Origin: a virus
Taxonomy: Duplodnaviria; Caudoviricetes
Virus record (IMG/VR): IMGVR_UViG_3300006620_000007
Strand: one strand, 5' to 3'
DNA length: 64,000 bases
Shown: positions 1 to 64,000 of the stretch, in pieces
Numbering within the stretch: the stretch's first letter is position 1
How the letters are laid out: every line of letters starts with the position of its first letter
Notes under the pieces: model-generated
The model's input: only the letters and a program-made list of their open reading frames with translations
What the model was told of the DNA's origin: nothing
Databases searched by the model: none
Program-made: the position numbers and the translations under genes

Positions 1-1
1 C

Positions 2-472
2 GCATGTAAGTTAGCCTGTTATGCTGGTGCAAGATCAGTAGAACACAGAGGTGTATATGCAATACAAACAGAAGATTTAAAAAGACAAGTAGTTTGGACC
101 AATGGCGTGTTTGATATACTACATGAAGGACATTTTAGACTGTTACGACACGCAAGATCAAAAGGTAGAAAACTTATTGTAGGTATAAACAGTGATGCAA
201 GTACAAAAAGACTTAAAGGAGAAGGAAGACCTATTAATAATCAGTTACAACGTAAAATGAATCTTGAACTTTTACCATGGATTGACGAAGTTGTAATATT
301 TGATGAAGATACTCCCATTAATTGTATTGAAAGATTTCAACCTGACTTAATTATTAAGGGTGGCGATTACACTGTTGACACGGTTGTAGGTAATGAACTT
401 GCAGAAGTAGAAATTTTTCCAACAGTAAAAGACCAATCAACAACAAATATTATAGAGAAGATGAAAATATGA
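2..472 (+). CDS. hldE: Bifunctional ADP-heptose synthase HldE/RfaE, 5'-truncated (end of PfkB-type kinase domain plus nucleotidyltransferase domain)
   Basis: Frame is open from base 2 (ACKLACYAGARSVEHRGVYAI...VVWTNGVFDILHEGH), so the track start at 107 is internal. Motifs TNGxFDILHxGH, LIVGINSDAS.KRLKG..RPIN, KGGDY and STT.II are those of the RfaE C-terminal domain. Confidence 0.88.
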   Translation, partial: ACKLACYAGARSVEHRGVYAIQTEDLKRQVVWTNGVFDILHEGHFRLLRHARSKGRKLIVGINSDASTKRLKGEGRPINNQLQRKMNLELLPWIDEVVIFDEDTPINCIERFQPDLIIKGGDYTVDTVVGNELAEVEIFPTVKDQSTTNIIEKMKI

Positions 473-1293
473 GAATTTTAGTTACAGGTTATCAAGGATT
501 TATTGGTTCAAATGTAGCATCATACCTAAAAGCAAAAGGACATGATGTAGAAGGCTTTCCTTGGGAGTTAAACAAGTATCCAGATGCTCAACAATATGAT
601 AGAATTATACATTTAGGTGCAATTTCAAGTACAACTGAGCGTGATGTTGAAAAGATTATGCAACACAACTATGAATACACAATGAAGTTAATTGAAATTT
701 GTGATATGATGGGTACTTCTTTACAATATGCAAGTTCGGCAAGTGTATATGGAGAACTAACACACTTTAGAGAAGACTTAGAATTAGATCCTCGCAGTCC
801 TTATGCTTGGACAAAGTATCTTGTTGATAGATTTGTAACACAACACCTAAATGATTTTAGAGTTACCATACAAGGCTTTAGATATTTCAATGTTTATGGT
901 CATGGAGAAGAACATAAAGGCGATATGATGAGCCCTGTTAGTAAATTTACTAAACAAGCCAAAGAAACTGGTGTTATAAAAGTGTTTGAAAACAGTGGTA
1001 AGTTCAAACGTGATTTTATTTGTGTTGAAGACGTAGCAGTAATGCATGAAAAAATGCTTGATGTTGATAAAAGTGGTATTTGGAACATTGGTAGTGGTGT
1101 TGCTACTTCATTTTTACAAGTTGCCCAGGTAATTGCAAACAAGTATGGAGCAAAAATTGAAGAAATACCAATGCCAGAAAACATTAAGGCACAATATCAA
1201 AAATATACGTGTGCTGACAATGACAAATTAAAAGAAACTATTGAACATAAGTGCTTTAGTGTAGGAGAATGGGTAAATGGCCAACCAAACTGA
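469..1293 (+). CDS. hldD: ADP-L-glycero-D-manno-heptose 6-epimerase (extended SDR)
   Basis: GYQGFIGS NAD-binding motif, HLGAISSTTE, YASSASVYG, YAWTK catalytic YxxxK, GFRYFNVYG..E.HKG.M.S, RDFI.VEDV, YQ.YT.AD; overlaps hldE stop (ATGA). Confidence 0.88.
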   Translation: MRILVTGYQGFIGSNVASYLKAKGHDVEGFPWELNKYPDAQQYDRIIHLGAISSTTERDVEKIMQHNYEYTMKLIEICDMMGTSLQYASSASVYGELTHFREDLELDPRSPYAWTKYLVDRFVTQHLNDFRVTIQGFRYFNVYGHGEEHKGDMMSPVSKFTKQAKETGVIKVFENSGKFKRDFICVEDVAVMHEKMLDVDKSGIWNIGSGVATSFLQVAQVIANKYGAKIEEIPMPENIKAQYQKYTCADNDKLKETIEHKCFSVGEWVNGQPN

Positions 1294-1978
1294 TTGTAAA
1301 GTTGAATGGTGGAGCGTTGTTCCTGGACTTACTAAAGTCGAACCAATCAAAGATGCAACAAAATTCATGCCTGAATGGTTCAAACATGCACCTAAGTACT
1401 TAACTGAAGACTTTGCAGACAAAGGTACTATTAAAAACTGTCCAGGTTTCATAGATTTATATAAAAATGCCTATGTTGTACCTATGTGGTGTGACTTTCA
1501 CATCAAAACAGACAGCAAAGAATTTGCATGGCACTCAAGTAACGAAAACTTTACTATGAGTTTGCATACTGACAAGCAATTTTTAGATCATGCACCGCAA
1601 AATGCCAAAGATGACTTTGTATGTGTTGCAAAAACCGATTGTCCTTGGCGTGTGCGTACAAGTCCTGGTTGGGCAATGATGCAATTACCAATGTTTTATG
1701 ATTTTAATGAATATTTTACGTGTATGCCTGGTATAACACACACGGAATGGAGTCATCAGATTAACCAACAACTGTTAATTAGAAAAGAAGGTGAATTTTT
1801 GCTTGAAAAAGGCACTCCATTAGCAATGTACGTACCAATAAAGATTGCAAACCTTGAAACTACGGTACAAGATGAAGATGAAGAGAAATATCGTGCAAGT
1901 TTTGTAAGTAATCTAATATTTCAAAGTAAGTTTAAAGGTGCTTACAAGAAATTCAAAGAAGCATGGAGTAAAAAATGA
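1277..1978 (+). CDS. Conserved phage hypothetical protein (DUF6065-like beta fold)
   Basis: 233-aa ORF in operon; TIKNCPGFID..PMWCD, PWRVRTSPGW, KGTPLAMY.P pattern typical of a family common in aquatic T4-like phages. Confidence 0.55.
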   Translation: MANQTDCKVEWWSVVPGLTKVEPIKDATKFMPEWFKHAPKYLTEDFADKGTIKNCPGFIDLYKNAYVVPMWCDFHIKTDSKEFAWHSSNENFTMSLHTDKQFLDHAPQNAKDDFVCVAKTDCPWRVRTSPGWAMMQLPMFYDFNEYFTCMPGITHTEWSHQINQQLLIRKEGEFLLEKGTPLAMYVPIKIANLETTVQDEDEEKYRASFVSNLIFQSKFKGAYKKFKEAWSKK

Positions 1979-2379
1979 GTAGACTTGAAGGTAAAGTAGA
2001 AAAAGGTTGGGGCTACGAACTAATATGGGCAACAACTGACAAGTATTGTGGCAAACTTATGGTATTTGAAAAAGCAGGCAAGAAATTTTCCATGCATTTT
2101 CATAAAGAGAAGGATGAATCATGGTTCGTTAATTCAGGACGCTTCGAAGTTAAATGGATTGACACAAAAGACGCTGTGTTATACAGCAAAGAATTAAATC
2201 CTGGGGATACATGGCACAATCCACCACTACAACCACACCAGTTAATTGCTCTTGAAGACAATAGTAGTATTAGTGAAGTTAGTACTGCTGATTCAGTGGA
2301 AGATAATTACAGAATTATACCTGGTGATAGTCAAAAAGAAATAATTAAGAAAAATTCTCCGCCACCCACACTGCCTTAG
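1975..2379 (+). CDS. Cupin, mannose-6-phosphate isomerase-like
   Basis: VEKGWGYELIW, SMHFHKEKDESW (cupin motif 1), GDTWHNPPLQPHQL (motif 2), EVST...DNYR; stop overlaps the convergent gene's stop. Confidence 0.75.
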   Translation: MSRLEGKVEKGWGYELIWATTDKYCGKLMVFEKAGKKFSMHFHKEKDESWFVNSGRFEVKWIDTKDAVLYSKELNPGDTWHNPPLQPHQLIALEDNSSISEVSTADSVEDNYRIIPGDSQKEIIKKNSPPPTLP

Positions 2380-5300
2380 GCTTGTGCTTCAGACCATCTA
2401 AGAATAACGTTACCAGTAATTGCCGCACCTGACGTTTTATACACGTTAATGGCTAACACGTCTGGTCCATTCGGGAATGTACCCCTACCACCTAATGTAG
2501 TATTTGTAAGTTCTTTAATAAATGCAAGATCCAGTGTTGATCTTTCTCCAGGTTGTGCAATAAATGAGAAGATTGTTTCACCCGGTTGTGCATACGGTGG
2601 ATTTCTAAATATAAATGTTATAGTGCCAGCGGCATTAATCGTAGTATTAGCGGACTGTGAGAAGTTAACCTTATAATAAGTAGTTCCTGACGATCCAAAA
2701 CGTTCTTCTGTAATACTTGTTACCTGTGTACCTGATGGCCAGTTAGTATCTGTAGACGCAACCTCTGTACCTGGTGTAACTCCTGCACTATTTAAACTTG
2801 TTGCATCTAAGTATAAGAAGTTAGAGTTAACAAACGCATCACCTTGGTTGGATACTGTAAATGTAGTTGCGTTTCTGTTAATGTTTGCATTAGTATTGTT
2901 ACTAATTCTAATATAACCGTACTGTGATCCACTTGGAGCATATACCTGTGTTACTGTAGAGTTAGCAGGAATACTTGTACCTGAAATAGGTGCACCAAGA
3001 ATATCACTTGGATTATCAAATGCATCGTCAATGTTTGGTGAAGGTCCATTGTTACTACGTGCAATAAAGATGTAATTTCTATTACTTCTGTTGTTATAAA
3101 TTGTACTTGATAAGAATGTTGCTGTTTGTTCGTCTTCTACTGTAACTGCTGTTGTAGTTTCTTGTGTATCTGAAGACCAGTTAACAGAACCACCTGGTGC
3201 AATCTGTGCGAAACTTGGTTGTCCACCCTGTGCAACACCTGAAATACCTGCCCAACCAATATCATTTGGATTCAATGGATAGTTTTGTGGGTTAAGCACA
3301 CCTTCAATAACAATACCACCTGTGTCTGAACTTGCTGGTTGATCCGTTGTAACCTCAAGTCCTTCAAGTAGCAACTGTGCTCTGTTTAAAAGTTCTCTTT
3401 CTCCTAAGTCACCAACAAGTGCGTTACTAACACTCGGTGCCAATCTAATCAAGAAAGACGTATATCTTGTAGTACTAATACTAACACCTGTCGCTTTGTA
3501 ACTGAATAAGTATCCTCTATCACTGTCAAAGCCACCGTCTGTAATAAACGCTGATCCCCAGTGTGATATGTTTGGACTAATTGTGTTACTAATTAACACA
3601 ACACCTGTGTTTCTATCGTGTGCCGTCGCCGCGCCACCAGTGTATGTTCTTGTTGCACCTGATGCAAAGTTTGTCATTGGACTTTGTCTTGTACAACCTG
3701 TTAAATTTTTACCATCAACACCTGTGAAACGTATCATCTCAGCATCAATGTAAACAATTCCACCTTCGGGTGGGAAGAACGAAGCATCTTGTAATGGTAT
3801 AGTTTGCTGTGAATCTGTAATATCACTTGCTAATTTACCACTTGGACCTTCGTTTGTAATTTCATAACGTACAGGCATGTTACCTGTTCTCATAAATGCT
3901 TCTGTGTTAACGTTACTGTTACGCATTCTGTGACAGAATACAAAGTTACCATCAGCACCACGTAGCATGTAGTCAATAAAACCAGCACCATACCATGAAT
4001 ACTGTATACCTACCATCTGCATTTTTGATATATCTAAGTTGTATCCACTTGGACCAGTACCGTCCATTCTATCTCTATTAAAATCTTTCTGTTCTGTTTT
4101 CTTATCTTTAACTAAACAAATCTTACTTGCTCGTACATCAGTAACACCTCTAAAGTCCGGTGTTAGATACATTGTTGTATTGTTAACAACTTGTGATACA
4201 ACGTGTGTCATACCTTTAAGCACAATTCTATCACCTGCTTTTAGTTGTTCTCTAAATCTTGTATTAGTACCTGTACATGTGTTTGAATCAACATTAATAT
4301 CAACTGTACCTGCTAACTGTAATGTTGCAGTTCTTTGTACAGCACTAAATTGTGTTCCATCATATTCAAAGAAAATACCGTTTTGATCATCAAATGCTCC
4401 TGAACGTACAGTTGCACCGTGGAACTTGTTAACCGAAACTTGACATTCTGATGTAAGTTCTGGTGTTGTACTTCCTAATGCCCCGTTAGCAACAATCTCA
4501 AATGTATTTTCATCGTTGATATCTGTAACTGTATATGTGCCATTATAGCCTACAGTCTTAACACCAATGATTCTAATCACACCACCAATTTGTAATCCAT
4601 GTTCTGTTTCATCTGTTGTTACTGTAATAATTGAACCTTGAGCAGTACCTGCCGATGTAATATTAAGAATATTATAACTTGGAGCAAATAACGCACCCGT
4701 TGTATACATGATACCTTTACCTGACTGATATCTAATATACTTTTTACTCTGTCTAATTGCTTGTGATCCGTGTTGTGGTCCACCTGTTCCTAACTGCACA
4801 CCACCATCATATGGTCTGTGTATAAAGAACGAATCTGGTCTTGGATAAACGTTACCAATAATAGGTTCATCATTATTAGTACCTGTGTCAATGTTTCCTG
4901 GTGATCTACATTGGTATTCAAGTTGTGTTAAACTTGGAACTGCTGTAGCACTAAATGGTCCTGCGGCAAGTTCGTGGTTGTTTACTCCATCACTTGATGT
5001 TGTTGTAACTGCAAAAGAGTTACCTGGAACAAGTCCATGTGGTGTTTGGAATGTAATTCTAATACTTGCTAATGCACTGTAAGTAACAACGCTTGAGCCT
5101 GCAATAGGTGCTGTTGTTTCTTCTGACATTGTAACAGCACTGTAAGTGTTTAATACTTCACCTGAAACTGCTGTACCACTAACATTAATACCAACAAAAT
5201 CACCTTCTGTTGATTCTTGTGTACAACGTAATGTTAAATCGTTTGTAGGAGTAGCACCACCAAGTTGGTCACCTGGAATAACAATTCTGTTACCTACTTC

Positions 5301-8300
5301 ATAACTTGAACCGTCATCGGTTGCTACAACAAGACTGTACGCTCCGCCGCTTCTTGTAACTGTAAAGATTGCACCCGAACCTGAATTCTCTTGATTATTA
5401 CCTTGGATTGCTGTAACACTACCACTTCCTGTAGCACCAGTACCAGTAAATGAAACTCCTGTTATTCCTCCACCTGAGTCTACACTTGTAACAGTAATTG
5501 TTAAATCGTTTGTTGGACTTGCACCACTTAAATTAGTTCCGTTAATTACAATCTCTTGATCAACACCGTAATTAAATCCTGCATTGTCAATGGTAACTGT
5601 GTAGTTACCACTTGCTAATCCAATTTGGAATTGTACACCGTTACCAACTACTCTTTGAATGTTAGTTACGTTTGGATAAGATTTAGTATTAACTGCTGTA
5701 CCTGAAATACTTGTTCCTGTAATAGCACCGTTAACATCAACAGTTGAAATTGTAATTGTTAAATTGTTTACACCGTCAACACCACCTAACTCCGAACCAA
5801 GTATTGTAAAGTTCTCTGCCGCCAAGTAACCTGAACCTGCGTTAGTAAGAGTAACTGTATAAACTGTACCAATTCTCTGTACGTTAAATGAAGCATCAAC
5901 ACCATTAACTGTTGTAGAAGTCATTGCAGGATTACTGTAACTTACATCTGCGTCAACTGCTGTACCTGTTGCACTTACACTTGTAATTGATCCGCCTGCA
6001 CCAATAGCCGTAACTGTCATAATACAATCGTTTGTAGTATCTGCACCGCCTAAGTCGAAACCACTAATCTTAATTTTATCACCAACAGTATAACCTGTTG
6101 ATGTATCCGGTGATGCCATTGAAACTGTATAAGCATTGTTAGTATATACAACATCAAAATTACCATCACTACCAAGTCCTCCTGATAAGTTACCTTCTTG
6201 TCCAAAGAATGTACCATTACCGTCAAAGCCTGTTCCTGATTCTGTAAATGTTAATACTTCTCCAAGAGTGTCAACAGTATCAATAAGAATTATTAAATCG
6301 TTTACACCGTCAGCACCTCCAAGTTGTTGACCACCAATTTGTATTCTATCTCCAACTTTATAATCTGTACCACTTGCATTTAGTACTGTTGAATATACAC
6401 CATTTGTTCTTGTAACATCAAAACTTGCACCGTTACCAATTGAAGTATCATTATTACCCTGAACTCCTACATAGTCTACAGTGTTACCAACAAGTATTCT
6501 TGTTGTTGCTTCTGATAATGTTAAGTCATTACCTGCAACGTTTGTTACGAAAGTTGCTGTACCATCACCTCTGTCAAGACCTGATCCAATTTCAACTGCA
6601 CTTGCATCTGCAACTGTAATTGTTGTAGAACCTTGTGCTACATCTGATGTCAATGTAGGTGTATCAATGATTGCTCCTGAACCAGTTACACCAGTAACCT
6701 GAGAACCTAATGGTATACCGCCTGGTACTGCTACAAGTGGAGCACCAAGTGCCGGTACTGCACCAGTAAATGTAATTCTATCTGCACCAGTAGCCGCCGC
6801 TAACGGTAAAGTAAATGATCCTGATGAACCTTGTGTAGTAACTTCAAACGTTGGTGTGTCACCTTGGATACTTGCACCTGTGTAAAATGCCGCTTGTCTT
6901 AAAATTGTATAGAACGTTACAAGTGATGTACCTGGTGTTATTCCAACTTTAGCCTTTGCGTAATATGTAAAAGTTGTGTTATCAACAATACTGTTAATAA
7001 TAAATGTACCTTCAGCACGACCGTTACCTGCAACTTGTCCTGCTAAACCTCTAATAGTAATTGGATTACCTTCTTCAAAACCATGTGGTGCAGTTGTTGT
7101 TACAGTAATTAAGGATTGACCAACTCCGCTACTTCCTGATGATGCATCAGTAGTAACACCTGCAACATTTGTATCCGTACCTGGTACTTCGTATGTTGAT
7201 GGATAACCACGCATTGTACCAATTGCTTGCCACTTGGTAGGCTGTAGTCCGTACTCAAAGTCAGCGTCAAGCATTGATAGAGCGTTTGCAACTCTGTGTC
7301 TTTCAATTGCGTCAGTACCAAAGTCATATGGTCTAACTTTTAAGTCACCTTGATCTACAAAAATTTGTAATGTATCTGTGTCTGACCACACAGTAACTTT
7401 TTCTTCTGATGGTAAAAATGCAAGTCCACCTGTAATTACATCTGTAAGTATTTTTGTTAATTCTGTAATACGAGTCTGAGCACCTAATTCGCTATCCGCA
7501 CCTAAGAAATATTGTGTAGTTTCCGGAGTACCTGTTTGTTTTGTTGTATATACTGTTTTAGTTAAGATGTAATTGTTAATTAAATCTCGCATAAAGTTTT
7601 TAGCGGCAATTTCTTGCTCACGTGTACCATCAATCTGTGGTGTAGGACCTACCCAATATTTTGATGCTGTATCTCTGACATGTTCATTACCACCGTAACG
7701 TAAATCTTTTAAAATTGCATCAATGTTATATCCTGTATCTCTTTCACACTTAGGTGAATTGTAAGTATAACCTTGCCATATACTTCCTGCTTCTGCGTTT
7801 GTAACTTGGTCTACAATCCAAGCACGTACTTCGTCTTTAATAAATTCTTTGTTATTTGTAATTAATGCTCTTGCACCTGTAAGAAATTCTGTGTTTGTTG
7901 TATCAGTGTCAAATAATACTTGTGTAATTGTATCAGTATTTTCAAGAAACTTTTGAAAGTAAAAAAATGTTGGTGTAAATTCTACTGACTCATATGCATA
8001 TCTTACTCCTGCACCTTTACCTGGATCACTAAAATTAAATAGAACCTGGTTAACAGTTGTGTCAGTAATTAATAGTAAATTGTCCTGTGTAACTTTTGTT
8101 GGAAAAATTGCTCTACTAATTTCTGCTCTATGAAAGTCTGGCATTGCATCAAGACCTGAAACAATAACAGTACCAATAGTATCAACAAGTACCTTTTGTA
8201 CCTGTGCCGCCGCAGTTGATTCTGCAACGTATTCATCATTTTTATATTGATAAGTTACTGCTGGTGATTGTTTGGTTGTGTAATCAGTATTTGTTAAAAT

Positions 8301-8990
8301 GTAGTTGTTAATAATATCAACACACTTTGCCTTTGCCGCTTTCTCTGGTAACCTATCGCCGTCAATTTGTGGTAATGCTCCGTCCCAATATGTTGAAGCA
8401 AGATAACGTGCTTGTTCGTTACCGTTATATCTTAAATCGTGTAATAATCCTCCTGGTTGATCTTGTACAGGATTATAAGTGTCACCACCAATAAGGTTGT
8501 AACCCATATCTCTTTCACACTTGTCATCACTGTCGTTTGTGTAACCATACATCACACTCTTTGTACCGTCTGCTAATGCACTTTGGAATGTGTGTGCTAA
8601 TTGATTTGTACTTGTACCTGCGTTAATTGTAATTGTGTTTGCATCTGGAACAGCATCAACTTTAATGACATCAGGAGTATTTGAATGAGGAATTGCTTGT
8701 TGATCAAAAGTAATTGCACCTGTTTCAAACTTAATATAGTCGCCTACTTGATAAGGGTGACCTGTAATAGTAAGTGTCATTACACCTGTTGTAGGTTCGT
8801 AAGTTGCACCTGTTGGTGTATGAACTCCTGCTGTTACTTGTCTTGTAATTGCATCATTAATCCAAGCACGAGTTTCGTCTTTTAAAAACTCAACGTTTTG
8901 TTGGATTAGGTAGTAAGCATTTGGGTGATAGTTTCCACTAATAGGAATTCCTGTATGGAAAATGTAATCATTAATTTTAGTCTTTGCCAT
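2376..8990 (-). CDS. Giant virion structural protein (fibre/baseplate-associated), 2204 aa
   Basis: Gly/Thr/Ser-rich beta-repeat protein in the late region, with two KCERDxGYN helical modules and five ~88-aa internal repeats. Confidence 0.7.
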   Translation of the reverse strand: MAKTKINDYIFHTGIPISGNYHPNAYYLIQQNVEFLKDETRAWINDAITRQVTAGVHTPTGATYEPTTGVMTLTITGHPYQVGDYIKFETGAITFDQQAIPHSNTPDVIKVDAVPDANTITINAGTSTNQLAHTFQSALADGTKSVMYGYTNDSDDKCERDMGYNLIGGDTYNPVQDQPGGLLHDLRYNGNEQARYLASTYWDGALPQIDGDRLPEKAAKAKCVDIINNYILTNTDYTTKQSPAVTYQYKNDEYVAESTAAAQVQKVLVDTIGTVIVSGLDAMPDFHRAEISRAIFPTKVTQDNLLLITDTTVNQVLFNFSDPGKGAGVRYAYESVEFTPTFFYFQKFLENTDTITQVLFDTDTTNTEFLTGARALITNNKEFIKDEVRAWIVDQVTNAEAGSIWQGYTYNSPKCERDTGYNIDAILKDLRYGGNEHVRDTASKYWVGPTPQIDGTREQEIAAKNFMRDLINNYILTKTVYTTKQTGTPETTQYFLGADSELGAQTRITELTKILTDVITGGLAFLPSEEKVTVWSDTDTLQIFVDQGDLKVRPYDFGTDAIERHRVANALSMLDADFEYGLQPTKWQAIGTMRGYPSTYEVPGTDTNVAGVTTDASSGSSGVGQSLITVTTTAPHGFEEGNPITIRGLAGQVAGNGRAEGTFIINSIVDNTTFTYYAKAKVGITPGTSLVTFYTILRQAAFYTGASIQGDTPTFEVTTQGSSGSFTLPLAAATGADRITFTGAVPALGAPLVAVPGGIPLGSQVTGVTGSGAIIDTPTLTSDVAQGSTTITVADASAVEIGSGLDRGDGTATFVTNVAGNDLTLSEATTRILVGNTVDYVGVQGNNDTSIGNGASFDVTRTNGVYSTVLNASGTDYKVGDRIQIGGQQLGGADGVNDLIILIDTVDTLGEVLTFTESGTGFDGNGTFFGQEGNLSGGLGSDGNFDVVYTNNAYTVSMASPDTSTGYTVGDKIKISGFDLGGADTTNDCIMTVTAIGAGGSITSVSATGTAVDADVSYSNPAMTSTTVNGVDASFNVQRIGTVYTVTLTNAGSGYLAAENFTILGSELGGVDGVNNLTITISTVDVNGAITGTSISGTAVNTKSYPNVTNIQRVVGNGVQFQIGLASGNYTVTIDNAGFNYGVDQEIVINGTNLSGASPTNDLTITVTSVDSGGGITGVSFTGTGATGSGSVTAIQGNNQENSGSGAIFTVTRSGGAYSLVVATDDGSSYEVGNRIVIPGDQLGGATPTNDLTLRCTQESTEGDFVGINVSGTAVSGEVLNTYSAVTMSEETTAPIAGSSVVTYSALASIRITFQTPHGLVPGNSFAVTTTSSDGVNNHELAAGPFSATAVPSLTQLEYQCRSPGNIDTGTNNDEPIIGNVYPRPDSFFIHRPYDGGVQLGTGGPQHGSQAIRQSKKYIRYQSGKGIMYTTGALFAPSYNILNITSAGTAQGSIITVTTDETEHGLQIGGVIRIIGVKTVGYNGTYTVTDINDENTFEIVANGALGSTTPELTSECQVSVNKFHGATVRSGAFDDQNGIFFEYDGTQFSAVQRTATLQLAGTVDINVDSNTCTGTNTRFREQLKAGDRIVLKGMTHVVSQVVNNTTMYLTPDFRGVTDVRASKICLVKDKKTEQKDFNRDRMDGTGPSGYNLDISKMQMVGIQYSWYGAGFIDYMLRGADGNFVFCHRMRNSNVNTEAFMRTGNMPVRYEITNEGPSGKLASDITDSQQTIPLQDASFFPPEGGIVYIDAEMIRFTGVDGKNLTGCTRQSPMTNFASGATRTYTGGAATAHDRNTGVVLISNTISPNISHWGSAFITDGGFDSDRGYLFSYKATGVSISTTRYTSFLIRLAPSVSNALVGDLGERELLNRAQLLLEGLEVTTDQPASSDTGGIVIEGVLNPQNYPLNPNDIGWAGISGVAQGGQPSFAQIAPGGSVNWSSDTQETTTAVTVEDEQTATFLSSTIYNNRSNRNYIFIARSNNGPSPNIDDAFDNPSDILGAPISGTSIPANSTVTQVYAPSGSQYGYIRISNNTNANINRNATTFTVSNQGDAFVNSNFLYLDATSLNSAGVTPGTEVASTDTNWPSGTQVTSITEERFGSSGTTYYKVNFSQSANTTINAAGTITFIFRNPPYAQPGETIFSFIAQPGERSTLDLAFIKELTNTTLGGRGTFPNGPDVLAINVYKTSGAAITGNVILRWSEAQA
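5180..6430 (-). repeat. Five tandem ~88-aa protein repeats (F.V....Y.V.....G..Y..GD.I.I.G..LGG....NDL)
   Basis: Units begin ASFDVTRTNG, GNFDVVYTNN, ASFNVQRIGT, VQFQIGLASG and AIFTVTRSGG; boundaries approximate. Confidence 0.7.
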
Positions 8991-8995
8991 TTACG

Positions 8996-10027
8996 TTAAA
9001 CTCCTAATGCAATAGCCAACGCTGTTGCTGTACTATCTACGTATGCTTTATTTGTCAATTCTTTTTCAGTCACCGGTCTTTGTTGTCCTATTGCTTTTGT
9101 GAACGTTGCGTCCGCAGGAGTTACATTTCCTATTACAGTACTATTTAACCCATTTGAGGCATTCAACGCTAAGAACGAACCATCTCTTGCAGTAGTTTGT
9201 CCTATCGACATGTTATTTATTGATCCTGCACTACCTGTGTTTAGTGTTAATACTCCTGTTCCGCTTGGGCTAATTGTAACATTTTTATCCTCTGGACTTA
9301 ATGTTACTGTATCTGTAGCACTTAGAGTCAATGCATTTACATACATATTGCTCATTGTACCTTGTCCTACAGGATTAATCAATACTGAACTATATGCACC
9401 CTGTGGAGCAATCTGAATTTCTGCATCTTGTCCTGTAAATGTAACGTCACCGATAACATTCAAACTACTAAATGCACCAACACCTGTAATAGTTGGATCT
9501 GCTGTAGTTATTGTTCCGTAAATAGTACCATCACCAGTAGCATAATACAGCGTATCTGGTGCAAGTGCTGGAACCTTAAATGTTACAATACCATTGTTTT
9601 TACCTTGTGCCGCTACACCTTCTAATGTACCTAATACTGCATCTTCGTATGTTAGTCCCTCGCTATAAAATATAACAGGAAGACCGTTAATAGTTGTTGA
9701 TGAAAGTCCGGCTGGATCAGCATAAAAAATATTAAAAGTTAAGAAAGGAAAGTTTGCTAAACTAAAAGAATACTCTGCTCCTCTTACTAAACTAAATGTA
9801 GGATTTTCTTGTTGAATCTGTGTACCAGTTGAGTATGTTGTATTCTCAATAAATGCAGATGAATTTGCTTCACCTTGTTGTCTCATGTAGAATCTATTAT
9901 CAACGATTGCTTCTTCAACAACAGAATATGTTAGACTTTTAAGTGTAACGTTACCTTCAGCATCAACACTAAATCCAGGACTCTTAAATCCGTGTTCTGC
10001 TTCGAACGGTATGTAGTTTACAGCCAT
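8996..10027 (-). CDS. Virion structural protein with a degenerate cupredoxin-like module
   Basis: ENPTFSLVRGAEYSF...FKVPALAPDTLYY resembles the C-terminal module of 31738..33195 but lacks Cys/His/Met; fibre-like C-terminus (TNKAYVD..A.ALAIALG). Confidence 0.6.
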   Translation of the reverse strand: MAVNYIPFEAEHGFKSPGFSVDAEGNVTLKSLTYSVVEEAIVDNRFYMRQQGEANSSAFIENTTYSTGTQIQQENPTFSLVRGAEYSFSLANFPFLTFNIFYADPAGLSSTTINGLPVIFYSEGLTYEDAVLGTLEGVAAQGKNNGIVTFKVPALAPDTLYYATGDGTIYGTITTADPTITGVGAFSSLNVIGDVTFTGQDAEIQIAPQGAYSSVLINPVGQGTMSNMYVNALTLSATDTVTLSPEDKNVTISPSGTGVLTLNTGSAGSINNMSIGQTTARDGSFLALNASNGLNSTVIGNVTPADATFTKAIGQQRPVTEKELTNKAYVDSTATALAIALGV

Positions 10028-10042
10028 ACTATATGCTCCTCA

Positions 10043-10462
10043 TTATGCAGGTACCAATACGTTTTGTGTTTGATAATAGTTTGCACTGAATACGCATTTT
10101 GCACCACGTCCTGGTGCTGAATCATCTAATGGTTTTGCGTTAACAATAACGTTTACATAACTGTCATTAACTGTAGCAGTTACATCAAGAATTTGATTTC
10201 CTAAGTTACTACGTCCATATACAACTAATTCTGCTGTGCTTGGACCAGCAACTACTAAACACTTAACAATCTCTTTTTGAAATGTGCTATGATCAGCAAC
10301 GATAGTGTATTCTGCCGCACAAAAATCACCTACAAGCCATCTATCAAGCAGTGTATCTTCTGTGATTTTCTTCCATGGTCCGTGATAACTTAAATTAGTA
10401 CCGTTTTTCATTAGTACTGTGTTCTTTAAGCCTTTACCGAAAAATTTACCAATATCAAACAT
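10043..10462 (-). CDS. Hypothetical structural protein
   Basis: 139-aa ORF with SD (GAGG) and a TAAATA box at 10480-10485. Confidence 0.6.
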   Translation of the reverse strand: MFDIGKFFGKGLKNTVLMKNGTNLSYHGPWKKITEDTLLDRWLVGDFCAAEYTIVADHSTFQKEIVKCLVVAGPSTAELVVYGRSNLGNQILDVTATVNDSYVNVIVNAKPLDDSAPGRGAKCVFSANYYQTQNVLVPA

Positions 10463-10499
10463 AATAGTCCTCTTTAGTATATTTATCGCTTAAGAAGAT

Positions 10500-12314
10500 T
10501 TAATTTTTGACTGTAATAAGTTTAGAATATTCGGGCAAATATAGGTATTCTACGTCGGATTTAGCAAGTGTACGTACAGCATCATCCAGTGTTTCAACTA
10601 AAGGTTCACCACCTAAATTAAAACTTGTGTTAAACACCATAGGAACACCTGTTTTTTCTTTAAATGCTTTAATTAAATTATAGTAGTTTTTGTTCTGCTT
10701 TTCGTTCACCGTTTGTATACGGCAAGTTCCGTCTACGTGTATAATAGCAGGAATCTTTTGTTCAATGCCCGGTTGACAATTTACAGCATACATCATTGTA
10801 GGCGAACTTTTCATACCACGTAAGTCAAACCATTCATGTACATCTTCTTCAAGAATAGTTCCAGCAAATGGTCTGAAATATTCTCTGCGTTTTACTTTGT
10901 TTACATGATCCTTACCATCTGGATCTGTTGGATCATATAGGAAACTTCTGTTACCTAAAGCACGTGGCCCGTTCTCACTTTGACCTTGGAATACAGCAAC
11001 AATGTTTTTATCAGAAATTAAATCAACGATATATCCATCTGAAGTATCAAATACTTCTGCTTCATGGTTCTTTGCTATGTTGTTAATTTGTTCATCAGTG
11101 TAATTGTATTGTGGTCCGTTGTATAATGTATCAACTGCTTCGTGTCTACTGCTGTCATTTGTAATAAGTCTATGCTGAATCATTGCCGCACCCATTGCCG
11201 TACCAGCGTCATTACTAACAGGCTCAACATATAAATTAATGCCTTCGTCTTTTAGTTCTTCTAAGTACCAATAATTTGCAACACAGTTTAATCCATAACC
11301 ACCACTAAGAACAATATTCTTATTCCCAGTCATCTTCACTGCTTTTCTAATTAAGTCAGCAACTTGTTTTTGCGTTTGTGTTTGCACAGCATACGCCATA
11401 TCTCTTCTGTTGTCTAATTTTGTAACATCTTCTTCTTGACCTTCACGATCTCTTGTTTCTTCAATAAAGTTTTTATTAACATAAGCACCATTAGGGTATG
11501 TTGGAATAATTACATTTCTATTTGATAACGGATTTGTTAAATCTTCTGTAAACAATTTAGGAATATTATTGTTTTCTTTACCATATGGAAATAGTCCCAT
11601 AGTCTTACCTGCTTCAATAAAACTAAAGCCACAGTATTCGGTTACTGCTTCATATGTTTTTACAATACCTGCTGTTTCACTAATAACAATTTCGGGTATA
11701 GTTCCGTCACCTTCACCGAAAAAGTCTGCGTTAAATTTTGGATATTCAGCACCAACAAGTGGACCATAAGTACCTAAATGTTTGTACACTGTTTTAATAG
11801 TTGCAGGATATTCACAAGTATAAATGCTTTCTGTTTCCCAAAGTGTAGTTGGATTGTTAGGATCACCGCCCATGTTTGCAGTAAAGAAAGTTCCAGCACC
11901 ATCTACGATAACTGCTGTTGCAGTTTCAAAACCTGAATTATAAAAACTTAATCCAGCATGTAGTTTGTGATGAAAATAACTTAGGTCAATTACTTGTGGG
12001 TGTTTAGGAAGTAACTTAGGATTTCTATCAATAAGTCCTAATTTACGTGCAATACCTGTGTAAACATCGTCGCCTGTAAAGTCAACTTGACCTGCTGTTG
12101 CTTCTAAACTTTGTGTATGTGCAATACAAAGATAATCTAACTTGTCAGTATAATCAAGTATTTTCATCATAGATGCATACGGACCTCCGTCATACTTGTG
12201 TCTACTTAAACGTTCTTCTTCAATAGAAAATACTACTTCTCCATCTTTAAGTAAACATACTCCTCCGTTATGTCCTCTGGCTATTCCTGCTATCCACAAT
12301 GTTGGTTTTTTCAT
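10500..12314 (-). CDS. Carbamoyltransferase, NodU/CmcH/TobZ family
   Basis: HHKLHA, VDGAG, GKTMGL..YG, SGGYGLNCVAN, NDAGTAMGAA, ENGPRALGNRS, KRRE.FRPFA, HVDGTCRIQTV, NTSFNLGGEPLVET. Confidence 0.93.
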   Translation of the reverse strand: MKKPTLWIAGIARGHNGGVCLLKDGEVVFSIEEERLSRHKYDGGPYASMMKILDYTDKLDYLCIAHTQSLEATAGQVDFTGDDVYTGIARKLGLIDRNPKLLPKHPQVIDLSYFHHKLHAGLSFYNSGFETATAVIVDGAGTFFTANMGGDPNNPTTLWETESIYTCEYPATIKTVYKHLGTYGPLVGAEYPKFNADFFGEGDGTIPEIVISETAGIVKTYEAVTEYCGFSFIEAGKTMGLFPYGKENNNIPKLFTEDLTNPLSNRNVIIPTYPNGAYVNKNFIEETRDREGQEEDVTKLDNRRDMAYAVQTQTQKQVADLIRKAVKMTGNKNIVLSGGYGLNCVANYWYLEELKDEGINLYVEPVSNDAGTAMGAAMIQHRLITNDSSRHEAVDTLYNGPQYNYTDEQINNIAKNHEAEVFDTSDGYIVDLISDKNIVAVFQGQSENGPRALGNRSFLYDPTDPDGKDHVNKVKRREYFRPFAGTILEEDVHEWFDLRGMKSSPTMMYAVNCQPGIEQKIPAIIHVDGTCRIQTVNEKQNKNYYNLIKAFKEKTGVPMVFNTSFNLGGEPLVETLDDAVRTLAKSDVEYLYLPEYSKLITVKN

Positions 12315-12315
12315 A

Positions 12316-13248
12316 TTAAAATCCTACGTATCCTATGTGATTATAATCAACTACCTCTTTTAAAATTGCTTCTTCGAAACTTAAAAGGTCGCGATTTTCA
12401 TCTTTTAGTTTATCTAATAGTTCAACTGTACTATGTTGTTTATCGTTATTTTTGCTTTTAAGACCCAAACTTGGACGAACTACTTCGTTCAAATAATCAT
12501 AATGTTGCCAATGACTTGGGTGTGGTTCCATCCAATCTTCATTTGTATTTGGGTCGTAAAAATCATAATGTTTTTCTTTACGTTTCCAAGCAAACAAACC
12601 TAAAGGTTCTAACCAATTTGTTTTGTCTATGTTTTCGTAAACTTTTAATTCAGGTCTTTCTTTATATACATCAACAGTATCAGTTGGTGTTTCTCCAAAG
12701 TCATTTATGTTTGGCATGTCTGTACCTAACTTATTCATGTGTCCAATGCTTGTCATACGCCATGTACAACCTGTGCTTTCTAATAATCCTTGTGTAAGTA
12801 TTATTGCATTTTGTCCATGCATATAATAACTATGTTCGTCCCAGAATGTATTAATCCAGTTGTCATCATAGCAAACTTCTCTATTCATGTAATTAAAAAT
12901 ACTGCCTTTAGTTTTCCAACCTATTTCATCAGTGTTTCTAATTGCATCTCCACGTTTACCTTTAAACTCTACAGTTCTAAAAGTATGCCAGTCGTTACGT
13001 GTATGTGTACTCCATTGTACAATTACTGTATCGTCTTTTGTGAGATTATTTTTTACGTGGCATTCTGCAACACGTTCTGCAATAGCACGATTGCCTAAAC
13101 CAGGAAAGCCCCAGTTCTCATAATGATCGAATTCGTAACCTAAGAAATCAGCATACGTTGGCCACGCATACATAGTAAAACTACAACCAAATACAAATAG
13201 TCTATTCTTTTTGCTCTGGTGCTTCTGGGATTTCAACTCTTGTTCCAT
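12316..13248 (-). CDS. SGNH/GDSL-like hydrolase or acyltransferase
   Basis: FGCSFT (block I-like), G.GN, VIVQWS...R and C-terminal EPHPS...H. The real start may lie downstream of the track start, which overlaps the upstream gene. Confidence 0.55.
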   Translation of the reverse strand: MEQELKSQKHQSKKNRLFVFGCSFTMYAWPTYADFLGYEFDHYENWGFPGLGNRAIAERVAECHVKNNLTKDDTVIVQWSTHTRNDWHTFRTVEFKGKRGDAIRNTDEIGWKTKGSIFNYMNREVCYDDNWINTFWDEHSYYMHGQNAIILTQGLLESTGCTWRMTSIGHMNKLGTDMPNINDFGETPTDTVDVYKERPELKVYENIDKTNWLEPLGLFAWKRKEKHYDFYDPNTNEDWMEPHPSHWQHYDYLNEVVRPSLGLKSKNNDKQHSTVELLDKLKDENRDLLSFEEAILKEVVDYNHIGYVGF

Positions 13249-14185
13249 CTTTAACCATACTGTTCACTGACTTAACAACTAAATCTTCTATAGTGTCATT
13301 CATTGCCATGATACCTTCATTAGTTCTGTCAGACCATTCATCTATTGTAATTCTAATAGGACTATAAACTCTTGCCCCTTCGCCCATGTCAAGGATGTCA
13401 AACTTAGGATTTTCAGGATAAGAAATATTTTCTTTGAATGTTGATCCAACAACAATAGTTGCTGAACAATCTAAAGCATTAACAATATGTCCGCCTACAC
13501 TATCACAACCTAAGAAGTGATCTGCGGCTTGAATAATTCCACACCAGAATCTTAAATCAATGTTTTGTGGAATAGCAACAGGTGCTTTTACACCATGCTT
13601 TTGGAACTCAATAGCAATTTCACTCATAAAGATTACACCAAAGTCTTTAGAAAGTTTTTTTACAATGTTTACTACGTTCTCTGGGTCAAAACTTCTTCCG
13701 CTTGGATCGCCAATCATTCCATTTTCGTTAACTGTTCCTCTACCAAATGGTTGGAACACAACTACTTTATCTTTTTTAGTTTTTTCTTTTACTTCTTGGA
13801 TTAACTTAACACCTGACATTGCTTCTTGTTGGCTAAGTTTAATTGTAGGTCTTGGTAAATCTCTTACACCTTTATTATTAATTTCAATGTCATAACACTG
13901 TCCTAAAGACGCTTTCTGATTATAATATTCCCATACTCTATATGGTTCAGGTGTTTTTAATTCACGGTCAATTAACTTATCTTCGAATAAGTTTTTGTGA
14001 AATACATCGTATGCTTTTTTGTGTAGTACAGGGTGTCCTTTATAAAAGTCCATTCCGCCTTCGCACACGATAATAAAATCGTCATCTGGGTTTTCTTTAT
14101 GATAGAGTTCTAAAGCAGGAATACTTGTAATAACTCTGCCTGCTCCACCGTTAATAAAAAATGCTGTGTTTCGTTTTGTTGACAT
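13202..14185 (-). CDS. Glycosyltransferase, GT9 (ADP-heptose heptosyltransferase)-like
   Basis: N-terminal GGAGRVITSIPAL (cf. GT9 G.GD.....P.L) and C-terminal IIQAADHFLGCDSVGGHIVNAL (cf. GT9 xDSGxxHxAxA). Confidence 0.65.
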   Translation of the reverse strand: MSTKRNTAFFINGGAGRVITSIPALELYHKENPDDDFIIVCEGGMDFYKGHPVLHKKAYDVFHKNLFEDKLIDRELKTPEPYRVWEYYNQKASLGQCYDIEINNKGVRDLPRPTIKLSQQEAMSGVKLIQEVKEKTKKDKVVVFQPFGRGTVNENGMIGDPSGRSFDPENVVNIVKKLSKDFGVIFMSEIAIEFQKHGVKAPVAIPQNIDLRFWCGIIQAADHFLGCDSVGGHIVNALDCSATIVVGSTFKENISYPENPKFDILDMGEGARVYSPIRITIDEWSDRTNEGIMAMNDTIEDLVVKSVNSMVKDGTRVEIPEAPEQKE

Positions 14186-14215
14186 TATATTTTATAGTTC
14201 CTTTTATGCAATTAC

Positions 14216-15049
14216 TTATTGTGTAGTTGGTTTTGTTTCGTCATTCGTGACATAGTCCCAAAAGAAATGTTGTTGTCCTGTGCGTGGCACTTGTACTACC
14301 CATTCACCGTCAACTAATACTCCACTTGGACTACTTGTTGGTAAGTCTTCTCTTTCACCAAACTTATCACAGCAACTATCGACAGTAATAATAGGAATAC
14401 CATATTGTGAACTCATCATACGTAGGTGTACGTCATGCCATTCCATCCATAAACTGTCTTGACTGTTTCCTCTATCTCCATTTGTAGCATGTAATATAAC
14501 TTCTACTTGATGTATACTTGCCATTAATGGTAGACTTGGTGCGTTAAATCTAAATCCATTACCCCAAAAATCATTACATATCATTCCGCATGTTCTTACA
14601 CCGTCAAGATAATGTGTTTTAGTTGTTCCTGGTGGATCTGCTAATACTTGGTCCCAACTATGATGTGGACTATCTTCTCCACCAACGATATATTGTTTGT
14701 TAGTTGCTCCAAGTAATTCGCCTTGTTTATCGTAATATCTAATTTGATTTTTTCTAATACTTCCTCTATGCTCGACATCAACCCATAATGTACCAAGTGC
14801 AATACCCATTCCTTTTGAGTTTGCATGTGTAATTACTTTGTATGCAGATTTGGCTAAATCAGGCATACCATTTTCTAATACTAAATCAAAGTTTGGAAAA
14901 TAACCTGATAGCGAACCTTCAGGTGTTAGTAACCAGTCGCAGTTATTTTCTGCGGCCCAGTCAATTGCCTTAATGATACTTGCTTCATTCTTTTCAAGAT
15001 TCTGTGTTACAGGTATTTGAGCACCCGCAAATCTAACTGTATTACTCAT
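14216..15049 (-). CDS. Carbon-nitrogen hydrolase (nitrilase superfamily)
   Basis: AGAQ.P, catalytic Glu in TPEGSLSGY, Lys in NKQY, Cys in GMICNDFW. Confidence 0.85.
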   Translation of the reverse strand: MSNTVRFAGAQIPVTQNLEKNEASIIKAIDWAAENNCDWLLTPEGSLSGYFPNFDLVLENGMPDLAKSAYKVITHANSKGMGIALGTLWVDVEHRGSIRKNQIRYYDKQGELLGATNKQYIVGGEDSPHHSWDQVLADPPGTTKTHYLDGVRTCGMICNDFWGNGFRFNAPSLPLMASIHQVEVILHATNGDRGNSQDSLWMEWHDVHLRMMSSQYGIPIITVDSCCDKFGEREDLPTSSPSGVLVDGEWVVQVPRTGQQHFFWDYVTNDETKPTTQ

Positions 15050-15094
15050 ACAATTATTTACGTATTGGGTATAGTGTTTAGTGTGAGATTTGGC

Positions 15095-16054
15095 TTATGC
15101 AGTACCGCATGGCGAACGTGGAACATCTACTTTCCAAGCCGCATAACGTTGGCATTTGTGAACTTTAAATGTAGCACCTGTACCAGCATCAGCACCGCCG
15201 TCTACTGCTTCGTACGTGAATGTAGCACCAGCAAATTCTTTTGCCGCTCTTCCTTCTACAATATCTTGACCATCGTTGATTGCTTGGTTACTACTTAAAG
15301 TTAAAGCAGTAATAGCACCACTGTTAACTGTTTTTACTGTAGCAATAAGATGATCAGCAATGATAAAATTGTCTAAGTCTGCTTTTGCAAATTTAATTTT
15401 GTCACCTACTTCGTAATTAGAACCGCCAGCAGTAATATCAACAGCAAAACTATCTCCAAAACTTACTGGAATATCTCTTAATGCTTGTCTATATGTTGCC
15501 CATTCTGCTTTAATTCCTGCAGGCATATCTGAAGTTGTTTTATCGTCTGACCAACCTAACAAAGATGTTCTGTGTCTACGTAAGTGAGCCCAAGTAATGT
15601 GTGGTTTTTTCCAAGGATAGTGTGAAGTACCACCTTTAATTGAACTTGCAACTTTAATAAATTCATCGTTGTTGTTACATTCGATATCAAATTTTTCGTA
15701 TGTGTGATGTGGATCTGGATCAACGTATGTAACATACTCTACACCATTTGGCAATGTTTCTGTAATAGTTTCGTGTTCATCTTCTTCAACATCTGCTTCC
15801 ATTAGTGAACAAATAATTGGATACTCTCTACAATCTACTAAAACTTTTCTTAGGTTTACAGGTGCATTGAAGTCCATTCCATCTTCTTCTTCCATGTATC
15901 CTGCAGGTGCAATCTTGTTTGTTGCTTTATCAATGAACACCCACATAGTCTCAGGACCTTCGTAAGTGTGTGTACCTTGTAACTGTTCGTTATCAAACTG
16001 ACCCAGGTATTCATCTGGTTTAGGATAGTTAAATGTGTGTCTAATATTTGCCAT
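15095..16054 (-). CDS. Tail fibre assembly chaperone-like protein with an inserted beta domain
   Basis: W..LR..R..LL..SD....DMP......W..YRQALRDIP motif; paralog of 17548..18252 (both FxYxxPDxYLxQ and YxGPxxxWxFIDK). Confidence 0.75.
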   Translation of the reverse strand: MANIRHTFNYPKPDEYLGQFDNEQLQGTHTYEGPETMWVFIDKATNKIAPAGYMEEEDGMDFNAPVNLRKVLVDCREYPIICSLMEADVEEDEHETITETLPNGVEYVTYVDPDPHHTYEKFDIECNNNDEFIKVASSIKGGTSHYPWKKPHITWAHLRRHRTSLLGWSDDKTTSDMPAGIKAEWATYRQALRDIPVSFGDSFAVDITAGGSNYEVGDKIKFAKADLDNFIIADHLIATVKTVNSGAITALTLSSNQAINDGQDIVEGRAAKEFAGATFTYEAVDGGADAGTGATFKVHKCQRYAAWKVDVPRSPCGTA

Positions 16055-16067
16055 GTTTTTTTCCTTA

Positions 16068-16790
16068 TTAGTAGTAAACTACGTAAACTAAGCCTCCTGC
16101 TCCTGGTGAACCACAACAACAAACTTCGCCGTATGCTTGTGCAGACATACCGCCGCCACCTGGAAATAATCCAAAGCCTTGCGATCCGCCCCAACCACAA
16201 CATCCGTTTGGTCCGTTTCTAAATCCGCCTCTACCATATGAATCAGCAACCATCATGTTACCTCTATCATGGCAGTATTGACTTAATTGTGAAGTAGATT
16301 GTGTAGCACCAATACCAAAGTCCATTCCTGAGTGTCCATGTCTACAGTATCTCATTCTACAACATGAATAACATGTTCTGTACATGAAACATTCTGTACG
16401 CATAACTCTTCCTCCACATGCTCTTGCACACCATTGACCGTCTCTACATACATATGAATCACAACCTTGTTGACAGTTTCCTTTTTGTCTACAGCAAGTT
16501 GAACCTGCCGCACAAATTGTTAATTGATCTCCTGGAGCCACCTCAGAAGCCTTTTGACCATAACTTCCACCAGTTGATGGATATCCCATTTGGCAACAGC
16601 AACCACCGTCACCAGCCGCGCCACCGCCCCATATTTCAAAAGTTGCATATGAAACGCCTGCCGGTACAGTCCACAAACAACATCTTCCGCCGTTGTTTGG
16701 AGAAGTAGTACTTGTGTTATAGACTGCAAGTTCCTGTGGAACCGCTTTGGCCTCTTCATAACCGAATAAAAAATCTCTTAATGTTGACAT
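16068..16790 (-). CDS. Cys/Gly-rich fibre-tip/adhesin-like protein, paralog C
   Basis: GGRCCLWTVPAG..ATFEIWGGG..G.GGCCC, FPGGGG, C-terminal GLVYVVYY; about 24 Cys in 240 aa (hand count). Confidence 0.65.
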   Translation of the reverse strand: MSTLRDFLFGYEEAKAVPQELAVYNTSTTSPNNGGRCCLWTVPAGVSYATFEIWGGGAAGDGGCCCQMGYPSTGGSYGQKASEVAPGDQLTICAAGSTCCRQKGNCQQGCDSYVCRDGQWCARACGGRVMRTECFMYRTCYSCCRMRYCRHGHSGMDFGIGATQSTSQLSQYCHDRGNMMVADSYGRGGFRNGPNGCCGWGGSQGFGLFPGGGGMSAQAYGEVCCCGSPGAGGLVYVVYY

Positions 16791-16805
16791 ACTACTATTT
16801 ACTCC

Positions 16806-17546
16806 TTATGTTGCAGTGTAGTAAACTGTTACTAATCCGCCCATTCCTTTCGCTCCGCAATAACATGTTTCGTTATGTGTTACACCTGAAGCGCCACCGC
16901 CCCCTGGGAACACGCCATGATCACCTTGACTTTGTCCATGTGTTTTATAACAGCCTGAACGTGACATTCTTGTAACTCCTGTAAATGGTGCACTTGGCAT
17001 AAACTGGTGCATGTCTGATGCACAGTGAGCTGAGCCATGTCCGCCACCTGTTGTACCACACATTGCCAATGTAGCACCGTTAACACAACCGCAATTAAAC
17101 ATTTGACATCCACTGTATGAACAGTTTTGACTCCAAAAACATTTTGAAGCCGCTTCTGATCCACCTGATGAACACATACAAAAACCACTTGGTCCACATA
17201 CGTAACTTGGAAATCCTCTACAACTGTAACATCTTGAGTGACAGCATGTACTACCACCTGCACAAATTGTAAATGTTTCGCTTGGCGCTACTGTAATAAT
17301 TCGTCTACCATAAGAACCTGATCCACCTGACCAACCTTGTTGGCAACAGCACACTCCAGCACCTGGACCACCGCCACCCCAAACTTCAAAAGCCGCCCAT
17401 TCAGCACCTGCTGGTACTGTCCATTGGCAACATTTACCACCGTTGTTTTGATCGGTAACGTTTGTAGCGTATACTCTTAATGAAGTTAATGGAGCAGATG
17501 CTCCTGAAGATGTTCCGTATTGTAATAAGGTTCTTAAACTTGACAT
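16806..17546 (-). CDS. Cys/Gly-rich fibre-tip/adhesin-like protein, paralog B
   Basis: GGKCCQWTVPAG...FEVWGGGG.G.GVCCC, FPGGGG, GLVTVYY; about 23 Cys in 246 aa. Confidence 0.65.
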   Translation of the reverse strand: MSSLRTLLQYGTSSGASAPLTSLRVYATNVTDQNNGGKCCQWTVPAGAEWAAFEVWGGGGPGAGVCCCQQGWSGGSGSYGRRIITVAPSETFTICAGGSTCCHSRCYSCRGFPSYVCGPSGFCMCSSGGSEAASKCFWSQNCSYSGCQMFNCGCVNGATLAMCGTTGGGHGSAHCASDMHQFMPSAPFTGVTRMSRSGCYKTHGQSQGDHGVFPGGGGASGVTHNETCYCGAKGMGGLVTVYYTAT

Positions 17547-17547
17547 A

Positions 17548-18252
17548 TTATTCGTCGTCCTCTACTGATGCAATATCTGCGCCTGGTTCTACTGGAAAGT
17601 TTACCATATGTGCTGGAAACTCATCTGCTTCGCCATGTTTGAATAATGCTGGTAAATCACGTAATTTTTGTCTGTAATCTGTCCAAAGTGCTTTAGTAGC
17701 CGCTGGCATATCATCAGCAATCTTACTGTCTGATCCTGCTAACATATTGTTTCTTACAATAATTAACTGATCCCATGATGTCCAAGGTTGTTTCCATTTC
17801 ATAGTCCATGTACCGCCAGTATATTTTCCGTCAGTTAATGTACCATCTTGATTGTAAACACACTCGTCTAATTCGTATGTATGATCAACATCAGTTGGGT
17901 CTGGTCTTTCGTATGTAGTACCATCTGGTAAGTCTACAACAATGTTTGTTTGACCAACTACTGTATCCCACTCTGTTTGTGCATCAAACAATGAACAAAT
18001 TACTGGATCAGCATTGCAGTCTACTTCAACTTTATATTGATCTTCTGGTACAGGAAAATCTGCACCGTTTTCTTCTTCTGTTAAAACAAGACGTGATGTA
18101 TCACTACGCCCTGTATCTTTATCTATAAAAATCCAAATCTTGTCCGGCCCGTTGTACTTTGCATTTGCGGTGTTGCCGTCTGCATTTGTTTGGGCAAGAT
18201 AGTCATCTGGAAGATTATAACTAAAGTCTTTTTGTATAATTGTATTTGGCAT
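17548..18252 (-). CDS. Tail fibre assembly chaperone-like protein
   Basis: W.QL...RNNML..SD.....DMP......W.DYRQKLRDLP...FP.EP. Confidence 0.75.
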   Translation of the reverse strand: MPNTIIQKDFSYNLPDDYLAQTNADGNTANAKYNGPDKIWIFIDKDTGRSDTSRLVLTEEENGADFPVPEDQYKVEVDCNADPVICSLFDAQTEWDTVVGQTNIVVDLPDGTTYERPDPTDVDHTYELDECVYNQDGTLTDGKYTGGTWTMKWKQPWTSWDQLIIVRNNMLAGSDSKIADDMPAATKALWTDYRQKLRDLPALFKHGEADEFPAHMVNFPVEPGADIASVEDDE

Positions 18253-18272
18253 TATATTTTCTCCATTATCCT

Positions 18273-19004
18273 TTAACTATAACTAACTTTTACCGCACCT
18301 GCTTGTCCCCAGCCGCCCCAGCAACATGGTTCTCCGCAAGCCGCTCCACCGCCGCCGCCTCCGCCTGGGAAAGCCGCTAAACAGTTGAAACATGAACCAG
18401 TGTTTGTAAAGTTACCCGCACACCAGTCTTTAGTTCTTCTTGACACACCAAAATGAGCAGGACCTGTTACAAAGTTCCACATTTGGTTATGACAATACTG
18501 ACTTCTTTTTGAACTTCCTGTAATTTGTGGAAGTCCCCAATCTCCTGTACCACACTGCCATACAAATGATGGGTGACAAGTGTATGCATCAGTAAAGCAA
18601 CATGCTTTACCTCCACAACCACCTGGTGCACAAGTTGTTGGAATACTTGAACCAGTAACAAAACTTGGATAGCCGTTTCCGCCTATACATCCGTGACAGC
18701 AACATACTGTTGAACCGCCTGCACAGATTGTATATTGACAGCCTGCCGTACTTTGAATTGTTCTGATTGCGTAAGACCCGCCTGCCGCCGGTCTATTAGG
18801 AAACTGACAACAGCAACCTCCATGGCCTCCGCCACCACCGCCCCATAACTCGAAAGTTATGTTAACTTTGTTTGCTGGTAAGGTCCAAAGACAACATCTA
18901 CCACCGTTACCGATGCCCGTATTATCATTCCATACCCAAAAGTTTCTGAGAACTCCTGCTTTCGCTGGTTCCACGTCTGAAAGAAAATTACGTAGTGTTG
19001 ACAT
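18273..19004 (-). CDS. Cys/Gly-rich fibre-tip/adhesin-like protein, paralog A
   Basis: GGRCCLWTLPA...TFELWGGGGGGHGGCCC, FPGGGG, GAVKVSY; about 24 Cys in 243 aa. Confidence 0.65.
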   Translation of the reverse strand: MSTLRNFLSDVEPAKAGVLRNFWVWNDNTGIGNGGRCCLWTLPANKVNITFELWGGGGGGHGGCCCQFPNRPAAGGSYAIRTIQSTAGCQYTICAGGSTVCCCHGCIGGNGYPSFVTGSSIPTTCAPGGCGGKACCFTDAYTCHPSFVWQCGTGDWGLPQITGSSKRSQYCHNQMWNFVTGPAHFGVSRRTKDWCAGNFTNTGSCFNCLAAFPGGGGGGGAACGEPCCWGGWGQAGAVKVSYS

Positions 19005-19024
19005 GTTATTCTTTTCCTATTATC

Positions 19025-19351
19025 TTACGTTCCACTAATAATCCAGCCGTAAGTTGCACCTGTGTAAACAAGTGTTACTGCCGCATTATTAATATCTAAT
19101 GTTAAATCTTCGCTTAAATTCTGGATTTTCGCGCCGTTACGTCCTACAGTTAAGTTTGAGTTTGCAAACGCTCCTGTTACGTCAACAATCTGAACTGTAT
19201 CGTTTTCTAACAAACTTGTGCTAAGAGGTAGAGTTACCGTAAAGCCTCCACCTGTACATAGAATTCTGTCATTAACTTCAGCATTGTATGTCGTACTAAC
19301 GGTTCTGAGTACAGTACCAGCGGTTCCAGTTGTAGTTATGTATCTTCCCAT
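19025..19351 (-). CDS. Small fibre connector-type domain (T4 gp9/gp34 N-terminal-like)
   Basis: GGFTVTLP......D.V.IVD..G.F...NLTV.RNG.KI....EDL.LD.N.A.V.LVY.....GW pattern. Confidence 0.6.
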   Translation of the reverse strand: MGRYITTTGTAGTVLRTVSTTYNAEVNDRILCTGGGFTVTLPLSTSLLENDTVQIVDVTGAFANSNLTVGRNGAKIQNLSEDLTLDINNAAVTLVYTGATYGWIISGT

Positions 19352-19373
19352 TGTTTTATCCTTCTATATGTAT

Positions 19374-19691
19374 TTATGCCGCAGTCTCAATACCGAACGC
19401 GACTGCACTAACATTTCCTGAACTTGATCTAACGACCAACTTCTTCCCTGCGTCCATTACTATCCCCGATCTCTCAAGTACACCGTGTGCCAAGACTTCC
19501 GTCTCCCACTCTATATACTCTGCGCCTGTTGGGGTATCAGCCGCCGCAACTGCCATTTGCACACCAATTGCTTGATTTCCTCTATTACACACCGAACACG
19601 TTACAACTGCATAGTTGTCAGTTGGCACAGTATATACGGTAGTGTTAGTTCCAGCGACCAAATCGCTCGCTCCTAATCTTCCTGTTGCCAT
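19374..19691 (-). CDS. Small virion protein (family shared with 33671..34000 and 41675..42031)
   Basis: VYTVP.....V....CN ... IVMDAG..L.V pattern shared with the two paralogs. Confidence 0.6.
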   Translation of the reverse strand: MATGRLGASDLVAGTNTTVYTVPTDNYAVVTCSVCNRGNQAIGVQMAVAAADTPTGAEYIEWETEVLAHGVLERSGIVMDAGKKLVVRSSSGNVSAVAFGIETAA

Positions 19692-19704
19692 GGTTTAATC
19701 TCCT

Positions 19705-22700
19705 TTATCCCATCAAAAACATATTTAGCGCCACAGGTGCACCATCAACTCCACCTTGGAAATTGAATTGTGCTTTTACGTTAATCGGAACTACTGTGGT
19801 TGTAGTGATTTCCTGTCCGGAAATTTGTACAAGACCTGCAATAATTTGGTTAACGTTAAGAGTGGATGCACCACCACCAATCTGTGACGTGATATATGTT
19901 CTAATTGCTCTTTGTGTTGGTACAATACTGTCGCTGTTTGCGGCAAATGTACCATCGGTGCTAAATTCGTTGACTGTTGCGCCTGTGTTACCAAGTGCAA
20001 TGTTACCCAATGACAGTTCTTGCAATCCACTAATGTTAAATGCATCAGCGTTAAGTGTCGCAACACCTGTTGACTGTTCAACGTTAAACAGTCCACCTAC
20101 TCTAAAGTTACCATCTTGGTCTGTTGACGTAAAGAATACTCTTCCGCCACCGCCCTCAACGGCTTCACTTGCTGGAACTGGGTCCTGCAATGGTAAGTTT
20201 GGATAATTTGTTGTAGTAAAGTTACCTGTACCAATGTCTAAGAAGTCATGTCCTGTTAGACGTACTTGTGAGTATCTTAATCTAATCTCTGAACTTTCTG
20301 TATGCACTGGTGCATCATCTACTGGAATGTCTGGACTTACTTGCAACTGTGCAGTAAATGGTCCATCTGATCCGCCTAATAAATTTGTAACAGCAACAAG
20401 TTTGTAAAACACTGTTGGCTGATTTGAAAACACAACGTTTGAACCTGCTCTTGGTGTTGTTTTTAATCCTGATACCTGTACAAACTTACCACTTTGTAAG
20501 TTGTCCATAAATCCACCACCATATGTTACTTTACCACCGGTAGTGTATGTACCTTGTGTTGTTGTATCAATTGTGTCTGTTAAGTTAGGATCTGAGTAAA
20601 GATCAAAATTGTCTGCATCAATAACTTTTACATAGAAAGTTGTTGGATCAAATAATCTAATCATTCCTAATACTTCTTTGATGTTTACTTTAGTTCCATC
20701 TAATGTAATACCATGTGCTGTTGCTGTAACTCTACATGGATTAGATTTAGCAACACCTGTAATATTCTTCTCAATTTTTGTTGCAGTAACAAGTGCAGTT
20801 GCAGTATCAAAGCCGTCACCTCTACCTCCGTTAGTTGCACCAGCAAACGTTGGCTGACCTAATACACCGTCACCAACTCTAATTTCAAATGGTGCTTCAA
20901 TAGTATTGTTTGGATCAGTAATTGTCATTGTTACTGAACTGTCATAACCTTGTCCTGGCTCAATAATTCTAACCTGATTAATTTTTCCGTCTTGTACTCT
21001 ACATCTACCAATTGCTTGTACACTTGTACTTGAACCGTCACCAGTTGGTGTACTAAAAGTTAGTCTTGGTTCAATTTCATAAGTTGTTGTACTGTCAAGT
21101 AATGGTACAATCGCTTCACCAATGATGTTATCCCAACCTGGAGTACCATCACTGTATTTTCTTACAGTTGCAACTTTTGTACCTGCATTGTAAGTGTCGA
21201 TGTAAGCATATTGTCCTGTACCTAATCCTGATACAATCCAAATAGCCATTCCAGCAAGTTCACCTGATGTATTTGTATCCGTGTTTGAAATTGTAATCTG
21301 TGTTGTGTTACCAATCTGTGCCGCGTTACCTGCTGTGTTATAATCCTTACCACCGAAGTTATCACTTGTATTAAGTAATCTTACTTCCATGATTCCGGCT
21401 GTTCTGTATGTTGGTGTTACAGTTCCTAAACCAAAACCGTCGCCAGTAATAGTAATGACTGCATTACCGCCGTTAGTATCATAATCTCTACCAGCATTTA
21501 AATACTCCACTGCTATGACTCTTGATGCATCAGTCATTACCTGAGCAATCTGAGCCTGTTTATCTTTGTTATCTGTGTATGCAATGATAGGTGTTTCTGT
21601 TGCGTCAACACCTTCTGCAACTGTACCAAATGTACCATATGAACTGTTACCGTTCGTAGCACGTATCTTACCGCCGTTCTCTGCAAGGTATCCAATGTGT
21701 CCGTAGTATGAGAACACGGAAACAAGTTCTGTTCTACCTAAGTTTGTACACCATACACCAATACCATCTGATAGTACCTGTGTAAAGTCGTTAGCAACGA
21801 TAGAATCGTTACCACCTGCGTGTAAGTCACCGTCAATTTTTAATCCTACACAACCTGTACCAAAGTTTGTTACGTTTTGTACATAACAAGATTTGTTAAT
21901 AATCCAAACATCTTTGTGTGCAGTACCCCAACCTGGATCCAACGATACATAAGCACCAGCACTTGGACGTTTAGTTCCATAAGTGTTTACTGAACCAAGT
22001 ACACCACTTAATCCAGTTAGTGTCATGTTTCTAATACCTGTACCATTACGTACATAGTACATGTCATTTAGTGTTGAACCGTTTGCAGAGTTAATATATA
22101 ATTCTGCGGCTCTTAAACCTTTGTAGTTTCCTGTGTAAATTATGTCATGTTGTATTGCTTCAATGTAACGTCTAACATCACGTTTACAAGAATTTTTAAG
22201 TGCAGTTGTAAAAGAGTAAGCAGGATAATCAATTGAAATCTTACTAACTACTTCTTCAACTAAGAATTCTTTGTTTGCTTCAAGTCTAATAACTGCGTCA
22301 GTGTAACCTGCTGTCTTAACAGGATCGTTAACACCTGCAAAAGCAACATCTGAACCGTTTGCATTTAATACAAAGTCAATTTTATTTTTTATCGCTGTAG
22401 CAACTGCCGCCGCTGATGCTCCAGCCGCCGCCGAACCTGCCGGTACTGCTGTGTCTTGTGCTTTAACTGCTGGATATACTTTAGTACCTAATGAACAAGT
22501 CCAAGTAATGTTAGCAACTTGTACAACGTCAGTTGCCACTGCACCGTGTGCCGCGTCTGTTGTTATTGATACTATACCTGTAACATTATCGTAAGCGGCC
22601 GCTGTAACGTTTACAGTAGTTCCGCTAAATGTAACTGTACCTCCACTTGTATAAGTGTGAGCATAACTGTTTGCACCTGTCATTATATCTAAAGTAGTTG

Positions 22701-25047
22701 CTGATGCATTAGATGCAAGTACAACAAAACTATTTTGCGTACTTGTTACTGCTGAGTTTGTAATAACATCATCTACAATGCTTGCCAAGTGTGTAAGTCC
22801 TGCTAATGAATAAACACTATCGCCTGAATTTGTTAACTGTCCTGCTGGTGAAACTTTAGTTGAACGTAGTTCGTCACCAACCACAGCACAACCTTCTGGT
22901 ACAACCATTGGAAGTACTTCGTTAAATTGACCTGTCTTAACAAAAAGTGTGTCGTTTGCAATTAATTGTGCTGGGACACCAGTTGTGTTACCTGCGGTCA
23001 AAGCCGCTGTAGCAATAGCTCTAAGAGCGTTTAAGATGCCTTGTGCTTCAGGTTCTTCAACTCTTGTAGAATCTGTTACACGTAAAGTTGGAGTAGCAAC
23101 ACTTCTTAATGCTTGGTAATCGTTTGATGGTGCATCTTGTGTAATTACATCGTCAAGTAATTCTGTAACGAATGTAAGTGTTGCCGCAAATTCAGCAGTG
23201 ATACCATCATTACTTACATAGTATTGATCTGCCGCACTGTCAAAATATGCAAGTGTTTCTAATCTTGTTTTCTTATTACCACCATGTGATAAATCCCAAA
23301 TAAGTGCATCAACAAATGTACCTATGTCTCTACGCCAGTTAGCCGCAGTGTATGTAAATGAACCTGTGAAAGGAGCAATTGATCCAACAATCTGTGTATC
23401 AACCCAACTTAACACTTCATCTTGAATGAATGCTTTGTTAATTTTTATTAATTGTGTTGCGTTAGGTTTTCTTGCACCTTTTTCAATTTGCTGTAAACCA
23501 AATTGTACAGTTCTAAAAGGTTTGTCAAGTGTAACACCTGCCGCTGGAACATCACTATCAACTCCATCAAGTGCAGTATAATAAACTGCATCAAGTTGAC
23601 CAAAGAATGACCATTCTGGATCTGTTCCCGATTCGTTAACTTTTAATACTTGTCCTGGTTGACCAACTGGTAATCTTGTTGGACCTGATCCACCATAGTA
23701 AACAAGGTCACCACGTGTAGTTAAGTTACCTGCTTCAGCACCACCGTTTAATAAATTCCAAAAGTTTCCTGCTGTGTCTTGGTCTGGTCTATTTTGTCCT
23801 GCACCAACTTGCTCTGAAGTGTGTGGAGCAACACAAACATATGAGTTAACATCGTTAATACCTCTAACAACATCACCTTTGTCATAGTAAACTGCATTAG
23901 TCCATGCACCTTTCCAGTATAAACCTTCATTAAGTTTATCCCAGTATACGTTGTCTGGTGGTCTGTTACCTGTACCATCTGCAAGTGCAATAAATGTCCA
24001 ACCTCCAAGTCTAACTACATCGCCGATCTTATAAGCCGTTGCGTTATTGTAATCACCCTTGAAAGAAAATCCTGTTGTAAATAAATCCCAATCACTTGCG
24101 TTGTTGTATGGAATAATATTAAAGTTGTTTGTTTTTGAAACATAAGTGTAACCACCATAAGTAACAACGTCACCTGGTTGGAAGTTTACATTGTTCTGCC
24201 AACTGTCTTCAAATTCTAATCCTGGAATAAAGATAGACCATTTTGCTTCGTCAGCCGCAAGTGTTGCACCTGCTGTGTGGAACGTTCCACAAATCCATAA
24301 GTCTGAACCATACTTAACAACATCATTGTTTTTGTATCTTGTTCCTGTAGTCCAATCACCTAAGTATTCAATACCTTTGTGTAAGTAATCCCACTTGGCT
24401 TGATCTGCTTCAAGTCCTGCTGTATTGTCAGCGCCTGCTGTATGTCCAGTGTTACAAACATAAACTTGTCCACCGTAACGTACAACGTCACCTTTCTTAT
24501 ATCTTGTTGTTGCAATCCAAGCGTTTAACCAAGTTAAACCATTTGCAAATAAATCCCATTTAGATTGATCTAATTCTAATCCGTCACCTACTGTTGCGCC
24601 AGATGTGTGTGCTTCTGTACACAAGTACATAACGCCACCATAACGAACAATGTCATTAACTTTATATCTTGTTGAAACACCCCAATCACCTAACCAGTCA
24701 AATCCTTCACAGAATAAATCCCATTTAGATTGATCTAATTCTAAGCCATCTGATGTAGTTGTTGCAGAAGTATGACCTGTGTTTGCAACATATAGGTACC
24801 CGCCGTACTTAACAATGTCATTAGGTTTGTAAACTGTTGATAATGCCCAGTTACCTTTCCACTCAGTACCATCTGCCATCTTGTCAAAGTTAGCAATATC
24901 TGAGTCGAAGTTAGAACTTGTGTGGCCAGTATTAACAATATATGTACGACCACCGTAGCGGACTACATCGTCTTTAAAGTATTCTTTGGCTGAGATCCAA
25001 GATCCCTTCCAAATAAACCTAATTCTACCTAATTTAAACTCTGCCAT
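19705..25047 (-). CDS. Giant fibre-like protein, 1780 aa: 8 N-terminal CBM5/12-like repeats and a pectin-lyase-like beta-helix
   Basis: Repeats W...W.....Y...D.V.YGG..Y.....HTS; ANDFTQ...DGIG.W...ELVSVF.YY..IGYL...GGK.RATNGN.SYG; C-terminal YSQVRLTGHDFL shared with the next gene. Confidence 0.75.
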   Translation of the reverse strand: MAEFKLGRIRFIWKGSWISAKEYFKDDVVRYGGRTYIVNTGHTSSNFDSDIANFDKMADGTEWKGNWALSTVYKPNDIVKYGGYLYVANTGHTSATTTSDGLELDQSKWDLFCEGFDWLGDWGVSTRYKVNDIVRYGGVMYLCTEAHTSGATVGDGLELDQSKWDLFANGLTWLNAWIATTRYKKGDVVRYGGQVYVCNTGHTAGADNTAGLEADQAKWDYLHKGIEYLGDWTTGTRYKNNDVVKYGSDLWICGTFHTAGATLAADEAKWSIFIPGLEFEDSWQNNVNFQPGDVVTYGGYTYVSKTNNFNIIPYNNASDWDLFTTGFSFKGDYNNATAYKIGDVVRLGGWTFIALADGTGNRPPDNVYWDKLNEGLYWKGAWTNAVYYDKGDVVRGINDVNSYVCVAPHTSEQVGAGQNRPDQDTAGNFWNLLNGGAEAGNLTTRGDLVYYGGSGPTRLPVGQPGQVLKVNESGTDPEWSFFGQLDAVYYTALDGVDSDVPAAGVTLDKPFRTVQFGLQQIEKGARKPNATQLIKINKAFIQDEVLSWVDTQIVGSIAPFTGSFTYTAANWRRDIGTFVDALIWDLSHGGNKKTRLETLAYFDSAADQYYVSNDGITAEFAATLTFVTELLDDVITQDAPSNDYQALRSVATPTLRVTDSTRVEEPEAQGILNALRAIATAALTAGNTTGVPAQLIANDTLFVKTGQFNEVLPMVVPEGCAVVGDELRSTKVSPAGQLTNSGDSVYSLAGLTHLASIVDDVITNSAVTSTQNSFVVLASNASATTLDIMTGANSYAHTYTSGGTVTFSGTTVNVTAAAYDNVTGIVSITTDAAHGAVATDVVQVANITWTCSLGTKVYPAVKAQDTAVPAGSAAAGASAAAVATAIKNKIDFVLNANGSDVAFAGVNDPVKTAGYTDAVIRLEANKEFLVEEVVSKISIDYPAYSFTTALKNSCKRDVRRYIEAIQHDIIYTGNYKGLRAAELYINSANGSTLNDMYYVRNGTGIRNMTLTGLSGVLGSVNTYGTKRPSAGAYVSLDPGWGTAHKDVWIINKSCYVQNVTNFGTGCVGLKIDGDLHAGGNDSIVANDFTQVLSDGIGVWCTNLGRTELVSVFSYYGHIGYLAENGGKIRATNGNSSYGTFGTVAEGVDATETPIIAYTDNKDKQAQIAQVMTDASRVIAVEYLNAGRDYDTNGGNAVITITGDGFGLGTVTPTYRTAGIMEVRLLNTSDNFGGKDYNTAGNAAQIGNTTQITISNTDTNTSGELAGMAIWIVSGLGTGQYAYIDTYNAGTKVATVRKYSDGTPGWDNIIGEAIVPLLDSTTTYEIEPRLTFSTPTGDGSSTSVQAIGRCRVQDGKINQVRIIEPGQGYDSSVTMTITDPNNTIEAPFEIRVGDGVLGQPTFAGATNGGRGDGFDTATALVTATKIEKNITGVAKSNPCRVTATAHGITLDGTKVNIKEVLGMIRLFDPTTFYVKVIDADNFDLYSDPNLTDTIDTTTQGTYTTGGKVTYGGGFMDNLQSGKFVQVSGLKTTPRAGSNVVFSNQPTVFYKLVAVTNLLGGSDGPFTAQLQVSPDIPVDDAPVHTESSEIRLRYSQVRLTGHDFLDIGTGNFTTTNYPNLPLQDPVPASEAVEGGGGRVFFTSTDQDGNFRVGGLFNVEQSTGVATLNADAFNISGLQELSLGNIALGNTGATVNEFSTDGTFAANSDSIVPTQRAIRTYITSQIGGGASTLNVNQIIAGLVQISGQEITTTTVVPINVKAQFNFQGGVDGAPVALNMFLMG
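23750..25020 (-). repeat. Eight ~50-55-aa carbohydrate-binding-module-like repeats
   Basis: Visible in translation; an identical 32-nt block AATAAATCCCATTTAGATTGATCTAATTCTAA lies at 24548-24579 and 24713-24744 (165-nt spacing). Confidence 0.8.
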
Positions 25048-25086
25048 TGTTATTTCCTAACGTTACATTTGTATTTATCATATCTG

Positions 25087-28000
25087 TTATTTCCCATGTC
25101 CCATTTCTTGTGGTGTAGTAGGTTCGATGAGATTCTCATCATGGTCAAGTCCGAAGTTTGTACCTGCTACAAACATACTGTGAGCCGCCATATCACCGTC
25201 TATTGATTTTTGGAAGTTCATTTGGGTAGTAACATTGATTTTTCTACTTGCTTCAGAACTAATTGCTCTACCTTGTATTCTAACTTCACCAGCGATAACT
25301 GCGTTAACGTTAACGTTTGTGCCACCGCCGCTAATTCTACTATCTACATATCCTGCAATAGCCCTTTGTGTAGGCACAATTTCGTTACTATTTGCTGTAA
25401 ATGTTGTATCAGTACTAAATTCTCTAATAACAGCATTTGTACCACCAAGTGTAACTCCGCCCAATCGTAATTCACTTAACCCATCTAACTCAAAGTATGA
25501 TGCGTTTAGTGTAACAATACCAGTTGCCTGTTCAACTGTAAACAATTCACCAACCCTAAAGTTACCATCTTGGTCAGTACTTGTGTAGAATACTCTACCA
25601 CCGCCTTTGTTTTCAGTTTCTTGGAATTCTCTTACGTCATAACCTTCAATTGGTGTTAGTAATGGATACTGTGAATTGTATAAGTTACCTTTACCAATTT
25701 CTAAGAAATCATGTCCTGTCAATCTTACCTGTGAATATTTCTGTCTAATTGTTAAAGTAGTTTCATGTTCTGGAGATTCTGCTCTATCAATGCTTGGAGT
25801 AATACCAAGTGTTGCTGTAAGGTTTGGCTCACTTCCTGTAACATTTGAAATAGTTTGTACAGCATAGAACACATCATTAATACCATCAATGTATAAGTTG
25901 TCACCTGGTCCAGGTTCTCTTGTTAAATCTTTAACTACAATGCTTGTACCAATTTGATACATGTCTGCATAACCGTCACCTTGAACTGTAACACCAATGT
26001 TAATGTATCCTGTACCTCTGTTTGTAAATTCAACTTGTCCAACACAACCATCTGCCATTCTAACATCATAGTAAACGTCTCTTGTGTTATCTGGATCAAT
26101 AATTGTCATTGTTGGAGGTGTTGATCCGTAACCTGATCCTGCTTCTTGTATGTAGAACGTAAGTAATTTACCACCACTTGCTCCTAACACAGTTGCTCTT
26201 GTTGTTGCACCTGTTTTTAAAGTTGCTAATGATGAAATAGATCCGTTTGTTGTTGGATAAAATATCGGACCTGTTGATGTTGCACTTGGTATCATACCAT
26301 TAAACGATCCGCCTAATGAAGTTTTACTTGTCCAATAAACACCATCGTCTGATTGAACAACTCCACCACTTGCTGAAATTCCTAAGAACACACCTTGATT
26401 GTATGCAAGGTAAATGTTATCTGAAACTTCTGTGTTATTACCTGCAATCCATACAGTACTTGCAGTCGCTATTGAAGCGTCTGTGAAACTGTGGAAGAAT
26501 TTATTATTTACAGTTGATAAATCGTTTGGTGAATCAAAAGTTGAAGCAACAAATTTACCTGCGCCGAACACAAGGTCACAAACATCATGTTGTACATCAC
26601 CAATGTCTGGTCCAGCAGTCCATGTAACACCATCGTCAACACTTTCCCATGTGTCGCCTGCTTCGTTACAAATTACCCATTTGCCATTTCCATAAGCCAT
26701 AAATTCTGCGTTACTTACACCTGCTGTAACTTCTGTCCAGTTAGCACCATCGTCTGCACTTCTATAAATTTTATCTGTTCCAGGACCAATAGCACATATA
26801 ACATTGTTACCAACTTCTATCTTAGTAAATGTTTGACTGTAACTTAATAAGTTAGTTGCAGAATCGCCCCAACTTGTTCCGTCATTGGATTGTTTAACTC
26901 TACCATTACCGTCAACTGCAACATATTGTGATGCGCCTCTAACAACTCCAATGTAAGTTAAATCTTGATATGAACTTGCTTCAGTAAATGAAGTTCCATC
27001 ATCTGTCCAAACAATGCTATTGTTACCAACAAGAACTGTTCTTTTGTTATTACCAATCTTAGCAGTAGCACTATCAATAGCCGCACTGTTACTTGGAAGT
27101 GTTGCACTGTTCTGTGTGAAACTTGGCGAAGTAAATGTAAGCCTTGGTGTAATCTCATAACGTGTAGTTTCGTCTAATACTGTTGCAATAGGTTCGCCTG
27201 GTAAATGATGTTGCCAACCTGGCAATCCATCTATAGGTCTTGCAACTGTCATTGTTTTATCACCAGCAGTAACACTGTCAATAGTAAATGTAACGTTACT
27301 ACCTGTGCCACCAATCGCCGCCGCTTGTATTGTTATAATATCTGCAACTTGGTTTGCTGTACCTGGATCTGTAATTGCTATTTGTACTAATCCAGTAGCA
27401 TCAACTGAAACTGTTACTGTTGGAGGTGTTGTATCTGCTCTACTACTTGTACCAACTTTACCTGTGTAAGTACCTTCAGTAAGTGCCGCATCTTGACCAC
27501 TTGTTACTGTTGTTGTTAATGCACCACCGTTGTTCCAGTCGTAACTTGTAATATAAGCGTATTGTCCTCTACCTTCACCTTCAATAATTGTAATTAATTT
27601 GTTTAAGTAATATTCCTCATTGTTAACATCTTGGTTAGCAATTTGTATGCTTGTTGCGTTACCACTTTGTGCTCTGTTGTTTGCGTATGTATATCCGTCA
27701 CCACCTGCAAAACTTGAGTCACCTGGATCAGTAACTCTAATTTCTTGTACTGCACCATCTCTAAATTCTGTTAATAAACCTGCCGCGTTAGCACCTGAAC
27801 CAGTAATATCTACTGTACCAGTTGTGTAATGCGTACCTGTTGTAGTATAACCAACTGCAAATAATTTGTTTTCATCGTTGTATACTTTACCTACTGTTGC
27901 TTCTGTTGAGTAGTTGTCTACCTTAGCACTGATAGGTGTTTCGTTGTTGTCAAATCCTAATGCAACTGAACCGTATTCACCATATGAGTTGTTACCATTT

Positions 28001-31000
28001 GTTGCACGTACCTTACCACCGTCAGTACACAAGTAACCAATGTAACAATAATATGTAAACACTGATACAAGTTCTGACAAACCATCTGCGTTACACCAGT
28101 AACCGATACCGTCTTGTATAATTTGTGTAAAGTCGTTAGCAACAATTGATTTGTTACCACCGTTATGTAATGTTCCATCAACTTTCATACCAACACATTT
28201 CGAACCAAACGTTGAACAGTTTTGTACGTATGTTGATTTAGTTGTAACCCAAACAGTTTCGTCGTCTGGTCCTGCACCTGGATCAAGTGCAACAAAAGCG
28301 TTACCTGGAGTTACTCTTCTAATTAAGTTTTCATCTGGATCTGTAAATTCACCTTCAAGTCCTGACATTGTTAAGTTTCTAATACCACAACCGTTTCTAA
28401 CACGGAACATGTCATTGCCTTTAGTTTGAGCAGTTGCTACTACTGATGTTGAACGTAATTCGTCACCTACAATAGCAACATCTTTTGGAACAGTAATCGG
28501 ACAAATTTCTTCGTAACGTCCTGTTTTAACAAGTATTGTTGCTGGTGCTCTTGTACCTTCATCTTCTAAAATATATTGTGTAGCATACTTAATTGTTTTA
28601 AATGGAGATGTTGCTGATAGTCCTCTACCTGCACTGTTACTGTCAACACCGTCTGGAGAAACAAAGTAAACTTTTTGTGTTTGCTCTAATGATTCCCAAT
28701 TTAAATCTGTGTCTGCCTTAACTTTTAGTGCATCACCCGGATTGTTAATTCCTAATCTTGCAGTACTTGTTGAACCATGTGTTCTGATATCACCATAGTA
28801 TTGAAGTACGTTTGTGTTACCGCCTTCAACAACTGTTTGCCAAAAATCTTGTTGTGTATAATCAATATCTAAGTCTGGTCTTGAACCTGATGTACTTGCA
28901 CTGTGTCTCTTAATACAACGATAAAGTGTTCCAACGTATGTTACAATATCACCTAACATATATTCGTTTGTTACTGGAGAAGCATTTACCATTACTGTTT
29001 CTGACCAGTTACCTCTAAACTTATCTCCGTCAATTAATGTTTGCCAGAAGTTATCTGAGTATTGTGTTGTTAGGAAACTTTGATCATACATACCACTATG
29101 TGCGTTACAAACAAGATAGTTTTTCTTGTATGCATCTCTTGGTACAATGTACTGTACATATCTTTCAGTTGCCGCGGCAAATCCTGAAACGTATGCCGCC
29201 AAGTCTGCAACTTGAACACCGTCTAACCACCATGTTTGACCATTGCCAACATAGTTATATTGTCCACCTGTATGATGACCATTTTCGCTTGTACTAATAT
29301 ACAATGCATGTGTAAGATTAGATGAATCGTTTTGATAAAACTTATAAGTGTTACCTTCTTTTAATGTTAATGCACCTACAAGTACGCCATTAACGTAATA
29401 TTTGTTTCCACTTCCTGGATTACCAACTGTAATTGTAACGTTTTCAGTTGACTTTGCATCATCTGGTTCGCTACCTACGTTATCTCTAAGTGCATGATAC
29501 AACCAACCGCCAAATCTTACAATGTCACCTGTTCTGTAAGCGGTAGCGGCATTCCAATCTGTTGCAGTTTCTCTTAAGTCTGGGTTTTGATTATATTGTG
29601 AACCTAATCTGTAACCTTGTACAGTTAATTCCCAGTCGCCTGTGTCTTGAGTAATGCCGTTTGCACTTGGTATACTGTTAGTACTAATTTGTAATGCAGT
29701 ATAAGTGTAACCACCGTAACGTACAATGTCGCCCGGTTGATAAACTTCTGATTCATTCCATTGTGTTTCATATTCATAACCTGGTAACCAGATAGTAAAG
29801 AAACTTTCTGCGAATGTTACATCTGAATTATGTCCTGTAGAACAATACCACATTGTAGGACCAAACCTTACAATGTCACCAACTTTATATTTTTCTCTTT
29901 TAGAAAGTGTTTGGTTACCTGTTCCGCCTTCTGCAAGTCTATTGTTTCTATTTGCAAGAGCATCATCTTTTTCAAAGTATAATTTAATACTATTACCGTC
30001 AACAAGTCTTACATAATAATAAGTGTTGTCAACAAGGTTGTCTGCCGCTGTTCCATCTGATGTATATTGAACTAAATCACCATCTGATAGTCCATGGCTT
30101 GTTGCTGTGATAACGCCGCCTACAACGGATTCAACTGCTATATCTGCTTTACTAACCCAATGTCCTTTATACTCAATACCTGAAAGGAAAATTTCCCATT
30201 TAGTTTGATCTTCTTCAAGACCAAGTCCATCATCGTTAGCACTAAAATGTCCTGTAGTACAACGATAAGTTATACCACCATAGCGTACTAAATCATCTTC
30301 TACATATCTTACTCTTGGTTTCCAAGTATCTTTCCATTGATCTGCTCTTGTAACAATTTCCCATTTTGTAATGTCTGCTTCAAGACCTGCAATAGTAGTT
30401 GAACTTGTATGTTCCTGTGTTGCAATATAAACTCTACCACCGTATTTTACTGTGTCTCCGATTGCATAGTTTACTTGTGGTAACCATTCGTATAACCAAT
30501 TTTGGTCTGCTACCATTAACTTCCAGTTACCAAAGTCGCTTTCACCTAACACACCTTGTTCTTGAATATTAATGTATGCACCTTTGTCTTCACTGTCTAC
30601 AGTTCTGTCAAAGTAATAAATTTTGTCTGGAGCAGTCATAGGAACTGTCCATCTAATTCTTCTGCTTGATGCTGACGCAAATCCACTTAGATAAGATGAA
30701 AGCGGTGCTTCAATACCATCAAGATAATATGTAAATCCTTCTGTGTAATAATCTACTAATGCTGTTTCATGCTTGTCTCCATCTTCATACTTACTAAATG
30801 CAAGTGGATGAGTTTGACTTCCAAACGTTGCGTTAGTTGCATCGTCTTGATTAAATTCGTATGTTGATCCTTTATTAAATGTTAAAATATTTTTTTCAGT
30901 ACCATTTAAATAAATTGTACCTGTAGCAGATTGTCCTCTACCTGTTGGAAAAATACTACCAGAATCGTAATCTATTGTAACTGCAACTTCTGTTGCACTT

Positions 31001-31320
31001 TCTGGCACTGAATATGAGGAAGAAGTATGTCCAATAATTGCCGCATACACTTGTCCGCCATAACGTACAATGTCGTTAACTCTGTAATAATAATTAGGTT
31101 TCCATGCATCAAGCCACTCATAACCGTCTGACATTTGTGTCCATTTAGGTAATGTAGCATTTAAGTAGTCTACGTAAAAGTCCGGATCAGATGTGTGACC
31201 ATTTAAGCAAACAAACGTTTTACCACCATATGATACTATATCGTCTTTAATATATTGTTTGGCCGTTTGCCAAGGACCTGTCCATCTAAAGCGGATTCTA
31301 TCAAGTTTAAATTCAGCCAT
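25087..31320 (-). CDS. Giant fibre-like protein, 2077 aa, paralog of 19705..25047 with cupredoxin-like and Asp-box propeller insertions
   Basis: MAEFKLDRIRF vs MAEFKLGRIRF; same 8-repeat scaffold and beta-helix; Asp-boxes (SNDGTSW, SADDGANW, SVDDGVTW, SDDGVYW) near 26300-27050; VCNAHSGM near 29089-29109. Confidence 0.75.
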   Translation of the reverse strand: MAEFKLDRIRFRWTGPWQTAKQYIKDDIVSYGGKTFVCLNGHTSDPDFYVDYLNATLPKWTQMSDGYEWLDAWKPNYYYRVNDIVRYGGQVYAAIIGHTSSSYSVPESATEVAVTIDYDSGSIFPTGRGQSATGTIYLNGTEKNILTFNKGSTYEFNQDDATNATFGSQTHPLAFSKYEDGDKHETALVDYYTEGFTYYLDGIEAPLSSYLSGFASASSRRIRWTVPMTAPDKIYYFDRTVDSEDKGAYINIQEQGVLGESDFGNWKLMVADQNWLYEWLPQVNYAIGDTVKYGGRVYIATQEHTSSTTIAGLEADITKWEIVTRADQWKDTWKPRVRYVEDDLVRYGGITYRCTTGHFSANDDGLGLEEDQTKWEIFLSGIEYKGHWVSKADIAVESVVGGVITATSHGLSDGDLVQYTSDGTAADNLVDNTYYYVRLVDGNSIKLYFEKDDALANRNNRLAEGGTGNQTLSKREKYKVGDIVRFGPTMWYCSTGHNSDVTFAESFFTIWLPGYEYETQWNESEVYQPGDIVRYGGYTYTALQISTNSIPSANGITQDTGDWELTVQGYRLGSQYNQNPDLRETATDWNAATAYRTGDIVRFGGWLYHALRDNVGSEPDDAKSTENVTITVGNPGSGNKYYVNGVLVGALTLKEGNTYKFYQNDSSNLTHALYISTSENGHHTGGQYNYVGNGQTWWLDGVQVADLAAYVSGFAAATERYVQYIVPRDAYKKNYLVCNAHSGMYDQSFLTTQYSDNFWQTLIDGDKFRGNWSETVMVNASPVTNEYMLGDIVTYVGTLYRCIKRHSASTSGSRPDLDIDYTQQDFWQTVVEGGNTNVLQYYGDIRTHGSTSTARLGINNPGDALKVKADTDLNWESLEQTQKVYFVSPDGVDSNSAGRGLSATSPFKTIKYATQYILEDEGTRAPATILVKTGRYEEICPITVPKDVAIVGDELRSTSVVATAQTKGNDMFRVRNGCGIRNLTMSGLEGEFTDPDENLIRRVTPGNAFVALDPGAGPDDETVWVTTKSTYVQNCSTFGSKCVGMKVDGTLHNGGNKSIVANDFTQIIQDGIGYWCNADGLSELVSVFTYYCYIGYLCTDGGKVRATNGNNSYGEYGSVALGFDNNETPISAKVDNYSTEATVGKVYNDENKLFAVGYTTTGTHYTTGTVDITGSGANAAGLLTEFRDGAVQEIRVTDPGDSSFAGGDGYTYANNRAQSGNATSIQIANQDVNNEEYYLNKLITIIEGEGRGQYAYITSYDWNNGGALTTTVTSGQDAALTEGTYTGKVGTSSRADTTPPTVTVSVDATGLVQIAITDPGTANQVADIITIQAAAIGGTGSNVTFTIDSVTAGDKTMTVARPIDGLPGWQHHLPGEPIATVLDETTRYEITPRLTFTSPSFTQNSATLPSNSAAIDSATAKIGNNKRTVLVGNNSIVWTDDGTSFTEASSYQDLTYIGVVRGASQYVAVDGNGRVKQSNDGTSWGDSATNLLSYSQTFTKIEVGNNVICAIGPGTDKIYRSADDGANWTEVTAGVSNAEFMAYGNGKWVICNEAGDTWESVDDGVTWTAGPDIGDVQHDVCDLVFGAGKFVASTFDSPNDLSTVNNKFFHSFTDASIATASTVWIAGNNTEVSDNIYLAYNQGVFLGISASGGVVQSDDGVYWTSKTSLGGSFNGMIPSATSTGPIFYPTTNGSISSLATLKTGATTRATVLGASGGKLLTFYIQEAGSGYGSTPPTMTIIDPDNTRDVYYDVRMADGCVGQVEFTNRGTGYINIGVTVQGDGYADMYQIGTSIVVKDLTREPGPGDNLYIDGINDVFYAVQTISNVTGSEPNLTATLGITPSIDRAESPEHETTLTIRQKYSQVRLTGHDFLEIGKGNLYNSQYPLLTPIEGYDVREFQETENKGGGRVFYTSTDQDGNFRVGELFTVEQATGIVTLNASYFELDGLSELRLGGVTLGGTNAVIREFSTDTTFTANSNEIVPTQRAIAGYVDSRISGGGTNVNVNAVIAGEVRIQGRAISSEASRKINVTTQMNFQKSIDGDMAAHSMFVAGTNFGLDHDENLIEPTTPQEMGHGK

Positions 31321-31359
31321 TGTTTCTACTTTCCTGCATGTTCATATTGTATTTAACCA

Positions 31360-31728
31360 TTATGGAGATACCCCATTTGGAAAATCGTAATTCTGATTAA
31401 TTCTAACAATTAAGTTACCCTCTTCATCAACATAATAAATTAGGTTTCTATCGTCCCATCTAAACTGTTCATATCTCAAATTTGGATATGATGTGTTATG
31501 TTCTTCATCTCTACCTTCAAAAAATTCAATTCCTCTTTGAAAATCTGGATAATTTTCTGTTGGATCTCCAGGCTTGTTTAATTGTACACCGTCAGTTGCT
31601 TTCAACTGATCTGATTTAATTAGGTACAAATCTCCTTCGTCTGTTCGACGTAATCCGTAAAAGAATCTACTTCCTTTTACTGTTTTTAGTAGTGTTCCTA
31701 CTTCTGTACCTTGATAAAAACTTGCCAT
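31360..31728 (-). CDS. Small structural protein, paralog of 33211..33669
   Basis: FYGLRRTD.G.L.L.K.DQL, EFFEGRD..HN..Y.NL.YEQFRWDD.NL.YYV...G.L.VRINQ in both. Confidence 0.7.
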   Translation of the reverse strand: MASFYQGTEVGTLLKTVKGSRFFYGLRRTDEGDLYLIKSDQLKATDGVQLNKPGDPTENYPDFQRGIEFFEGRDEEHNTSYPNLRYEQFRWDDRNLIYYVDEEGNLIVRINQNYDFPNGVSP

Positions 31729-31737
31729 TATAAATCC

Positions 31738-33195
31738 TTACGAAATGTTAATTGTATTCCCCATGTTGCTGTGTGCAGTACATTGATAATACAATGTGCT
31801 TGGTGCGTCCATTGGTACAGTAAAAGTAATAACACCACTTGATGCACCATTGTTTGCTACGCCACTTGAGTAAGCGCCGCCACCGTTTGAAACTCTAATT
31901 TGTAAAGGATGTCCGCCACCACTATTATTAACAAAGTAATAAGTTTGTCCTTTTTTCAAATATAAAACTGGATCATTAGTTGTGTTTGGAAAACCTGGAC
32001 CAGTAAATGTGTAGTCTGATGTTCCGTTTGATCCAATGGTCCATGTTGTTGCAGGACCATTTTGCATAACATAACTTGTTCCGTTGTATGCAAGTGTGTA
32101 ACCAACTGCTTGGTTAGCGTTACTTACATCTGTTAATGCGTTAAGTGTAGTTGCTCCAACTGTACCATTGTAGTTGATTGTTAGTGTATCGCCTACAACT
32201 TCAGTTGCAATACCTGTACCACCAGCAACTGTAAGTGTGTCAGTCAATCCTGATGCTGTTGTGCTACCAGTGTCACCTGTAAATGTTGCAAACAGGTTTT
32301 GGTCTGTTGATTGATCGACAACAAATTCTAATGCGTTACCAGCACTGTTAACTTTAACAAATCTATTTGCCGCGCCTGTAAAGTTTACTGGAGTATCAGA
32401 TAAGTTTAAGAAAGCACCTCCGAACAATGTTGGCTTGTTAGTAAAGTTTGTGTAATCTAAAAAGTATGCACTGTCAAATCCATCTAACGTATCAGCGTCA
32501 GTACCGCCGCCACCTGATGCAATATCAGTTCCTGGTGCCCACTGTGAGCCGTCCCATTTAAGAACATCACCTGTACTTGCTGACGCACTTGATACATCAC
32601 TTAATGAACCAATTGTAATTGCCGCAACTTCTGCCGCTGTCACTGCTGTTGAAAATTCTAATGCTGTTGCACCTGAGTTTACTCTTACAAGTTTACCACC
32701 TGCTGATGCAAAGTTAGTTGGCGTATCTGTCAAAGCCTGGAACGTAGTAGAACCACCTCCACCTCCGCCAGCGCCTGGTTGGAATCTTGAGTTAGAAGTA
32801 TTCCAAACAAGAACTTCACCATCGTTAATTCCTGCTGTGGTTACATCTGATAAACTGTTAATGCTTGAAGTAGTGTCTAACATTTTGACCCAAGCGTTAC
32901 TGTGAGCATAGTAAACTGCCGCGTCTGCTGTAACTTTTGCTAACATGCCGTCGTAGGTTGTAGGACTTGGTAATCCGGCAAAGTTGTTATACAAGAAAGT
33001 TATTTTATTGCTTCCAGTTGCTGTGCTTGGATATGAATTGAATACTCCGTTTTGGACAACGTCAAGTACTGACCCATCTCCTAATGCTGTATATAACTCG
33101 TTAAAGTTATTATTTAATTTTGTAGCGCCTGCTCTAAGGTTATCACCTTGTCCATCATTTGGTAGAACACCTACATTTACTATTTGTTTTGCCAT
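31738..33195 (-). CDS. Baseplate/fibre protein with T4 gp9/gp10-like N-terminus and C-terminal cupredoxin-like domain
   Basis: N-terminal KQ..NVG..PNDGQGDNLR.G..K.N.NF.ELY; L..LSDV fibre repeats; C-terminal GHPL...VPMDAPSTLYYQCTAHSNMG. Confidence 0.72.
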   Translation of the reverse strand: MAKQIVNVGVLPNDGQGDNLRAGATKLNNNFNELYTALGDGSVLDVVQNGVFNSYPSTATGSNKITFLYNNFAGLPSPTTYDGMLAKVTADAAVYYAHSNAWVKMLDTTSSINSLSDVTTAGINDGEVLVWNTSNSRFQPGAGGGGGGSTTFQALTDTPTNFASAGGKLVRVNSGATALEFSTAVTAAEVAAITIGSLSDVSSASASTGDVLKWDGSQWAPGTDIASGGGGTDADTLDGFDSAYFLDYTNFTNKPTLFGGAFLNLSDTPVNFTGAANRFVKVNSAGNALEFVVDQSTDQNLFATFTGDTGSTTASGLTDTLTVAGGTGIATEVVGDTLTINYNGTVGATTLNALTDVSNANQAVGYTLAYNGTSYVMQNGPATTWTIGSNGTSDYTFTGPGFPNTTNDPVLYLKKGQTYYFVNNSGGGHPLQIRVSNGGGAYSSGVANNGASSGVITFTVPMDAPSTLYYQCTAHSNMGNTINIS

Positions 33196-33210
33196 TTTTT
33201 GCTCCTACTC

Positions 33211-33669
33211 CTACGTTTGATCAAATGTAATGTTGTTGTTGTCCATTGTAAGGTTTGTGTTATCCCATTCCTTATCACTGTCAACGATTACAGTGTTGTC
33301 GCCTGCATATTCAACGGCACCATCTGCTAATCCTTGGTTAATTCTTACAACAAGTTCGCCGTCATCATTTACATAGTAAAATAAATTTGCATCGTCCCAA
33401 CGAAATTGTTCATAGTTTAAATTCTTATACGTCAAGTTATGTGCTGAATCTCTTCCTTCAAAAAACTCTGCACCTTCATCAAAGTCTGGAAAGTTGTCAA
33501 CTACGTCACCTTCCTTGTTAATTTGAATAGTGTCTGTCAAACTTAATTGATCTAACTTACCTAAAAACAATTCTCCAGCGTCAGTTCTACGTAATCCGTA
33601 AAAATATCTTTCGCCAAGATTGTCTTCAATGGTTTGTGTAATTGACTGACCTTCATAAAAAACTGACAT
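33211..33669 (-). CDS. Small structural protein, paralog of 31360..31728
   Basis: Shared FYGLRRTD and YEQFRWDD motifs. Confidence 0.7.
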   Translation of the reverse strand: MSVFYEGQSITQTIEDNLGERYFYGLRRTDAGELFLGKLDQLSLTDTIQINKEGDVVDNFPDFDEGAEFFEGRDSAHNLTYKNLNYEQFRWDDANLFYYVNDDGELVVRINQGLADGAVEYAGDNTVIVDSDKEWDNTNLTMDNNNITFDQT

Positions 33670-33670
33670 A

Positions 33671-34000
33671 CTACACTATCTCCACGTAACTCATAACTGC
33701 ATCTAAACTTCCGTCAATGTCTGACACAATAGACAGTTCGTTCTCTGATGCAAGAATAATTTTTTCACCACCATTCAATACTTTCAAAGTAGAGTTGGGT
33801 GGTACAAGTACATCTTTTAAGTAAAATGCTTCAATTGATGTATCGTCTGCAATTAAAACGCTGGTACTTACAACAGATTCAGTTAAGTTGGCTAACGAAA
33901 GACCAACAATCGTTGCTGTTGTGCTTGGACCAGCCTTGTAAACAGGAACTTTTACTGTTCCAATTTCTTTAACTGCTTTTGTTCTAAAAAATGTTGCCAT
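33671..34000 (-). CDS. Small virion protein
   Basis: TIVGLSLAN...KDVLVP.N..L....GEKIIL pattern; paralog of 19374 and 41675 genes. Confidence 0.6.
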   Translation of the reverse strand: MATFFRTKAVKEIGTVKVPVYKAGPSTTATIVGLSLANLTESVVSTSVLIADDTSIEAFYLKDVLVPPNSTLKVLNGGEKIILASENELSIVSDIDGSLDAVMSYVEIV

Positions 34001-34012
34001 CTTATTTCCTTA

Positions 34013-37000
34013 TTATCCTATTACCACTGCCATTTTAATAGCAATTTCTTCTGCGTCTTGTGCGGACACAGCACCTGAACTACCTGCAACTGAAACCCAC
34101 TGACCTGCTTGGTCATAAATTTCAACCCTGTCATCCTGTGTATTAAAACGCATCATTCCTGTTTCTGGTGTTGGGTGTCTATTTGACAAATTACCAGTTG
34201 GAATAACAAATCCTCCAGTTCCTTCAATTTTGAAGTAACCAGTACCAGTTTGAGCAAGAGTAGTAACTGCGCCTGCTACAGTATTAGTTATCGAATTTTG
34301 ATTGAATCCAAAATTTTCTACAATAACTTTACCAGTTCCGTTCGCCAAAAGGTTCAAATCAGCGTTTGTAGTAATGGTTCTTACTGTATTTCCTTCGATT
34401 TCAATGTCATCGACTAATATTTTATTTACATTAAACCTTGTTGTGTTTGCATCAGCAATCTGTGTTCCTTGTGCGTAAAAACGTATAGTATCATCATCTG
34501 CACCTGGTGTTGCTTCTGCTGTAATATATGTATCTTGGTCAATATCACGCACACCATTTAATGTGATCCACTGTCCGTCATAACCTTCAAACACATCTGT
34601 GTCTGTGTTATAACGTATCATACCATTTACTGCTGTACCTGGACGTTGTGCTGTTGTACCTTTTGGTATTGTTAATGAACCTGTTGAATTAATCTCAACT
34701 GTTTCACTGCCTGGATCAAGAACAATGTCGCCTGGTGCTGAAATAATGTTTGCTTTGAAACTTAAATCATCAACAACAATACTTCCTGTTCCACTTGCAC
34801 GTAATTCTAAGTCTTGGTTTGTGTTAGTTGTTTGAATAACATTAGTATTAATGTTAATATCATCAATCTGTGCCTCACCTGTGTAAACTTTTTTCCATTC
34901 GTGTGTTGAAATACCTAAGTCAAATGTTCCGTCTTGGCTTGGTACAAGGTTACTTGCAATACCTGCAACAATTTGTATGCTATCACTTGCTTCGTCACCA
35001 ATGGTAATGTTACCACCTATTGTAACATCTCCTGTTACATCTAAGTTTCCTGTGATGTTTACGTTGTCTGCAAAGTTAATAATACCGTCAGCACTGTCAA
35101 TGTTCAAGTTTCCACTTAAACTTTCTACAGTGTTGCCACTTAATCTTGTATTACCTGTTTGAATCTTGTCGCCGTCAATAATTGTTGTACTTGTGCCAGT
35201 GCTAAATCTAACACTTTGTAAAGTATCAACGTTAAAATTTGCGTTAGTAAAAGTAACAGTACCAGTTGCTTGGTCAACATGGAATACATCTCCAACTCTA
35301 AAGTCACCTTTATGGTCAACTGAACTAAAATAAATGTTTGCGTCATTTAATTTTGTAACTTCTTGACTTTGTATAACTGTTGTTGAGTCGTTATCAACTG
35401 CTTTACCGTTACCAATGTATGCAAGGTTCTGAGAGATAAGGTACATAACAACGCCGTTACCGTCGCCGTATATTCCATAGTTACCATAAACACATGCACT
35501 ACCAATTGATCTAATCTCACAACCAAAATCTGAAAAGTCAACAAGTTCCATTCCAGTTGCATAAGCACCTCCGCCAAAGCCGATTGTCTGATCTAAAATA
35601 GTTTCATCAATCAGTGTTGTTGAAGTATCTGTACCGTTAAATCTTAATAATAATTTTGTGTTGTTATCATTTGAAACTTCGTTCAATGGTGGTGTATATG
35701 AACCTGTTGTGTATCTTGCAGTGTCTGAAATTCTAAAATCATCTACATAACCGTTGAAAGCATTTGAAGCATCGTACACTGCACCAATGATAAATGGTTT
35801 ACTTGTTCCAAGTGTGCTACTAAATGAGTTATCACTATCAACTCTTGAACCGTTAACATATAAATTAATTGTATTGCCTGAACGTGATACTGCAATATGT
35901 GTCCAAGTTGTTGCTGATAATGATCCACCGGATAATAATTCTGCGCCGTTGTAGTAAACTTTTACTGTACCACCTACGTGATATACGTATAAGCCTGTGT
36001 CAGTTGCTGTACCGGCTCTCATATCAACCAATGACTGTGTACCTGTTACGTTGTTTCCATAGAACCAACCTTCAACAGTAAAGTCTGCTGTTCCTAAACC
36101 AAAGTCTGGATCATTTGCGATGCTGATATAGTCGCCAGTACCGTCAAGTTGTAAACTACCAGTGCCGAATTTTTTAATTGTTGTATCTACTTGTGCTTGT
36201 CCTGAAACAACTACTGTTTTTCCACCACGTTCAAATTTAGTTTCAAGTCCTACTGCGTTACCATTTAAGTAAATGTAGTTTCCATCTACTTCATTTACTA
36301 CTGCATTGATTACAGTTCCGCCTGCTTGTGTGTATTGAAACGTTTCAGTTGCTGTTGGTGTTCCGACAAGTCCGCTTAATTTAACTTTAGTACGTCCTGT
36401 ACCTTTTAATCCTGTAGTACCATTAACACCTTGTATTGCTTTGTCTGCAAAATATACAAAAGAGTTTAGCCATTCAACTCTTGCACCGTTGGTTGCGTAT
36501 AATCCAACTGATCCAGGTACAATAAATGTTACTGCGTGAAATAACATACTTGCTTCTCTTGATCCTGCTACAGCAACAGCACCATCTAAGTATGCACCAC
36601 GTCCTGCATCTCCTTGATCAAAGCCTCTTGGATCACTTGCACTTGTTACACTACCTTTTGTAATTACAGTTACGTTTTTAATGTAAGGTGATCTTGCAGT
36701 AACATTGAAGTTACTTGCAAATTTAAAAGCATATCCATTGTCGTTAATGCTATCATAGTAAAAATCTTTGATTGACAAGTTCATAATGCTTGTGTCACCT
36801 TGCAATACAAAACAGTCATTGTTGTTTGTTCCTGCTGTAGGTGTAATGTTTACTGATCTAATACCTTCGCCTAAGATTGCAACACCTGCTGGTACTGTTA
36901 AAGGAAATACTTCTTCATAATCACCTGGGTAAATGTGAATAGTGTCTCCTGCTGTTGCAGAAGTTAATGCTTTTGTAATAGTTGTGTATGGTGCTTGTGG

Positions 37001-37723
37001 ATGATCTCCAGCATTTGTATCATTACCATTCTTAGCAACATAGTAAATGTTGCCTGGAGTTGCTGTTAAGTCCAAGTCTGACAGTGTAATACTGTTTGCA
37101 ACAACTGTTGTTGCTGTTACATCATCAAAGTAACCATGATTCCACTTTTTAGTTGCGTCACCAATGGTATATATGTTTGTTGCATCTGGTATTAAGTTGC
37201 TGGCAATGTCTGCGTTTATTGTAATACTGTCTGTATCATCATCACCAATAGTAATATCACCGTCTGCACTGATGTTACCAGTTGCATGTAAGTTACCAGT
37301 AACGTTTGTATTACCTACAAAGTTAATAGTACCTGTTCCGTTAGGACGAAATTCTAAGTTTTGGTTAGTTCCTAATGTGCGAATTACACTACCGTCTATT
37401 TCAATATCGTCGATTTGTAATCTATCTTGGTAAATTACACTGTTTGGTGTTGCAATATTGAACTGACTTGCTGTAGTGGAGATAGTGTTGTTACTACCGT
37501 TGATTGTTATGTTACCAATCGGTAATGTAGTGTCTAAAATATCTAATGATTGTATTCTTGCTGAACCGTTTATATCGAGCTCGGCTGTAGGCGTCGATGT
37601 CTTAATACCTATACGGCTATTATTAACATCCAGATAAAGTAGGTCTGTTTCAAATGCTAAATCCACTCCTTGACGAAGCAAATTTGCCTTTAAAAGCGGA
37701 CCAGATATACGACCAACTGCCAC
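34013..37723 (-). CDS. Large fibre-like protein with LamG/ConA-like lectin domain, 1236 aa (GTG start)
   Basis: LamG-like block at about 35635-36215 (KFGTGSL..DG.GDY, DFTVEGW, WTHIAVSR, LYVNG, GYVDDFRIS..ARYT); C-terminal IP.G....RP...G..R.NT motifs; SD AGGAG. Confidence 0.75.
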   Translation of the reverse strand: MAVGRISGPLLKANLLRQGVDLAFETDLLYLDVNNSRIGIKTSTPTAELDINGSARIQSLDILDTTLPIGNITINGSNNTISTTASQFNIATPNSVIYQDRLQIDDIEIDGSVIRTLGTNQNLEFRPNGTGTINFVGNTNVTGNLHATGNISADGDITIGDDDTDSITINADIASNLIPDATNIYTIGDATKKWNHGYFDDVTATTVVANSITLSDLDLTATPGNIYYVAKNGNDTNAGDHPQAPYTTITKALTSATAGDTIHIYPGDYEEVFPLTVPAGVAILGEGIRSVNITPTAGTNNNDCFVLQGDTSIMNLSIKDFYYDSINDNGYAFKFASNFNVTARSPYIKNVTVITKGSVTSASDPRGFDQGDAGRGAYLDGAVAVAGSREASMLFHAVTFIVPGSVGLYATNGARVEWLNSFVYFADKAIQGVNGTTGLKGTGRTKVKLSGLVGTPTATETFQYTQAGGTVINAVVNEVDGNYIYLNGNAVGLETKFERGGKTVVVSGQAQVDTTIKKFGTGSLQLDGTGDYISIANDPDFGLGTADFTVEGWFYGNNVTGTQSLVDMRAGTATDTGLYVYHVGGTVKVYYNGAELLSGGSLSATTWTHIAVSRSGNTINLYVNGSRVDSDNSFSSTLGTSKPFIIGAVYDASNAFNGYVDDFRISDTARYTTGSYTPPLNEVSNDNNTKLLLRFNGTDTSTTLIDETILDQTIGFGGGAYATGMELVDFSDFGCEIRSIGSACVYGNYGIYGDGNGVVMYLISQNLAYIGNGKAVDNDSTTVIQSQEVTKLNDANIYFSSVDHKGDFRVGDVFHVDQATGTVTFTNANFNVDTLQSVRFSTGTSTTIIDGDKIQTGNTRLSGNTVESLSGNLNIDSADGIINFADNVNITGNLDVTGDVTIGGNITIGDEASDSIQIVAGIASNLVPSQDGTFDLGISTHEWKKVYTGEAQIDDININTNVIQTTNTNQDLELRASGTGSIVVDDLSFKANIISAPGDIVLDPGSETVEINSTGSLTIPKGTTAQRPGTAVNGMIRYNTDTDVFEGYDGQWITLNGVRDIDQDTYITAEATPGADDDTIRFYAQGTQIADANTTRFNVNKILVDDIEIEGNTVRTITTNADLNLLANGTGKVIVENFGFNQNSITNTVAGAVTTLAQTGTGYFKIEGTGGFVIPTGNLSNRHPTPETGMMRFNTQDDRVEIYDQAGQWVSVAGSSGAVSAQDAEEIAIKMAVVIG

Positions 37724-37845
37724 CTTTTTCTCCTATAAACGGGGATCCTGTCCCTCTAACCTGTTAGACAATAAATTGCCTCTATCGCTGGTTAACCACG
37801 GTTTGTCCTGCAAATGACTTGGCCAGCCCTTCAATGCATTAATAG
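37724..37845 (-). promoter_or_regulatory. Structured ~115-nt 5' leader between a late promoter and the 1236-aa fibre gene
   Basis: TAAATA at 37846-37851; GC-richer spacer with hairpins AGGCAAT-TT-ATTGTCT, TAACC/GGTTA and GGGA-CAGGA-TCCC just before the SD. Confidence 0.45.
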
Positions 37846-37864
37846 TATTTATCGTTTTTGGATA

Positions 37865-40800
37865 TTAGCCTAAGATAAGGTTCCAAAGGAAGTTGATATT
37901 TTCTGCGTATTCTTCTGTAACAGATTCACCACCACCTGCCGCTAATACCCACTGTGTTCCGTTCCAACTTTCAAGATATCCTCGTTGTGTATTGAAACGA
38001 GTTGTACCTTGTTCTGGACTTGTGGGTCTTGTTGTATCGTCACCATATGGAACAACAAGTCCCATAGTTTGATCAAACTTTAAGTAAGAATATATGTCTG
38101 CAAGACTAAATGTAAATGGTGTATTTAGAGTGTTTGTAATTGTGTTATTTTTAAACACAAGATCTTCCTGACTAATACTACCTAATCCATTGGATAAAAA
38201 CTGAATATTTGAATTAGGTGTAGCACTTGTTAGTGTATTACCATCAATTGAGAAACTATTCTGTGAATCAAGTCTATTTGTTTGCAATGTTAAGTGATTA
38301 ATTGTAGTATTACTTGCATTTCCTGTAACGAAAGTAAACTGATTGTTACTTAAATCAATATACGTATCTCTGTCAGTATCATATAATCCATCAAAACTAA
38401 CATTACCGCCGCTATAACCTTCAAATATTCCTAAGTCTGTATTATAACGCAAATCGCCCACGGTATCTTTACGTTGTGCGTTTGTACCTGTTGGCAAACC
38501 TAAGTTGTTAGTTGCTGACATAGTAAGATTATTAGTTGGAGCCAACGTTAAATTAGTTGTATATGATCCTAATATATTACTTCTTGCAGTAACGTTATCA
38601 AATACAACATTTCCAGTTCCACTTGCACGTAAATCTAAATTCTCGTTTGTATTATTAACACTAATAGTATTTTCATTGAAGTTAAAACTATCTAATGCTA
38701 ATTCGTTAAAGTAACCTTTTCTCCAACGTCTTGTATTTGTACCTAAATCATATTTGTTTGTTGTGTCTGGATATAAGTCTTGTGCAAAAGATGTTGTAAA
38801 GTCAACTGTATCACTTGGTTGATCTCCAAGTGTTACAAGATTTCCGCCAAGTGTTAAATTACCTGTAACGTCTACACTTTCCATTCTTGTATTTGTAAGT
38901 AAGTTGTGTATGTTTGAAGGAGATGCAAAGTTAATTGGTCCTGCAATAGATCTAATTGTGTTAGGAGAAAGAATTCTTATTGCTCCTGTTTCAACAATTC
39001 CACCATCAATAAAAGATGTATTTGCATTTGTAGTTACTCTTAAACTTGAAAGTCCTGTTGCATCAACAGTGTCAGCATCAATACTTGTTGTTCCATCTTT
39101 AAGATTTACAAAAAATGTATCTCCAACCTTAAAGTTACCTTCTTGGTCTTGTGATTGATAGTAAACTTTTCCGTTGTTTAGTTTTGTAACTTCATTTGCA
39201 ACAATAGTTTGTGTAACATCATTAGTTACGTTCTTACCTGAACCAATATAAGCAAAGTTGTGTGATATTAGATATGATAAACAGTCTGCTCCATCTACTT
39301 CAATACCTTTATTTCCATAAACACTTGCTGAACCAATGGATCTTATTTCACCACCTTTTATTAATACGCTATCACTACGCCATCTACCAGGGCCATCCAC
39401 CATGTACATTGCTCTATTAGCGAAATAAGCGAATGAATTTAACCACTCAACCCTAACACCGTTTTTCATTGTAAGTGCATCAACACCTGGAGTAATAAAA
39501 GTTACACTGTGAAACAACATACTTGCTTCATTTGTATCATGGTCACAAACACTACCATCTACAAGTGCACCTTTACCAGCGTCTCCAGAATCAAAACCTC
39601 TTGGATCACTTGCACTTGTTGTTTGTCCTTGTGTAATAACTGTTACATTTCTGATATATGGACTACGTGTTGTTACTTTGGCATCTCCTGCAAATTTAAA
39701 AGCATAACCTTTATCATTTACACTGTCATAAAAGAAGTTTTTAACTGTTAAATCTTCAACAGTACTTTCGCCATTTAATAAAAATGCATCTTCACTTTGG
39801 TTATCAGTGGTCGGACGTATCTCAACATTACGCATGTCTTGTCCTTTGACTGTAACTCCTGCTGGTACTTCTAATGGAAACTGTTCTTCATAATCACCTG
39901 CGGCAATAAGAACTGTATCTCCTGCTGTTGCTCTGCTTAATGCATACTTGATTGTTGCAAGTCTACCTTGAGGTGTTGTACCTCTGTTAGTATTATCACC
40001 ATTAACAGCAACATACCATATATTACCTTGTGAAAGTGTAACTTCAATACCAGCAACTGAAACGTTTTCTACGCTAACATTATTAGTTACTGTTAAATTT
40101 TCTGTTTGTAAATCAAATCTTTTATTAGTATTACCAATGTTATAAGTGCCATCAACATCAGGAATCAAATCAGAATCAATATCTCCAACAAATCTTAAAT
40201 TATCTTCGCCGCCGGACCCACCAATAAAAATATTTCCATCAAAAGTAATATCGCCAGTAGCATGAATGTTACCGTCAACACCAACTGTTTGACCTGCTGT
40301 GATAAGTTCGTTAGTACCTGTGCCTTGTGGAATAAAATCTACGTCAGCATTTGTAGTATGTGAGCCAATGTAATTATTTTGTATGTCAACTGATGATGTT
40401 CTTATACCACCAACAACTACTCCGCCACCGTATGGAGTATATGTTGATCCTCTGGTTACTGTAAATGTTTTACCTGCTACATTATAAGTGCTCAAAGAAC
40501 TGTAAACAATAGTCCATGGTCTATATAATGCTCTTCCAGGACCACCATAAGATGATGTACCTGTATTTTGTAAAACAATAGTAATATCATTATTTTTTAA
40601 TTCAAGATAATCGTTTATATTAAACGCAACACGACCTGCCTGCATTGCTGTGTTTAATTCTGCTGATGACCAGTTTATACCAAGTAATGTTTCACCACTA
40701 TTAAAAGTCGAAGTGTATGTATAAGTAACGCCTCCACTGGAAGATCCTTCGCTCATTGTAAAATTACTGCCTGATGGTGGAAACTGACTTTCTGTAGAGG

Positions 40801-41116
40801 TAAATTGATAATATCTATCACCGCTAATGCCGGCAGTTGGCATAGTAAAATTAATATTTCCTGATGGAACACTTATACCATCTGGACCAATAGTAAAGTT
40901 ACCAATGTTTAAATCATTAGTAATTGTTAAGTCTTGTCCACTGCTTCTTGCTTTTAGAGTACCATCAACTGTAAGTTCTCTTGGTCTTGTTACAGTATTA
41001 ATACCGATTTTTCCGTCAGTATGACCTATGTACAGTAGATCAGTTTCTACTGAAAGATCTGCTTCACGCTGTAGATTGGCCTTTAATAGCGGACCGGATA
41101 TTCTTCCAAGACTCAT
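37865..41116 (-). CDS. Large fibre-like protein, 1083 aa, paralog of 34013..37723 lacking LamG
   Basis: GRISGPLLKANL...ETDLLY; SASDPRGFD.GDAG.GA..DG; EASMLFH.VTFI; RVEWLNSF.YFA; EIRSIGSA.VYGN shared with paralog. Confidence 0.75.
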   Translation of the reverse strand: MSLGRISGPLLKANLQREADLSVETDLLYIGHTDGKIGINTVTRPRELTVDGTLKARSSGQDLTITNDLNIGNFTIGPDGISVPSGNINFTMPTAGISGDRYYQFTSTESQFPPSGSNFTMSEGSSSGGVTYTYTSTFNSGETLLGINWSSAELNTAMQAGRVAFNINDYLELKNNDITIVLQNTGTSSYGGPGRALYRPWTIVYSSLSTYNVAGKTFTVTRGSTYTPYGGGVVVGGIRTSSVDIQNNYIGSHTTNADVDFIPQGTGTNELITAGQTVGVDGNIHATGDITFDGNIFIGGSGGEDNLRFVGDIDSDLIPDVDGTYNIGNTNKRFDLQTENLTVTNNVSVENVSVAGIEVTLSQGNIWYVAVNGDNTNRGTTPQGRLATIKYALSRATAGDTVLIAAGDYEEQFPLEVPAGVTVKGQDMRNVEIRPTTDNQSEDAFLLNGESTVEDLTVKNFFYDSVNDKGYAFKFAGDAKVTTRSPYIRNVTVITQGQTTSASDPRGFDSGDAGKGALVDGSVCDHDTNEASMLFHSVTFITPGVDALTMKNGVRVEWLNSFAYFANRAMYMVDGPGRWRSDSVLIKGGEIRSIGSASVYGNKGIEVDGADCLSYLISHNFAYIGSGKNVTNDVTQTIVANEVTKLNNGKVYYQSQDQEGNFKVGDTFFVNLKDGTTSIDADTVDATGLSSLRVTTNANTSFIDGGIVETGAIRILSPNTIRSIAGPINFASPSNIHNLLTNTRMESVDVTGNLTLGGNLVTLGDQPSDTVDFTTSFAQDLYPDTTNKYDLGTNTRRWRKGYFNELALDSFNFNENTISVNNTNENLDLRASGTGNVVFDNVTARSNILGSYTTNLTLAPTNNLTMSATNNLGLPTGTNAQRKDTVGDLRYNTDLGIFEGYSGGNVSFDGLYDTDRDTYIDLSNNQFTFVTGNASNTTINHLTLQTNRLDSQNSFSIDGNTLTSATPNSNIQFLSNGLGSISQEDLVFKNNTITNTLNTPFTFSLADIYSYLKFDQTMGLVVPYGDDTTRPTSPEQGTTRFNTQRGYLESWNGTQWVLAAGGGESVTEEYAENINFLWNLILG

Positions 41117-41147
41117 AGTTAGTACTCCTTAACTATATTTATTGGAT

Positions 41148-41675
41148 TTACTTGTCGAAGTTATGTAGGACTGTTACGGCTTTGCCGTTTGGTACTGCTG
41201 AAAGAAATTTAATGTAATAACCGTCTGCATATGGACTATTTGGTCCTGCAAGGTTACCACTTACACTTTGTTCTAATGTGTAGTTTGTTACAGATAATTG
41301 TAAAACGTTCTCTACAAGTACTAATGCACTCTGTGCCGTTTGTGGCACTGGATATGAACTGTCGTTAGCATTAAGAGGCCCAAATACAGTTTCAGTACCA
41401 TCTCCTGTACCTAAACTTTGCTGTGTGATTGGTGTTGGTTCTTTAAGTCTGATCTCTTTCCAAACACCATTGTCATAAAATTCAACACTGTTGTTTGTCG
41501 TGTTAAATCTCATTTGACCTAATGCTGGATATGCTGGACGATCTGCGTCTGAACCTACAGGAACTTTCAAAGCACTTTTAGATCTAATATCAATAGTTTG
41601 ATCAGTATTATAAAAAATACCAATGCCTCTGTCGATTCCTCTATTATTGGTTGTTTGTGCTTTTAGAAATTTCAT
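41148..41675 (-). CDS. Virion structural protein
   Basis: VPVG..A.RP....GQMRFNT....EFY....W motif also found at the C-termini of the two fibre paralogs; GDG.ETVFGPL. Confidence 0.6.
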   Translation of the reverse strand: MKFLKAQTTNNRGIDRGIGIFYNTDQTIDIRSKSALKVPVGSDADRPAYPALGQMRFNTTNNSVEFYDNGVWKEIRLKEPTPITQQSLGTGDGTETVFGPLNANDSSYPVPQTAQSALVLVENVLQLSVTNYTLEQSVSGNLAGPNSPYADGYYIKFLSAVPNGKAVTVLHNFDK

Positions 41676-42031
41676 TACACTTCCAAGTAACTTACTGTTG
41701 CTGATAGATTATAAGGAGTTTGTCCTTCTAATATAATTCTATCACCTGCTTCTAATACCATTTTTTCTGTATCAAACGTAAACGTATCTGAACCTGCTAC
41801 TCTTACTCTTTTTGCAATTTGTGTTTGAGCACCAACTGCAATCGATCCTGTACCAGTTGGATTAGCAACTGCTGGAACAATATATAAGTCAAAAGTTGTA
41901 TCGTTTGCACCGCTTAAATCTTCTGCCGCAGTATTACAAACCACTAAGGTTAAGATAGCGTACTGTTTACTCGCGGGTACAGTAACTATTGCTTTTTGTG
42001 TATTGTCAATTAATATGTTTGCTAATGCCAT
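41675..42031 (-). CDS. Small virion protein (probably leaderless)
   Basis: YAI.TL.VCN...DTFTFDTEKMVL..GD; TAAATA-N5-ATG. Confidence 0.6.
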   Translation of the reverse strand: MALANILIDNTQKAIVTVPASKQYAILTLVVCNTAAEDLSGANDTTFDLYIVPAVANPTGTGSIAVGAQTQIAKRVRVAGSDTFTFDTEKMVLEAGDRIILEGQTPYNLSATVSYLEV

Positions 42032-42045
42032 CGTAATATTTATCC

Positions 42046-43023
42046 TTACAATAGATACCCAAACATTAGGGCTCTATTTCTACTTATTAGTTCATCTCTC
42101 TCGTTGTTTGTATTTACATAATATACGCCTGTGTTACCTGGACCTTCTGACTTAGAATAAAGATTTACACCGTCTGCTGGTGCTAATGGATCAACTGCAA
42201 CATCATCAACTCCTGGTGTTGTTGCAATGTTTAGTACATCTTTAATTCTTACAGTACCTGTACCTGGTGCTTCAAGTATCAAATCACCGTTACTAACTGT
42301 TCCTGAGATAGTTTGGTCTTTGATGCGTACATCATTTAATTCAATTCTGTCTGGATAGAATGTTGATATAATGGAACTATCCATCATAAAATCAACTCTA
42401 CTTTGGCCACTAATATCAGAAGCATCAGTTACTTCTACTTGTGTGTTACCGTCTGCAATTTTTCTAATTGCTAAATCGTTTAGTGTTGCATCAATAACTT
42501 CATCAACATATAATTTATTTGTAAGTGCATGATCATCGTCATTGTTCTTAATGCTGTTACTATATGTTACTGCTGATCCAACTATTTTAACTGTTTCACC
42601 ATTTGTGTCAAGATATAAACTACTGCCGCCTGTTTGAATACTTGGTGCTCTAATACCTAAGTTGTTTCCAAGTACATCTCTAAATACAAATGTACCAAAC
42701 ACTTCAGTTGCTGGTGCGTTTGGATTTACGTGTTCAATTGTTTCGTCAATTAAGAATAGTGCATCTTCCTTGGTGCCTCTATCAATTCTAATACCAGAAG
42801 TGCCTTCTCCAACACCTGCACCTGTTTCACCTCTGTTTAATAAAATAATATTATCTTCAAGTTCTAAGTTTGTAGATTGTACCGTTACAGTATCACCTTC
42901 AACTATAAGGTCACCAGTTACACGTACTTCACCTGAGGCAACACCTGTGTCAAGACGAATAGTCCCACCACTTTGTGTTTTTACTGTATAATTACCATTT
43001 GGTACACTTACAAATTTTGACAT
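42046..43023 (-). CDS. Virion structural protein
   Basis: V.GDL.V.G......S.....EDNII.LN.GETG.G.....SGI.IDRG fibre-shaft motif; TNK.YVD. Confidence 0.6.
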   Translation of the reverse strand: MSKFVSVPNGNYTVKTQSGGTIRLDTGVASGEVRVTGDLIVEGDTVTVQSTNLELEDNIILLNRGETGAGVGEGTSGIRIDRGTKEDALFLIDETIEHVNPNAPATEVFGTFVFRDVLGNNLGIRAPSIQTGGSSLYLDTNGETVKIVGSAVTYSNSIKNNDDDHALTNKLYVDEVIDATLNDLAIRKIADGNTQVEVTDASDISGQSRVDFMMDSSIISTFYPDRIELNDVRIKDQTISGTVSNGDLILEAPGTGTVRIKDVLNIATTPGVDDVAVDPLAPADGVNLYSKSEGPGNTGVYYVNTNNERDELISRNRALMFGYLL

Positions 43024-43042
43024 TCTAAAATCCTAAAGTTAC

Positions 43043-43064
43043 TGTAGGGGATTGCTCCCCTACA
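43043..43064 (-). terminator. Stable hairpin (terminator or processing/stabilising stem)
   Basis: TGTAGGGG-AGCAAT-CCCCTACA just after the stop of 43077..43526; U-tract weak. Confidence 0.5.
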
Positions 43065-43076
43065 ATATATTCTATA

Positions 43077-43526
43077 TTATGCGTTAGCGAAATCGTCATC
43101 ATCAGTACCTGATAAGACGTCATCGTCACCCGCTTCTTCAACTTGTACTTTACTGTCGTTGTTTGCAGTACTAAAGTTCCATGCAATTGACGTTCCAGTT
43201 AAAGCGTTAGAACCAGTACCATCTGGTGAAATGATTGTTGCTTTTCTTCCAGAAATCTTAGAAATTTGATAAGTTTCTGCGTCATCACCTTTAACAGTGA
43301 TTGCCATTTCAGTACCAGTAAGTGCTGTTGCTAATTTACCTGTTGTTAAGAAACGATCGTATGTAGTTCCTGGTGTACCGATTGCCGCTACACGAAACTT
43401 CTTCGCTCCTAATTGTTTAACAATATAACCTTCAGTAACAGCAGAGCCGTTATGAAAGTCTACCTTGATTTCGTTGCCACCTGCTGTAGGTACTCCGAAA
43501 AATCTTTTATTAATTGGTCTTCCCAT
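43077..43526 (-). CDS. Hypothetical protein, possibly capsid-associated
   Basis: MGRPINKRFFG..., GYIVKQ.G.KKF.V; strong SD; near the major capsid gene. Confidence 0.55.
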   Translation of the reverse strand: MGRPINKRFFGVPTAGGNEIKVDFHNGSAVTEGYIVKQLGAKKFRVAAIGTPGTTYDRFLTTGKLATALTGTEMAITVKGDDAETYQISKISGRKATIISPDGTGSNALTGTSIAWNFSTANNDSKVQVEEAGDDDVLSGTDDDDFANA

Positions 43527-43618
43527 TTTGTTTTCTCCTATAAAGTAGTCCTATCCGGGTTCTATCCGGTACGCAGTTGGTATTCTGCATAAGTCCGCCT
43601 TGCGGCACACTATCTGAC
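43527..43618 (-). promoter_or_regulatory. Structured 5' leader (candidate cis-regulatory RNA)
   Basis: After TAAATA (43624-43629): GCC-GCAA-GGC (GNRA loop), TATGCAG-N8-CTGCGTA, CCGG-ATAGAAC-CCGG, then SD AGGAG. Confidence 0.55.
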
Positions 43619-43626
43619 ACAAGTAT

Positions 43627-44046
43627 TTATCTAATAGACAGAACTGGAGAATATTTTGGCTTTGTTGCTATATTGATAAATTCACGTACAAAGTCAAATC
43701 TCAGTGCTAATAGTTCAAATATTTCTATGTCTAAATTGGTTGTAGCAAGGTTGTAACTGCTTTTTCCTATATTAGAATAATAATCAACGCTCATACCATA
43801 ATCGGGAAATACGCCTGTAACAAAAAGACACGTGTCACCCAGTTCTTTTGCTGATAATCTATAAGGTTGCTTCAATGTGAGATATGCTTCTGCGAATGTT
43901 TTTTCTGGAAGGAAATTTGGCTTGTCTAATTTGTCTGCAAGAAGCATCACTACATACGCTTCAACTTCTACGGGAAGTTCGTAACCTGTAGTTGACTGTG
44001 CGTCTTTGACCAAGTCGTAAAAGGCCGTTGTGTATTCGTCCTTCAT
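43627..44046 (-). CDS. Hypothetical helical protein (bacterial-type unknown family); start reassigned to ATG at 44046
   Basis: EAYVVMLL, ELGDTCLF.TG.FP, VDYY..IGKSSY; TAAATA (44052-44057) lies 5 nt upstream of the ATG. Confidence 0.6.
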   Translation of the reverse strand: MKDEYTTAFYDLVKDAQSTTGYELPVEVEAYVVMLLADKLDKPNFLPEKTFAEAYLTLKQPYRLSAKELGDTCLFVTGVFPDYGMSVDYYSNIGKSSYNLATTNLDIEIFELLALRFDFVREFINIATKPKYSPVLSIR

Positions 44047-44070
44047 ACAAGTATTTATCGGGGAAAACAA

Positions 44071-44298
44071 CTATAACACTACTCGGGAGGCCTTGCTGTG
44101 AACTCACCTCCAACTTTCGATAAGCAGATCACATCTGAATTTTGCAAGGTTTAGATATGATACCTACTTCCAACCACCTCCATCTAAACCGAGCCACTTG
44201 GCCGCTTAAAAGACTTTAGTGTGCATTACGCCCCTGCCGAAGCGTTATTCTGCCACAAGTGCTAAGAGTTTATAACTCTCTTAGTTTGTGTTAAAGTT
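44071..44298 (-). ncRNA. Candidate structured ncRNA (~225 nt) with its own sigma70-type promoter
   Basis: No substantial ORF; stems 44148-44156/44182-44190, 44125-44137, 44262-44284, 44228-44245; ends pair (44074-44079/44288-44293). Confidence 0.55.
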
Positions 44299-44304
44299 AA
44301 TATT

Positions 44305-44333
44305 AATATAACATTATTTGCAGAAAAAAGCAA
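44305..44333 (-). promoter_or_regulatory. Sigma70-type promoter TTGCTT-N17-TATATT with extended -10 TG
   Basis: -35 at 44328-44333, -10 at 44305-44310, 17-nt spacer. Confidence 0.6.
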
Positions 44334-44372
44334 GAGGTAGGTTTACCAAAATATATATTTTGATTCAGCCAT

Positions 44373-44402
44373 AAAAAAAGGGCGACCTAAGCCGCCCTTT
44401 TT
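44373..44402 (-). terminator. Intrinsic terminator of the major capsid gene (possibly bidirectional)
   Basis: AAAAAAAGGGCG-ACCTAAGC-CGCCCTTTTT: GC stem flanked by A/T tracts. Confidence 0.85.
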
Positions 44403-44423
44403 CGTTTCTATTAATTCTAAGAA

Positions 44424-45587
44424 TTAACTGAATGTTACACCTGTAACTGATACACGTGCCAAGTAGTCTGCCGCATTACCAAGTGATGATGCTGTGTTGT
44501 TTAACTCAACATAACCATATCTTGTCATGAATGAAACTACAGGCTCAAATGTACCTGGATCCAACACAACGCCTGAAGACATTAGCGGAATGTATGGGCA
44601 ATAGAATGCCGCCGCATCTGCTTCTGATGTTCCTTTGTATCCAACAAGTACGTCTGTACTGTCTGTTGCATAAGCGTCTACGTATACTTTCATAGCGCCG
44701 TTTAATGTACCAACAAGTTTAGTGTTAGTAGGTGCTTCAAAAGTTCCTTCAGTTGTTCTTGCGAACGCTGAAGTTGTAGCAGACTGAAGTACTGTTAACG
44801 TATGCGGTGATACCACTGCAAAGTTACCAGCGCCACGTCTTGTACGCTGTGCGATCTTGTTAGCCGCTCTGTTAATCATTACAGCAAGTGCCGCATGTTC
44901 GTCACCGACGAATGTAGCAGTTCCTGATACAGCAGTTTGATCGTACTGTACATCTGATTCAGCCGCGCCAGCCAAGTTACGTAAAGAAGCAAGAACTTCT
45001 TGGTCGATTTCAGCAGTAATTTCTTGTGCTAAAGCCGCCATAATTTCCGCTTCAACGTCGATACCCTGTTGTGCTTGTGCATCTTGTGCAGATTCAAAAG
45101 TCCAACGAGCACTTAACTTACGTGTTTTCGCTTCAACTGTTTGTTTTAAGATCTGAATTGACAAACGCTTACCTGCGTCACCTTCAAGTGCCGCTGTAGC
45201 CGCCGCCTTATCAGTAGATCCACCACCTGAATAGCCTAAGCCAATTTTGAACGGTGATAGAGCCTCTTCGCCTGCAGTCACATCATCTAATGTGTCTGAG
45301 TAACGAACTCTTAATGTGTGGATTTGACCCACTGGTCCTGTCATAGGTTGTACACCAACGATTTCGTTAGCGATAACTGTAGGCATGACCCTTCTTATTA
45401 CTGGTAGGATAACTCTATTTAAAGTTGCAACATTACCGGCAGAAGTTGCACCTGCTGTAGCCGACTCAGCCAAGTATTTCTTGGTGTTGTCAAGCGTAGC
45501 AGACATAACAGACTTCTTATTGCCTTGTAGGCCTTCAAGTAATGCGCTCTTAGTTTCCTGCCATCTACTTTCTAATAGTTCTGACAT
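44424..45587 (-). CDS. gp23: Major capsid protein, T4 gp23-like
   Basis: LPVIRRVMP..IA.EIVGVQPMTGPVGQIHTLR, VEAKTRKL.ARWT.E.AQD, EITAEIDQE, FYCPYIPL, F.P...FMTRYG. Confidence 0.95.
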   Translation of the reverse strand: MSELLESRWQETKSALLEGLQGNKKSVMSATLDNTKKYLAESATAGATSAGNVATLNRVILPVIRRVMPTVIANEIVGVQPMTGPVGQIHTLRVRYSDTLDDVTAGEEALSPFKIGLGYSGGGSTDKAAATAALEGDAGKRLSIQILKQTVEAKTRKLSARWTFESAQDAQAQQGIDVEAEIMAALAQEITAEIDQEVLASLRNLAGAAESDVQYDQTAVSGTATFVGDEHAALAVMINRAANKIAQRTRRGAGNFAVVSPHTLTVLQSATTSAFARTTEGTFEAPTNTKLVGTLNGAMKVYVDAYATDSTDVLVGYKGTSEADAAAFYCPYIPLMSSGVVLDPGTFEPVVSFMTRYGYVELNNTASSLGNAADYLARVSVTGVTFS

Positions 45588-45597
45588 TGATTTCTCC

Positions 45598-46704
45598 TTA
45601 TTTTAATCCTGCAAGTCTTCTAATATCTACGACATTATCTGTTGCAGAATTACTTGCGCCATTTCTAACGTTAGATTCTTCTTTATTGCCTGTTACTTCT
45701 TTTGCCTCGGTAAGTGTCGCCTTCTTCTTCTCTGGAGTGTTACCATCTATAACGGACGGTAAGTACTTGTCAAACTGTTTTTGGATATTAGCAGTTTGTA
45801 CAGACTCCAGCAAGTCTGACATAATTTCTTTCTGTTCCTTGCTCAATGGAGCAGTTAACTCGGAAATTACTTCTTTTCTCTTTGCAGTATCTTGTGCTTT
45901 TTTGAACTCAAGATCCTTAGACTCAACTAATTTAGTTGTTTTCTCAACAGTTGCTTTCGCTTCTGCTAATTGCTTGTCTTTCACCTCTACAACTTTTAAA
46001 AGTTTAGCAGTTTCTGATTTCTCATTCAAGTAAGAATTTGTATATTCTTCCGCAAACGTTTCAAACAGTTTTCTACCAAAGTCGTTTTTACGTGCAACGT
46101 CGATGTCTTCTTTAAGTTGCCCAATCTCTTTTGTAAGAGTTTTTGCAACTGTGTTTTCAACAACCTTCGCGCCATTTTTAACGAATTTTTCTTTTACAGT
46201 ATCAAGATGCTTCTTAGCCTCTCTAATTAGTCGAACTTTAGTTTCTGCAAGATCCTTTTTGTCTTCGTGGAACTCTGCAATTTCTTTTGCCAAAGCCTCT
46301 ACCACAAATTCCTCAAGTTTGCCAAATTTAGTTGACATTGCTTTTTGGTCTTCGTGTAACTCTGAAACTTCCTTGCCTAATTGTGCAACAACAAAGTTTT
46401 TAAGTAGGTCTGCGTTTTCACGCATTGCTACATGATACTTTGCTCTTGCTTCAGCAAGTTTTGTGCGGTCATCAGCAAATTCCGTAATCTCTGCACTAAG
46501 TCTATCCTCAACCATTTTTTCCACTGCTTCAGCCATTACTGACTTATCGTGGTCATATTTTTGAGCAAATTCTTCGCGAAGTTCTGCGGTTACTTCCTGA
46601 CGGTTCTCTGTAATCTTAGCCGCCCATGCTTCTTCAATAGATGCTTTGATGTCTTCCGAAATTACGTTATTCTCAAAAAGTGATTTCAGTGCTTCCAACA
46701 TCAT
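45598..46704 (-). CDS. gp22: Prohead core scaffolding protein, gp22-like
   Basis: Coiled-coil, Glu/Lys-rich, between protease and capsid genes; ends IRRLAGL. Confidence 0.75.
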   Translation of the reverse strand: MMLEALKSLFENNVISEDIKASIEEAWAAKITENRQEVTAELREEFAQKYDHDKSVMAEAVEKMVEDRLSAEITEFADDRTKLAEARAKYHVAMRENADLLKNFVVAQLGKEVSELHEDQKAMSTKFGKLEEFVVEALAKEIAEFHEDKKDLAETKVRLIREAKKHLDTVKEKFVKNGAKVVENTVAKTLTKEIGQLKEDIDVARKNDFGRKLFETFAEEYTNSYLNEKSETAKLLKVVEVKDKQLAEAKATVEKTTKLVESKDLEFKKAQDTAKRKEVISELTAPLSKEQKEIMSDLLESVQTANIQKQFDKYLPSVIDGNTPEKKKATLTEAKEVTGNKEESNVRNGASNSATDNVVDIRRLAGLK

Positions 46705-46711
46705 GTTCTCC

Positions 46712-47332
46712 TTATTTTAAACCTTGGATAATGTTAACCAAAGATTCTTTCAAATACTTCTGTGCCTTTGTGTCTTCTTTTACTTCGCGAGCCATATTAA
46801 ATGCCTTATACCCACCTGTGGTATTCATCAAGTGCTCGTATATTGGAGTTGGATATGCTCCTGGAGCCGATGGTTGAGCAACTATATCAACTGTGATAAT
46901 CTCAAAGTCGCTTACGTTACTGTCTTCGTTTACGTTACCTGAACCACGCGATGAAACACCAAGTTTAACTCCGCTTTCCAGCATTGTTTTAACAAGTTGT
47001 CCCATCGGCGTAGGTAATACTTTTAACTTTCCATAACCGTTTGGTCCATCCATCCACATTTCTTTAATCATGTGCGAACAACGGTCAAGGTTAATGTTAA
47101 GGCCTTCTGGATGATCAACTTCACCAAGAACTGAATATCCTCCTTGAATCTGATCGTTAAGAGTATTGACAGCCCTACTAATTTCACTTACGGGGTATAT
47201 ACGTTGGTTCGCATTGCGAACGCCACCCTGTATACAAATACCTTTTAAATGAAGGTCTTTGCCGTCCTCAGTAGATTCCAGAACGATCTGCGCCTGGTCG
47301 AATGTCAAGTTCTCACGTAATAAGTTCATCAA
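46712..47332 (-). CDS. gp21: Prohead protease, gp21-like
   Basis: LKGICIQ...RN.N.R.YP, LGE.DHP, LGVSSRG.G, DIVA.PSAP.AYP. Confidence 0.92.
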   Translation of the reverse strand: MMNLLRENLTFDQAQIVLESTEDGKDLHLKGICIQGGVRNANQRIYPVSEISRAVNTLNDQIQGGYSVLGEVDHPEGLNINLDRCSHMIKEMWMDGPNGYGKLKVLPTPMGQLVKTMLESGVKLGVSSRGSGNVNEDSNVSDFEIITVDIVAQPSAPGAYPTPIYEHLMNTTGGYKAFNMAREVKEDTKAQKYLKESLVNIIQGLK

Positions 47333-47346
47333 CTATTCCCTAACAA

Positions 47347-48306
47347 TTAAGAGCCGATAACTGAATCAGTATCTGCTCCGCTTTCCGACTTTTCAGCCGC
47401 TTTAGCGTTTGACATTGATTTAGATGCTTTACCACCTGGAACGTTAACGTTGCCAGCATCTTCAGTCTTAGGAGCACTTACAGTACCGCCTTTTTCTTCA
47501 GATGAACCTTTTGCAATGTTAGCAGTTGTTCCACCCATGTCATTTTTACCAGCAACTGGAGATTTTGCTTTGTTATCTTCGCCTTTTGGCTCAGCAACTT
47601 TTTCTACATACTCTCTCATTTGCTCAGTTTGTGATTTAGTACCTTCAAATGCTGGTACTTCATCTTCTACGCTAAGATCGGAAGCAGGCTCAATAGCCTC
47701 GTCTTCCTTTTCTTCGTCGTCACCCATGTCATCCATTGGTGCTTCCTCAGAATCATCATCGTCACCTTCTTCCTTATCGCCCATCATTTTTTCAAATTCT
47801 GCTTTAAGGTCGTCAAGTGCGTCTTCTAAATCAACAACACGGTCTTCCATATCTTCGTCACCCTTGTCGTCGTCACCTTCTTCGCCGTCTGCATCTGCTT
47901 CGATATCAGCCATCATGTCGTCTGCTGGATCGCCGCCCATGTCATCATCTGCTTCTGGTGTAATTTCTGCAAAGTTTTCATCAACTGCTTCGTCTTTAGA
48001 CTCATCAGTTTTTTCGTCTTCGTCTTTTGCTTCGTCAACGTTTTCATCTTTAGACTCATCTGTTTTTTCATCTTCGTCTTTTGCTTCGTCAACTTCTTCG
48101 TCTTTTGAAGATTCATCAACTTCTTCGTCAGTTGCTTCGTTAGTGTCTTCGTCCTTAGACTCGTCTGCTAACTCATCTTCTAATAAATTTTCATAAATTG
48201 TTCTTGATTTTTCAACGACGATTTCATGGAACAGTTCTTCTGCACCTTTCTTATCTTCGTTAACTAATTTTTCAAGCATTTGCTCGAATTTGTTACGGTC
48301 TGCCAT
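47347..48306 (-). CDS. Highly acidic prohead core protein
   Basis: Asp/Glu-rich, upstream of the protease; own TAAATA box (48351-48356) and SD AGGAGG. Confidence 0.6.
   Translation of the reverse strand: MADRNKFEQMLEKLVNEDKKGAEELFHEIVVEKSRTIYENLLEDELADESKDEDTNEATDEEVDESSKDEEVDEAKDEDEKTDESKDENVDEAKDEDEKTDESKDEAVDENFAEITPEADDDMGGDPADDMMADIEADADGEEGDDDKGDEDMEDRVVDLEDALDDLKAEFEKMMGDKEEGDDDDSEEAPMDDMGDDEEKEDEAIEPASDLSVEDEVPAFEGTKSQTEQMREYVEKVAEPKGEDNKAKSPVAGKNDMGGTTANIAKGSSEEKGGTVSAPKTEDAGNVNVPGGKASKSMSNAKAAEKSESGADTDSVIGS
47993..48100 (-). repeat. 54-nt (18-aa) tandem duplication VDEAKDEDEKTDESKDE
   Basis: TCTTTAGACTCATC at 47993 and 48047. Confidence 0.8.
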
Positions 48307-48420
48307 TGTAGTACCTCCTATAAGTTTACGTTTGGTAAGGCTGTCAATAATATTTACATATAATAGGGAAAATACGTGGAATATAGGCTCAAAACGCAGG
48401 ATTTTGAAACCTTAATGAAA

Positions 48421-49017
48421 TTAACCGAAGTTTTTCTGAAAATCTTCGATTGTTACGTGGGATAAATTTGTAAAGTTTTTTAGACTTCCTGGTAGGAATT
48501 TATCTCCTTCTGCTACTACTCTTATATATCTCTTTCTGTGATTTCTTTGGCATATTATGCCTACTTGACGCTCCCAGTTACCAAAATACGTTGCAGGGTC
48601 GTTTTCTCGCTTGTAATTAAATGTACCAGCGTATAAGTTGTTTACTTTATCATCGCCTTTTCCGGTGCCTGTAGTGCCTTTAAAGTCAAATCCTAACAAA
48701 TATATAGGATCGTGTCCGTGGTCTGAAGCAAGATCTAATGCTGTAGGACCACTGCTCCAGCCCTTACTGGGGTTTAAAATGTTGAGTCCTTGTATGTCGT
48801 TTAGTTGTTTATTGTGATTAGTGTATACTTTGTTGTGCTTTTGCCAGCCTGTTTTGCATATTTCAAGCACCATCTTGGCGTCTACTGCTACAAGATAGTC
48901 TGGCCTAAAGTCTCTATAAACTGCGTTACAGGCATAGATAGGACCGTATTGTTTTAATGCTTCTAAACTTATGGGTTTGCGACTTGTGCCGTTACCAACA
49001 ACGAATGCTGTTGACAT
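48421..49017 (-). CDS. Maf/DUF115/sialyltransferase-like Rossmann protein
   Basis: AFVVGNG.SR, YACNA.YR...PDYLVAVD, SSGPTAL.LA, IYLLGFD. Confidence 0.6.
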   Translation of the reverse strand: MSTAFVVGNGTSRKPISLEALKQYGPIYACNAVYRDFRPDYLVAVDAKMVLEICKTGWQKHNKVYTNHNKQLNDIQGLNILNPSKGWSSGPTALDLASDHGHDPIYLLGFDFKGTTGTGKGDDKVNNLYAGTFNYKRENDPATYFGNWERQVGIICQRNHRKRYIRVVAEGDKFLPGSLKNFTNLSHVTIEDFQKNFG

Positions 49018-49025
49018 ATCATCTC

Positions 49026-49265
49026 CTATGCTTCAGGTTGTGATGCCAATCCGTACATCTGTCTTACAAAATGTAACTCTTTCTTTTGTTCTTCGTTATG
49101 GAATTCGCCGGCTCTACGTGCTTTGTTGATTTGACGTAGGCTTAATCTTGTTTTTCTTGTGTCGTCTCTTGATACAACACCTTCATCGTCAACAGAATCA
49201 TATGACTTGTCTTCTGCTGGCTCAAGTGTTTCTTTGTCAAAATAAAATAATTCTCTTAGTATCAT
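49026..49265 (-). CDS. Small conserved head-module protein (probably leaderless)
   Basis: MILRELF...DTRKTRL.L.QINK.R...QMYG; TAAATA-N5-ATG. Confidence 0.6.
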   Translation of the reverse strand: MILRELFYFDKETLEPAEDKSYDSVDDEGVVSRDDTRKTRLSLRQINKARRAGEFHNEEQKKELHFVRQMYGLASQPEA

Positions 49266-49280
49266 GTAACTATTTATTCC

Positions 49281-51047
49281 TTATGCTGGTGGTACTTCAG
49301 GAGCAGGTGCCGCTCCGCCTGCGCCACCGCCTGTTGTTGTGTCAGGTGCTGGTGCCGCCCCACCATCTACTGGTGCCGGCTCTGCATTAGGATCAACATC
49401 TTCTGCTCCTCCTATGTCTGCATCCATTGCCGCGCCACTAATACCTACGCCACGCATTTCACCTGCGGCGTCTGTTGGTGGTGGAGTAATGTTTTCATCA
49501 TTCTCTTCTTTCCAATAACGTTCATTCTCAGCCATGTCTTCTTCACTTAATCCTAAGAAACGTTTCATTGCATATCTGTTACTAATAAATGGCACAGCCA
49601 TAATTTGTGTAAACGTTGGAATTCTTACATTGTCAAGTTCTGATTGTCTGTAACTTGCAAAGTTCATTGGTGGTTCAAGTTTTAAATCAAACATTGAAAC
49701 ATCAAGATTCATACCTTTTTCTAATAGGTAACGTTTGAATTCTTGATTAAATTCTTCTGTTACAAGTGCTTGTAAACGTTCACAGTACTTGTTAAAGCGT
49801 AGTTCTTGTATGTATGCAGTACCTACTCTACCATCGTTGCTTTGTGTTTGTGCATCGTCTTGTGCCGCTGTTGGCAAGTAACTACTTGGAATACGTAAAC
49901 CTCTAATAAGTTTGTTAGTAAAGTATTTTAAGTCGTCAATCTCACCTAAGTTAGTACCGCCTGGTAATGTTTCAACTTTAGATCCTCTACCTTCTGCTGT
50001 CTGCGGAAAGAAATAATCTTCGTTAGTTGATAATGGATTGTATGCACTATCAATAACACTTGTTGATCCACCTGTTGCACTTGGAATACGTCTTTGATGT
50101 ATTTCTGTTTTTACACGCTCAACAAATTGCATTGCAAGGTGTGATGGCATATTACCTACGTCAATGTAAAACACTCTACGTTCAGGTGCTCTTTGCGTTC
50201 TGTAAATAATAATTGCGTCTTCTAATAATTCTTTTTGCTTGTATACTTTAAATATACTTTCTAACAAACTATTACCAAACGGATAGTTGTTGTCTAATCC
50301 TTCACTTAAACTTAAATGTACAACGTGTTCTGCATCAATAGCAACTTCTCTATTGTTTATACTAAATCTTGAACCTGCTTGTGATGTTCCTGTGTTACCA
50401 ACTGCACCTTGAGCGCCACCTGCTTGATAACCTTGTGAACCGCTTGTTGTTCCGCCACCTGTGATGTTACCACTTGTGATATGCGGATCAGTAATAATTT
50501 GATCTCTAAAATTAAAGTTAATATCTTTAATAATATATTGTTCTGGTTTTTTACCTTCTGATTCGTTTACAATAATACGTACAACTTTTGCAGGATCAAT
50601 ATAAAACCACTTTTTAGTTTCAGGATCTCTTACAAAAAATGCGTCACCATACTTAAATGTGTTACGCACAATTTTAAACATTTTAGTTTCAAACTTTTGT
50701 AGTTTAGACCATTGCTTTAGGTATTGTCCTAAGATGTTTACTTCGCTGTTTGTTGCTGTTTTATTAAAATGTAAATTAAATGATGTTCTGTTACGTGCAT
50801 TTTGTTGTGAACAAAATTCTGCTAAAATGTCTAACGCCGCATTTACTTCTGAGTCGTTGTCCATTGTATTATATTGTCCATAACGTTCAACACGGTTTGG
50901 ACTACCAACATATACGTCTGGTAGATATGAAGAATAATTTGATCTCGCTGGACCTGGTTCGTTTCCACCACGTCCACTGAACGGGCTCATGTTACCACCG
51001 TCGTTGTTACCTACAGGTGCGTTTGTAAAATATCTTTTCCAGCTCAT
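49281..51047 (-). CDS. gp20: Portal protein, gp20-like
   Basis: LLEDAIIIYR..RAPERRVFYIDVGNMP, EDYFFP....GRGSKVETLPGG.NLGEIDDL.YF..KL.RGLRIP.SY. Confidence 0.95.
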   Translation of the reverse strand: MSWKRYFTNAPVGNNDGGNMSPFSGRGGNEPGPARSNYSSYLPDVYVGSPNRVERYGQYNTMDNDSEVNAALDILAEFCSQQNARNRTSFNLHFNKTATNSEVNILGQYLKQWSKLQKFETKMFKIVRNTFKYGDAFFVRDPETKKWFYIDPAKVVRIIVNESEGKKPEQYIIKDINFNFRDQIITDPHITSGNITGGGTTSGSQGYQAGGAQGAVGNTGTSQAGSRFSINNREVAIDAEHVVHLSLSEGLDNNYPFGNSLLESIFKVYKQKELLEDAIIIYRTQRAPERRVFYIDVGNMPSHLAMQFVERVKTEIHQRRIPSATGGSTSVIDSAYNPLSTNEDYFFPQTAEGRGSKVETLPGGTNLGEIDDLKYFTNKLIRGLRIPSSYLPTAAQDDAQTQSNDGRVGTAYIQELRFNKYCERLQALVTEEFNQEFKRYLLEKGMNLDVSMFDLKLEPPMNFASYRQSELDNVRIPTFTQIMAVPFISNRYAMKRFLGLSEEDMAENERYWKEENDENITPPPTDAAGEMRGVGISGAAMDADIGGAEDVDPNAEPAPVDGGAAPAPDTTTGGGAGGAAPAPEVPPA

Positions 51048-51050
51048 GTG

Positions 51051-53303
51051 TTACGCAGTTCCTTTCAACATATTCCCCTGTAACCCGTTTGTTGCACGAA
51101 GAATCTGTTTTAAAATTTTATTTTGCTCCATCAAAGTAGCAGTTGCTAAATCTGTGCTACTTGTATTTACCGCGGCATCGCTGTCTTGGACTGATTTTGT
51201 GACTCCTGAGTCTGCAACAATTTTGGCTGTATCAACTTCTGGTGTTGTAACTGTTGGTACTTCATAGTCTGGCATTACTCCTGCGGTTGCAGTTTTGGTT
51301 TTGGCTGTATCAGCAAATTCTTCAGCGTTTATCTTCTGAGCAATTTTTTCGTTTGGATCGTCTTCTTCGTCGTCTCCACCAAACCAACTAAACGGATTAA
51401 GTTTTTTAAGTTTATCAACTAATCCACTAAAGATACCACTTATCCAACCAAACATTGTTTGAAACACATCAATAATTGGTTGTACCCAACCTTTGATTTT
51501 TTCCCAACCAAATATAGCAAGTAGTGCCGCACCAATTGCAAGGAATGGTGCAATAATCGGACCAAGTATGATTCCAAACACTGCTGGTAATAATGATGTT
51601 ACAAATCCTGAAATTAGTAGTCCTGCAAGTCCGCCAAGTACACCAACAATTAATGTTCCAATGTGTTCTTTAAAGAAATTACCAAACCATGCACCAAATA
51701 TATCTCCAACCATTTTAAATCCATCTGCAATCATGGGTTTGAATTTTTGTTCCCAAACTGTGCTAAAGAATTTACCTAAGTCGCCTCCTGCCGCTTCCCA
51801 TGTATCTTTTAAGAACTTAGCCATTTCTTCACCGTACTTCAGTATTCCGTCTAAGAATTTATCTAATTGTGATACTCCATCTTTACCTGTTGAAGTAAAC
51901 CATTCTGTAAATGTACCGATACCTTCCATGAACATATCAAATAAACCACTGTCAAGAATAGTTGTTTTAATCTTGTTACGCATTTCAGTCATTGCTACTT
52001 CAAAAGCGGCAGTTGCGGCAGTAGTCTTATCTCTTTCCTTCTGCTCTGCTTTCATTGCCTCAATGTCTGCATCATTGTATTTTGCTGACATCTTTTTGTA
52101 TTCAGCCAATCCACTGGTTAATCCTTCAAATCCTTCTTTACCCATCAATGATGATACCATTGCAGGATCCATGCTCTTAATAAATGCATCCATCTCTGGA
52201 CCAAAGCCTGCCATCTTCTTAATGTATTCTTCTTGACTGATAGCACCATCACCCAGTTGTTTCTGTAATTCTGCAAAGCCTGGTATGGTTGCCGCAAGTT
52301 TTTGTGCTAATGGAGTTTGTGCAACACCATCTGCTAAATCTTTAATAGCGCCACTGAAACCTGGTAATTCTGAATCAACAAATGCAAGTCCGTCTTGGAA
52401 GTTAGTTAATGCTTCTCCTGACAGTTTACTTGCCATAACCATAACGTTTGCTTCAGAGGCTTGTTTCTTTAATAATGCTTCTGCTTCTTTACGTGACTTA
52501 CCTGTTACTTTAGCAAGTCTATCAATCTGCATTAAGTATGCTTCTGAACCTGCACGTAATGATTCTTGACTTCTTCCAGCAAGTCTACCTTGCATTGCTT
52601 GTAGTTCAATATATCCTGCTGTATGTTCTGCAAGAGATTCCATAGTGAAACCCATTCCCATAAGTTCTTCTCTTGGTAAACTTTTAGTTAATCGTCCAAA
52701 TGCTTTGGCACCTTCTGATGTTGTGCCTCCTAATAGCATCATGTTCTGTGCGTTAGTACCAACAAACTCAGCAAACTGTTCCATGCTTAATCCTGCATCA
52801 GCCGCCGCCAAGTTCATTTCAACAATGTTATTACCGAAAGAAGCACCTACTTCAGATAGACTTCTAAATGTTTGAACATTGTCTTCAACCATTCCTAATA
52901 TACTGCTGAGTGCACCACCTACTATTGGTAAGTGTGATGCAAAGTCACTCATCTTAACACTTGTGCCTAAGAATTCCGTTGCTAATCCTGCGGCAGAATC
53001 ATAAGCCATACCAAAGCCTTTGGTAACCATACCGGTCATCATGCTTAGACCTCTACCAAAATCTTGTAGTGCCGTAGAGGTATTGTTTATCTCGTCGCCG
53101 AATTTACCCAATTTGTTTGTTGAATTTTTGAGAGCGCCTTCCATACCGCCGGCACCACCGCCAGGTCCTCCTGCTCCACCACCAGAACCACCACCTTTTG
53201 CTCCTTTTTTCATGGCATCAAGGATTTTCTTTAGGGTTTCCTCTGATGCGGCATTGTTGGCTTGAACCTTACCAATTCCTGGGATATCTACTTCTACTGC
53301 CAT
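51051..53303 (-). CDS. Tape-measure-like protein
   Basis: 750 aa, helical, Ala/Gly/Met-rich with hydrophobic segments near the C-terminus; divergent from the gp26-like gene. Confidence 0.65.
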   Translation of the reverse strand: MAVEVDIPGIGKVQANNAASEETLKKILDAMKKGAKGGGSGGGAGGPGGGAGGMEGALKNSTNKLGKFGDEINNTSTALQDFGRGLSMMTGMVTKGFGMAYDSAAGLATEFLGTSVKMSDFASHLPIVGGALSSILGMVEDNVQTFRSLSEVGASFGNNIVEMNLAAADAGLSMEQFAEFVGTNAQNMMLLGGTTSEGAKAFGRLTKSLPREELMGMGFTMESLAEHTAGYIELQAMQGRLAGRSQESLRAGSEAYLMQIDRLAKVTGKSRKEAEALLKKQASEANVMVMASKLSGEALTNFQDGLAFVDSELPGFSGAIKDLADGVAQTPLAQKLAATIPGFAELQKQLGDGAISQEEYIKKMAGFGPEMDAFIKSMDPAMVSSLMGKEGFEGLTSGLAEYKKMSAKYNDADIEAMKAEQKERDKTTAATAAFEVAMTEMRNKIKTTILDSGLFDMFMEGIGTFTEWFTSTGKDGVSQLDKFLDGILKYGEEMAKFLKDTWEAAGGDLGKFFSTVWEQKFKPMIADGFKMVGDIFGAWFGNFFKEHIGTLIVGVLGGLAGLLISGFVTSLLPAVFGIILGPIIAPFLAIGAALLAIFGWEKIKGWVQPIIDVFQTMFGWISGIFSGLVDKLKKLNPFSWFGGDDEEDDPNEKIAQKINAEEFADTAKTKTATAGVMPDYEVPTVTTPEVDTAKIVADSGVTKSVQDSDAAVNTSSTDLATATLMEQNKILKQILRATNGLQGNMLKGTA

Positions 53304-53330
53304 TTATTATATACTCACTTTATTGCAACT

Positions 53331-53358
53331 TATAAATACTTGTGCTATAACTTATTTA
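53331..53358. promoter_or_regulatory. Face-to-face late promoters (TATAAATA on +, TAAATA on -)
   Basis: TATAAATA at 53331-53338; TATTTA at 53353-53358. Confidence 0.55.
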
Positions 53359-53371
53359 GCAGGAGAAAAAT

Positions 53372-54310
53372 ATGTCAGAAAATAACATTCCAGCAGGCGG
53401 TATACCAATGATGCCAACTGGGCCAGTACCGGGTACTCCAGTACAACCGGTTAAGGCTAATCCGCTAACGAAGCATTTTCGACAGCCAAAACTGTACTTG
53501 AAACTTCCGTCAGCCGGACAATATTGGCCACAAGGGTCTATAGACTTACCGGAAAACGGTGAAGTAGCAGTTTATCCAATGACTGCAAAGGACGAATTAG
53601 TTTTAAAAACACCAGACGCACTTCTTAATGGCGAATCAACTGTAACAATGATGCAAAGTTGTATTCCAGCAATTAAAGATGCGTATCAATGTCCAAGTTT
53701 AGATCTTGATGCAATTTTAATTGCAGTTAGAATTGCAACTTACGGAGAAACACTTACAATTACATCACAGGTTCCAAATACTAAGCCAGAGATGACTAAG
53801 GATATGGAAGTTGATTTAATTCAATTATTAGATACAGTGCAAGGCAGAGGATATGATCCTTTATATAAACACAACGAATTTACGTTTTATATTAGTCCTT
53901 TAAACTACAGAAAGTTTACACAGTTAGCACTTAAGGCATTTGAAGAACAACGCATGATGAAAACCATTGCAGATGCAAGTCTTGATGAAGAACAAAAAAT
54001 GTCTAAGTTTAATGAAAGTTTTAGTAAACTAACTGAGATGACTTTGTCAAGTGTAGTTGACCAAATTCAATGGGTACAATTCGGTGGCGAAGAAAAAGTT
54101 ACTGATAAGAAACATATTCAAGAATTTTTTGAACAGACATCAGGTGATATCTTTGATGGTGTTAAAAATGCTATTGAAGCAAAGAGAAATAGTTATGCTC
54201 TTAAACCTTTGATTGCACAAGCATCAGATGATGAGAAGAAGGCAGGCGCTCCAGACTCATGGGAAGTACCAATAGCGTTTGATCAATCAAATTTTTTCGT
54301 ACGCAAATAG
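53372..54310 (+). CDS. gp26: Baseplate hub / tail assembly protein, gp26-like
   Basis: NPL..HFRQPKLY.KLPS.G..W, PMTAKDE..LKTPDALLNG, DLDAILIA.RIATYGE, ends D.SNFF. Confidence 0.7.
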   Translation: MSENNIPAGGIPMMPTGPVPGTPVQPVKANPLTKHFRQPKLYLKLPSAGQYWPQGSIDLPENGEVAVYPMTAKDELVLKTPDALLNGESTVTMMQSCIPAIKDAYQCPSLDLDAILIAVRIATYGETLTITSQVPNTKPEMTKDMEVDLIQLLDTVQGRGYDPLYKHNEFTFYISPLNYRKFTQLALKAFEEQRMMKTIADASLDEEQKMSKFNESFSKLTEMTLSSVVDQIQWVQFGGEEKVTDKKHIQEFFEQTSGDIFDGVKNAIEAKRNSYALKPLIAQASDDEKKAGAPDSWEVPIAFDQSNFFVRK

Positions 54311-54528
54311 CACAATGGCCTCTTGACAAAATACAGTCCGAAGTTAAAAAGATTGAGGCCGATGCTAAAGAACTTAAACACAATATCCTAAAACTTGTTT
54401 GGTATATGCGGGGAGGAGTAACTCTCAATGAAGCATATGATATGGGTCCTGAAGATCGAGATATGGTCAAAAAGATCGTAGAGGATAATATGGAAACCAC
54501 TAAGAAGTCTGGTTTACCTTTCTTTTAA
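54283..54528 (+). CDS. gp51-like ORF not in the track, probably reached by -1 frameshift from the gp26-like gene
   Basis: -1 frame open from 54283 to TAA 54526-54528 (FFRTQIAQWPLDKIQSEVKK...WYMRGGVTLNEAY...TTKKSGLPFF); first ATG only at 54406; slippery AAATTTTTTC at 54289-54298. Confidence 0.65.
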   Translation, partial: SIKFFRTQIAQWPLDKIQSEVKKIEADAKELKHNILKLVWYMRGGVTLNEAYDMGPEDRDMVKKIVEDNMETTKKSGLPFF

Positions 54529-54530
54529 AT

Positions 54531-57227
54531 TTACGCTGTTGGTTGTTGTTGGAATCTTTGATCGGGTCTTTTAGAAGCCGCTGATTTTCCAGGTGCCGCT
54601 GGTTTTCCACCTGCTGGTGCTTTTGCTTTACCGCCACCTTCAATATATGCTATTGCAAGATCAACTTGATTTGCATCAAAAATTTGTCTAACTAATTCTT
54701 CTATCTTAGGATTACCAAGTTTTGCCGCAGTACCTTTGTCTGCAACTTTGCCTGTAGATTTGCTAATCCACTGAGCACCTTTCCATTCATAGTCGTCTTT
54801 AGTTGCACCTGCGTTTGTACCCTTCGGTGGACTTGACTTCATGTCAAACGGTCCATCGTTAAATGGATCTCCGGAAGACTTACCTTGTAATGTTGAAGCA
54901 CTATCGCCGTCTGCTTTGCCGTCACCATCTTTATCTGCTTTAGGATCTGGACTTGATGCTGAAGCACCTGCTCCACCACCTGCTCCTGTGGCACCACCTG
55001 CGCCTGCGGTACCACCGCCTACGCCTCCTGTTTTTGCTCCTGCATTTTTGCCAGGTGCTGGTGCTTTTTTATTATTACCTTTAGTACCGCCGCCAACGCC
55101 GCCTGAACTTGCTGTGCTTTTTTCTGCACCTTGTACTTTAAGATCTGCTTGTCCTGTGTTAGTTGCAACAGTTCCAATTTGTTCGTCACTCATACCTCTG
55201 TTTGAAAGTATTTGTGCAATGGATCCTACGTCTGTTGGTTCACCTGCTTTTTTCCAATCTTTTTCAAGTTTAGCGTATGTAACTTTTTGTCCTAATTCTT
55301 TACCTGCTTTTGCCGCACCTGATTTAACTGCACCAACTGCCTTGCCAATTCCCTTGTTAGCCGCCGCTCCTACTTTGTCCATACCAGCACCTGCAACTTT
55401 ACCTGCGCCTTTTGCCGCCGCCTTAGTAATGTTGGCCGCACCTGCCGCGGCTTTCTTAGCCATGCCTTTGATGTCTATTTCGTCTACTCTATAGTCTTCA
55501 AATAAATCAAAGTATTCATCTTCTAATTGTTCTGCTGTTTTATAAACTCTTGATTCTTTTTTCTCAGTTGGCTCTTTGAATTCTGATTTTGCTAATGCTC
55601 CACCAAGTGCAACTGCCGCCGCGGCTTGTGCAATTTGCGCCGCTGTGTTGTCAACTGCTTGTTCCATTGATCCTGAAACTGTGCCTTTGAACACTTGATC
55701 ATATAACTCGTCTCTTAGATCATCTGGTAAATTTTCTAAAGCCTTGTCTAAATTATCTGTAAATGCATTAGGTTGTACAAAAACACTTTTCATTTGGAAA
55801 ACAGGATTTCCGTCTGCATCTACACCTTCAATTTCTGAGTCAACGATAGCAGTGTATTCAGTTCCGTCTGGTAATGTTTTACTGACTGTTGATTTGAATG
55901 TCTCTCCAACTGTTATTTCTTCTGGTACACCTTCAACACTGATACTGTCTCCAACTTCATACGCTGAAGAAGCCGATATACGTGTTCCCATGAATTCTTT
56001 TTGATCTAATGCTCTGTTAAATCCTTGTGCATTTTGTAATGCTTCAATATCTTCTTCTGACAAGCCAGCGTCTAATAATTTTTGTGTGTTATCTGTAATC
56101 CATGCGTTGTCTGGAAAGTCTGCTGAATTAATACCTGCGTCATTAAGTTGTTCTGCATCAAGTTTAGCAACAACTTCTGTGTCTGATTGATATGAATCTG
56201 CATCTTGAGTTGACGTTGATGTAGTTTTTTCTATGTCAACATCTGTGCCTTTGATGTCAAATTCACCTTGCATTTTATCAATAGCCTGATTTAAGTTTCC
56301 TCCATCTTCTCCTGCAAGAGCAAATATTTTGTCGTCAACTTCTTTCATTTGACCTTGTAAAATTTCCTGTGCTTCTGCATCAAGATCGCCTCTGCCTAAT
56401 AGTTCTGCCATTGCACTTCTTGTTTGTATAAGTTCTTTAGCCGCATCAGCATCTAAATCAGTTAGGCTTGTAGCGTCCATTCCGTCTAATTGTGTGACAT
56501 CAATTTCGCCTGATGCATCGTTAATAAATGTGCTTGTAATTTCTGGAGGTAATATTTCTCCAATGGCATCGCCAATGGCACCAGCAACTGCACCAAGTGC
56601 CGCGCCTTTAACAGATTTAGCCGCCGCTGTTGAAAGTTTATCACCTTTAATAGTATTGTTTGCTAACTTTAAGAAGAAACCAATTGCGGCACCACTTAAA
56701 ATACCACCACTTGCAAATGCAAGTACTGATGTCATTGCACCAATAATAAATGCACTCTTGGCTGGATTGTCTTTTGCAAAACCTCCCCACTTTTCAACTC
56801 CTGCAAGAATTTTTTGTCCTGCTGGATTTCCTTGTAGTTTAGTTTTTAGTTGTGATTTTAATTTTTCAAACTGTGCATCAAAGTTCTTAACAGGTCCGCT
56901 ATTTGCCGCGGCATCCATTAACTTATCAATTTCTGCTTTCATCTTGCCTGAGACTTCAGCAGTAACTTTACCTGCCTTGCCTAAGGCAGTCATATTCTCT
57001 CCGCCTTCTATTGATACCTTTTCAGCATCTTGGAAAATCTTTTTAATTTGATCTGGTTTAAGATCGGCTTCCATTAATTTGCTATACTGCTCAACTAATG
57101 GCCAAACATTCTTTTCCCATGAACCTACATAAATTCTTTGTTGCTCAGTTAACATTTCCCATGATTGAGATTCTGTTAATATTGCTTCTGACTTAAGATT
57201 GTATGCTGTTACTTCTTGTAGTTTCAT
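54531..57227 (-). CDS. Large hypothetical, probable internal head/ejection protein
   Basis: N-terminal ILTE/MLTE/LMEA possible prohead-protease sites; Gly-zipper hydrophobic helices; low-complexity C-terminus. Confidence 0.5.
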   Translation of the reverse strand: MKLQEVTAYNLKSEAILTESQSWEMLTEQQRIYVGSWEKNVWPLVEQYSKLMEADLKPDQIKKIFQDAEKVSIEGGENMTALGKAGKVTAEVSGKMKAEIDKLMDAAANSGPVKNFDAQFEKLKSQLKTKLQGNPAGQKILAGVEKWGGFAKDNPAKSAFIIGAMTSVLAFASGGILSGAAIGFFLKLANNTIKGDKLSTAAAKSVKGAALGAVAGAIGDAIGEILPPEITSTFINDASGEIDVTQLDGMDATSLTDLDADAAKELIQTRSAMAELLGRGDLDAEAQEILQGQMKEVDDKIFALAGEDGGNLNQAIDKMQGEFDIKGTDVDIEKTTSTSTQDADSYQSDTEVVAKLDAEQLNDAGINSADFPDNAWITDNTQKLLDAGLSEEDIEALQNAQGFNRALDQKEFMGTRISASSAYEVGDSISVEGVPEEITVGETFKSTVSKTLPDGTEYTAIVDSEIEGVDADGNPVFQMKSVFVQPNAFTDNLDKALENLPDDLRDELYDQVFKGTVSGSMEQAVDNTAAQIAQAAAAVALGGALAKSEFKEPTEKKESRVYKTAEQLEDEYFDLFEDYRVDEIDIKGMAKKAAAGAANITKAAAKGAGKVAGAGMDKVGAAANKGIGKAVGAVKSGAAKAGKELGQKVTYAKLEKDWKKAGEPTDVGSIAQILSNRGMSDEQIGTVATNTGQADLKVQGAEKSTASSGGVGGGTKGNNKKAPAPGKNAGAKTGGVGGGTAGAGGATGAGGGAGASASSPDPKADKDGDGKADGDSASTLQGKSSGDPFNDGPFDMKSSPPKGTNAGATKDDYEWKGAQWISKSTGKVADKGTAAKLGNPKIEELVRQIFDANQVDLAIAYIEGGGKAKAPAGGKPAAPGKSAASKRPDQRFQQQPTA

Positions 57228-57231
57228 AGTA

Positions 57232-58245
57232 TTACTCGGCTCCCTGTACTGCTGGTGCTTTAGCCGGTTTGTCCGGAGTACCAGTTGGATAACTTGTTTT
57301 AGTACCTTGTTGTTTTTGTGCCGCCTTTGATGTTACTGTTTTAGTTACCGGTGCAGGTTGTTTCTGCGGAGTTTCTGCTCCTGTTGGTGCTGGTGCTGGT
57401 TTCTTTTCTGGTGCTGGTGCTGGTTGCTTACCTGGCACTTCTGCACTTGGTTTAGGTGCTGGTGGTTTAGTACCTTTCTTCAACAAAGCCACTGCTTGTG
57501 CTTTTTCGCCTTTGGTTGCTTGATCTATTTGTTTTTGAATGTCTGCATTTAATTCGCCAGTTCCTTTACCTTGTTGATCTCCCTTACCTTGTTGGTTTGC
57601 TTTTCCTTGCTGTTGCCCTTGCTGTTGTGCTTTAGCATCTTTTGGTTGTTCTGCTCCATCTTGTGGAGCCGCTTTTTTTGAATCTTGTACTATTTGTAGT
57701 AATGCTTTATCAAGCACTTTCTTACCAAATGGACCGCCGTCGTATTTTTTCCCGCCGGCAGTTTTGATACCTTTTTTCTTAGCCAATGCTATAATTTCTT
57801 GTTTGCCTTTTTCATCTTTTGCATCAATCACGGTAGGATTGCCATCAATACCTGCTATAACATCTTTTCCTGATTTACTTTTAACAACATCGCCTGGTGC
57901 AACTGCACCTGTTCCGGCTCCTGACGCATCAGCGATTGCTTTATCAATTATTTTACCTTTGCCTTCGAAACCGTTATTAAGTAACCAATTTTTAAATTCT
58001 GCTGGATCGTTAGCACTCATGCTACCGCCAATGCTACCTTGGTGTGCTTGCCAATTCTTACGCAATTCGTTTGCTTCAGCACCCGTGTCTACGTTGCCTG
58101 CAACGCCTGCCGCAAAATTACTTGCACCCACTTTAGCGGCTGTTTTAGCAAGAACCTTTTTTCCATACTGCTTTAAGGCGTTAACAGGCGCCTCGGAAAC
58201 AGGTTTTTTAGTGGATTCAGCAATAATCTGCGTTACTTTCATCAA
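57232..58245 (-). CDS. Hypothetical, probable internal head protein
   Basis: MKVTQIIAE...VSE-AP N-terminus; Lys/Pro/Gln-rich tail; TAAATA at 58270-58275. Confidence 0.5.
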   Translation of the reverse strand: MMKVTQIIAESTKKPVSEAPVNALKQYGKKVLAKTAAKVGASNFAAGVAGNVDTGAEANELRKNWQAHQGSIGGSMSANDPAEFKNWLLNNGFEGKGKIIDKAIADASGAGTGAVAPGDVVKSKSGKDVIAGIDGNPTVIDAKDEKGKQEIIALAKKKGIKTAGGKKYDGGPFGKKVLDKALLQIVQDSKKAAPQDGAEQPKDAKAQQQGQQQGKANQQGKGDQQGKGTGELNADIQKQIDQATKGEKAQAVALLKKGTKPPAPKPSAEVPGKQPAPAPEKKPAPAPTGAETPQKQPAPVTKTVTSKAAQKQQGTKTSYPTGTPDKPAKAPAVQGAE

Positions 58246-58306
58246 TAAGTCCTTTGTTTTAACTATAACTATTTATTCTATTCAATATCTTTTAAATAAT
58301 CTTACG

Positions 58307-58489
58307 ATGGCAGATACAAATTATGTTGTTGTTCCCAAGAATGCGATTATCTCAGCACTTTCGCAGAATGATGCATTCATGACTGTGGAACAATTAAAAG
58401 AAGTCCGACCAGATGAAGAATATGTTATACTTGAAGTACATCCGGAACGACCAAGTGGATTAGGACGTGATCCTGATCTATACGATTAG
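58307..58489 (+). CDS. Small hypothetical protein, 60 aa
   Basis: MADTNYVVV...GLGRDPDLYD; TAAATA at 58293-58298; the upstream part of track ORF 57764..58489 is an antisense shadow. Confidence 0.55.
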   Translation: MADTNYVVVPKNAIISALSQNDAFMTVEQLKEVRPDEEYVILEVHPERPSGLGRDPDLYD

Positions 58490-58526
58490 AACTGTTTGAA
58501 TATCAAAACATACTAAATTGTTATAA

Positions 58527-58608
58527 GTTGCTCTTTGAGCAACTATGTTTTCGCTTACGCTCAAACATTATATCTTTTAATTAATGATATAATAATTGCG
58601 AAGCAATT
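58527..58608. other. Cluster of DNA mini-hairpins (possible origin or packaging signal)
   Basis: AGTTGCTC-TTT-GAGCAACT; on - strand ATGTTT-GA-GCGTAAGC-GA-AAACAT; AATTGC-GAA-GCAATT (GCGAAGC core); AT-rich spacer. Confidence 0.4.
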
Positions 58609-58609
58609 T

Positions 58610-58985
58610 AGCATCATGTAGATTGTTTCAGTCAGACGGAACCTACTCGCTGGTTCCATCTAATCTTGAACATCATGTGAGCTCGTCACAGCCAAGACTG
58701 GAAGTAGGTGTTTGTTTATACACAAAGTTCAATGGGCTCTGACCTTTCCCAACCTACGTCGACATCGCTAACGCTACCTCCCGCTTCGTTCCTATTGCTA
58801 AGGAGTTTTTATGAACTGTGTTTGTGTTCTTCGACTGACAGCATTCAATCTACGTCAACCTGTGGTCCCAATTCTTTTGATGGATTCCTCACAATGGTGG
58901 TCGATCAACGTGTACGAGTGTCCTTACTACGGGACTTTTTGCTCGGCGGTATTATAAACTGGCCCGCTAACCTTATGTGCTGTTT
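58610..58985 (-). ncRNA. Candidate large structured ncRNA (~375 nt) directly downstream of the GIY-YIG-like gene
   Basis: Raised GC, no credible ORF; long-range stems 58618-58625/58846-58853 and 58628-58633/58833-58838; hairpin 58634-58661; further nested stems. Strand inferred from context. Confidence 0.5.
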
Positions 58986-58990
58986 ATAGC

Positions 58991-59413
58991 CTATAGTTTG
59001 TTAAGTGCTTCTCTGAGAATTTTTGAACCGCCAACTCTAACATTAATAATTCCGTTGTAATAATCGTCACTCTCTAACACACGGCGTTCAAATTGTTCTC
59101 TTGCCTCAAGGTAACTCATCAAGCCTCTACTATTACAATAATAAAGTATCTCTCTTGAAAAGTTTTCCGTGCCTAATGCTTGTACGTCTTCGTTGAGTTT
59201 GTCTGAACTTCCCCAGTAGTCACGCCAATCTGACTCTTTGTGTCCTCTGCGTTTGTTCTTCCTGCCTTTGAGTGGTGGTTTTGTGGTCTTAAATTTTGCT
59301 AACTTCTTGCCTATGTACTTTTTGTTGTTAGTAAGATTTGTGATTATGTACACAAACCCTTCTATATCGTCTGGGATTTCTTTTACTTCTTTACCTTTAT
59401 AAGTCCACTGCAT
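58991..59413 (-). CDS. Small GIY-YIG-like endonuclease
   Basis: GFVYIITN..N.KKYIGKK, ESDW..YWGSS, F.REIL, E...QF...VL..D.YYN. Confidence 0.75.
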   Translation of the reverse strand: MQWTYKGKEVKEIPDDIEGFVYIITNLTNNKKYIGKKLAKFKTTKPPLKGRKNKRRGHKESDWRDYWGSSDKLNEDVQALGTENFSREILYYCNSRGLMSYLEAREQFERRVLESDDYYNGIINVRVGGSKILREALNKL

Positions 59414-59427
59414 GAACTTACTTACGT

Positions 59428-59637
59428 TTAAGATTTTTTCCGAGCCTCTTTTTTGGCATCAAACTCTGATTTAATCTCATCCATACGTATTTTAGCCAGT
59501 GTGCGTATCTCTCTGAGCCATTTTCGGCTTGATTGCATGGTGCGTTCACCGCCATGCTTCTCAAAAAGTGCAACTTCCTTGAAATACTCCAAATATGCTT
59601 TGGTTAGTTTATCGTGTGTATCGTCGTTTATGCTCAT
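59428..59637 (-). CDS. Small hypothetical protein
   Basis: 69-aa helical ORF overlapping the gp46 stop (ATGA). Confidence 0.6.
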   Translation of the reverse strand: MSINDDTHDKLTKAYLEYFKEVALFEKHGGERTMQSSRKWLREIRTLAKIRMDEIKSEFDAKKEARKKS

Positions 59638-61406
59638 TGTACAATATCAATGTCGTTTGCGTAACTTGTAAATCCGTTTTCTTTTACAACCTTAAGTACG
59701 TTCTGCACACGACCTTGTAATTCGTCTTTGTGCGATATTAGATAGATGTTCTTTTTACGCTCTCTACCCATTTTCTTAAGTATTGCAAGACTTTGTTCAA
59801 CACCAGCAGTATCCATACCGCTGTCAATCAATTCATCAATGAACATCAAGTTAATATTTTGATATAAACTTTCCCATACATCACGGAAAGCAAAACTCAT
59901 ACCAAGTATAAGTCTATTACGTTCACCTCTACTCAAGTTGTCAAAGTCTAAGTCCTGTCCAAGTTGTGTAATTAGTACACTTAAATCGTTTTGGAATACA
60001 ACACTGTGCGGCAATCCAATCTTATCTAAGTAATTTGTTAGTCTGTTGTTTAGATATGCAAGATTCTGTTCAATAATTTTCTTACGAATAAAACTATCTT
60101 TGTTTGTTAATAGTTTGTATAAGAAATCTTGATGTTCTTTCATAGAACTTAAATCATTTACTGAACCCCAATCAACTTCTTGTATAGCACTATTCTTTAA
60201 TTCTTCAATTTGATCAATGTAAGGATCTGATTCTGTTTCTTTTGATTTAAGAGTCTGTTTTAGATTATCAACATTACTTCTGTGTTCATATGCTTCTTTT
60301 GCAGTTTCATAAAATGTATTTGGCTTTGCACTTTCCTCACCTAATTCAGAAAGTTTAGTCTGTACCTTTTGAAACTTCGTATCAATTTCCATTAAGTAAG
60401 ACATAGTGTCAGCATATTCTTCTTCTAATTTCTTTTGTATGTCGTCAATTTTTTCTTCTGGCAAGTCTTGTCCACAAGCATGACACTTTGCTTCATCAAG
60501 ATGTTCAAGTTCACCACTTATCTTTGCAACCTGTCTATCTGTTTGTGCTAATGCACTTTCAAGAGTTGCCTTTTCCTTGGTTAAGTTTCTTCTTGAAGCA
60601 TCAATCTCTTCCCACTTAGAAAGTAATTCGTGATTAGCAAGTTCTTGTTCAATGTCTAAGTGTTCTAATTCATCAATGCCTGTTTGTAAACGATCGCAGT
60701 CTTTTGCGTTTTGTGTTTTCCAAGCATTGCTTTTAATTTGTAAACTATTAATAGTTTCGCCTATCTTATCATTGCTTGATTGTATAGCATTAATACGTGC
60801 AGTTTCTTCCGTGATAGCATCACGTACTTCTTTTTGTTTGCCTTTTAGTTCTTCCGCTTTCTCGGAAAGTATAGTAATACCAAGTAACTGTTCAATAATA
60901 GCACGTTGGTCATTTGCTTTTAGACTTAGGAATGGTTCTGTGTAAGTGTTTAATGCAACCAAGTGCTTAAACATCTCATGACTCATTTGTAATAGTTCGC
61001 CAATAGTTTCTTGTGTCTTACGACTATCTCCTTGAGACTCATCAGTCATTTCTTGTTCTTGTTCGTCAATAAAAAACTTCAACAAGTTAGGACCACGTCC
61101 TCTTTCAATTCTATAATTTACTCCTGCTTTTTCAAAGTTAAGAGTAACCAACATACCTTTGCCGTTAGTTTTGTTAATAAGGTTGTTGCGTTTAATGTTT
61201 GTTAGTGCCACACCATATAACGCATAACTCAATGCGTTAATGATTGTGGTCTTACCTGTACCGTTACGTGACCCACTGTCGTCACCACCTTGATCTAAGT
61301 TTTCTCCAAGAACTAAGGTTAATTGTTTATTATTAAAGTTAACTGCTTGAGTCTGATTACCCACACTCATAAAGTTCTTAACTGTTAGGTCTTTGATTAC
61401 TATCAT
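59634..61406 (-). CDS. gp46: Recombination endonuclease ATPase subunit, gp46/SbcC/Rad50-like
   Basis: KNFMSVGN, Walker A NGTGKTT, zinc hook CHACGQ, signature LSRGE, Walker B FIDELIDSGMD, ISH. Confidence 0.93.
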   Translation of the reverse strand: MIVIKDLTVKNFMSVGNQTQAVNFNNKQLTLVLGENLDQGGDDSGSRNGTGKTTIINALSYALYGVALTNIKRNNLINKTNGKGMLVTLNFEKAGVNYRIERGRGPNLLKFFIDEQEQEMTDESQGDSRKTQETIGELLQMSHEMFKHLVALNTYTEPFLSLKANDQRAIIEQLLGITILSEKAEELKGKQKEVRDAITEETARINAIQSSNDKIGETINSLQIKSNAWKTQNAKDCDRLQTGIDELEHLDIEQELANHELLSKWEEIDASRRNLTKEKATLESALAQTDRQVAKISGELEHLDEAKCHACGQDLPEEKIDDIQKKLEEEYADTMSYLMEIDTKFQKVQTKLSELGEESAKPNTFYETAKEAYEHRSNVDNLKQTLKSKETESDPYIDQIEELKNSAIQEVDWGSVNDLSSMKEHQDFLYKLLTNKDSFIRKKIIEQNLAYLNNRLTNYLDKIGLPHSVVFQNDLSVLITQLGQDLDFDNLSRGERNRLILGMSFAFRDVWESLYQNINLMFIDELIDSGMDTAGVEQSLAILKKMGRERKKNIYLISHKDELQGRVQNVLKVVKENGFTSYANDIDIVQ

Positions 61407-61407
61407 T

Positions 61408-62412
61408 CTATAACTCGTTGTAAATGTTTAATAACGTTTGCTTATTATAGTTGTCTGAATCAATAGCATTAATTTCTTCTGCAACAATTTGATCTACACT
61501 TTCAAACTTTGTAATATCAATATCGCTGTTTATTTCGTCATCTTGTTGACTTGGAATTAATGTAAGTTCTCTACAACTGTAGTTTCTCATAAATTCTTCT
61601 TTAATAAAACTTGCTTCTTCATAACTAATTGGAATGTCAAGTGTAACTCTAAGATACATCTTACTTTTTAATAGTGTATCTTTTTGATCAATTAGTTGAC
61701 TCAGTTTCACTGTTCTATACTTAGGACAATCTTCCCAGTCAAGATACTGTGGCTCTCCGCCATGTTCTAATATCATCATACCACGTTTATCATCCCATGC
61801 ATCTGCATAGTTGTGTGGAAATGCATTTCCGATATATGTTACATTACCTTGTGTTTGTCTTTTATGAAAGTGTCCACTAAACACATAATCTTGATGTACA
61901 AAATGTTTAGATTGTAATTCTCCTGTGTCTGGCATTTGTACCATTGCATTCATATAGAAATTAGGAAGTTCAAAATGACCAAACATATACTTACTTGTAA
62001 TCTTAGGAATCTTTTTCCATTCTTCTCCAACAAGCCACGGAACCATTGTGCTGTCTTCGATTGTTGTAATTTCATCAATTACAGTTACACCGTCGATGTG
62101 TTTTGCAAATTCTACACTCTGGATATCTCTTTTGTCTTTGTAATATAGATCATGGTTACCAGGAAAGTAAAAGAACTGTTCAAATGCTTTACCAAGTTTT
62201 TCAAGACAACGGATTGAATAATCCATTGTAACAATGTTTAGACTATTTCTATTGTGATGCCAGTCACCCATGAAGATTCCTGTTTCACAACCATTTTCTT
62301 TTGCCTTGGCAATATACCAATCTACAAAATCTTCACAGTCTTGATTATGGGCCACTGAATTGGACTTTAGTCCAAAGTGGATATCCGTGAATACTGCACA
62401 TTTTTTAAACAA
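61408..62412 (-). CDS. gp47: Recombination endonuclease nuclease subunit, gp47/SbcD/Mre11-like (TTG start)
   Basis: DIHFG, GDWHH, GNHD, GHFE, SGHFH metallophosphoesterase motifs. Confidence 0.93.
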   Translation of the reverse strand: MFKKCAVFTDIHFGLKSNSVAHNQDCEDFVDWYIAKAKENGCETGIFMGDWHHNRNSLNIVTMDYSIRCLEKLGKAFEQFFYFPGNHDLYYKDKRDIQSVEFAKHIDGVTVIDEITTIEDSTMVPWLVGEEWKKIPKITSKYMFGHFELPNFYMNAMVQMPDTGELQSKHFVHQDYVFSGHFHKRQTQGNVTYIGNAFPHNYADAWDDKRGMMILEHGGEPQYLDWEDCPKYRTVKLSQLIDQKDTLLKSKMYLRVTLDIPISYEEASFIKEEFMRNYSCRELTLIPSQQDDEINSDIDITKFESVDQIVAEEINAIDSDNYNKQTLLNIYNEL

Positions 62413-62443
62413 AATCTATCCTTCTAATTACTATACTCTTTAT

Positions 62444-62472
62444 ATTGTACTGCATTTGTTAAGCAAAGTCAA
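62444..62472 (-). promoter_or_regulatory. Sigma70-type promoter TTGACT-N17-TACAAT for gp47/gp46
   Basis: -35 at 62467-62472, -10 at 62444-62449. Confidence 0.7.
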
Positions 62473-62482
62473 CCTTAATTGG

Positions 62483-63334
62483 TTACTTGGATGCCTTTTC
62501 GGCTTCTTGCTTTGCCATAAGTTTTCTTTGGTCTTCAACTTGTCTCTCCCATTGTCCTTGTTGCTGTCTTGTAAAGGACGGAGTCATATCGTTCATTTCT
62601 AAAATATCATCTCTAATATTTTGATTACGTTTTTCGATATTAATAACCCTAACAAATGAATTAGTTACAGCCGCAGTATAATATGCAAATGGATTCTGTG
62701 ATTTACTTTCATCAAATTGCAATCCAATCTGTGTTAATTGTAAAATTGCTTGTCCACGCATTTCGTCATTGTAAGTGTATCCACGTACATTACCACGTGT
62801 TGCATATCTATCACATAACTTCATCCACATACGAGCAAGTTTTTCTGTAGTCTTGCCATGCTTCAAACTAAAGTTACCGTTAGACATACCGCCTTCCCAA
62901 TGGCTTTTGCCTACGCAAACCAATTCACCTTCATCATCAAACTTGTAGTGTTGGAATGGTGGAAAGTTTAATTTAACTCTTGTGTCTGCTACTGTCTTTG
63001 GATTCTTTTTACGACCTTTTTCTTCTGGAATATGATCAAACGTCATAATACGGAAGATAAGTTCTTCTTTTGTAATTTTTCTGTAATCAATAGCACATTC
63101 GGCTTGTTTTACTTTTTCACCGTTTGCCTTACGTGCTTCGTAGTCTGCTGTACCTAATTTCTTTGCTTTGTTCCTTTTTGCTTCTGCTATGGTTCTTACG
63201 TTAATTTTGTCAATGCTTGGTAGAATAATATCAAAGTCAGCATAAGTGTCGTCTGTATAACTACAATACGTGCTTTTTGACTTATGTATCTCCTTTAACA
63301 AGTCCTTATTGTTTAAATAATTTACTTTTTTCAA
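62483..63334 (-). CDS. gp55: Late-transcription sigma factor, gp55-like (TTG start)
   Basis: NYLNNKDLL, N.RGYTY.DEM, FDESKS.NPFAYYT, EK..Q.IRD; next to gp47 as in T4; TAAATA boxes throughout the window. Confidence 0.85.
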   Translation of the reverse strand: MKKVNYLNNKDLLKEIHKSKSTYCSYTDDTYADFDIILPSIDKINVRTIAEAKRNKAKKLGTADYEARKANGEKVKQAECAIDYRKITKEELIFRIMTFDHIPEEKGRKKNPKTVADTRVKLNFPPFQHYKFDDEGELVCVGKSHWEGGMSNGNFSLKHGKTTEKLARMWMKLCDRYATRGNVRGYTYNDEMRGQAILQLTQIGLQFDESKSQNPFAYYTAAVTNSFVRVINIEKRNQNIRDDILEMNDMTPSFTRQQQGQWERQVEDQRKLMAKQEAEKASK

Positions 63335-63357
63335 TGAATTCTCCTATTTGAACTCTT

Positions 63358-63386
63358 ATTATAAACTACTCTGATAAAAAAGTCAA
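63358..63386 (-). promoter_or_regulatory. Near-consensus sigma70 promoter TTGACT-N17-TATAAT for gp55
   Basis: -35 at 63381-63386, -10 at 63358-63363. Confidence 0.8.
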
Positions 63387-63418
63387 TAAATACTTTATAG
63401 TTAGGACACCAAAATAAT

Positions 63419-64000
63419 ATGGCAGTAGATAATAAGAAAGATGGAAATATAGTCGACACAGCCGTGAACTTGGCTCGCGACGGCGTACAAAGTTTTAAAG
63501 ACTCCGCTGAGGGGTTTATGAAAGGTATACGTTCGCGTACAATTCCGGTTGATGGGGAAGCCGATGACCAAATATCGGTTAGTAGTGCTAAATGGGCGTC
63601 AGACCCAAATGGTAAAGATTGGCGTGTAAAATTAAGTATTCCTAACATTCCTTCTTTTCAAAAAAGTTCACTGCTTAAACCGTTAGTTGACACAGGCGGT
63701 CTTGCGTTTCCGTATACACCAACAATTATTATGAGTCATGCCGCATCTTATAGTGCTATAACCCCTGTACATAGTAATTATCCGTTCTTTGCGTACCAGA
63801 ACTCACAAGTGGACGCAATGACACTAACAGGTCAGTTTTATGCTCAAAATTCTGCAGAAGGTTTGTATTGGATTGGTGCATTACATTATTTGAGAGCAAT
63901 TACAAAAATGTTTTATGGGGAAGGTTCTAATCAAGGTGCTCCGCCACCAGTAGTAAAATTAAATGGTTATGGAGATTATGTATTTAAAAATGTTCCTGTA
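63419..64000 (+). CDS. Baseplate/tail-tube initiator-type protein (gp48/gp54-like), 3'-truncated, not in the track
   Basis: ATG at 63419, open to the window end: DWRVKLS, GL.FPYTPTI, HSNYPF.AY.NS, HYLR..TKMFYG, G.PPPVV.LNGYG...F.NVPV; TAAATA at 63387-63392. Confidence 0.65.
   Translation, partial: MAVDNKKDGNIVDTAVNLARDGVQSFKDSAEGFMKGIRSRTIPVDGEADDQISVSSAKWASDPNGKDWRVKLSIPNIPSFQKSSLLKPLVDTGGLAFPYTPTIIMSHAASYSAITPVHSNYPFFAYQNSQVDAMTLTGQFYAQNSAEGLYWIGALHYLRAITKMFYGEGSNQGAPPPVVKLNGYGDYVFKNVPV

What the first reader, a model, noticed from the sequence alone, without database searches (positions are those of the whole stretch)
44071..44333. Stand-alone ~225-nt structured ncRNA under a host-type promoter inside the late capsid region
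Seen: after the capsid terminator, TTGCTT-N17-TATATT points into a region with no substantial ORF. The predicted start coincides with a strand that pairs with the 3' end (TAACAC/GTGTTA), enclosing at least five stems. Two Shine-Dalgarno-like GGAGGTG copies (44105-44111, 44175-44181) have no associated gene; one lies in the loop of a 9-bp stem. I do not recognise tRNA, tmRNA, RNase P, SRP or 6S features. Inference: an early phage RNA, perhaps a decoy for ribosomes or GGA-binding proteins, or an anti-defence RNA.
Basis: partly seen in the sequence, partly recalled or inferred. Interest (0 to 1): 0.72.

Follow-up and report, generated by a model that had tools for sequence, protein, structure and literature searches.

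The report
Remodelled manA-type phage RNA gene
The flagged stretch is a real folded RNA gene of an uncultured giant phage; it is a remodelled relative of the known 'manA' RNA (job unknown, builds RNA-only cages in the test tube) that has swapped out one whole domain and so escapes the standard RNA database.

Summary
The RNA is real. 24 distinct homologues (73-100% identical) keep the fold with 19 pairs changed on both sides. The same host-type promoter precedes it throughout; no ORF is conserved. It is not a new class: it is a manA (RF01745) relative that Rfam misses in this window. Rfam's only hit on a 73%-identical homologue is manA at 22.9 bits (cut-off 55.2); covariance models match in both directions; related phages carry classical manA in the same slot behind the capsid gene. 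It keeps the manA core but replaces the three-hairpin domain (L5-L7 kissing loops) by one hairpin, adds a terminal stem and has no terminator. The Shine-Dalgarno/GGA decoy idea fails: both GGAGGUG copies are paired helix strands that vary with compensation. Homologues sit before four unrelated genes, mostly with their own promoters, so it is most likely a free-standing, self-associating scaffold RNA. Expression and function are untested.

The parts
44424..45587 (-). Gp23-type major capsid gene (context; upstream neighbour)
   Evidence: PF07068 E 3e-97, phrog_138; 66-70% identical to GAP32/BF/Vibrio 2.275.O-like jumbo phages
44375..44402 (-). Intrinsic terminator hairpin of the capsid gene (A and U tracts on both sides)
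   Evidence: listed on +; U8 tail on - strand visible
44305..44333 (-). Sigma70-type promoter: -35 TTGCTT, 17 nt, TG-extended -10 TATATT
   Evidence: sequence; conserved before homologues and before other manA types in this slot; activity not tested
44074..44298 (-). manA-related ncRNA, about 225 nt (5' end inferred from the -10 box, 3' end from the terminal stem)
44288..44293 (-). P0 5' strand; pairs with 44074-44079 (terminal stem, not in the Rfam manA model)
   Evidence: 5-10 bp stem with different sequences in all 23 full-length homologues, register chosen per sequence
44262..44284 (-). P1 hairpin (manA 5' hairpin)
   Evidence: 5 of 7 pairs change on both sides
44256..44260 (-). P2 5' strand; pairs with 44081-44085 and closes the core junction
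   Evidence: 3 of 5 pairs change on both sides
44223..44256 (-). P3 arm: manA signature GUGGCAGAAUAA, hairpin 44229-44244, UAAUGC; loop 44233-44238 can pair with 44123-44128
   Evidence: 4 two-sided pairs; same signature in Rfam manA hits of 103-110 bits; L3-P8 pairing invariant here, covarying in subtype B
44175..44221 (-). Remodelled P4 domain: P4a, AAA/GGA internal loop, P4b, one hairpin (44192-44203) and unpaired GGUUU (44186-44190), in place of manA's three hairpins P5-P7; holds GGAGGUG copy 1 as a paired strand
   Evidence: 6 two-sided pairs in P4a, P4b and the hairpin; found independently by RNAalifold; unaligned in the Rfam manA alignment
44117..44173 (-). P8 arm with loop L8; 44148-44152 can pair with GGUUU and 44144-44149 with L9
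   Evidence: upper helix 99.5% paired with one-sided changes only; the loop pairings are invariant, so possible but not shown
44086..44111 (-). P9 hairpin (GGAGGUG copy 2 is its 5' strand); invariant 16-nt loop L9 with GCAAG(G) at 44091-44096
   Evidence: A-U to G-C change in 8 of 24; aligns with manA P9
44052..44058 (-). T4-type late promoter box ATAAATA of the next gene, 6 nt before its ATG
   Evidence: one of 11 such boxes on the - strand, mostly just before late genes
43627..44046 (-). 139-aa viral hypothetical protein (downstream neighbour; has its own late promoter; follows the capsid terminator without any RNA in L070)
   Evidence: no Pfam or PHROG family; only unnamed viral clusters in the Atlas; L070 context

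Best explanation
A free-standing, accessory phage RNA gene of the manA lineage, forming a subfamily that Rfam does not detect. Shown: host-type promoter element, covarying fold, homology of the core (P1, P2, P3 signature, P8, P9) to manA, replacement of the three-hairpin domain by one hairpin, mobility as a promoter-plus-RNA cassette. Inferred: host sigma70 polymerase makes it from early in infection although it lies among late genes; with no terminator, the read-through transcript is trimmed back to the terminal stem P0, giving a stable RNA of about 225 nt; it folds around the manA core with an L3-P8 long-range pairing and self-associates through loop-loop pairs (L8-L9, and GGUUU-L8 in place of the lost L5-L7 contact) into small closed oligomers, as other manA RNAs do in vitro. 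Most likely job (weakest step, about 0.3): an abundant multivalent scaffold or sponge that binds a host or phage protein in the infected cell through the invariant core. Odds by step: manA homologue 0.92; trans-acting rather than cis-regulatory 0.8; oligomerises 0.5.
For: Covariation: 99.6% of cells paired, 19 two-sided pairs, 0 of 500 shuffles, slid controls 39-51%; G-U one-sided changes and folding energy favour the - strand in 24 of 24. Homology: Rfam-wide scan of homologue L301 (L219 sequence, 73% identical) gives manA as sole hit, 22.9 bits, E 9e-4, and it is the only manA match in that 307-kb genome. Model R1 (this subfamily only) puts its ten best hits, 13-36 bits, on manA-type RNAs, eight at Rfam manA coordinates. 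Model R2 (classical manA picked by capsid synteny) ranks this stretch first in the window, 14.2 bits, E 0.0013, and ten homologues as the ten best hits in 81 kb. Slot: 28 of 80 capsid loci carry a manA-type RNA here, of three exchangeable kinds, with the same promoter. Free-standing: homologues precede the 139-aa gene, an 87-aa gene, an SSB gene and a ClpP-like gene, the first, third and fourth with their own promoter in between; five subtype B copies face a convergent gene. L3-P8 pairing covaries in subtype B (C-G 7, U-A 3, A-U 1) and between L110 and L121. manA oligomers via L5-L7', L8-L9', L3-L8' contacts: bioRxiv 10.64898/2026.07.01.735769.
Against: No terminator follows, unlike most classical copies in this slot, so a discrete 3' end is inferred. 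The three long-range pairings in this subfamily never vary on both sides and several other invariant pairings are equally possible. The L5-L7 interface, used in both published pentamer types, is absent. The window copy itself gets no Rfam manA hit at E up to 10, and R2's margin in the window is small (14.2 against 11.9 bits). The single-sequence minimum-energy fold is 14 kcal/mol below the covariation fold without its pseudoknots. The cages are in vitro only and no manA function is known.
Confidence: 0.6

Rival explanations
1. A cis-regulatory leader or riboswitch, as manA is catalogued: the early transcript runs through the RNA into the 139-aa gene and a switch between the P4b/P8 fold and the 9-bp alternative stem controls read-through.
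For: Weinberg 2010 lists manA as a cis-regulatory riboswitch candidate (PMC2864571). No terminator separates the RNA from the next gene. An alternative 8-9 bp stem is mostly retained. In L091/L216/L220 a start codon lies close behind the RNA. True glutamine riboswitches occur in neighbouring positions of related phages.
Against: No expression platform: no terminator or ribosome site overlaps the fold. The next gene has its own late promoter and is nearly leaderless; it occurs without the RNA in L070. Four unrelated downstream genes, and convergent genes behind five subtype B copies. Most classical copies in this slot end in their own terminator.
Confidence: 0.12
2. A monomeric stable RNA of the manA lineage: the long-range pairs form within one molecule, and the job (binding a protein or small molecule in the invariant core) needs no cage.
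For: The L5-L7 intermolecular interface is lost. Subtype B has a variable L8 and L9 with no conserved complementarity. The core survives at least four different peripheral domains, which points to the core rather than the assembly as the selected unit.
Against: L8 and L9 are invariant and complementary over 5-6 bp in all 24 homologues at the positions that kiss between molecules in manA_A0F1; L9 also holds a self-complementary 8-10 nt stretch.
Confidence: 0.2
3. A prohead or packaging RNA working like phi29 pRNA: a kissing-loop pentamer ring on the five-fold portal vertex.
For: manA RNAs build pentamers by intermolecular kissing loops, as pRNA multimerises (PMC4201828). The commonest slot is right behind the capsid gene.
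Against: Patchy: 29 of 48 capsid loci with at least 1.3 kb downstream have no such RNA there, and the two isolates with the closest capsid have no manA match genome-wide (sensitivity limited). A third of homologues sit far from head genes, next to SSB or ClpP-like genes. T4-type terminase motors work without RNA (own knowledge).
Confidence: 0.05
4. A decoy for ribosomes (Shine-Dalgarno mimic) or for CsrA/RsmA-type GGA-binding proteins.
For: Two GGAGGUG copies 70 nt apart.
Against: Both are paired strands of covarying helices and are not kept as sequence. No GGA sits in a hairpin loop; the third GGA is absent in 9 of 24 homologues. The 7-mer occurs 9 times in the window.
Confidence: 0.03

Closest known systems
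manA RNA motif (Rfam RF01745; Weinberg et al. 2010, PMC2864571; cryo-EM in Ren et al. 2026, bioRxiv 10.64898/2026.07.01.735769)
   Same: 5' hairpin P1, closing helix P2, GUGGCAGAAUAA-hairpin-UAAUGC arm, P4-P8-P9 order, U-GGAGGU...CCUCC type P9, about 200-225 nt, T4-like aquatic phages, same genomic slot and promoter as classical copies in related phages, possible L3-P8 and L8-L9 pairings.
   Different: Three-hairpin P5/P6/P7 domain with GGUGGU/ACCA kissing loops replaced by a bulged helix with one hairpin; extra terminal stem P0; no terminator; longer invariant L9; scores far below the Rfam cut-off (22.9 bits at best, cut-off 55.2; none for the window copy); context is not a 5' UTR of metabolic genes.
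ROOL and GOLLD RNAs (Kretsch et al. 2025, PMC12286853)
   Same: Phage-borne, stand-alone, pseudoknotted ncRNAs of unknown function that form RNA-only cages in vitro.
   Different: Three to four times longer, unrelated fold, no Rfam match here; typically in tRNA islands, whereas 24 of 25 loci checked here have no tRNA.
phi29 prohead RNA (pRNA)
   Same: Small phage RNA that multimerises by intermolecular kissing loops.
   Different: No Rfam match; essential and universal in its phage group, whereas this RNA is accessory and mobile; different phage lineage.
CsrB/RsmZ-type sponges
   Same: Stand-alone sRNA with GGA-containing motifs.
   Different: Those carry many GGA motifs in hairpin loops; here three GGA motifs, none in a hairpin loop, none invariant.

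Membership tests
manA RNA (RF01745) | Score at or above the Rfam gathering cut-off (55.2 bits) | tested here: not met
   No hit in the window; 22.9 bits for homologue L301
manA RNA (RF01745) | Statistically detectable homology to manA | tested here: met
   Sole Rfam hit on a 73% homologue, E 9e-4; reciprocal covariance models
manA RNA (RF01745) | 5' hairpin P1 followed by closing helix P2 around a multiway junction | tested here: met
   P1 5 and P2 3 two-sided pairs; aligned to the Rfam consensus
manA RNA (RF01745) | Conserved P3 arm: GUG..GAAUAA, hairpin, UAA | tested here: met
   Identical signature in 103-110 bit manA hits; covarying here
manA RNA (RF01745) | P4 encloses three hairpins P5, P6, P7 with complementary GGUGGU and ACCA loops (L5-L7 kissing pair) | tested here: not met
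   Covariation shows one hairpin inside P4; this part is unaligned
manA RNA (RF01745) | P8 arm and 3' hairpin P9 directly before the P2 3' strand | tested here: met
   P9 aligns to the Rfam consensus, P8 only by position
manA RNA (RF01745) | L8-L9 and L3-L8/P8 loop pairings | tested here: inconclusive
   Fully complementary but invariant in this subfamily; L3-P8 covaries in subtype B; loop numbers mapped to the preprint by helix order, figures not seen
manA RNA (RF01745) | Lies in the 5' UTR of sugar, nucleotide or photosynthesis genes (catalogued cis role) | tested here: not met
   Four unrelated downstream genes, mostly with own promoters
manA RNA (RF01745) | Forms pentamer-based closed oligomers in vitro | not testable with these tools
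   needs SEC or cryo-EM
CsrB/RsmZ-type sponge | Several conserved GGA motifs exposed in hairpin loops | tested here: not met
phi29-type pRNA | Present in all members of the phage group and bound to the prohead | tested here: inconclusive
   Patchy in the slot and not found in two isolates; prohead binding not testable
tRNA, tmRNA, RNase P, SRP, 6S and other Rfam families | Match to the family model | tested here: not met
   only terminator-driven weak hits outside the RNA
small protein gene | ORF kept in frame across homologues | tested here: not met
   No ORF of 15 aa or more is shared; one-base indels at two columns

The most novel reading that the evidence does not exclude
This one-hairpin subfamily builds an RNA-only ring or cage of a new geometry inside infected cells, using GGUUU-L8, L8-L9 and L3-P8 contacts in place of the L5-L7 interface, and that assembly has a direct role in the phage cycle (a compartment or sponge against host defence, or a pRNA-like ring at the portal of a T4-like jumbo phage).
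Probability: 0.1. Interest if true: 0.85.

Novelty: new variant of a known kind. Interest (0 to 1): 0.45.

Why it matters
manA has been an orphan riboswitch candidate since 2010 and was shown in 2026 to build RNA-only pentamers, decamers and a 60-mer cage, with no known function. This subfamily is a natural domain swap: it keeps the core, drops the L5-L7 interface used in both published pentamer types, and is invisible to Rfam. It therefore (1) marks the core as the conserved, probably functional unit, (2) gives a direct test of whether assembly is what selection keeps, (3) adds to the case that manA is a free-standing phage gene and not a gene-leader switch, and (4) shows that the family is undercounted: at least three further subtypes seen here fall below the Rfam cut-off. 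It does not reveal the function.

Tried and rejected
Rfam at gathering and E-value thresholds on the window stretch: no family. ARAGORN: nothing. blastn against phage isolates: only 29-39 nt chance matches. Exact pattern in GTDB genomes: none; a relaxed pattern gave 38 hits, three with weak R1 scores and none clearly of this subfamily. R2 in a filtered genome search missed L087's copy, so the negatives are weak. Rejected: the single-sequence minimum-energy fold; RNAalifold's pairing of columns 49-54 with 176-181, since columns 50-52 change on both sides with 78-80; a small ORF; SD or CsrA decoy; + strand RNA. Selection caveat: L110, L121, L145, L161 and subtypes B and D were fetched with the shared 5' signature, so their R1 scores are biased upwards; L003, L010, L012, L026, L060, L066 were fetched by capsid synteny only and score 13-20 bits against a background of up to 13. 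Literature: no paper found on freshwater-2 or on manA subfamilies. The host is unknown. No protein-complex or fold jobs were run: not relevant.

Full report
Setting. The window is part of a T4-like jumbo myophage genome. The capsid gene (44424-45587, -) is Gp23-type and 66-70% identical to Vibrio phage 2.275.O, Serratia phage BF and Cronobacter phage GAP32; a relative with a homologous RNA has a 307-kb contig. Host and whole genome are not available. The finding lies between the capsid terminator (44375-44402) and a 139-aa hypothetical gene (43627-44046) that has its own late box at 44052-44058.

Observation. The promoter-like element, the terminal TAACAC/GTGTTA pair, the two GGAGGTG copies and the lack of a real ORF are as described. 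The - strand folds better than all 200 shuffles (z -3.18). Rfam and ARAGORN give nothing on the stretch.

Homologues. Capsid-anchored and pattern searches of viral and metagenome contigs gave 24 distinct copies, 73-100% identical. Conservation starts at the -10 box and ends at the terminal stem. RNAalifold and my own pair counts agree on P1, P2, the P3 hairpin, P4a, P4b, one inner hairpin, upper P8 and P9: 99.6% of cells paired, 19 pairs changed on both sides, 0 of 500 shuffles as high, slid controls 39-51%. The sequences are related, so the shuffle count is not a probability, but several pairs take three to five pair types. A terminal stem of 5-10 bp and changing sequence exists in all 23 full-length copies. 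One-sided G-U changes and folding energies favour the - strand in all 24. No ORF is shared and one-base indels occur.

What it is. In related phages the same slot holds Rfam manA hits (L003, L066, L060, L064, L010). A census found a manA-type RNA there in 28 of 80 capsid loci (19 of 48 with at least 1.3 kb downstream): 12 classical, 14 of a second kind (L012 type), 2 of this kind, nearly all behind the same promoter. The 5' signature of the window RNA is letter for letter that of manA RNAs scoring 103-110 bits. Model R1, built from this subfamily alone, gives its ten best hits on manA-type RNAs (13-36 bits); six of these loci were chosen by capsid synteny and not by pattern. The reciprocal model R2 ranks the finding first in the 64-kb window (14.2 bits, next 11.9) and ten homologues as the ten best hits in 81 kb. 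Rfam's own manA model finds homologue L301 as the only match in its 307-kb genome and as the only family of 4227 (22.9 bits, E 9e-4), aligning P1, P2, P3 and P9 and leaving the middle unaligned. Homology to manA is therefore well supported (about 0.92). Membership of RF01745 as defined is not: the score is far below the cut-off, and the three-hairpin domain with its GGUGGU/ACCA loops is replaced by a bulged helix with a single hairpin. I file it as a manA-related subfamily. A second group of 11 viral RNAs (subtype B) has the same one-hairpin architecture, no Rfam hit, R1 scores of 47-67 bits and its own covariation (11 two-sided pairs).

Long-range pairs. In subtype B the P3 loop pairs with the P8 bulge with three pair types at the central position, and classical L110 and L121 differ by a compensating change in an L3-P8 pairing. 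In the window's subfamily the equivalent 6-bp pairing (44233-44238 with 44123-44128) is possible in all 24 copies but has only a one-sided change. L8 can pair with L9 (5-6 bp, about -9.7 kcal/mol as a duplex) and with the GGUUU of the new domain. These are invariant, and other invariant pairings are possible, so they rest on positional homology with the L8-L9' and L3-L8' contacts reported for manA by cryo-EM (bioRxiv 10.64898/2026.07.01.735769). I mapped loop numbers by helix order and could not see the figures.

Free-standing or leader. Copies occur in four contexts: behind the capsid gene before the 139-aa gene with its late box; between a 52-aa and an 87-aa gene; before an SSB gene with a second sigma70 promoter in between; and before a ClpP-like gene, again with its own promoter. 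Five subtype B copies face a convergent gene. The 139-aa gene follows the capsid terminator without any RNA in L070. So promoter and RNA move as one cassette, independent of the next gene. Most classical copies in the slot end in a terminator; this subfamily has none and has the terminal stem instead. I infer trimming of a read-through transcript to that stem, as for other stable bacterial RNAs with paired ends (own knowledge).

Mechanism. Best reading (0.6): an accessory, trans-acting RNA made by host polymerase, folded on the manA core, and self-associating through rewired loop contacts into small closed oligomers that act as a multivalent scaffold or sponge. Fold, homology, domain swap and mobility are shown; transcription, processing, oligomer and target are inferred, and the specific job is the weakest step. 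Rivals: monomeric core function (0.2), cis-regulatory leader (0.12), pRNA-like ring (0.05; patchy, and no manA match in the two closest isolates), SD or CsrA decoy (0.03; both copies are paired and vary with compensation).

Novelty. manA is known (PMC2864571), its in vitro cages are in a 2026 preprint, and this scan's earlier notes report stand-alone manA genes behind capsid genes in at least seven other genomes (my reading was recorded before that look-up). Verdict: real feature, new variant of a known kind, interest 0.45.

Noticed in passing
window 43524-43609 (-): Rfam freshwater-2 RNA (RF02980, 72.9 bits) in front of the 149-aa MGRP gene, behind a late box at about 43630; present in many related loci.
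   Followed up: partly
L003 4733-4780, L012 4734-4781, L016 4735-4782, L010 5166-5213, L028 4754-4803, L047 4736-4782: Glutamine riboswitch aptamers (RF01739, 43-60 bits) behind the capsid gene, in the loci read leading into a short ORF just upstream of the manA promoter.
   Followed up: no
L112, L113, L116, L117, L131, L135, L141, L143, L164, L176, L185, L203 (alignment A2): Subtype B: manA-related RNAs with the one-hairpin domain, a 4-bp terminal stem, an AGUA/GAA loop-E-like motif in P8 and a covarying L3-P8 pseudoknot; no Rfam hit.
   Followed up: yes
L132, L149, L157, L169, L148, L186, L197, L205; also L114, L150, L155: Further RNAs with the manA 5' signature but a longer, different middle, mostly in tRNA arrays; no Rfam ncRNA hit, R1 scores 14-24 bits, in three cases with a second hit about 230 nt downstream.
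   Followed up: partly
L012 4923-5132, L013, L014, L023, L026, L031, L032, L040, L042, L047, L069 and others: A second common manA kind in the capsid slot (14 of 80 loci); those scanned stay below the Rfam cut-off; most have promoter and terminator.
   Followed up: partly
window 44098-44107 (-): The invariant start of L9 is self-complementary over 8-10 nt with two G-U pairs, a possible homodimer kissing site; the duplex is weak (-3.8 kcal/mol for 8 nt).
   Followed up: partly
window 9220-58276 (-): Eleven ATAAATA late boxes on the - strand, most just before late genes (49277, 44058, 43630, 42043, 41142, 37852, 25078, 19377, 10486); the 139-aa gene starts 6 nt after its box with no ribosome site, so it looks leaderless.
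   Followed up: partly
L001-L080, downstream of the capsid terminator: This position is a hot spot for exchangeable genes: many unrelated small ORFs, a tRNA in L032, and by eye an IscU-like gene in L004 and L020 (from memory, not tested).
   Followed up: no
L273 472-569, L292 652-842, L281 80-315: Weak R1 matches (14-26 bits) with the manA 5' signature on short contigs of bacterial MAGs (Verrucomicrobiota, Bacteroidales, Sulfuricurvum); possibly mis-binned phage DNA.
   Followed up: no
window 61974-62175 (-): Second-best R2 hit (11.9 bits) lies inside the 334-aa metallophosphoesterase gene and lacks the manA motifs; treated as chance.
   Followed up: partly

What the first reader, a model, noticed from the sequence alone, without database searches (positions are those of the whole stretch)
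58610..59424. Minimal GIY-YIG nuclease gene followed immediately by a ~375-nt highly structured element
Seen: the largest non-coding gap in the window begins at the nuclease stop. On the - strand: GTAGATTG..TCAGTC pairs about 200 nt away with GACTGA..CAATCTAC; inside are GTAGGT/ACCTAC, AGTCTTG/CAAGATT, GTGA/TCAC, a 10-bp hairpin AGATGGAACC/GGTTCCGTCT and a possible pseudoknot AGTTCA/TGAACT; ACATGATG occurs twice. The 140-aa protein lacks the C-terminal DNA-binding domains of typical homing GIY-YIG enzymes but has a very basic insert (KPPLKGRKNKRRGHK). Inference: a ribonucleoprotein in which the RNA supplies specificity or scaffolding, linked to the gp46/gp47 recombination operon; alternatively a ribozyme or structured DNA origin. 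This is my best candidate for an undescribed system, but function is unproven.
Basis: partly seen in the sequence, partly recalled or inferred. Interest (0 to 1): 0.78.

Follow-up and report, generated by a model that had tools for sequence, protein, structure and literature searches.

The report
Twin-box RNA behind a phage nuclease
The gene-free stretch after a small DNA-cutting enzyme gene of this uncultured T4-like aquatic phage encodes a real, uncatalogued folded RNA of about 370 bases. The RNA carries the same 7-letter word twice, the two copies always mutate together, and it always sits behind a small nuclease gene, but nothing shows that it guides that enzyme.

Summary
A 140-aa GIY-YIG-only nuclease gene (58991-59413, minus strand) is followed at once by a conserved, pseudoknotted non-coding RNA (about 58975-58610, minus strand).

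No Rfam family matches it, no cultured phage record carries it, and four literature searches found no description. The scan has met this RNA family several times before on other genomes. Those notes reached a similar verdict, and I re-tested their main claims here.

- **Three RNA types.** The family has three sequence types (A, which is this window, plus B and C). All share a 3' module of word, hairpin, same word, with about 23 word variants. The first 7 letters of the two copies matched in 129 of the 131 type-A loci scored.
- **Always a nuclease upstream.** I retrieved loci by RNA sequence alone. A small nuclease gene lies directly upstream in all 312 genuine RNA loci with enough upstream sequence: 306 GIY-YIG and 6 an unrelated PD-(D/E)XK nuclease in the same slot. 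Homology resumes exactly at the nuclease stop codon.
- **The nuclease does not need the RNA.** Close GIY-YIG homologues (Melnitz, 75% identity) and distant ones (cyanophages, phiM12) have no such RNA. The GIY-YIG tree does not follow RNA type.
- **No partner found.** Six searches for a sequence complementary to the word all failed.

Best reading (0.45): an autonomous, co-transcribed RNA that acts through its twin words, next to an interchangeable nuclease. An RNA-guided nuclease is not excluded (about 0.13).

The parts
58991..59413 (-). 140-aa stand-alone GIY-YIG nuclease gene (SegE type) with no DNA-binding domain
   Evidence: - Pfam PF19835, E 6.8e-36; PHROG 447.
- Catalytic Tyr, Tyr, Arg, Glu and Asn are invariant in 7 homologues.
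- Low amino-acid entropy with high third-codon-position entropy over 88 distinct genes indicates purifying selection.
58610..58975 (-). Core of the structured RNA (366 nt, type A). It starts at the ancestral stop codon TAA of the nuclease gene and ends just after the second word.
   Evidence: - Conserved directly 3' of the ORF in most of 80 related loci, at 70-99% nucleotide identity.
- No conserved sense ORF.
- Covariation measured on 73 sequences.
- No Rfam match.
58852..58967 (-). Variable 5' domain made of stems S1 to S6. It is absent or replaced in short forms of the RNA.
   Evidence: - S1 is 100% paired and S3 99%.
- S2 has changes on both sides in 4 of 4 pairs, and S4 in 4 of 9.
- Short forms lack this domain.
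58812..58817 (-). 5' strand of the pseudoknot (AGTTCA). It pairs with 58726-58731 (TGAACT), which lies in the internal loop of helix H_F.
   Evidence: - 95% standard pairs, and 5 of 6 pairs change on both sides.
- In short forms it is replaced by an 8-bp pair, UAUGCUAC with GUAGCAUA.
58778..58805 (-). Helix H_D (CTCC/GGAG), closing a 20-nt loop that holds the conserved GGAACGAAG (58784-58792)
   Evidence: 91% paired, with 3 of 4 pairs changing on both sides. Loop conservation is shown.
58757..58765 (-). Invariant single-stranded block ATGTCGACG, which contains the palindrome GTCGAC
   Evidence: Invariant in 83 sequences. It was used as the retrieval pattern.
58704..58757 (-). Helix H_F (GTAGGT/ACCTAC plus TGGG/CCCA) with the conserved loop AAAGGTCAGAG (58737-58747)
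   Evidence: - 99-100% paired and almost invariant.
- One pair varies as UA 63 against GC 7.
- The loop could also pair with TCTGAC at about 58630-58640. This was not tested by covariation.
58662..58699 (-). Helix H_H (AGTCTTG/CAAGATT), enclosing the weak hairpin H_I and word copy 1
   Evidence: H_H is 87% paired, with 2 of 7 pairs changing on both sides. H_I is 81% paired with no covariation.
58671..58678 (-). Twin word, copy 1 (ACATGATG)
   Evidence: The first 7 letters equal copy 2 in 129 of 131 loci, over 10 variants in type A. About 23 variants occur over types A, B and C.
58634..58661 (-). 10-bp hairpin H_G (AGATGGAACC/GGTTCCGTCT), lying between the two words
   Evidence: 98% paired in type A. 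In type B it is replaced by a different, fully complementary stem.
58612..58619 (-). Twin word, copy 2 (ACATGATG). Its first two letters close helix H_A (58846-58853 with 58618-58625).
58594..58609 (-). Small variable hairpin after copy 2 (AAATTGC-TTC-GCAATT)
   Evidence: The stem sequence changes on both sides among relatives.
58526..58566 (-). Conserved downstream pair of hairpins: GTTTGAGCGTAAGCGAAAAC (tandem G-A pairs, GNRA loop) followed by a terminator-like stem
   Evidence: A recognisable version follows RNA types A, B and C. The terminator-like stem was found by the scan.
59428..62412 (-). Upstream context on the same strand: gp47-like (61408-62412), gp46-like SbcC/Rad50 (59634-61406) and a 69-aa ORF (59428-59637)
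   Evidence: Pfam matches. The same gene order appears in most related loci.

Best explanation
The stretch is the gene of an autonomous structured RNA of a new family.

**Transcription (inferred).** The RNA is read through from the gp47-gp46-orf69-nuclease operon. No promoter-like site and no extra sequence constraint lies in front of it.

**Fold (shown).**
- A variable 5' domain.
- A conserved core held by at least one pseudoknot.
- A 3' module in which the same 7-8-letter word, of general form NNNU(G/A)AN, appears twice. Each copy follows a helix end, and a stable hairpin lies between them.

**The twin words (shown).** They are the one feature shared by all three sequence types, and they change in concert.

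**How it most likely works (inferred).** Both words pair with the same complementary word on a partner that lies outside the RNA and its neighbourhood. The partner could be two copies of one molecule or two sites on one molecule. The RNA would then bind, hold or bridge that partner.

**The gene in front.** It is an interchangeable small nuclease, either GIY-YIG or PD-(D/E)XK. It shares the transcript and perhaps the pathway (recombination or branch cutting next to gp46/gp47), or it is a homing-type gene that lodges beside a conserved RNA gene. The RNA does not programme it.
For: **The RNA is real.**
- Conserved 3' of the ORF in most of 80 loci.
- No sense ORF.
- Covariation in S2, S4, the pseudoknot, H_D and H_H on 73 sequences.
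- H_G is fully compensated in type B.
- G-U pairs fit the minus strand only.

**The family is new.**
- No Rfam hit at gathering score, nor at E up to 10.
- No match in 50,697 phage records for types A, B or C.
- Nothing in four literature searches (one search had the widest terms).

**Twin words.**
- 129 of 131 loci have identical first 7 letters.
- Types B and C have their own variants, also twinned.

**The partner is not local.**
- No column of the RNA is complementary to the variable word positions.
- The RNA's own complementary word is not enriched in 736 kb of flanks.

**Co-transcription.**
- The RNA starts at the stop codon.
- Third-codon-position entropy stays high, at 1.35-1.40, at the ORF's 3' end.
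- No promoter-like site between the gene and the RNA.

**The nuclease is interchangeable and independent.**
- PD-(D/E)XK (PF24608) fills the slot in 6 type-B loci, with homology resuming at the stop codon.
- RNA-less GIY-YIG homologues exist.
- The GIY-YIG tree does not follow RNA types A and B.
Against: - The RNA was never found without a nuclease gene directly upstream (0 of 312). That is more than plain synteny or a sporadic selfish gene would predict.
- The pair stays together in a rearranged context (type C). Both facts fit a functional pair.
- No partner for the words was found anywhere, so pairing in trans is an inference from concerted change only.
- Transcription, RNA ends and abundance were not observed.
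- Retrieval by exact patterns is biased towards conserved members.
Confidence: 0.45

Rival explanations
1. Nuclease-RNA particle. The RNA recruits a domain-only nuclease, with either fold accepted. Its two identical words act as short twin guides that read the same word on two DNA or RNA strands, for instance the two strands of an inverted repeat. A nuclease with one active site could then cut both strands.
For: - A small nuclease gene lies directly upstream in all 312 genuine RNA loci.
- Both nucleases are bare catalytic domains without a DNA-binding domain.
- The pair is kept in a rearranged context.
- The GIY-YIG protein is under purifying selection rather than decaying like a spent selfish gene.
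- The twin words behave like sequences that pair with something.
Against: - Two unrelated folds would both have to bind the same RNA.
- GIY-YIG at 75% identity lives without the RNA in Melnitz, as do distant homologues.
- The basic insert is not specific to RNA-linked members.
- Protein and RNA type do not co-diversify.
- ORFs or 1.1 kb can separate the two.
- No complementary word or inverted repeat was found in the window or flanks.
- Seven letters is very short for a guide.
Confidence: 0.13
2. Homing cassette beside a conserved RNA gene. The small nucleases are free-standing homing endonucleases that cut the conserved RNA gene, or its edge, in phages lacking them and are copied in beside it, as T4 SegB does in the tRNA cluster. 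The link would then be due to gene drive, and the RNA's own job would be unrelated.
For: - Two unrelated nuclease families occupy exactly the same slot, with the break in homology at the ORF borders.
- The GIY-YIG gene sits at other places in other phages: after nrdB in Melnitz and near endolysin genes in S-SRM01 and phiM12.
- The GIY-YIG tree is incongruent with RNA types A and B.
- SegB among T4 tRNA genes is an established precedent (my own knowledge: Brok-Volchanskaya et al. 2008; not read here).
Against: - No nuclease-free allele was seen in 312 RNA loci, whereas homing genes are usually sporadic.
- The GIY-YIG protein is more conserved (75-97%) than gp46 (54-96%) in the same loci and shows purifying selection.
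- It lacks the DNA-binding domain that gives Seg enzymes their site preference.
Confidence: 0.2
3. Cis-acting 3' untranslated region. The RNA controls the stability, translation or toxicity of the upstream nuclease message, acting like an antidote or a 3'-end protector.
For: The RNA starts at the stop codon whichever nuclease is present. It is never found without a nuclease gene upstream.
Against: - The words do not covary with the start-codon context of the nuclease gene or with any site in the ORF.
- Other ORFs can be inserted between the two.
- About 370-430 nt with pseudoknots and near-invariant 35-nt blocks is far more than such a role is known to need.
- RNA-less homologues manage without it.
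Confidence: 0.08
4. Self-processing RNA. The two identical words mark two equivalent cut or join sites, so that the roughly 59-nt segment between them is excised or circularised by the RNA itself or by a host enzyme.
For: - Identical words flank a hairpin module in all three types.
- Identity of two sites is what cutting at equivalent positions followed by rejoining would need.
- The core is complex and pseudoknotted.
Against: - No known ribozyme or intron model matches.
- No internal guide complementary to the words exists.
- The segment between the words carries the 3' strands of helices H_A and H_B, so excision would break the fold.
Confidence: 0.07
5. DNA-level element, such as a replication origin or a recombination hot spot on which the neighbouring nuclease acts.
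For: The position lies between the recombination genes gp46/gp47 and the structural genes. The sequence blocks are very highly conserved.
Against: Many G-U pairs are possible on the minus strand only, and compensatory changes keep RNA helices intact. Insertions are tolerated precisely in hairpin tips.
Confidence: 0.04

Closest known systems
GOLLD (RF01998) and ROOL (RF03087) large ornate RNAs
   Same: Large (hundreds of nt), multi-helix, pseudoknotted non-coding RNAs of unknown job, often carried by phages and found by comparative genomics. A conserved palindrome (GTCGAC) in a single-stranded joint could, as in such RNAs, serve self-association. That last point is untested here.
   Different: No sequence or model similarity. 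This RNA is shorter, has twin words that change in concert, and always follows a small nuclease gene rather than tRNA genes.
T4 SegB and other free-standing Seg GIY-YIG endonucleases beside stable RNA genes
   Same: A Seg-type GIY-YIG gene of a T4-like phage lies directly beside genes for structured RNAs. Different nuclease families can take the same slot in related phages.
   Different: The protein here is the catalytic domain alone (140 aa). It is present in every RNA locus seen and is under purifying selection. No nuclease-free allele was found.
omegaRNA/reRNA of IscB and TnpB (formerly HEARO) and IS110 bridge RNA
   Same: A structured RNA is encoded next to, and overlaps the end of, a small nuclease gene. 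Bridge RNAs use two short loops to read two DNA partners.
   Different: There is no RuvC, HNH or DEDD protein and there are no transposon ends. There is no variable 16-20-nt guide at the RNA's end. The two words are identical to each other, and the protein partner is swappable and dispensable.
Box C/D RNAs (C = RUGAUGA, D = CUGA)
   Same: The window's word ACAUGAUG and type C's CAUGAUGAC resemble a C box. CUGACUGA lies between the words in type A.
   Different: Most family members have AUGAAG, AUAAU or similar, lacking the G-A pairs a kink-turn needs. Type B has no CUGA. No Rfam C/D model matches.

Membership tests
GIY-YIG nuclease superfamily, SegE-type domain (PF19835) | Profile match above the curated cut-off | tested here: met
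   123.6 bits against a cut-off of 25, E 6.8e-36, profile positions 1-123 of 123
GIY-YIG nuclease superfamily, SegE-type domain (PF19835) | GIY and YIG tyrosines and the catalytic Arg, Glu and Asn | tested here: met
   Y22, Y33/G35, R55, E88 and N120 are invariant in 7 homologues at 40-81% identity
Seg-type homing endonuclease (full enzyme) | C-terminal DNA-binding domain joined to the catalytic domain | tested here: not met
   The protein ends 17 residues after the catalytic domain and no other Pfam domain matches. Homologues are 135-160 aa.
Seg-type homing endonuclease (full enzyme) | Sporadic presence or absence at a given site among close relatives | tested here: inconclusive
   No nuclease-free RNA locus in 312. 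However, another nuclease family takes the slot in 6 loci, and the gene sits at other sites in other phages.
Seg-type homing endonuclease (full enzyme) | Site-specific cutting of the nuclease-free allele | not testable with these tools
   Needs enzyme assays or mixed infections
Any Rfam 15 family, including group I/II introns, small ribozymes, GOLLD, ROOL, HEARO and C/D RNAs | Covariance-model match at or near the gathering score | tested here: not met
   No match in 58600-58990 at gathering score or at E up to 10 with lax filters
Group I intron carrying a GIY-YIG gene | Interrupted host gene, with exons on both sides that join into one reading frame | tested here: not met
   Only 14 nt separate the preceding ORF from the nuclease start. 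The downstream sequence is made of hairpins with covariation and indels, not an exon.
RNA-guided nuclease scaffold (omegaRNA, reRNA or crRNA type) | A variable guide segment adjoining a conserved scaffold, with a matching target | tested here: not met
   The sequence after the scaffold is a hairpin. The only variable single-stranded words are 7-8 nt, and no complement was found.
RNA-guided nuclease scaffold (omegaRNA, reRNA or crRNA type) | Protein and RNA depend on each other and co-diversify | tested here: not met
   RNA-less homologues exist. A PD-(D/E)XK nuclease sits with the same RNA type. The tree is incongruent with RNA type.
Type III toxin-antitoxin (ToxIN type) | Tandem RNA repeats upstream of an endoribonuclease toxin gene | tested here: not met
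   The RNA lies downstream. It has two 7-8-nt words about 59 nt apart, not tandem units. The protein is a GIY-YIG DNase-type domain.
T4 gene-60-type bypass cassette (matched take-off and landing codons beside a mobile nuclease) | An ORF entering the first repeat and continuing after the second | tested here: not met
   No conserved sense ORF crosses the region. The frames around both words are closed.

The most novel reading that the evidence does not exclude
The RNA is the specificity and assembly part of a new kind of nuclease particle. It presents two identical short guide words that read the same word on two strands or two molecules, and it can work with interchangeable bare nuclease domains (GIY-YIG or PD-(D/E)XK). 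The nuclease is always encoded directly in front of the RNA on the same transcript.
Probability: 0.13. Interest if true: 0.95.

Novelty: categorically new. Interest (0 to 1): 0.72.

Why it matters
- **Abundance.** This would add a common RNA to the short list of large structured RNAs with unknown jobs.
- **A handle on mechanism.** Most such RNAs offer no clue to how they work. Here, two copies of a short word change in concert over about 23 variants. That points to pairing with an unknown common partner and gives a simple test: mutate one copy, then both.
- **The nuclease link.** The strict position behind a small nuclease gene of either of two unrelated folds raises a testable question. Either phages have a nuclease system built around an RNA, or conserved RNA genes act as landing sites for competing selfish nucleases.
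- **Annotation.** In many phage records the protein family (PHROG 447) is labelled 'NAD synthetase'. It is a GIY-YIG nuclease domain.

Tried and rejected
1. **Known RNA family.** Rfam at gathering score and at E up to 10 gave nothing on the element. No tRNA or tmRNA was found.
2. **Thermodynamic test.** The z-score was -0.79, which is uninformative.
3. **Hidden coding region or decayed DNA-binding domain.** There is no conserved sense ORF, and indels are not in multiples of three.
4. **Group I intron.** No model match, no exons, and only 14 nt in front of the ORF.
5. **Words as antisense to the nuclease start site.** The start contexts do not covary with the word.
6. **A complementary word downstream of copy 2, giving a switch.** TTCAT occurs in 49% and ATCAT in 28% of ATGAA loci, against 27% and 36% of ATGAT loci. 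That is no usable association.
7. **A partner inside the RNA.** No column is complementary to the variable word positions. A first all-against-all column scan was too noisy to use.
8. **A partner in the flanks.** The RNA's own complementary word is not enriched over other variants in 736 kb.
9. **A partner at gene starts, or as an inverted repeat, in the window.** None was found.
10. **The word copies a gene's start site.** It equals the start region of the scaffold-like gene at 46704 in this lineage only. Relatives have AACAAGATG or similar, so this is coincidence.
11. **Word-to-word pairing through the palindrome CAUG.** Variants such as CAUA and CAGG would break it.
12. **Kink-turn or C/D box.** Most variants lack the needed G-A pairs.
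13. **The basic insert as an RNA-binding adaptation.** It is also present in RNA-less homologues.
14. **A promoter, or RNA structure, inside the ORF's 3' end.** There is no synonymous-site constraint there.
15. **The RNA in a cultured phage.** Types A, B and C have no match in 50,697 records. Melnitz has no match to my model of the RNA's 3' half.
Full report
**1. What is there**

The window is part of an uncultured T4-like myophage. Its nearest named relatives are the Methylophilales (OM43) phages of the Melnitz group, family Kyanoviridae.

On the minus strand the order is:
- a gp47-like phosphoesterase (61408-62412);
- a gp46-like SbcC/Rad50 ATPase (59634-61406);
- a 69-aa ORF (59428-59637);
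- a 140-aa ORF (58991-59413);
- about 460 nt without a sense ORF.

The 140-aa protein is a SegE-type GIY-YIG domain and nothing else (PF19835, E 6.8e-36, residues 3-123). It also matches PHROG 447.

**2. The element is a real RNA**

*Energy and database searches.* Folding energy alone says nothing (z -0.79). Rfam gives no match at the gathering score or at E up to 10.

*Conservation.* I fetched 80 loci from IMG/VR through the protein. Most of them carry the roughly 400 nt downstream of the stop codon at 70-99% nucleotide identity. There is no conserved sense ORF.

*Signs of RNA structure.* A first alignment showed three things:
- compensatory changes;
- a hairpin tip that accepts insertions of up to about 55 nt;
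- an ORF stop codon that lies in or just before the first stem.

*Pair counts on 73 distinct full-length sequences.*

| Helix | Standard pairs | Pairs changed on both sides |
|---|---|---|
| S2 | 84% | 4 of 4 |
| S4 | 94% | 4 of 9 |
| Pseudoknot AGTTCA/TGAACT | 95% | 5 of 6 |
| H_D | 91% | 3 of 4 |
| H_H | 87% | 2 of 7 |
| H_F1 / H_F2 | 100% / 99% | 0 of 6 / 1 of 4 |
| H_G | 98% | none in type A; fully compensated in type B |
| H_A | 84% | none |
| H_B | 69% | none |
| H_I | 81% | none |

*Strand.* Frequent G-U pairs in S4, H_G and H_H fit the minus strand only.

*The tool's own pair count.* On the 3' half it gave 91.8% paired cells, against 29-44% when partners are slid by one to three columns. 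Six pairs had changes on both sides, against 2.8 in shuffles.

*Extent.* In window coordinates the core runs from 58975 to 58610. A small hairpin (58609-58594) follows, then a conserved pair of hairpins (58566-58526).

**3. The twin words**

*In the window.* ACATGATG occurs at 58678-58671 and at 58619-58612. Each copy starts with the last two letters of a helix and continues as a single strand.

*Type A.* Across 131 loci the first seven letters of the two copies are the same in 129. Ten variants occur: ACATGAA, ACATGAT, ACATAAT, ACGTGAA, ACAGGAA, ACATAAA, GCATAAA, GCATGAA, GTATGAA and ACATGAG.

*Other types.* Divergent relatives that my model of the 3' half finds only weakly (type B) or not at all (type C) have the same layout of word, hairpin, U(G)UGRCU, same word. 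They carry further variants such as GAATAAT, AGATGAT, GGATGAA, TCGTGAT, TCTTGAT and ATATGAT.

*What varies.* The general form is NNNU(G/A)AN. The middle triplet is nearly always AUG, GUG, UUG or AUA. I have no tested explanation for that.

*What this implies.* Concerted change at six positions cannot come from pairing between the two copies. CAUG is a palindrome, but CAUA and CAGG are not. Gene conversion of a 7-nt tract whose flanks stay different is also implausible. A common partner is the simplest reading.

**4. Searches for the partner, all negative**

| Place searched | Result |
|---|---|
| Start-codon context of the nuclease gene | no covariation |
| Sequence downstream of copy 2 | no association |
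| Any column of the RNA alignment | none complementary |
| 736 kb of flanking DNA, own word against other variants | no enrichment |
| Gene starts and inverted repeats in the window | none |
| Wobble-tolerant pattern over the window, including its two other RNA genes | fewer hits than chance |

The word does equal the start region of the scaffold-like gene at 46704. Relatives show that this is a coincidence of the window's lineage.

**5. Link to the nuclease**

I retrieved loci by RNA sequence only, with three exact patterns, and counted the gene upstream.

| RNA type | Loci with enough upstream sequence | Gene directly upstream |
|---|---|---|
| A | 110 | GIY-YIG in all 110, ending 144-578 nt before the pattern |
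| B | 98 genuine | GIY-YIG in 92, PD-(D/E)XK in 6 |
| C | 104 genuine | GIY-YIG in all 104, one of them 1.1 kb away |

- Ten further type-B pattern matches and three type-C matches were chance hits in unrelated coding DNA.
- The PD-(D/E)XK gene encodes 168-173 aa (PF24608, E 1e-23 to 1e-27).
- Between PD-(D/E)XK loci and GIY-YIG loci, similarity stops in gp46 and resumes exactly at the nuclease stop codon.
- In type C loci the pair lies between a baseplate hub gene and an oppositely oriented gp46. The pair was therefore kept through a rearrangement.

**6. Evidence against a dedicated protein-RNA pair**

- Melnitz has a 75%-identical GIY-YIG gene after nrdB. It has no RNA behind it, and my model of the RNA's 3' half matches nowhere in its genome.
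- P-HM1, S-SRM01 and phiM12 have homologues at 40-56% identity followed directly by other genes.
- A quick tree of 73 GIY-YIG proteins is poorly resolved. It places type C proteins together (one gain; the grouping branch has 69% support). RNA types A and B are interleaved, needing at least 7 and 3 changes across well-supported branches.
- Unrelated ORFs of 87-92 aa, or 1.1 kb of DNA, lie between the gene and the RNA in some loci.

**7. The protein itself**

Over 88 distinct genes, amino-acid entropy is low and third-codon-position entropy is high. The gene is therefore kept by selection and is not decaying. Third positions are no more constrained at the 3' end, so no promoter or RNA stem is hidden inside the ORF.

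The catalytic residues are invariant. The protein is as conserved as, or more conserved than, gp46 in the same loci.

One inference I did not test: both GIY-YIG (as in Slx1) and PD-(D/E)XK enzymes include branch-cutting nucleases. A resolvase-like job beside gp46/gp47 would explain a replacement by an unrelated fold.

**8. Reading**

The RNA is an autonomous member of a new family. It is probably made by read-through from the nuclease gene, and its working parts are the twin words. The nuclease slot in front of it is filled by interchangeable small nucleases.

Three explanations for that link cannot be separated with sequence data:
- a shared pathway;
- a shared transcript;
- gene drive by homing nucleases.

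The guide-RNA reading has several observations against it, but the 312 of 312 link keeps it alive.

**9. Earlier notes of this scan**

Earlier notes describe the same family on other genomes with similar conclusions. I re-tested four points myself:
- that the RNA is real;
- that Rfam has no match;
- that the twin words change in concert;
- that there is no evidence of guiding.

**10. Limits**

- No expression data were available.
- Retrieval by exact patterns was capped at 120 rows and is biased towards conserved members.
- Alignments of the 5' domain are imperfect.
- I could build a model of only the 3' half.
- The tree is a quick one on a short protein.

Noticed in passing
window 58526-58566 (minus strand): A small conserved hairpin, GTTTGAGCGTAAGCGAAAAC (tandem G-A pairs, GNRA loop), followed by a terminator-like stem. 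It lies about 45-90 nt after the RNA core, behind an AT-rich spacer with a TATAAT-like hexamer. A recognisable version follows RNA types A, B and C. It may be a separate small RNA or the end of the same transcript.
   Followed up: partly
L215:5043-5549, L224:6671-7180, L267:3137-3658, L300:6572-7087: A 168-173-aa PD-(D/E)XK nuclease (PF24608) replaces the GIY-YIG gene directly upstream of type-B RNA. PHROG 244 labels it 'RusA-like resolvase'. In L300 a radical-SAM-like gene (7140-8072) is also inserted after gp46.
   Followed up: partly
window 58307-58489 (plus strand): A 60-aa ORF on the opposite strand lies between the RNA and the next minus-strand gene. It was found only in the window's close relatives, plus weak matches (36-53% identity) in three other loci. 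It has no family match.
   Followed up: no
L010:3419-3697 and L028:3422-3685: Two unrelated small ORFs (92 and 87 aa) are inserted between the GIY-YIG gene and the RNA in some lineages. Each overlaps the end of the nuclease gene.
   Followed up: no
phage records under, for example NC_015280.1 157848-158333: The minimal GIY-YIG family (PHROG 447) is present in 517 phage records, 339 of them Synechococcus phages. It is widely labelled 'NAD synthetase', which looks like an annotation error that has been copied.
   Followed up: partly
window 36785-37864: This is the largest stretch of the window (1080 nt) without an ATG ORF of 100 aa or more on either strand. Rfam at gathering score finds nothing there.
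   Followed up: no
window 54531-58245 (minus strand): Two low-complexity proteins rich in Ala, Gly, Lys and Gln (337 and 898 aa) follow the RNA. They have no Pfam or PHROG match, and homologues in related loci are only 30-80% identical.
   Followed up: no
window 46695-46712 (minus strand): In the window's lineage the scaffold-like gene between the head protease and the major head protein starts with AAGGAGAACATGATGTTG, which contains the twin word plus two more letters of copy 1. Relatives have AACAAGATG or AACCAGATG instead, so I take it as chance.
   Followed up: yes
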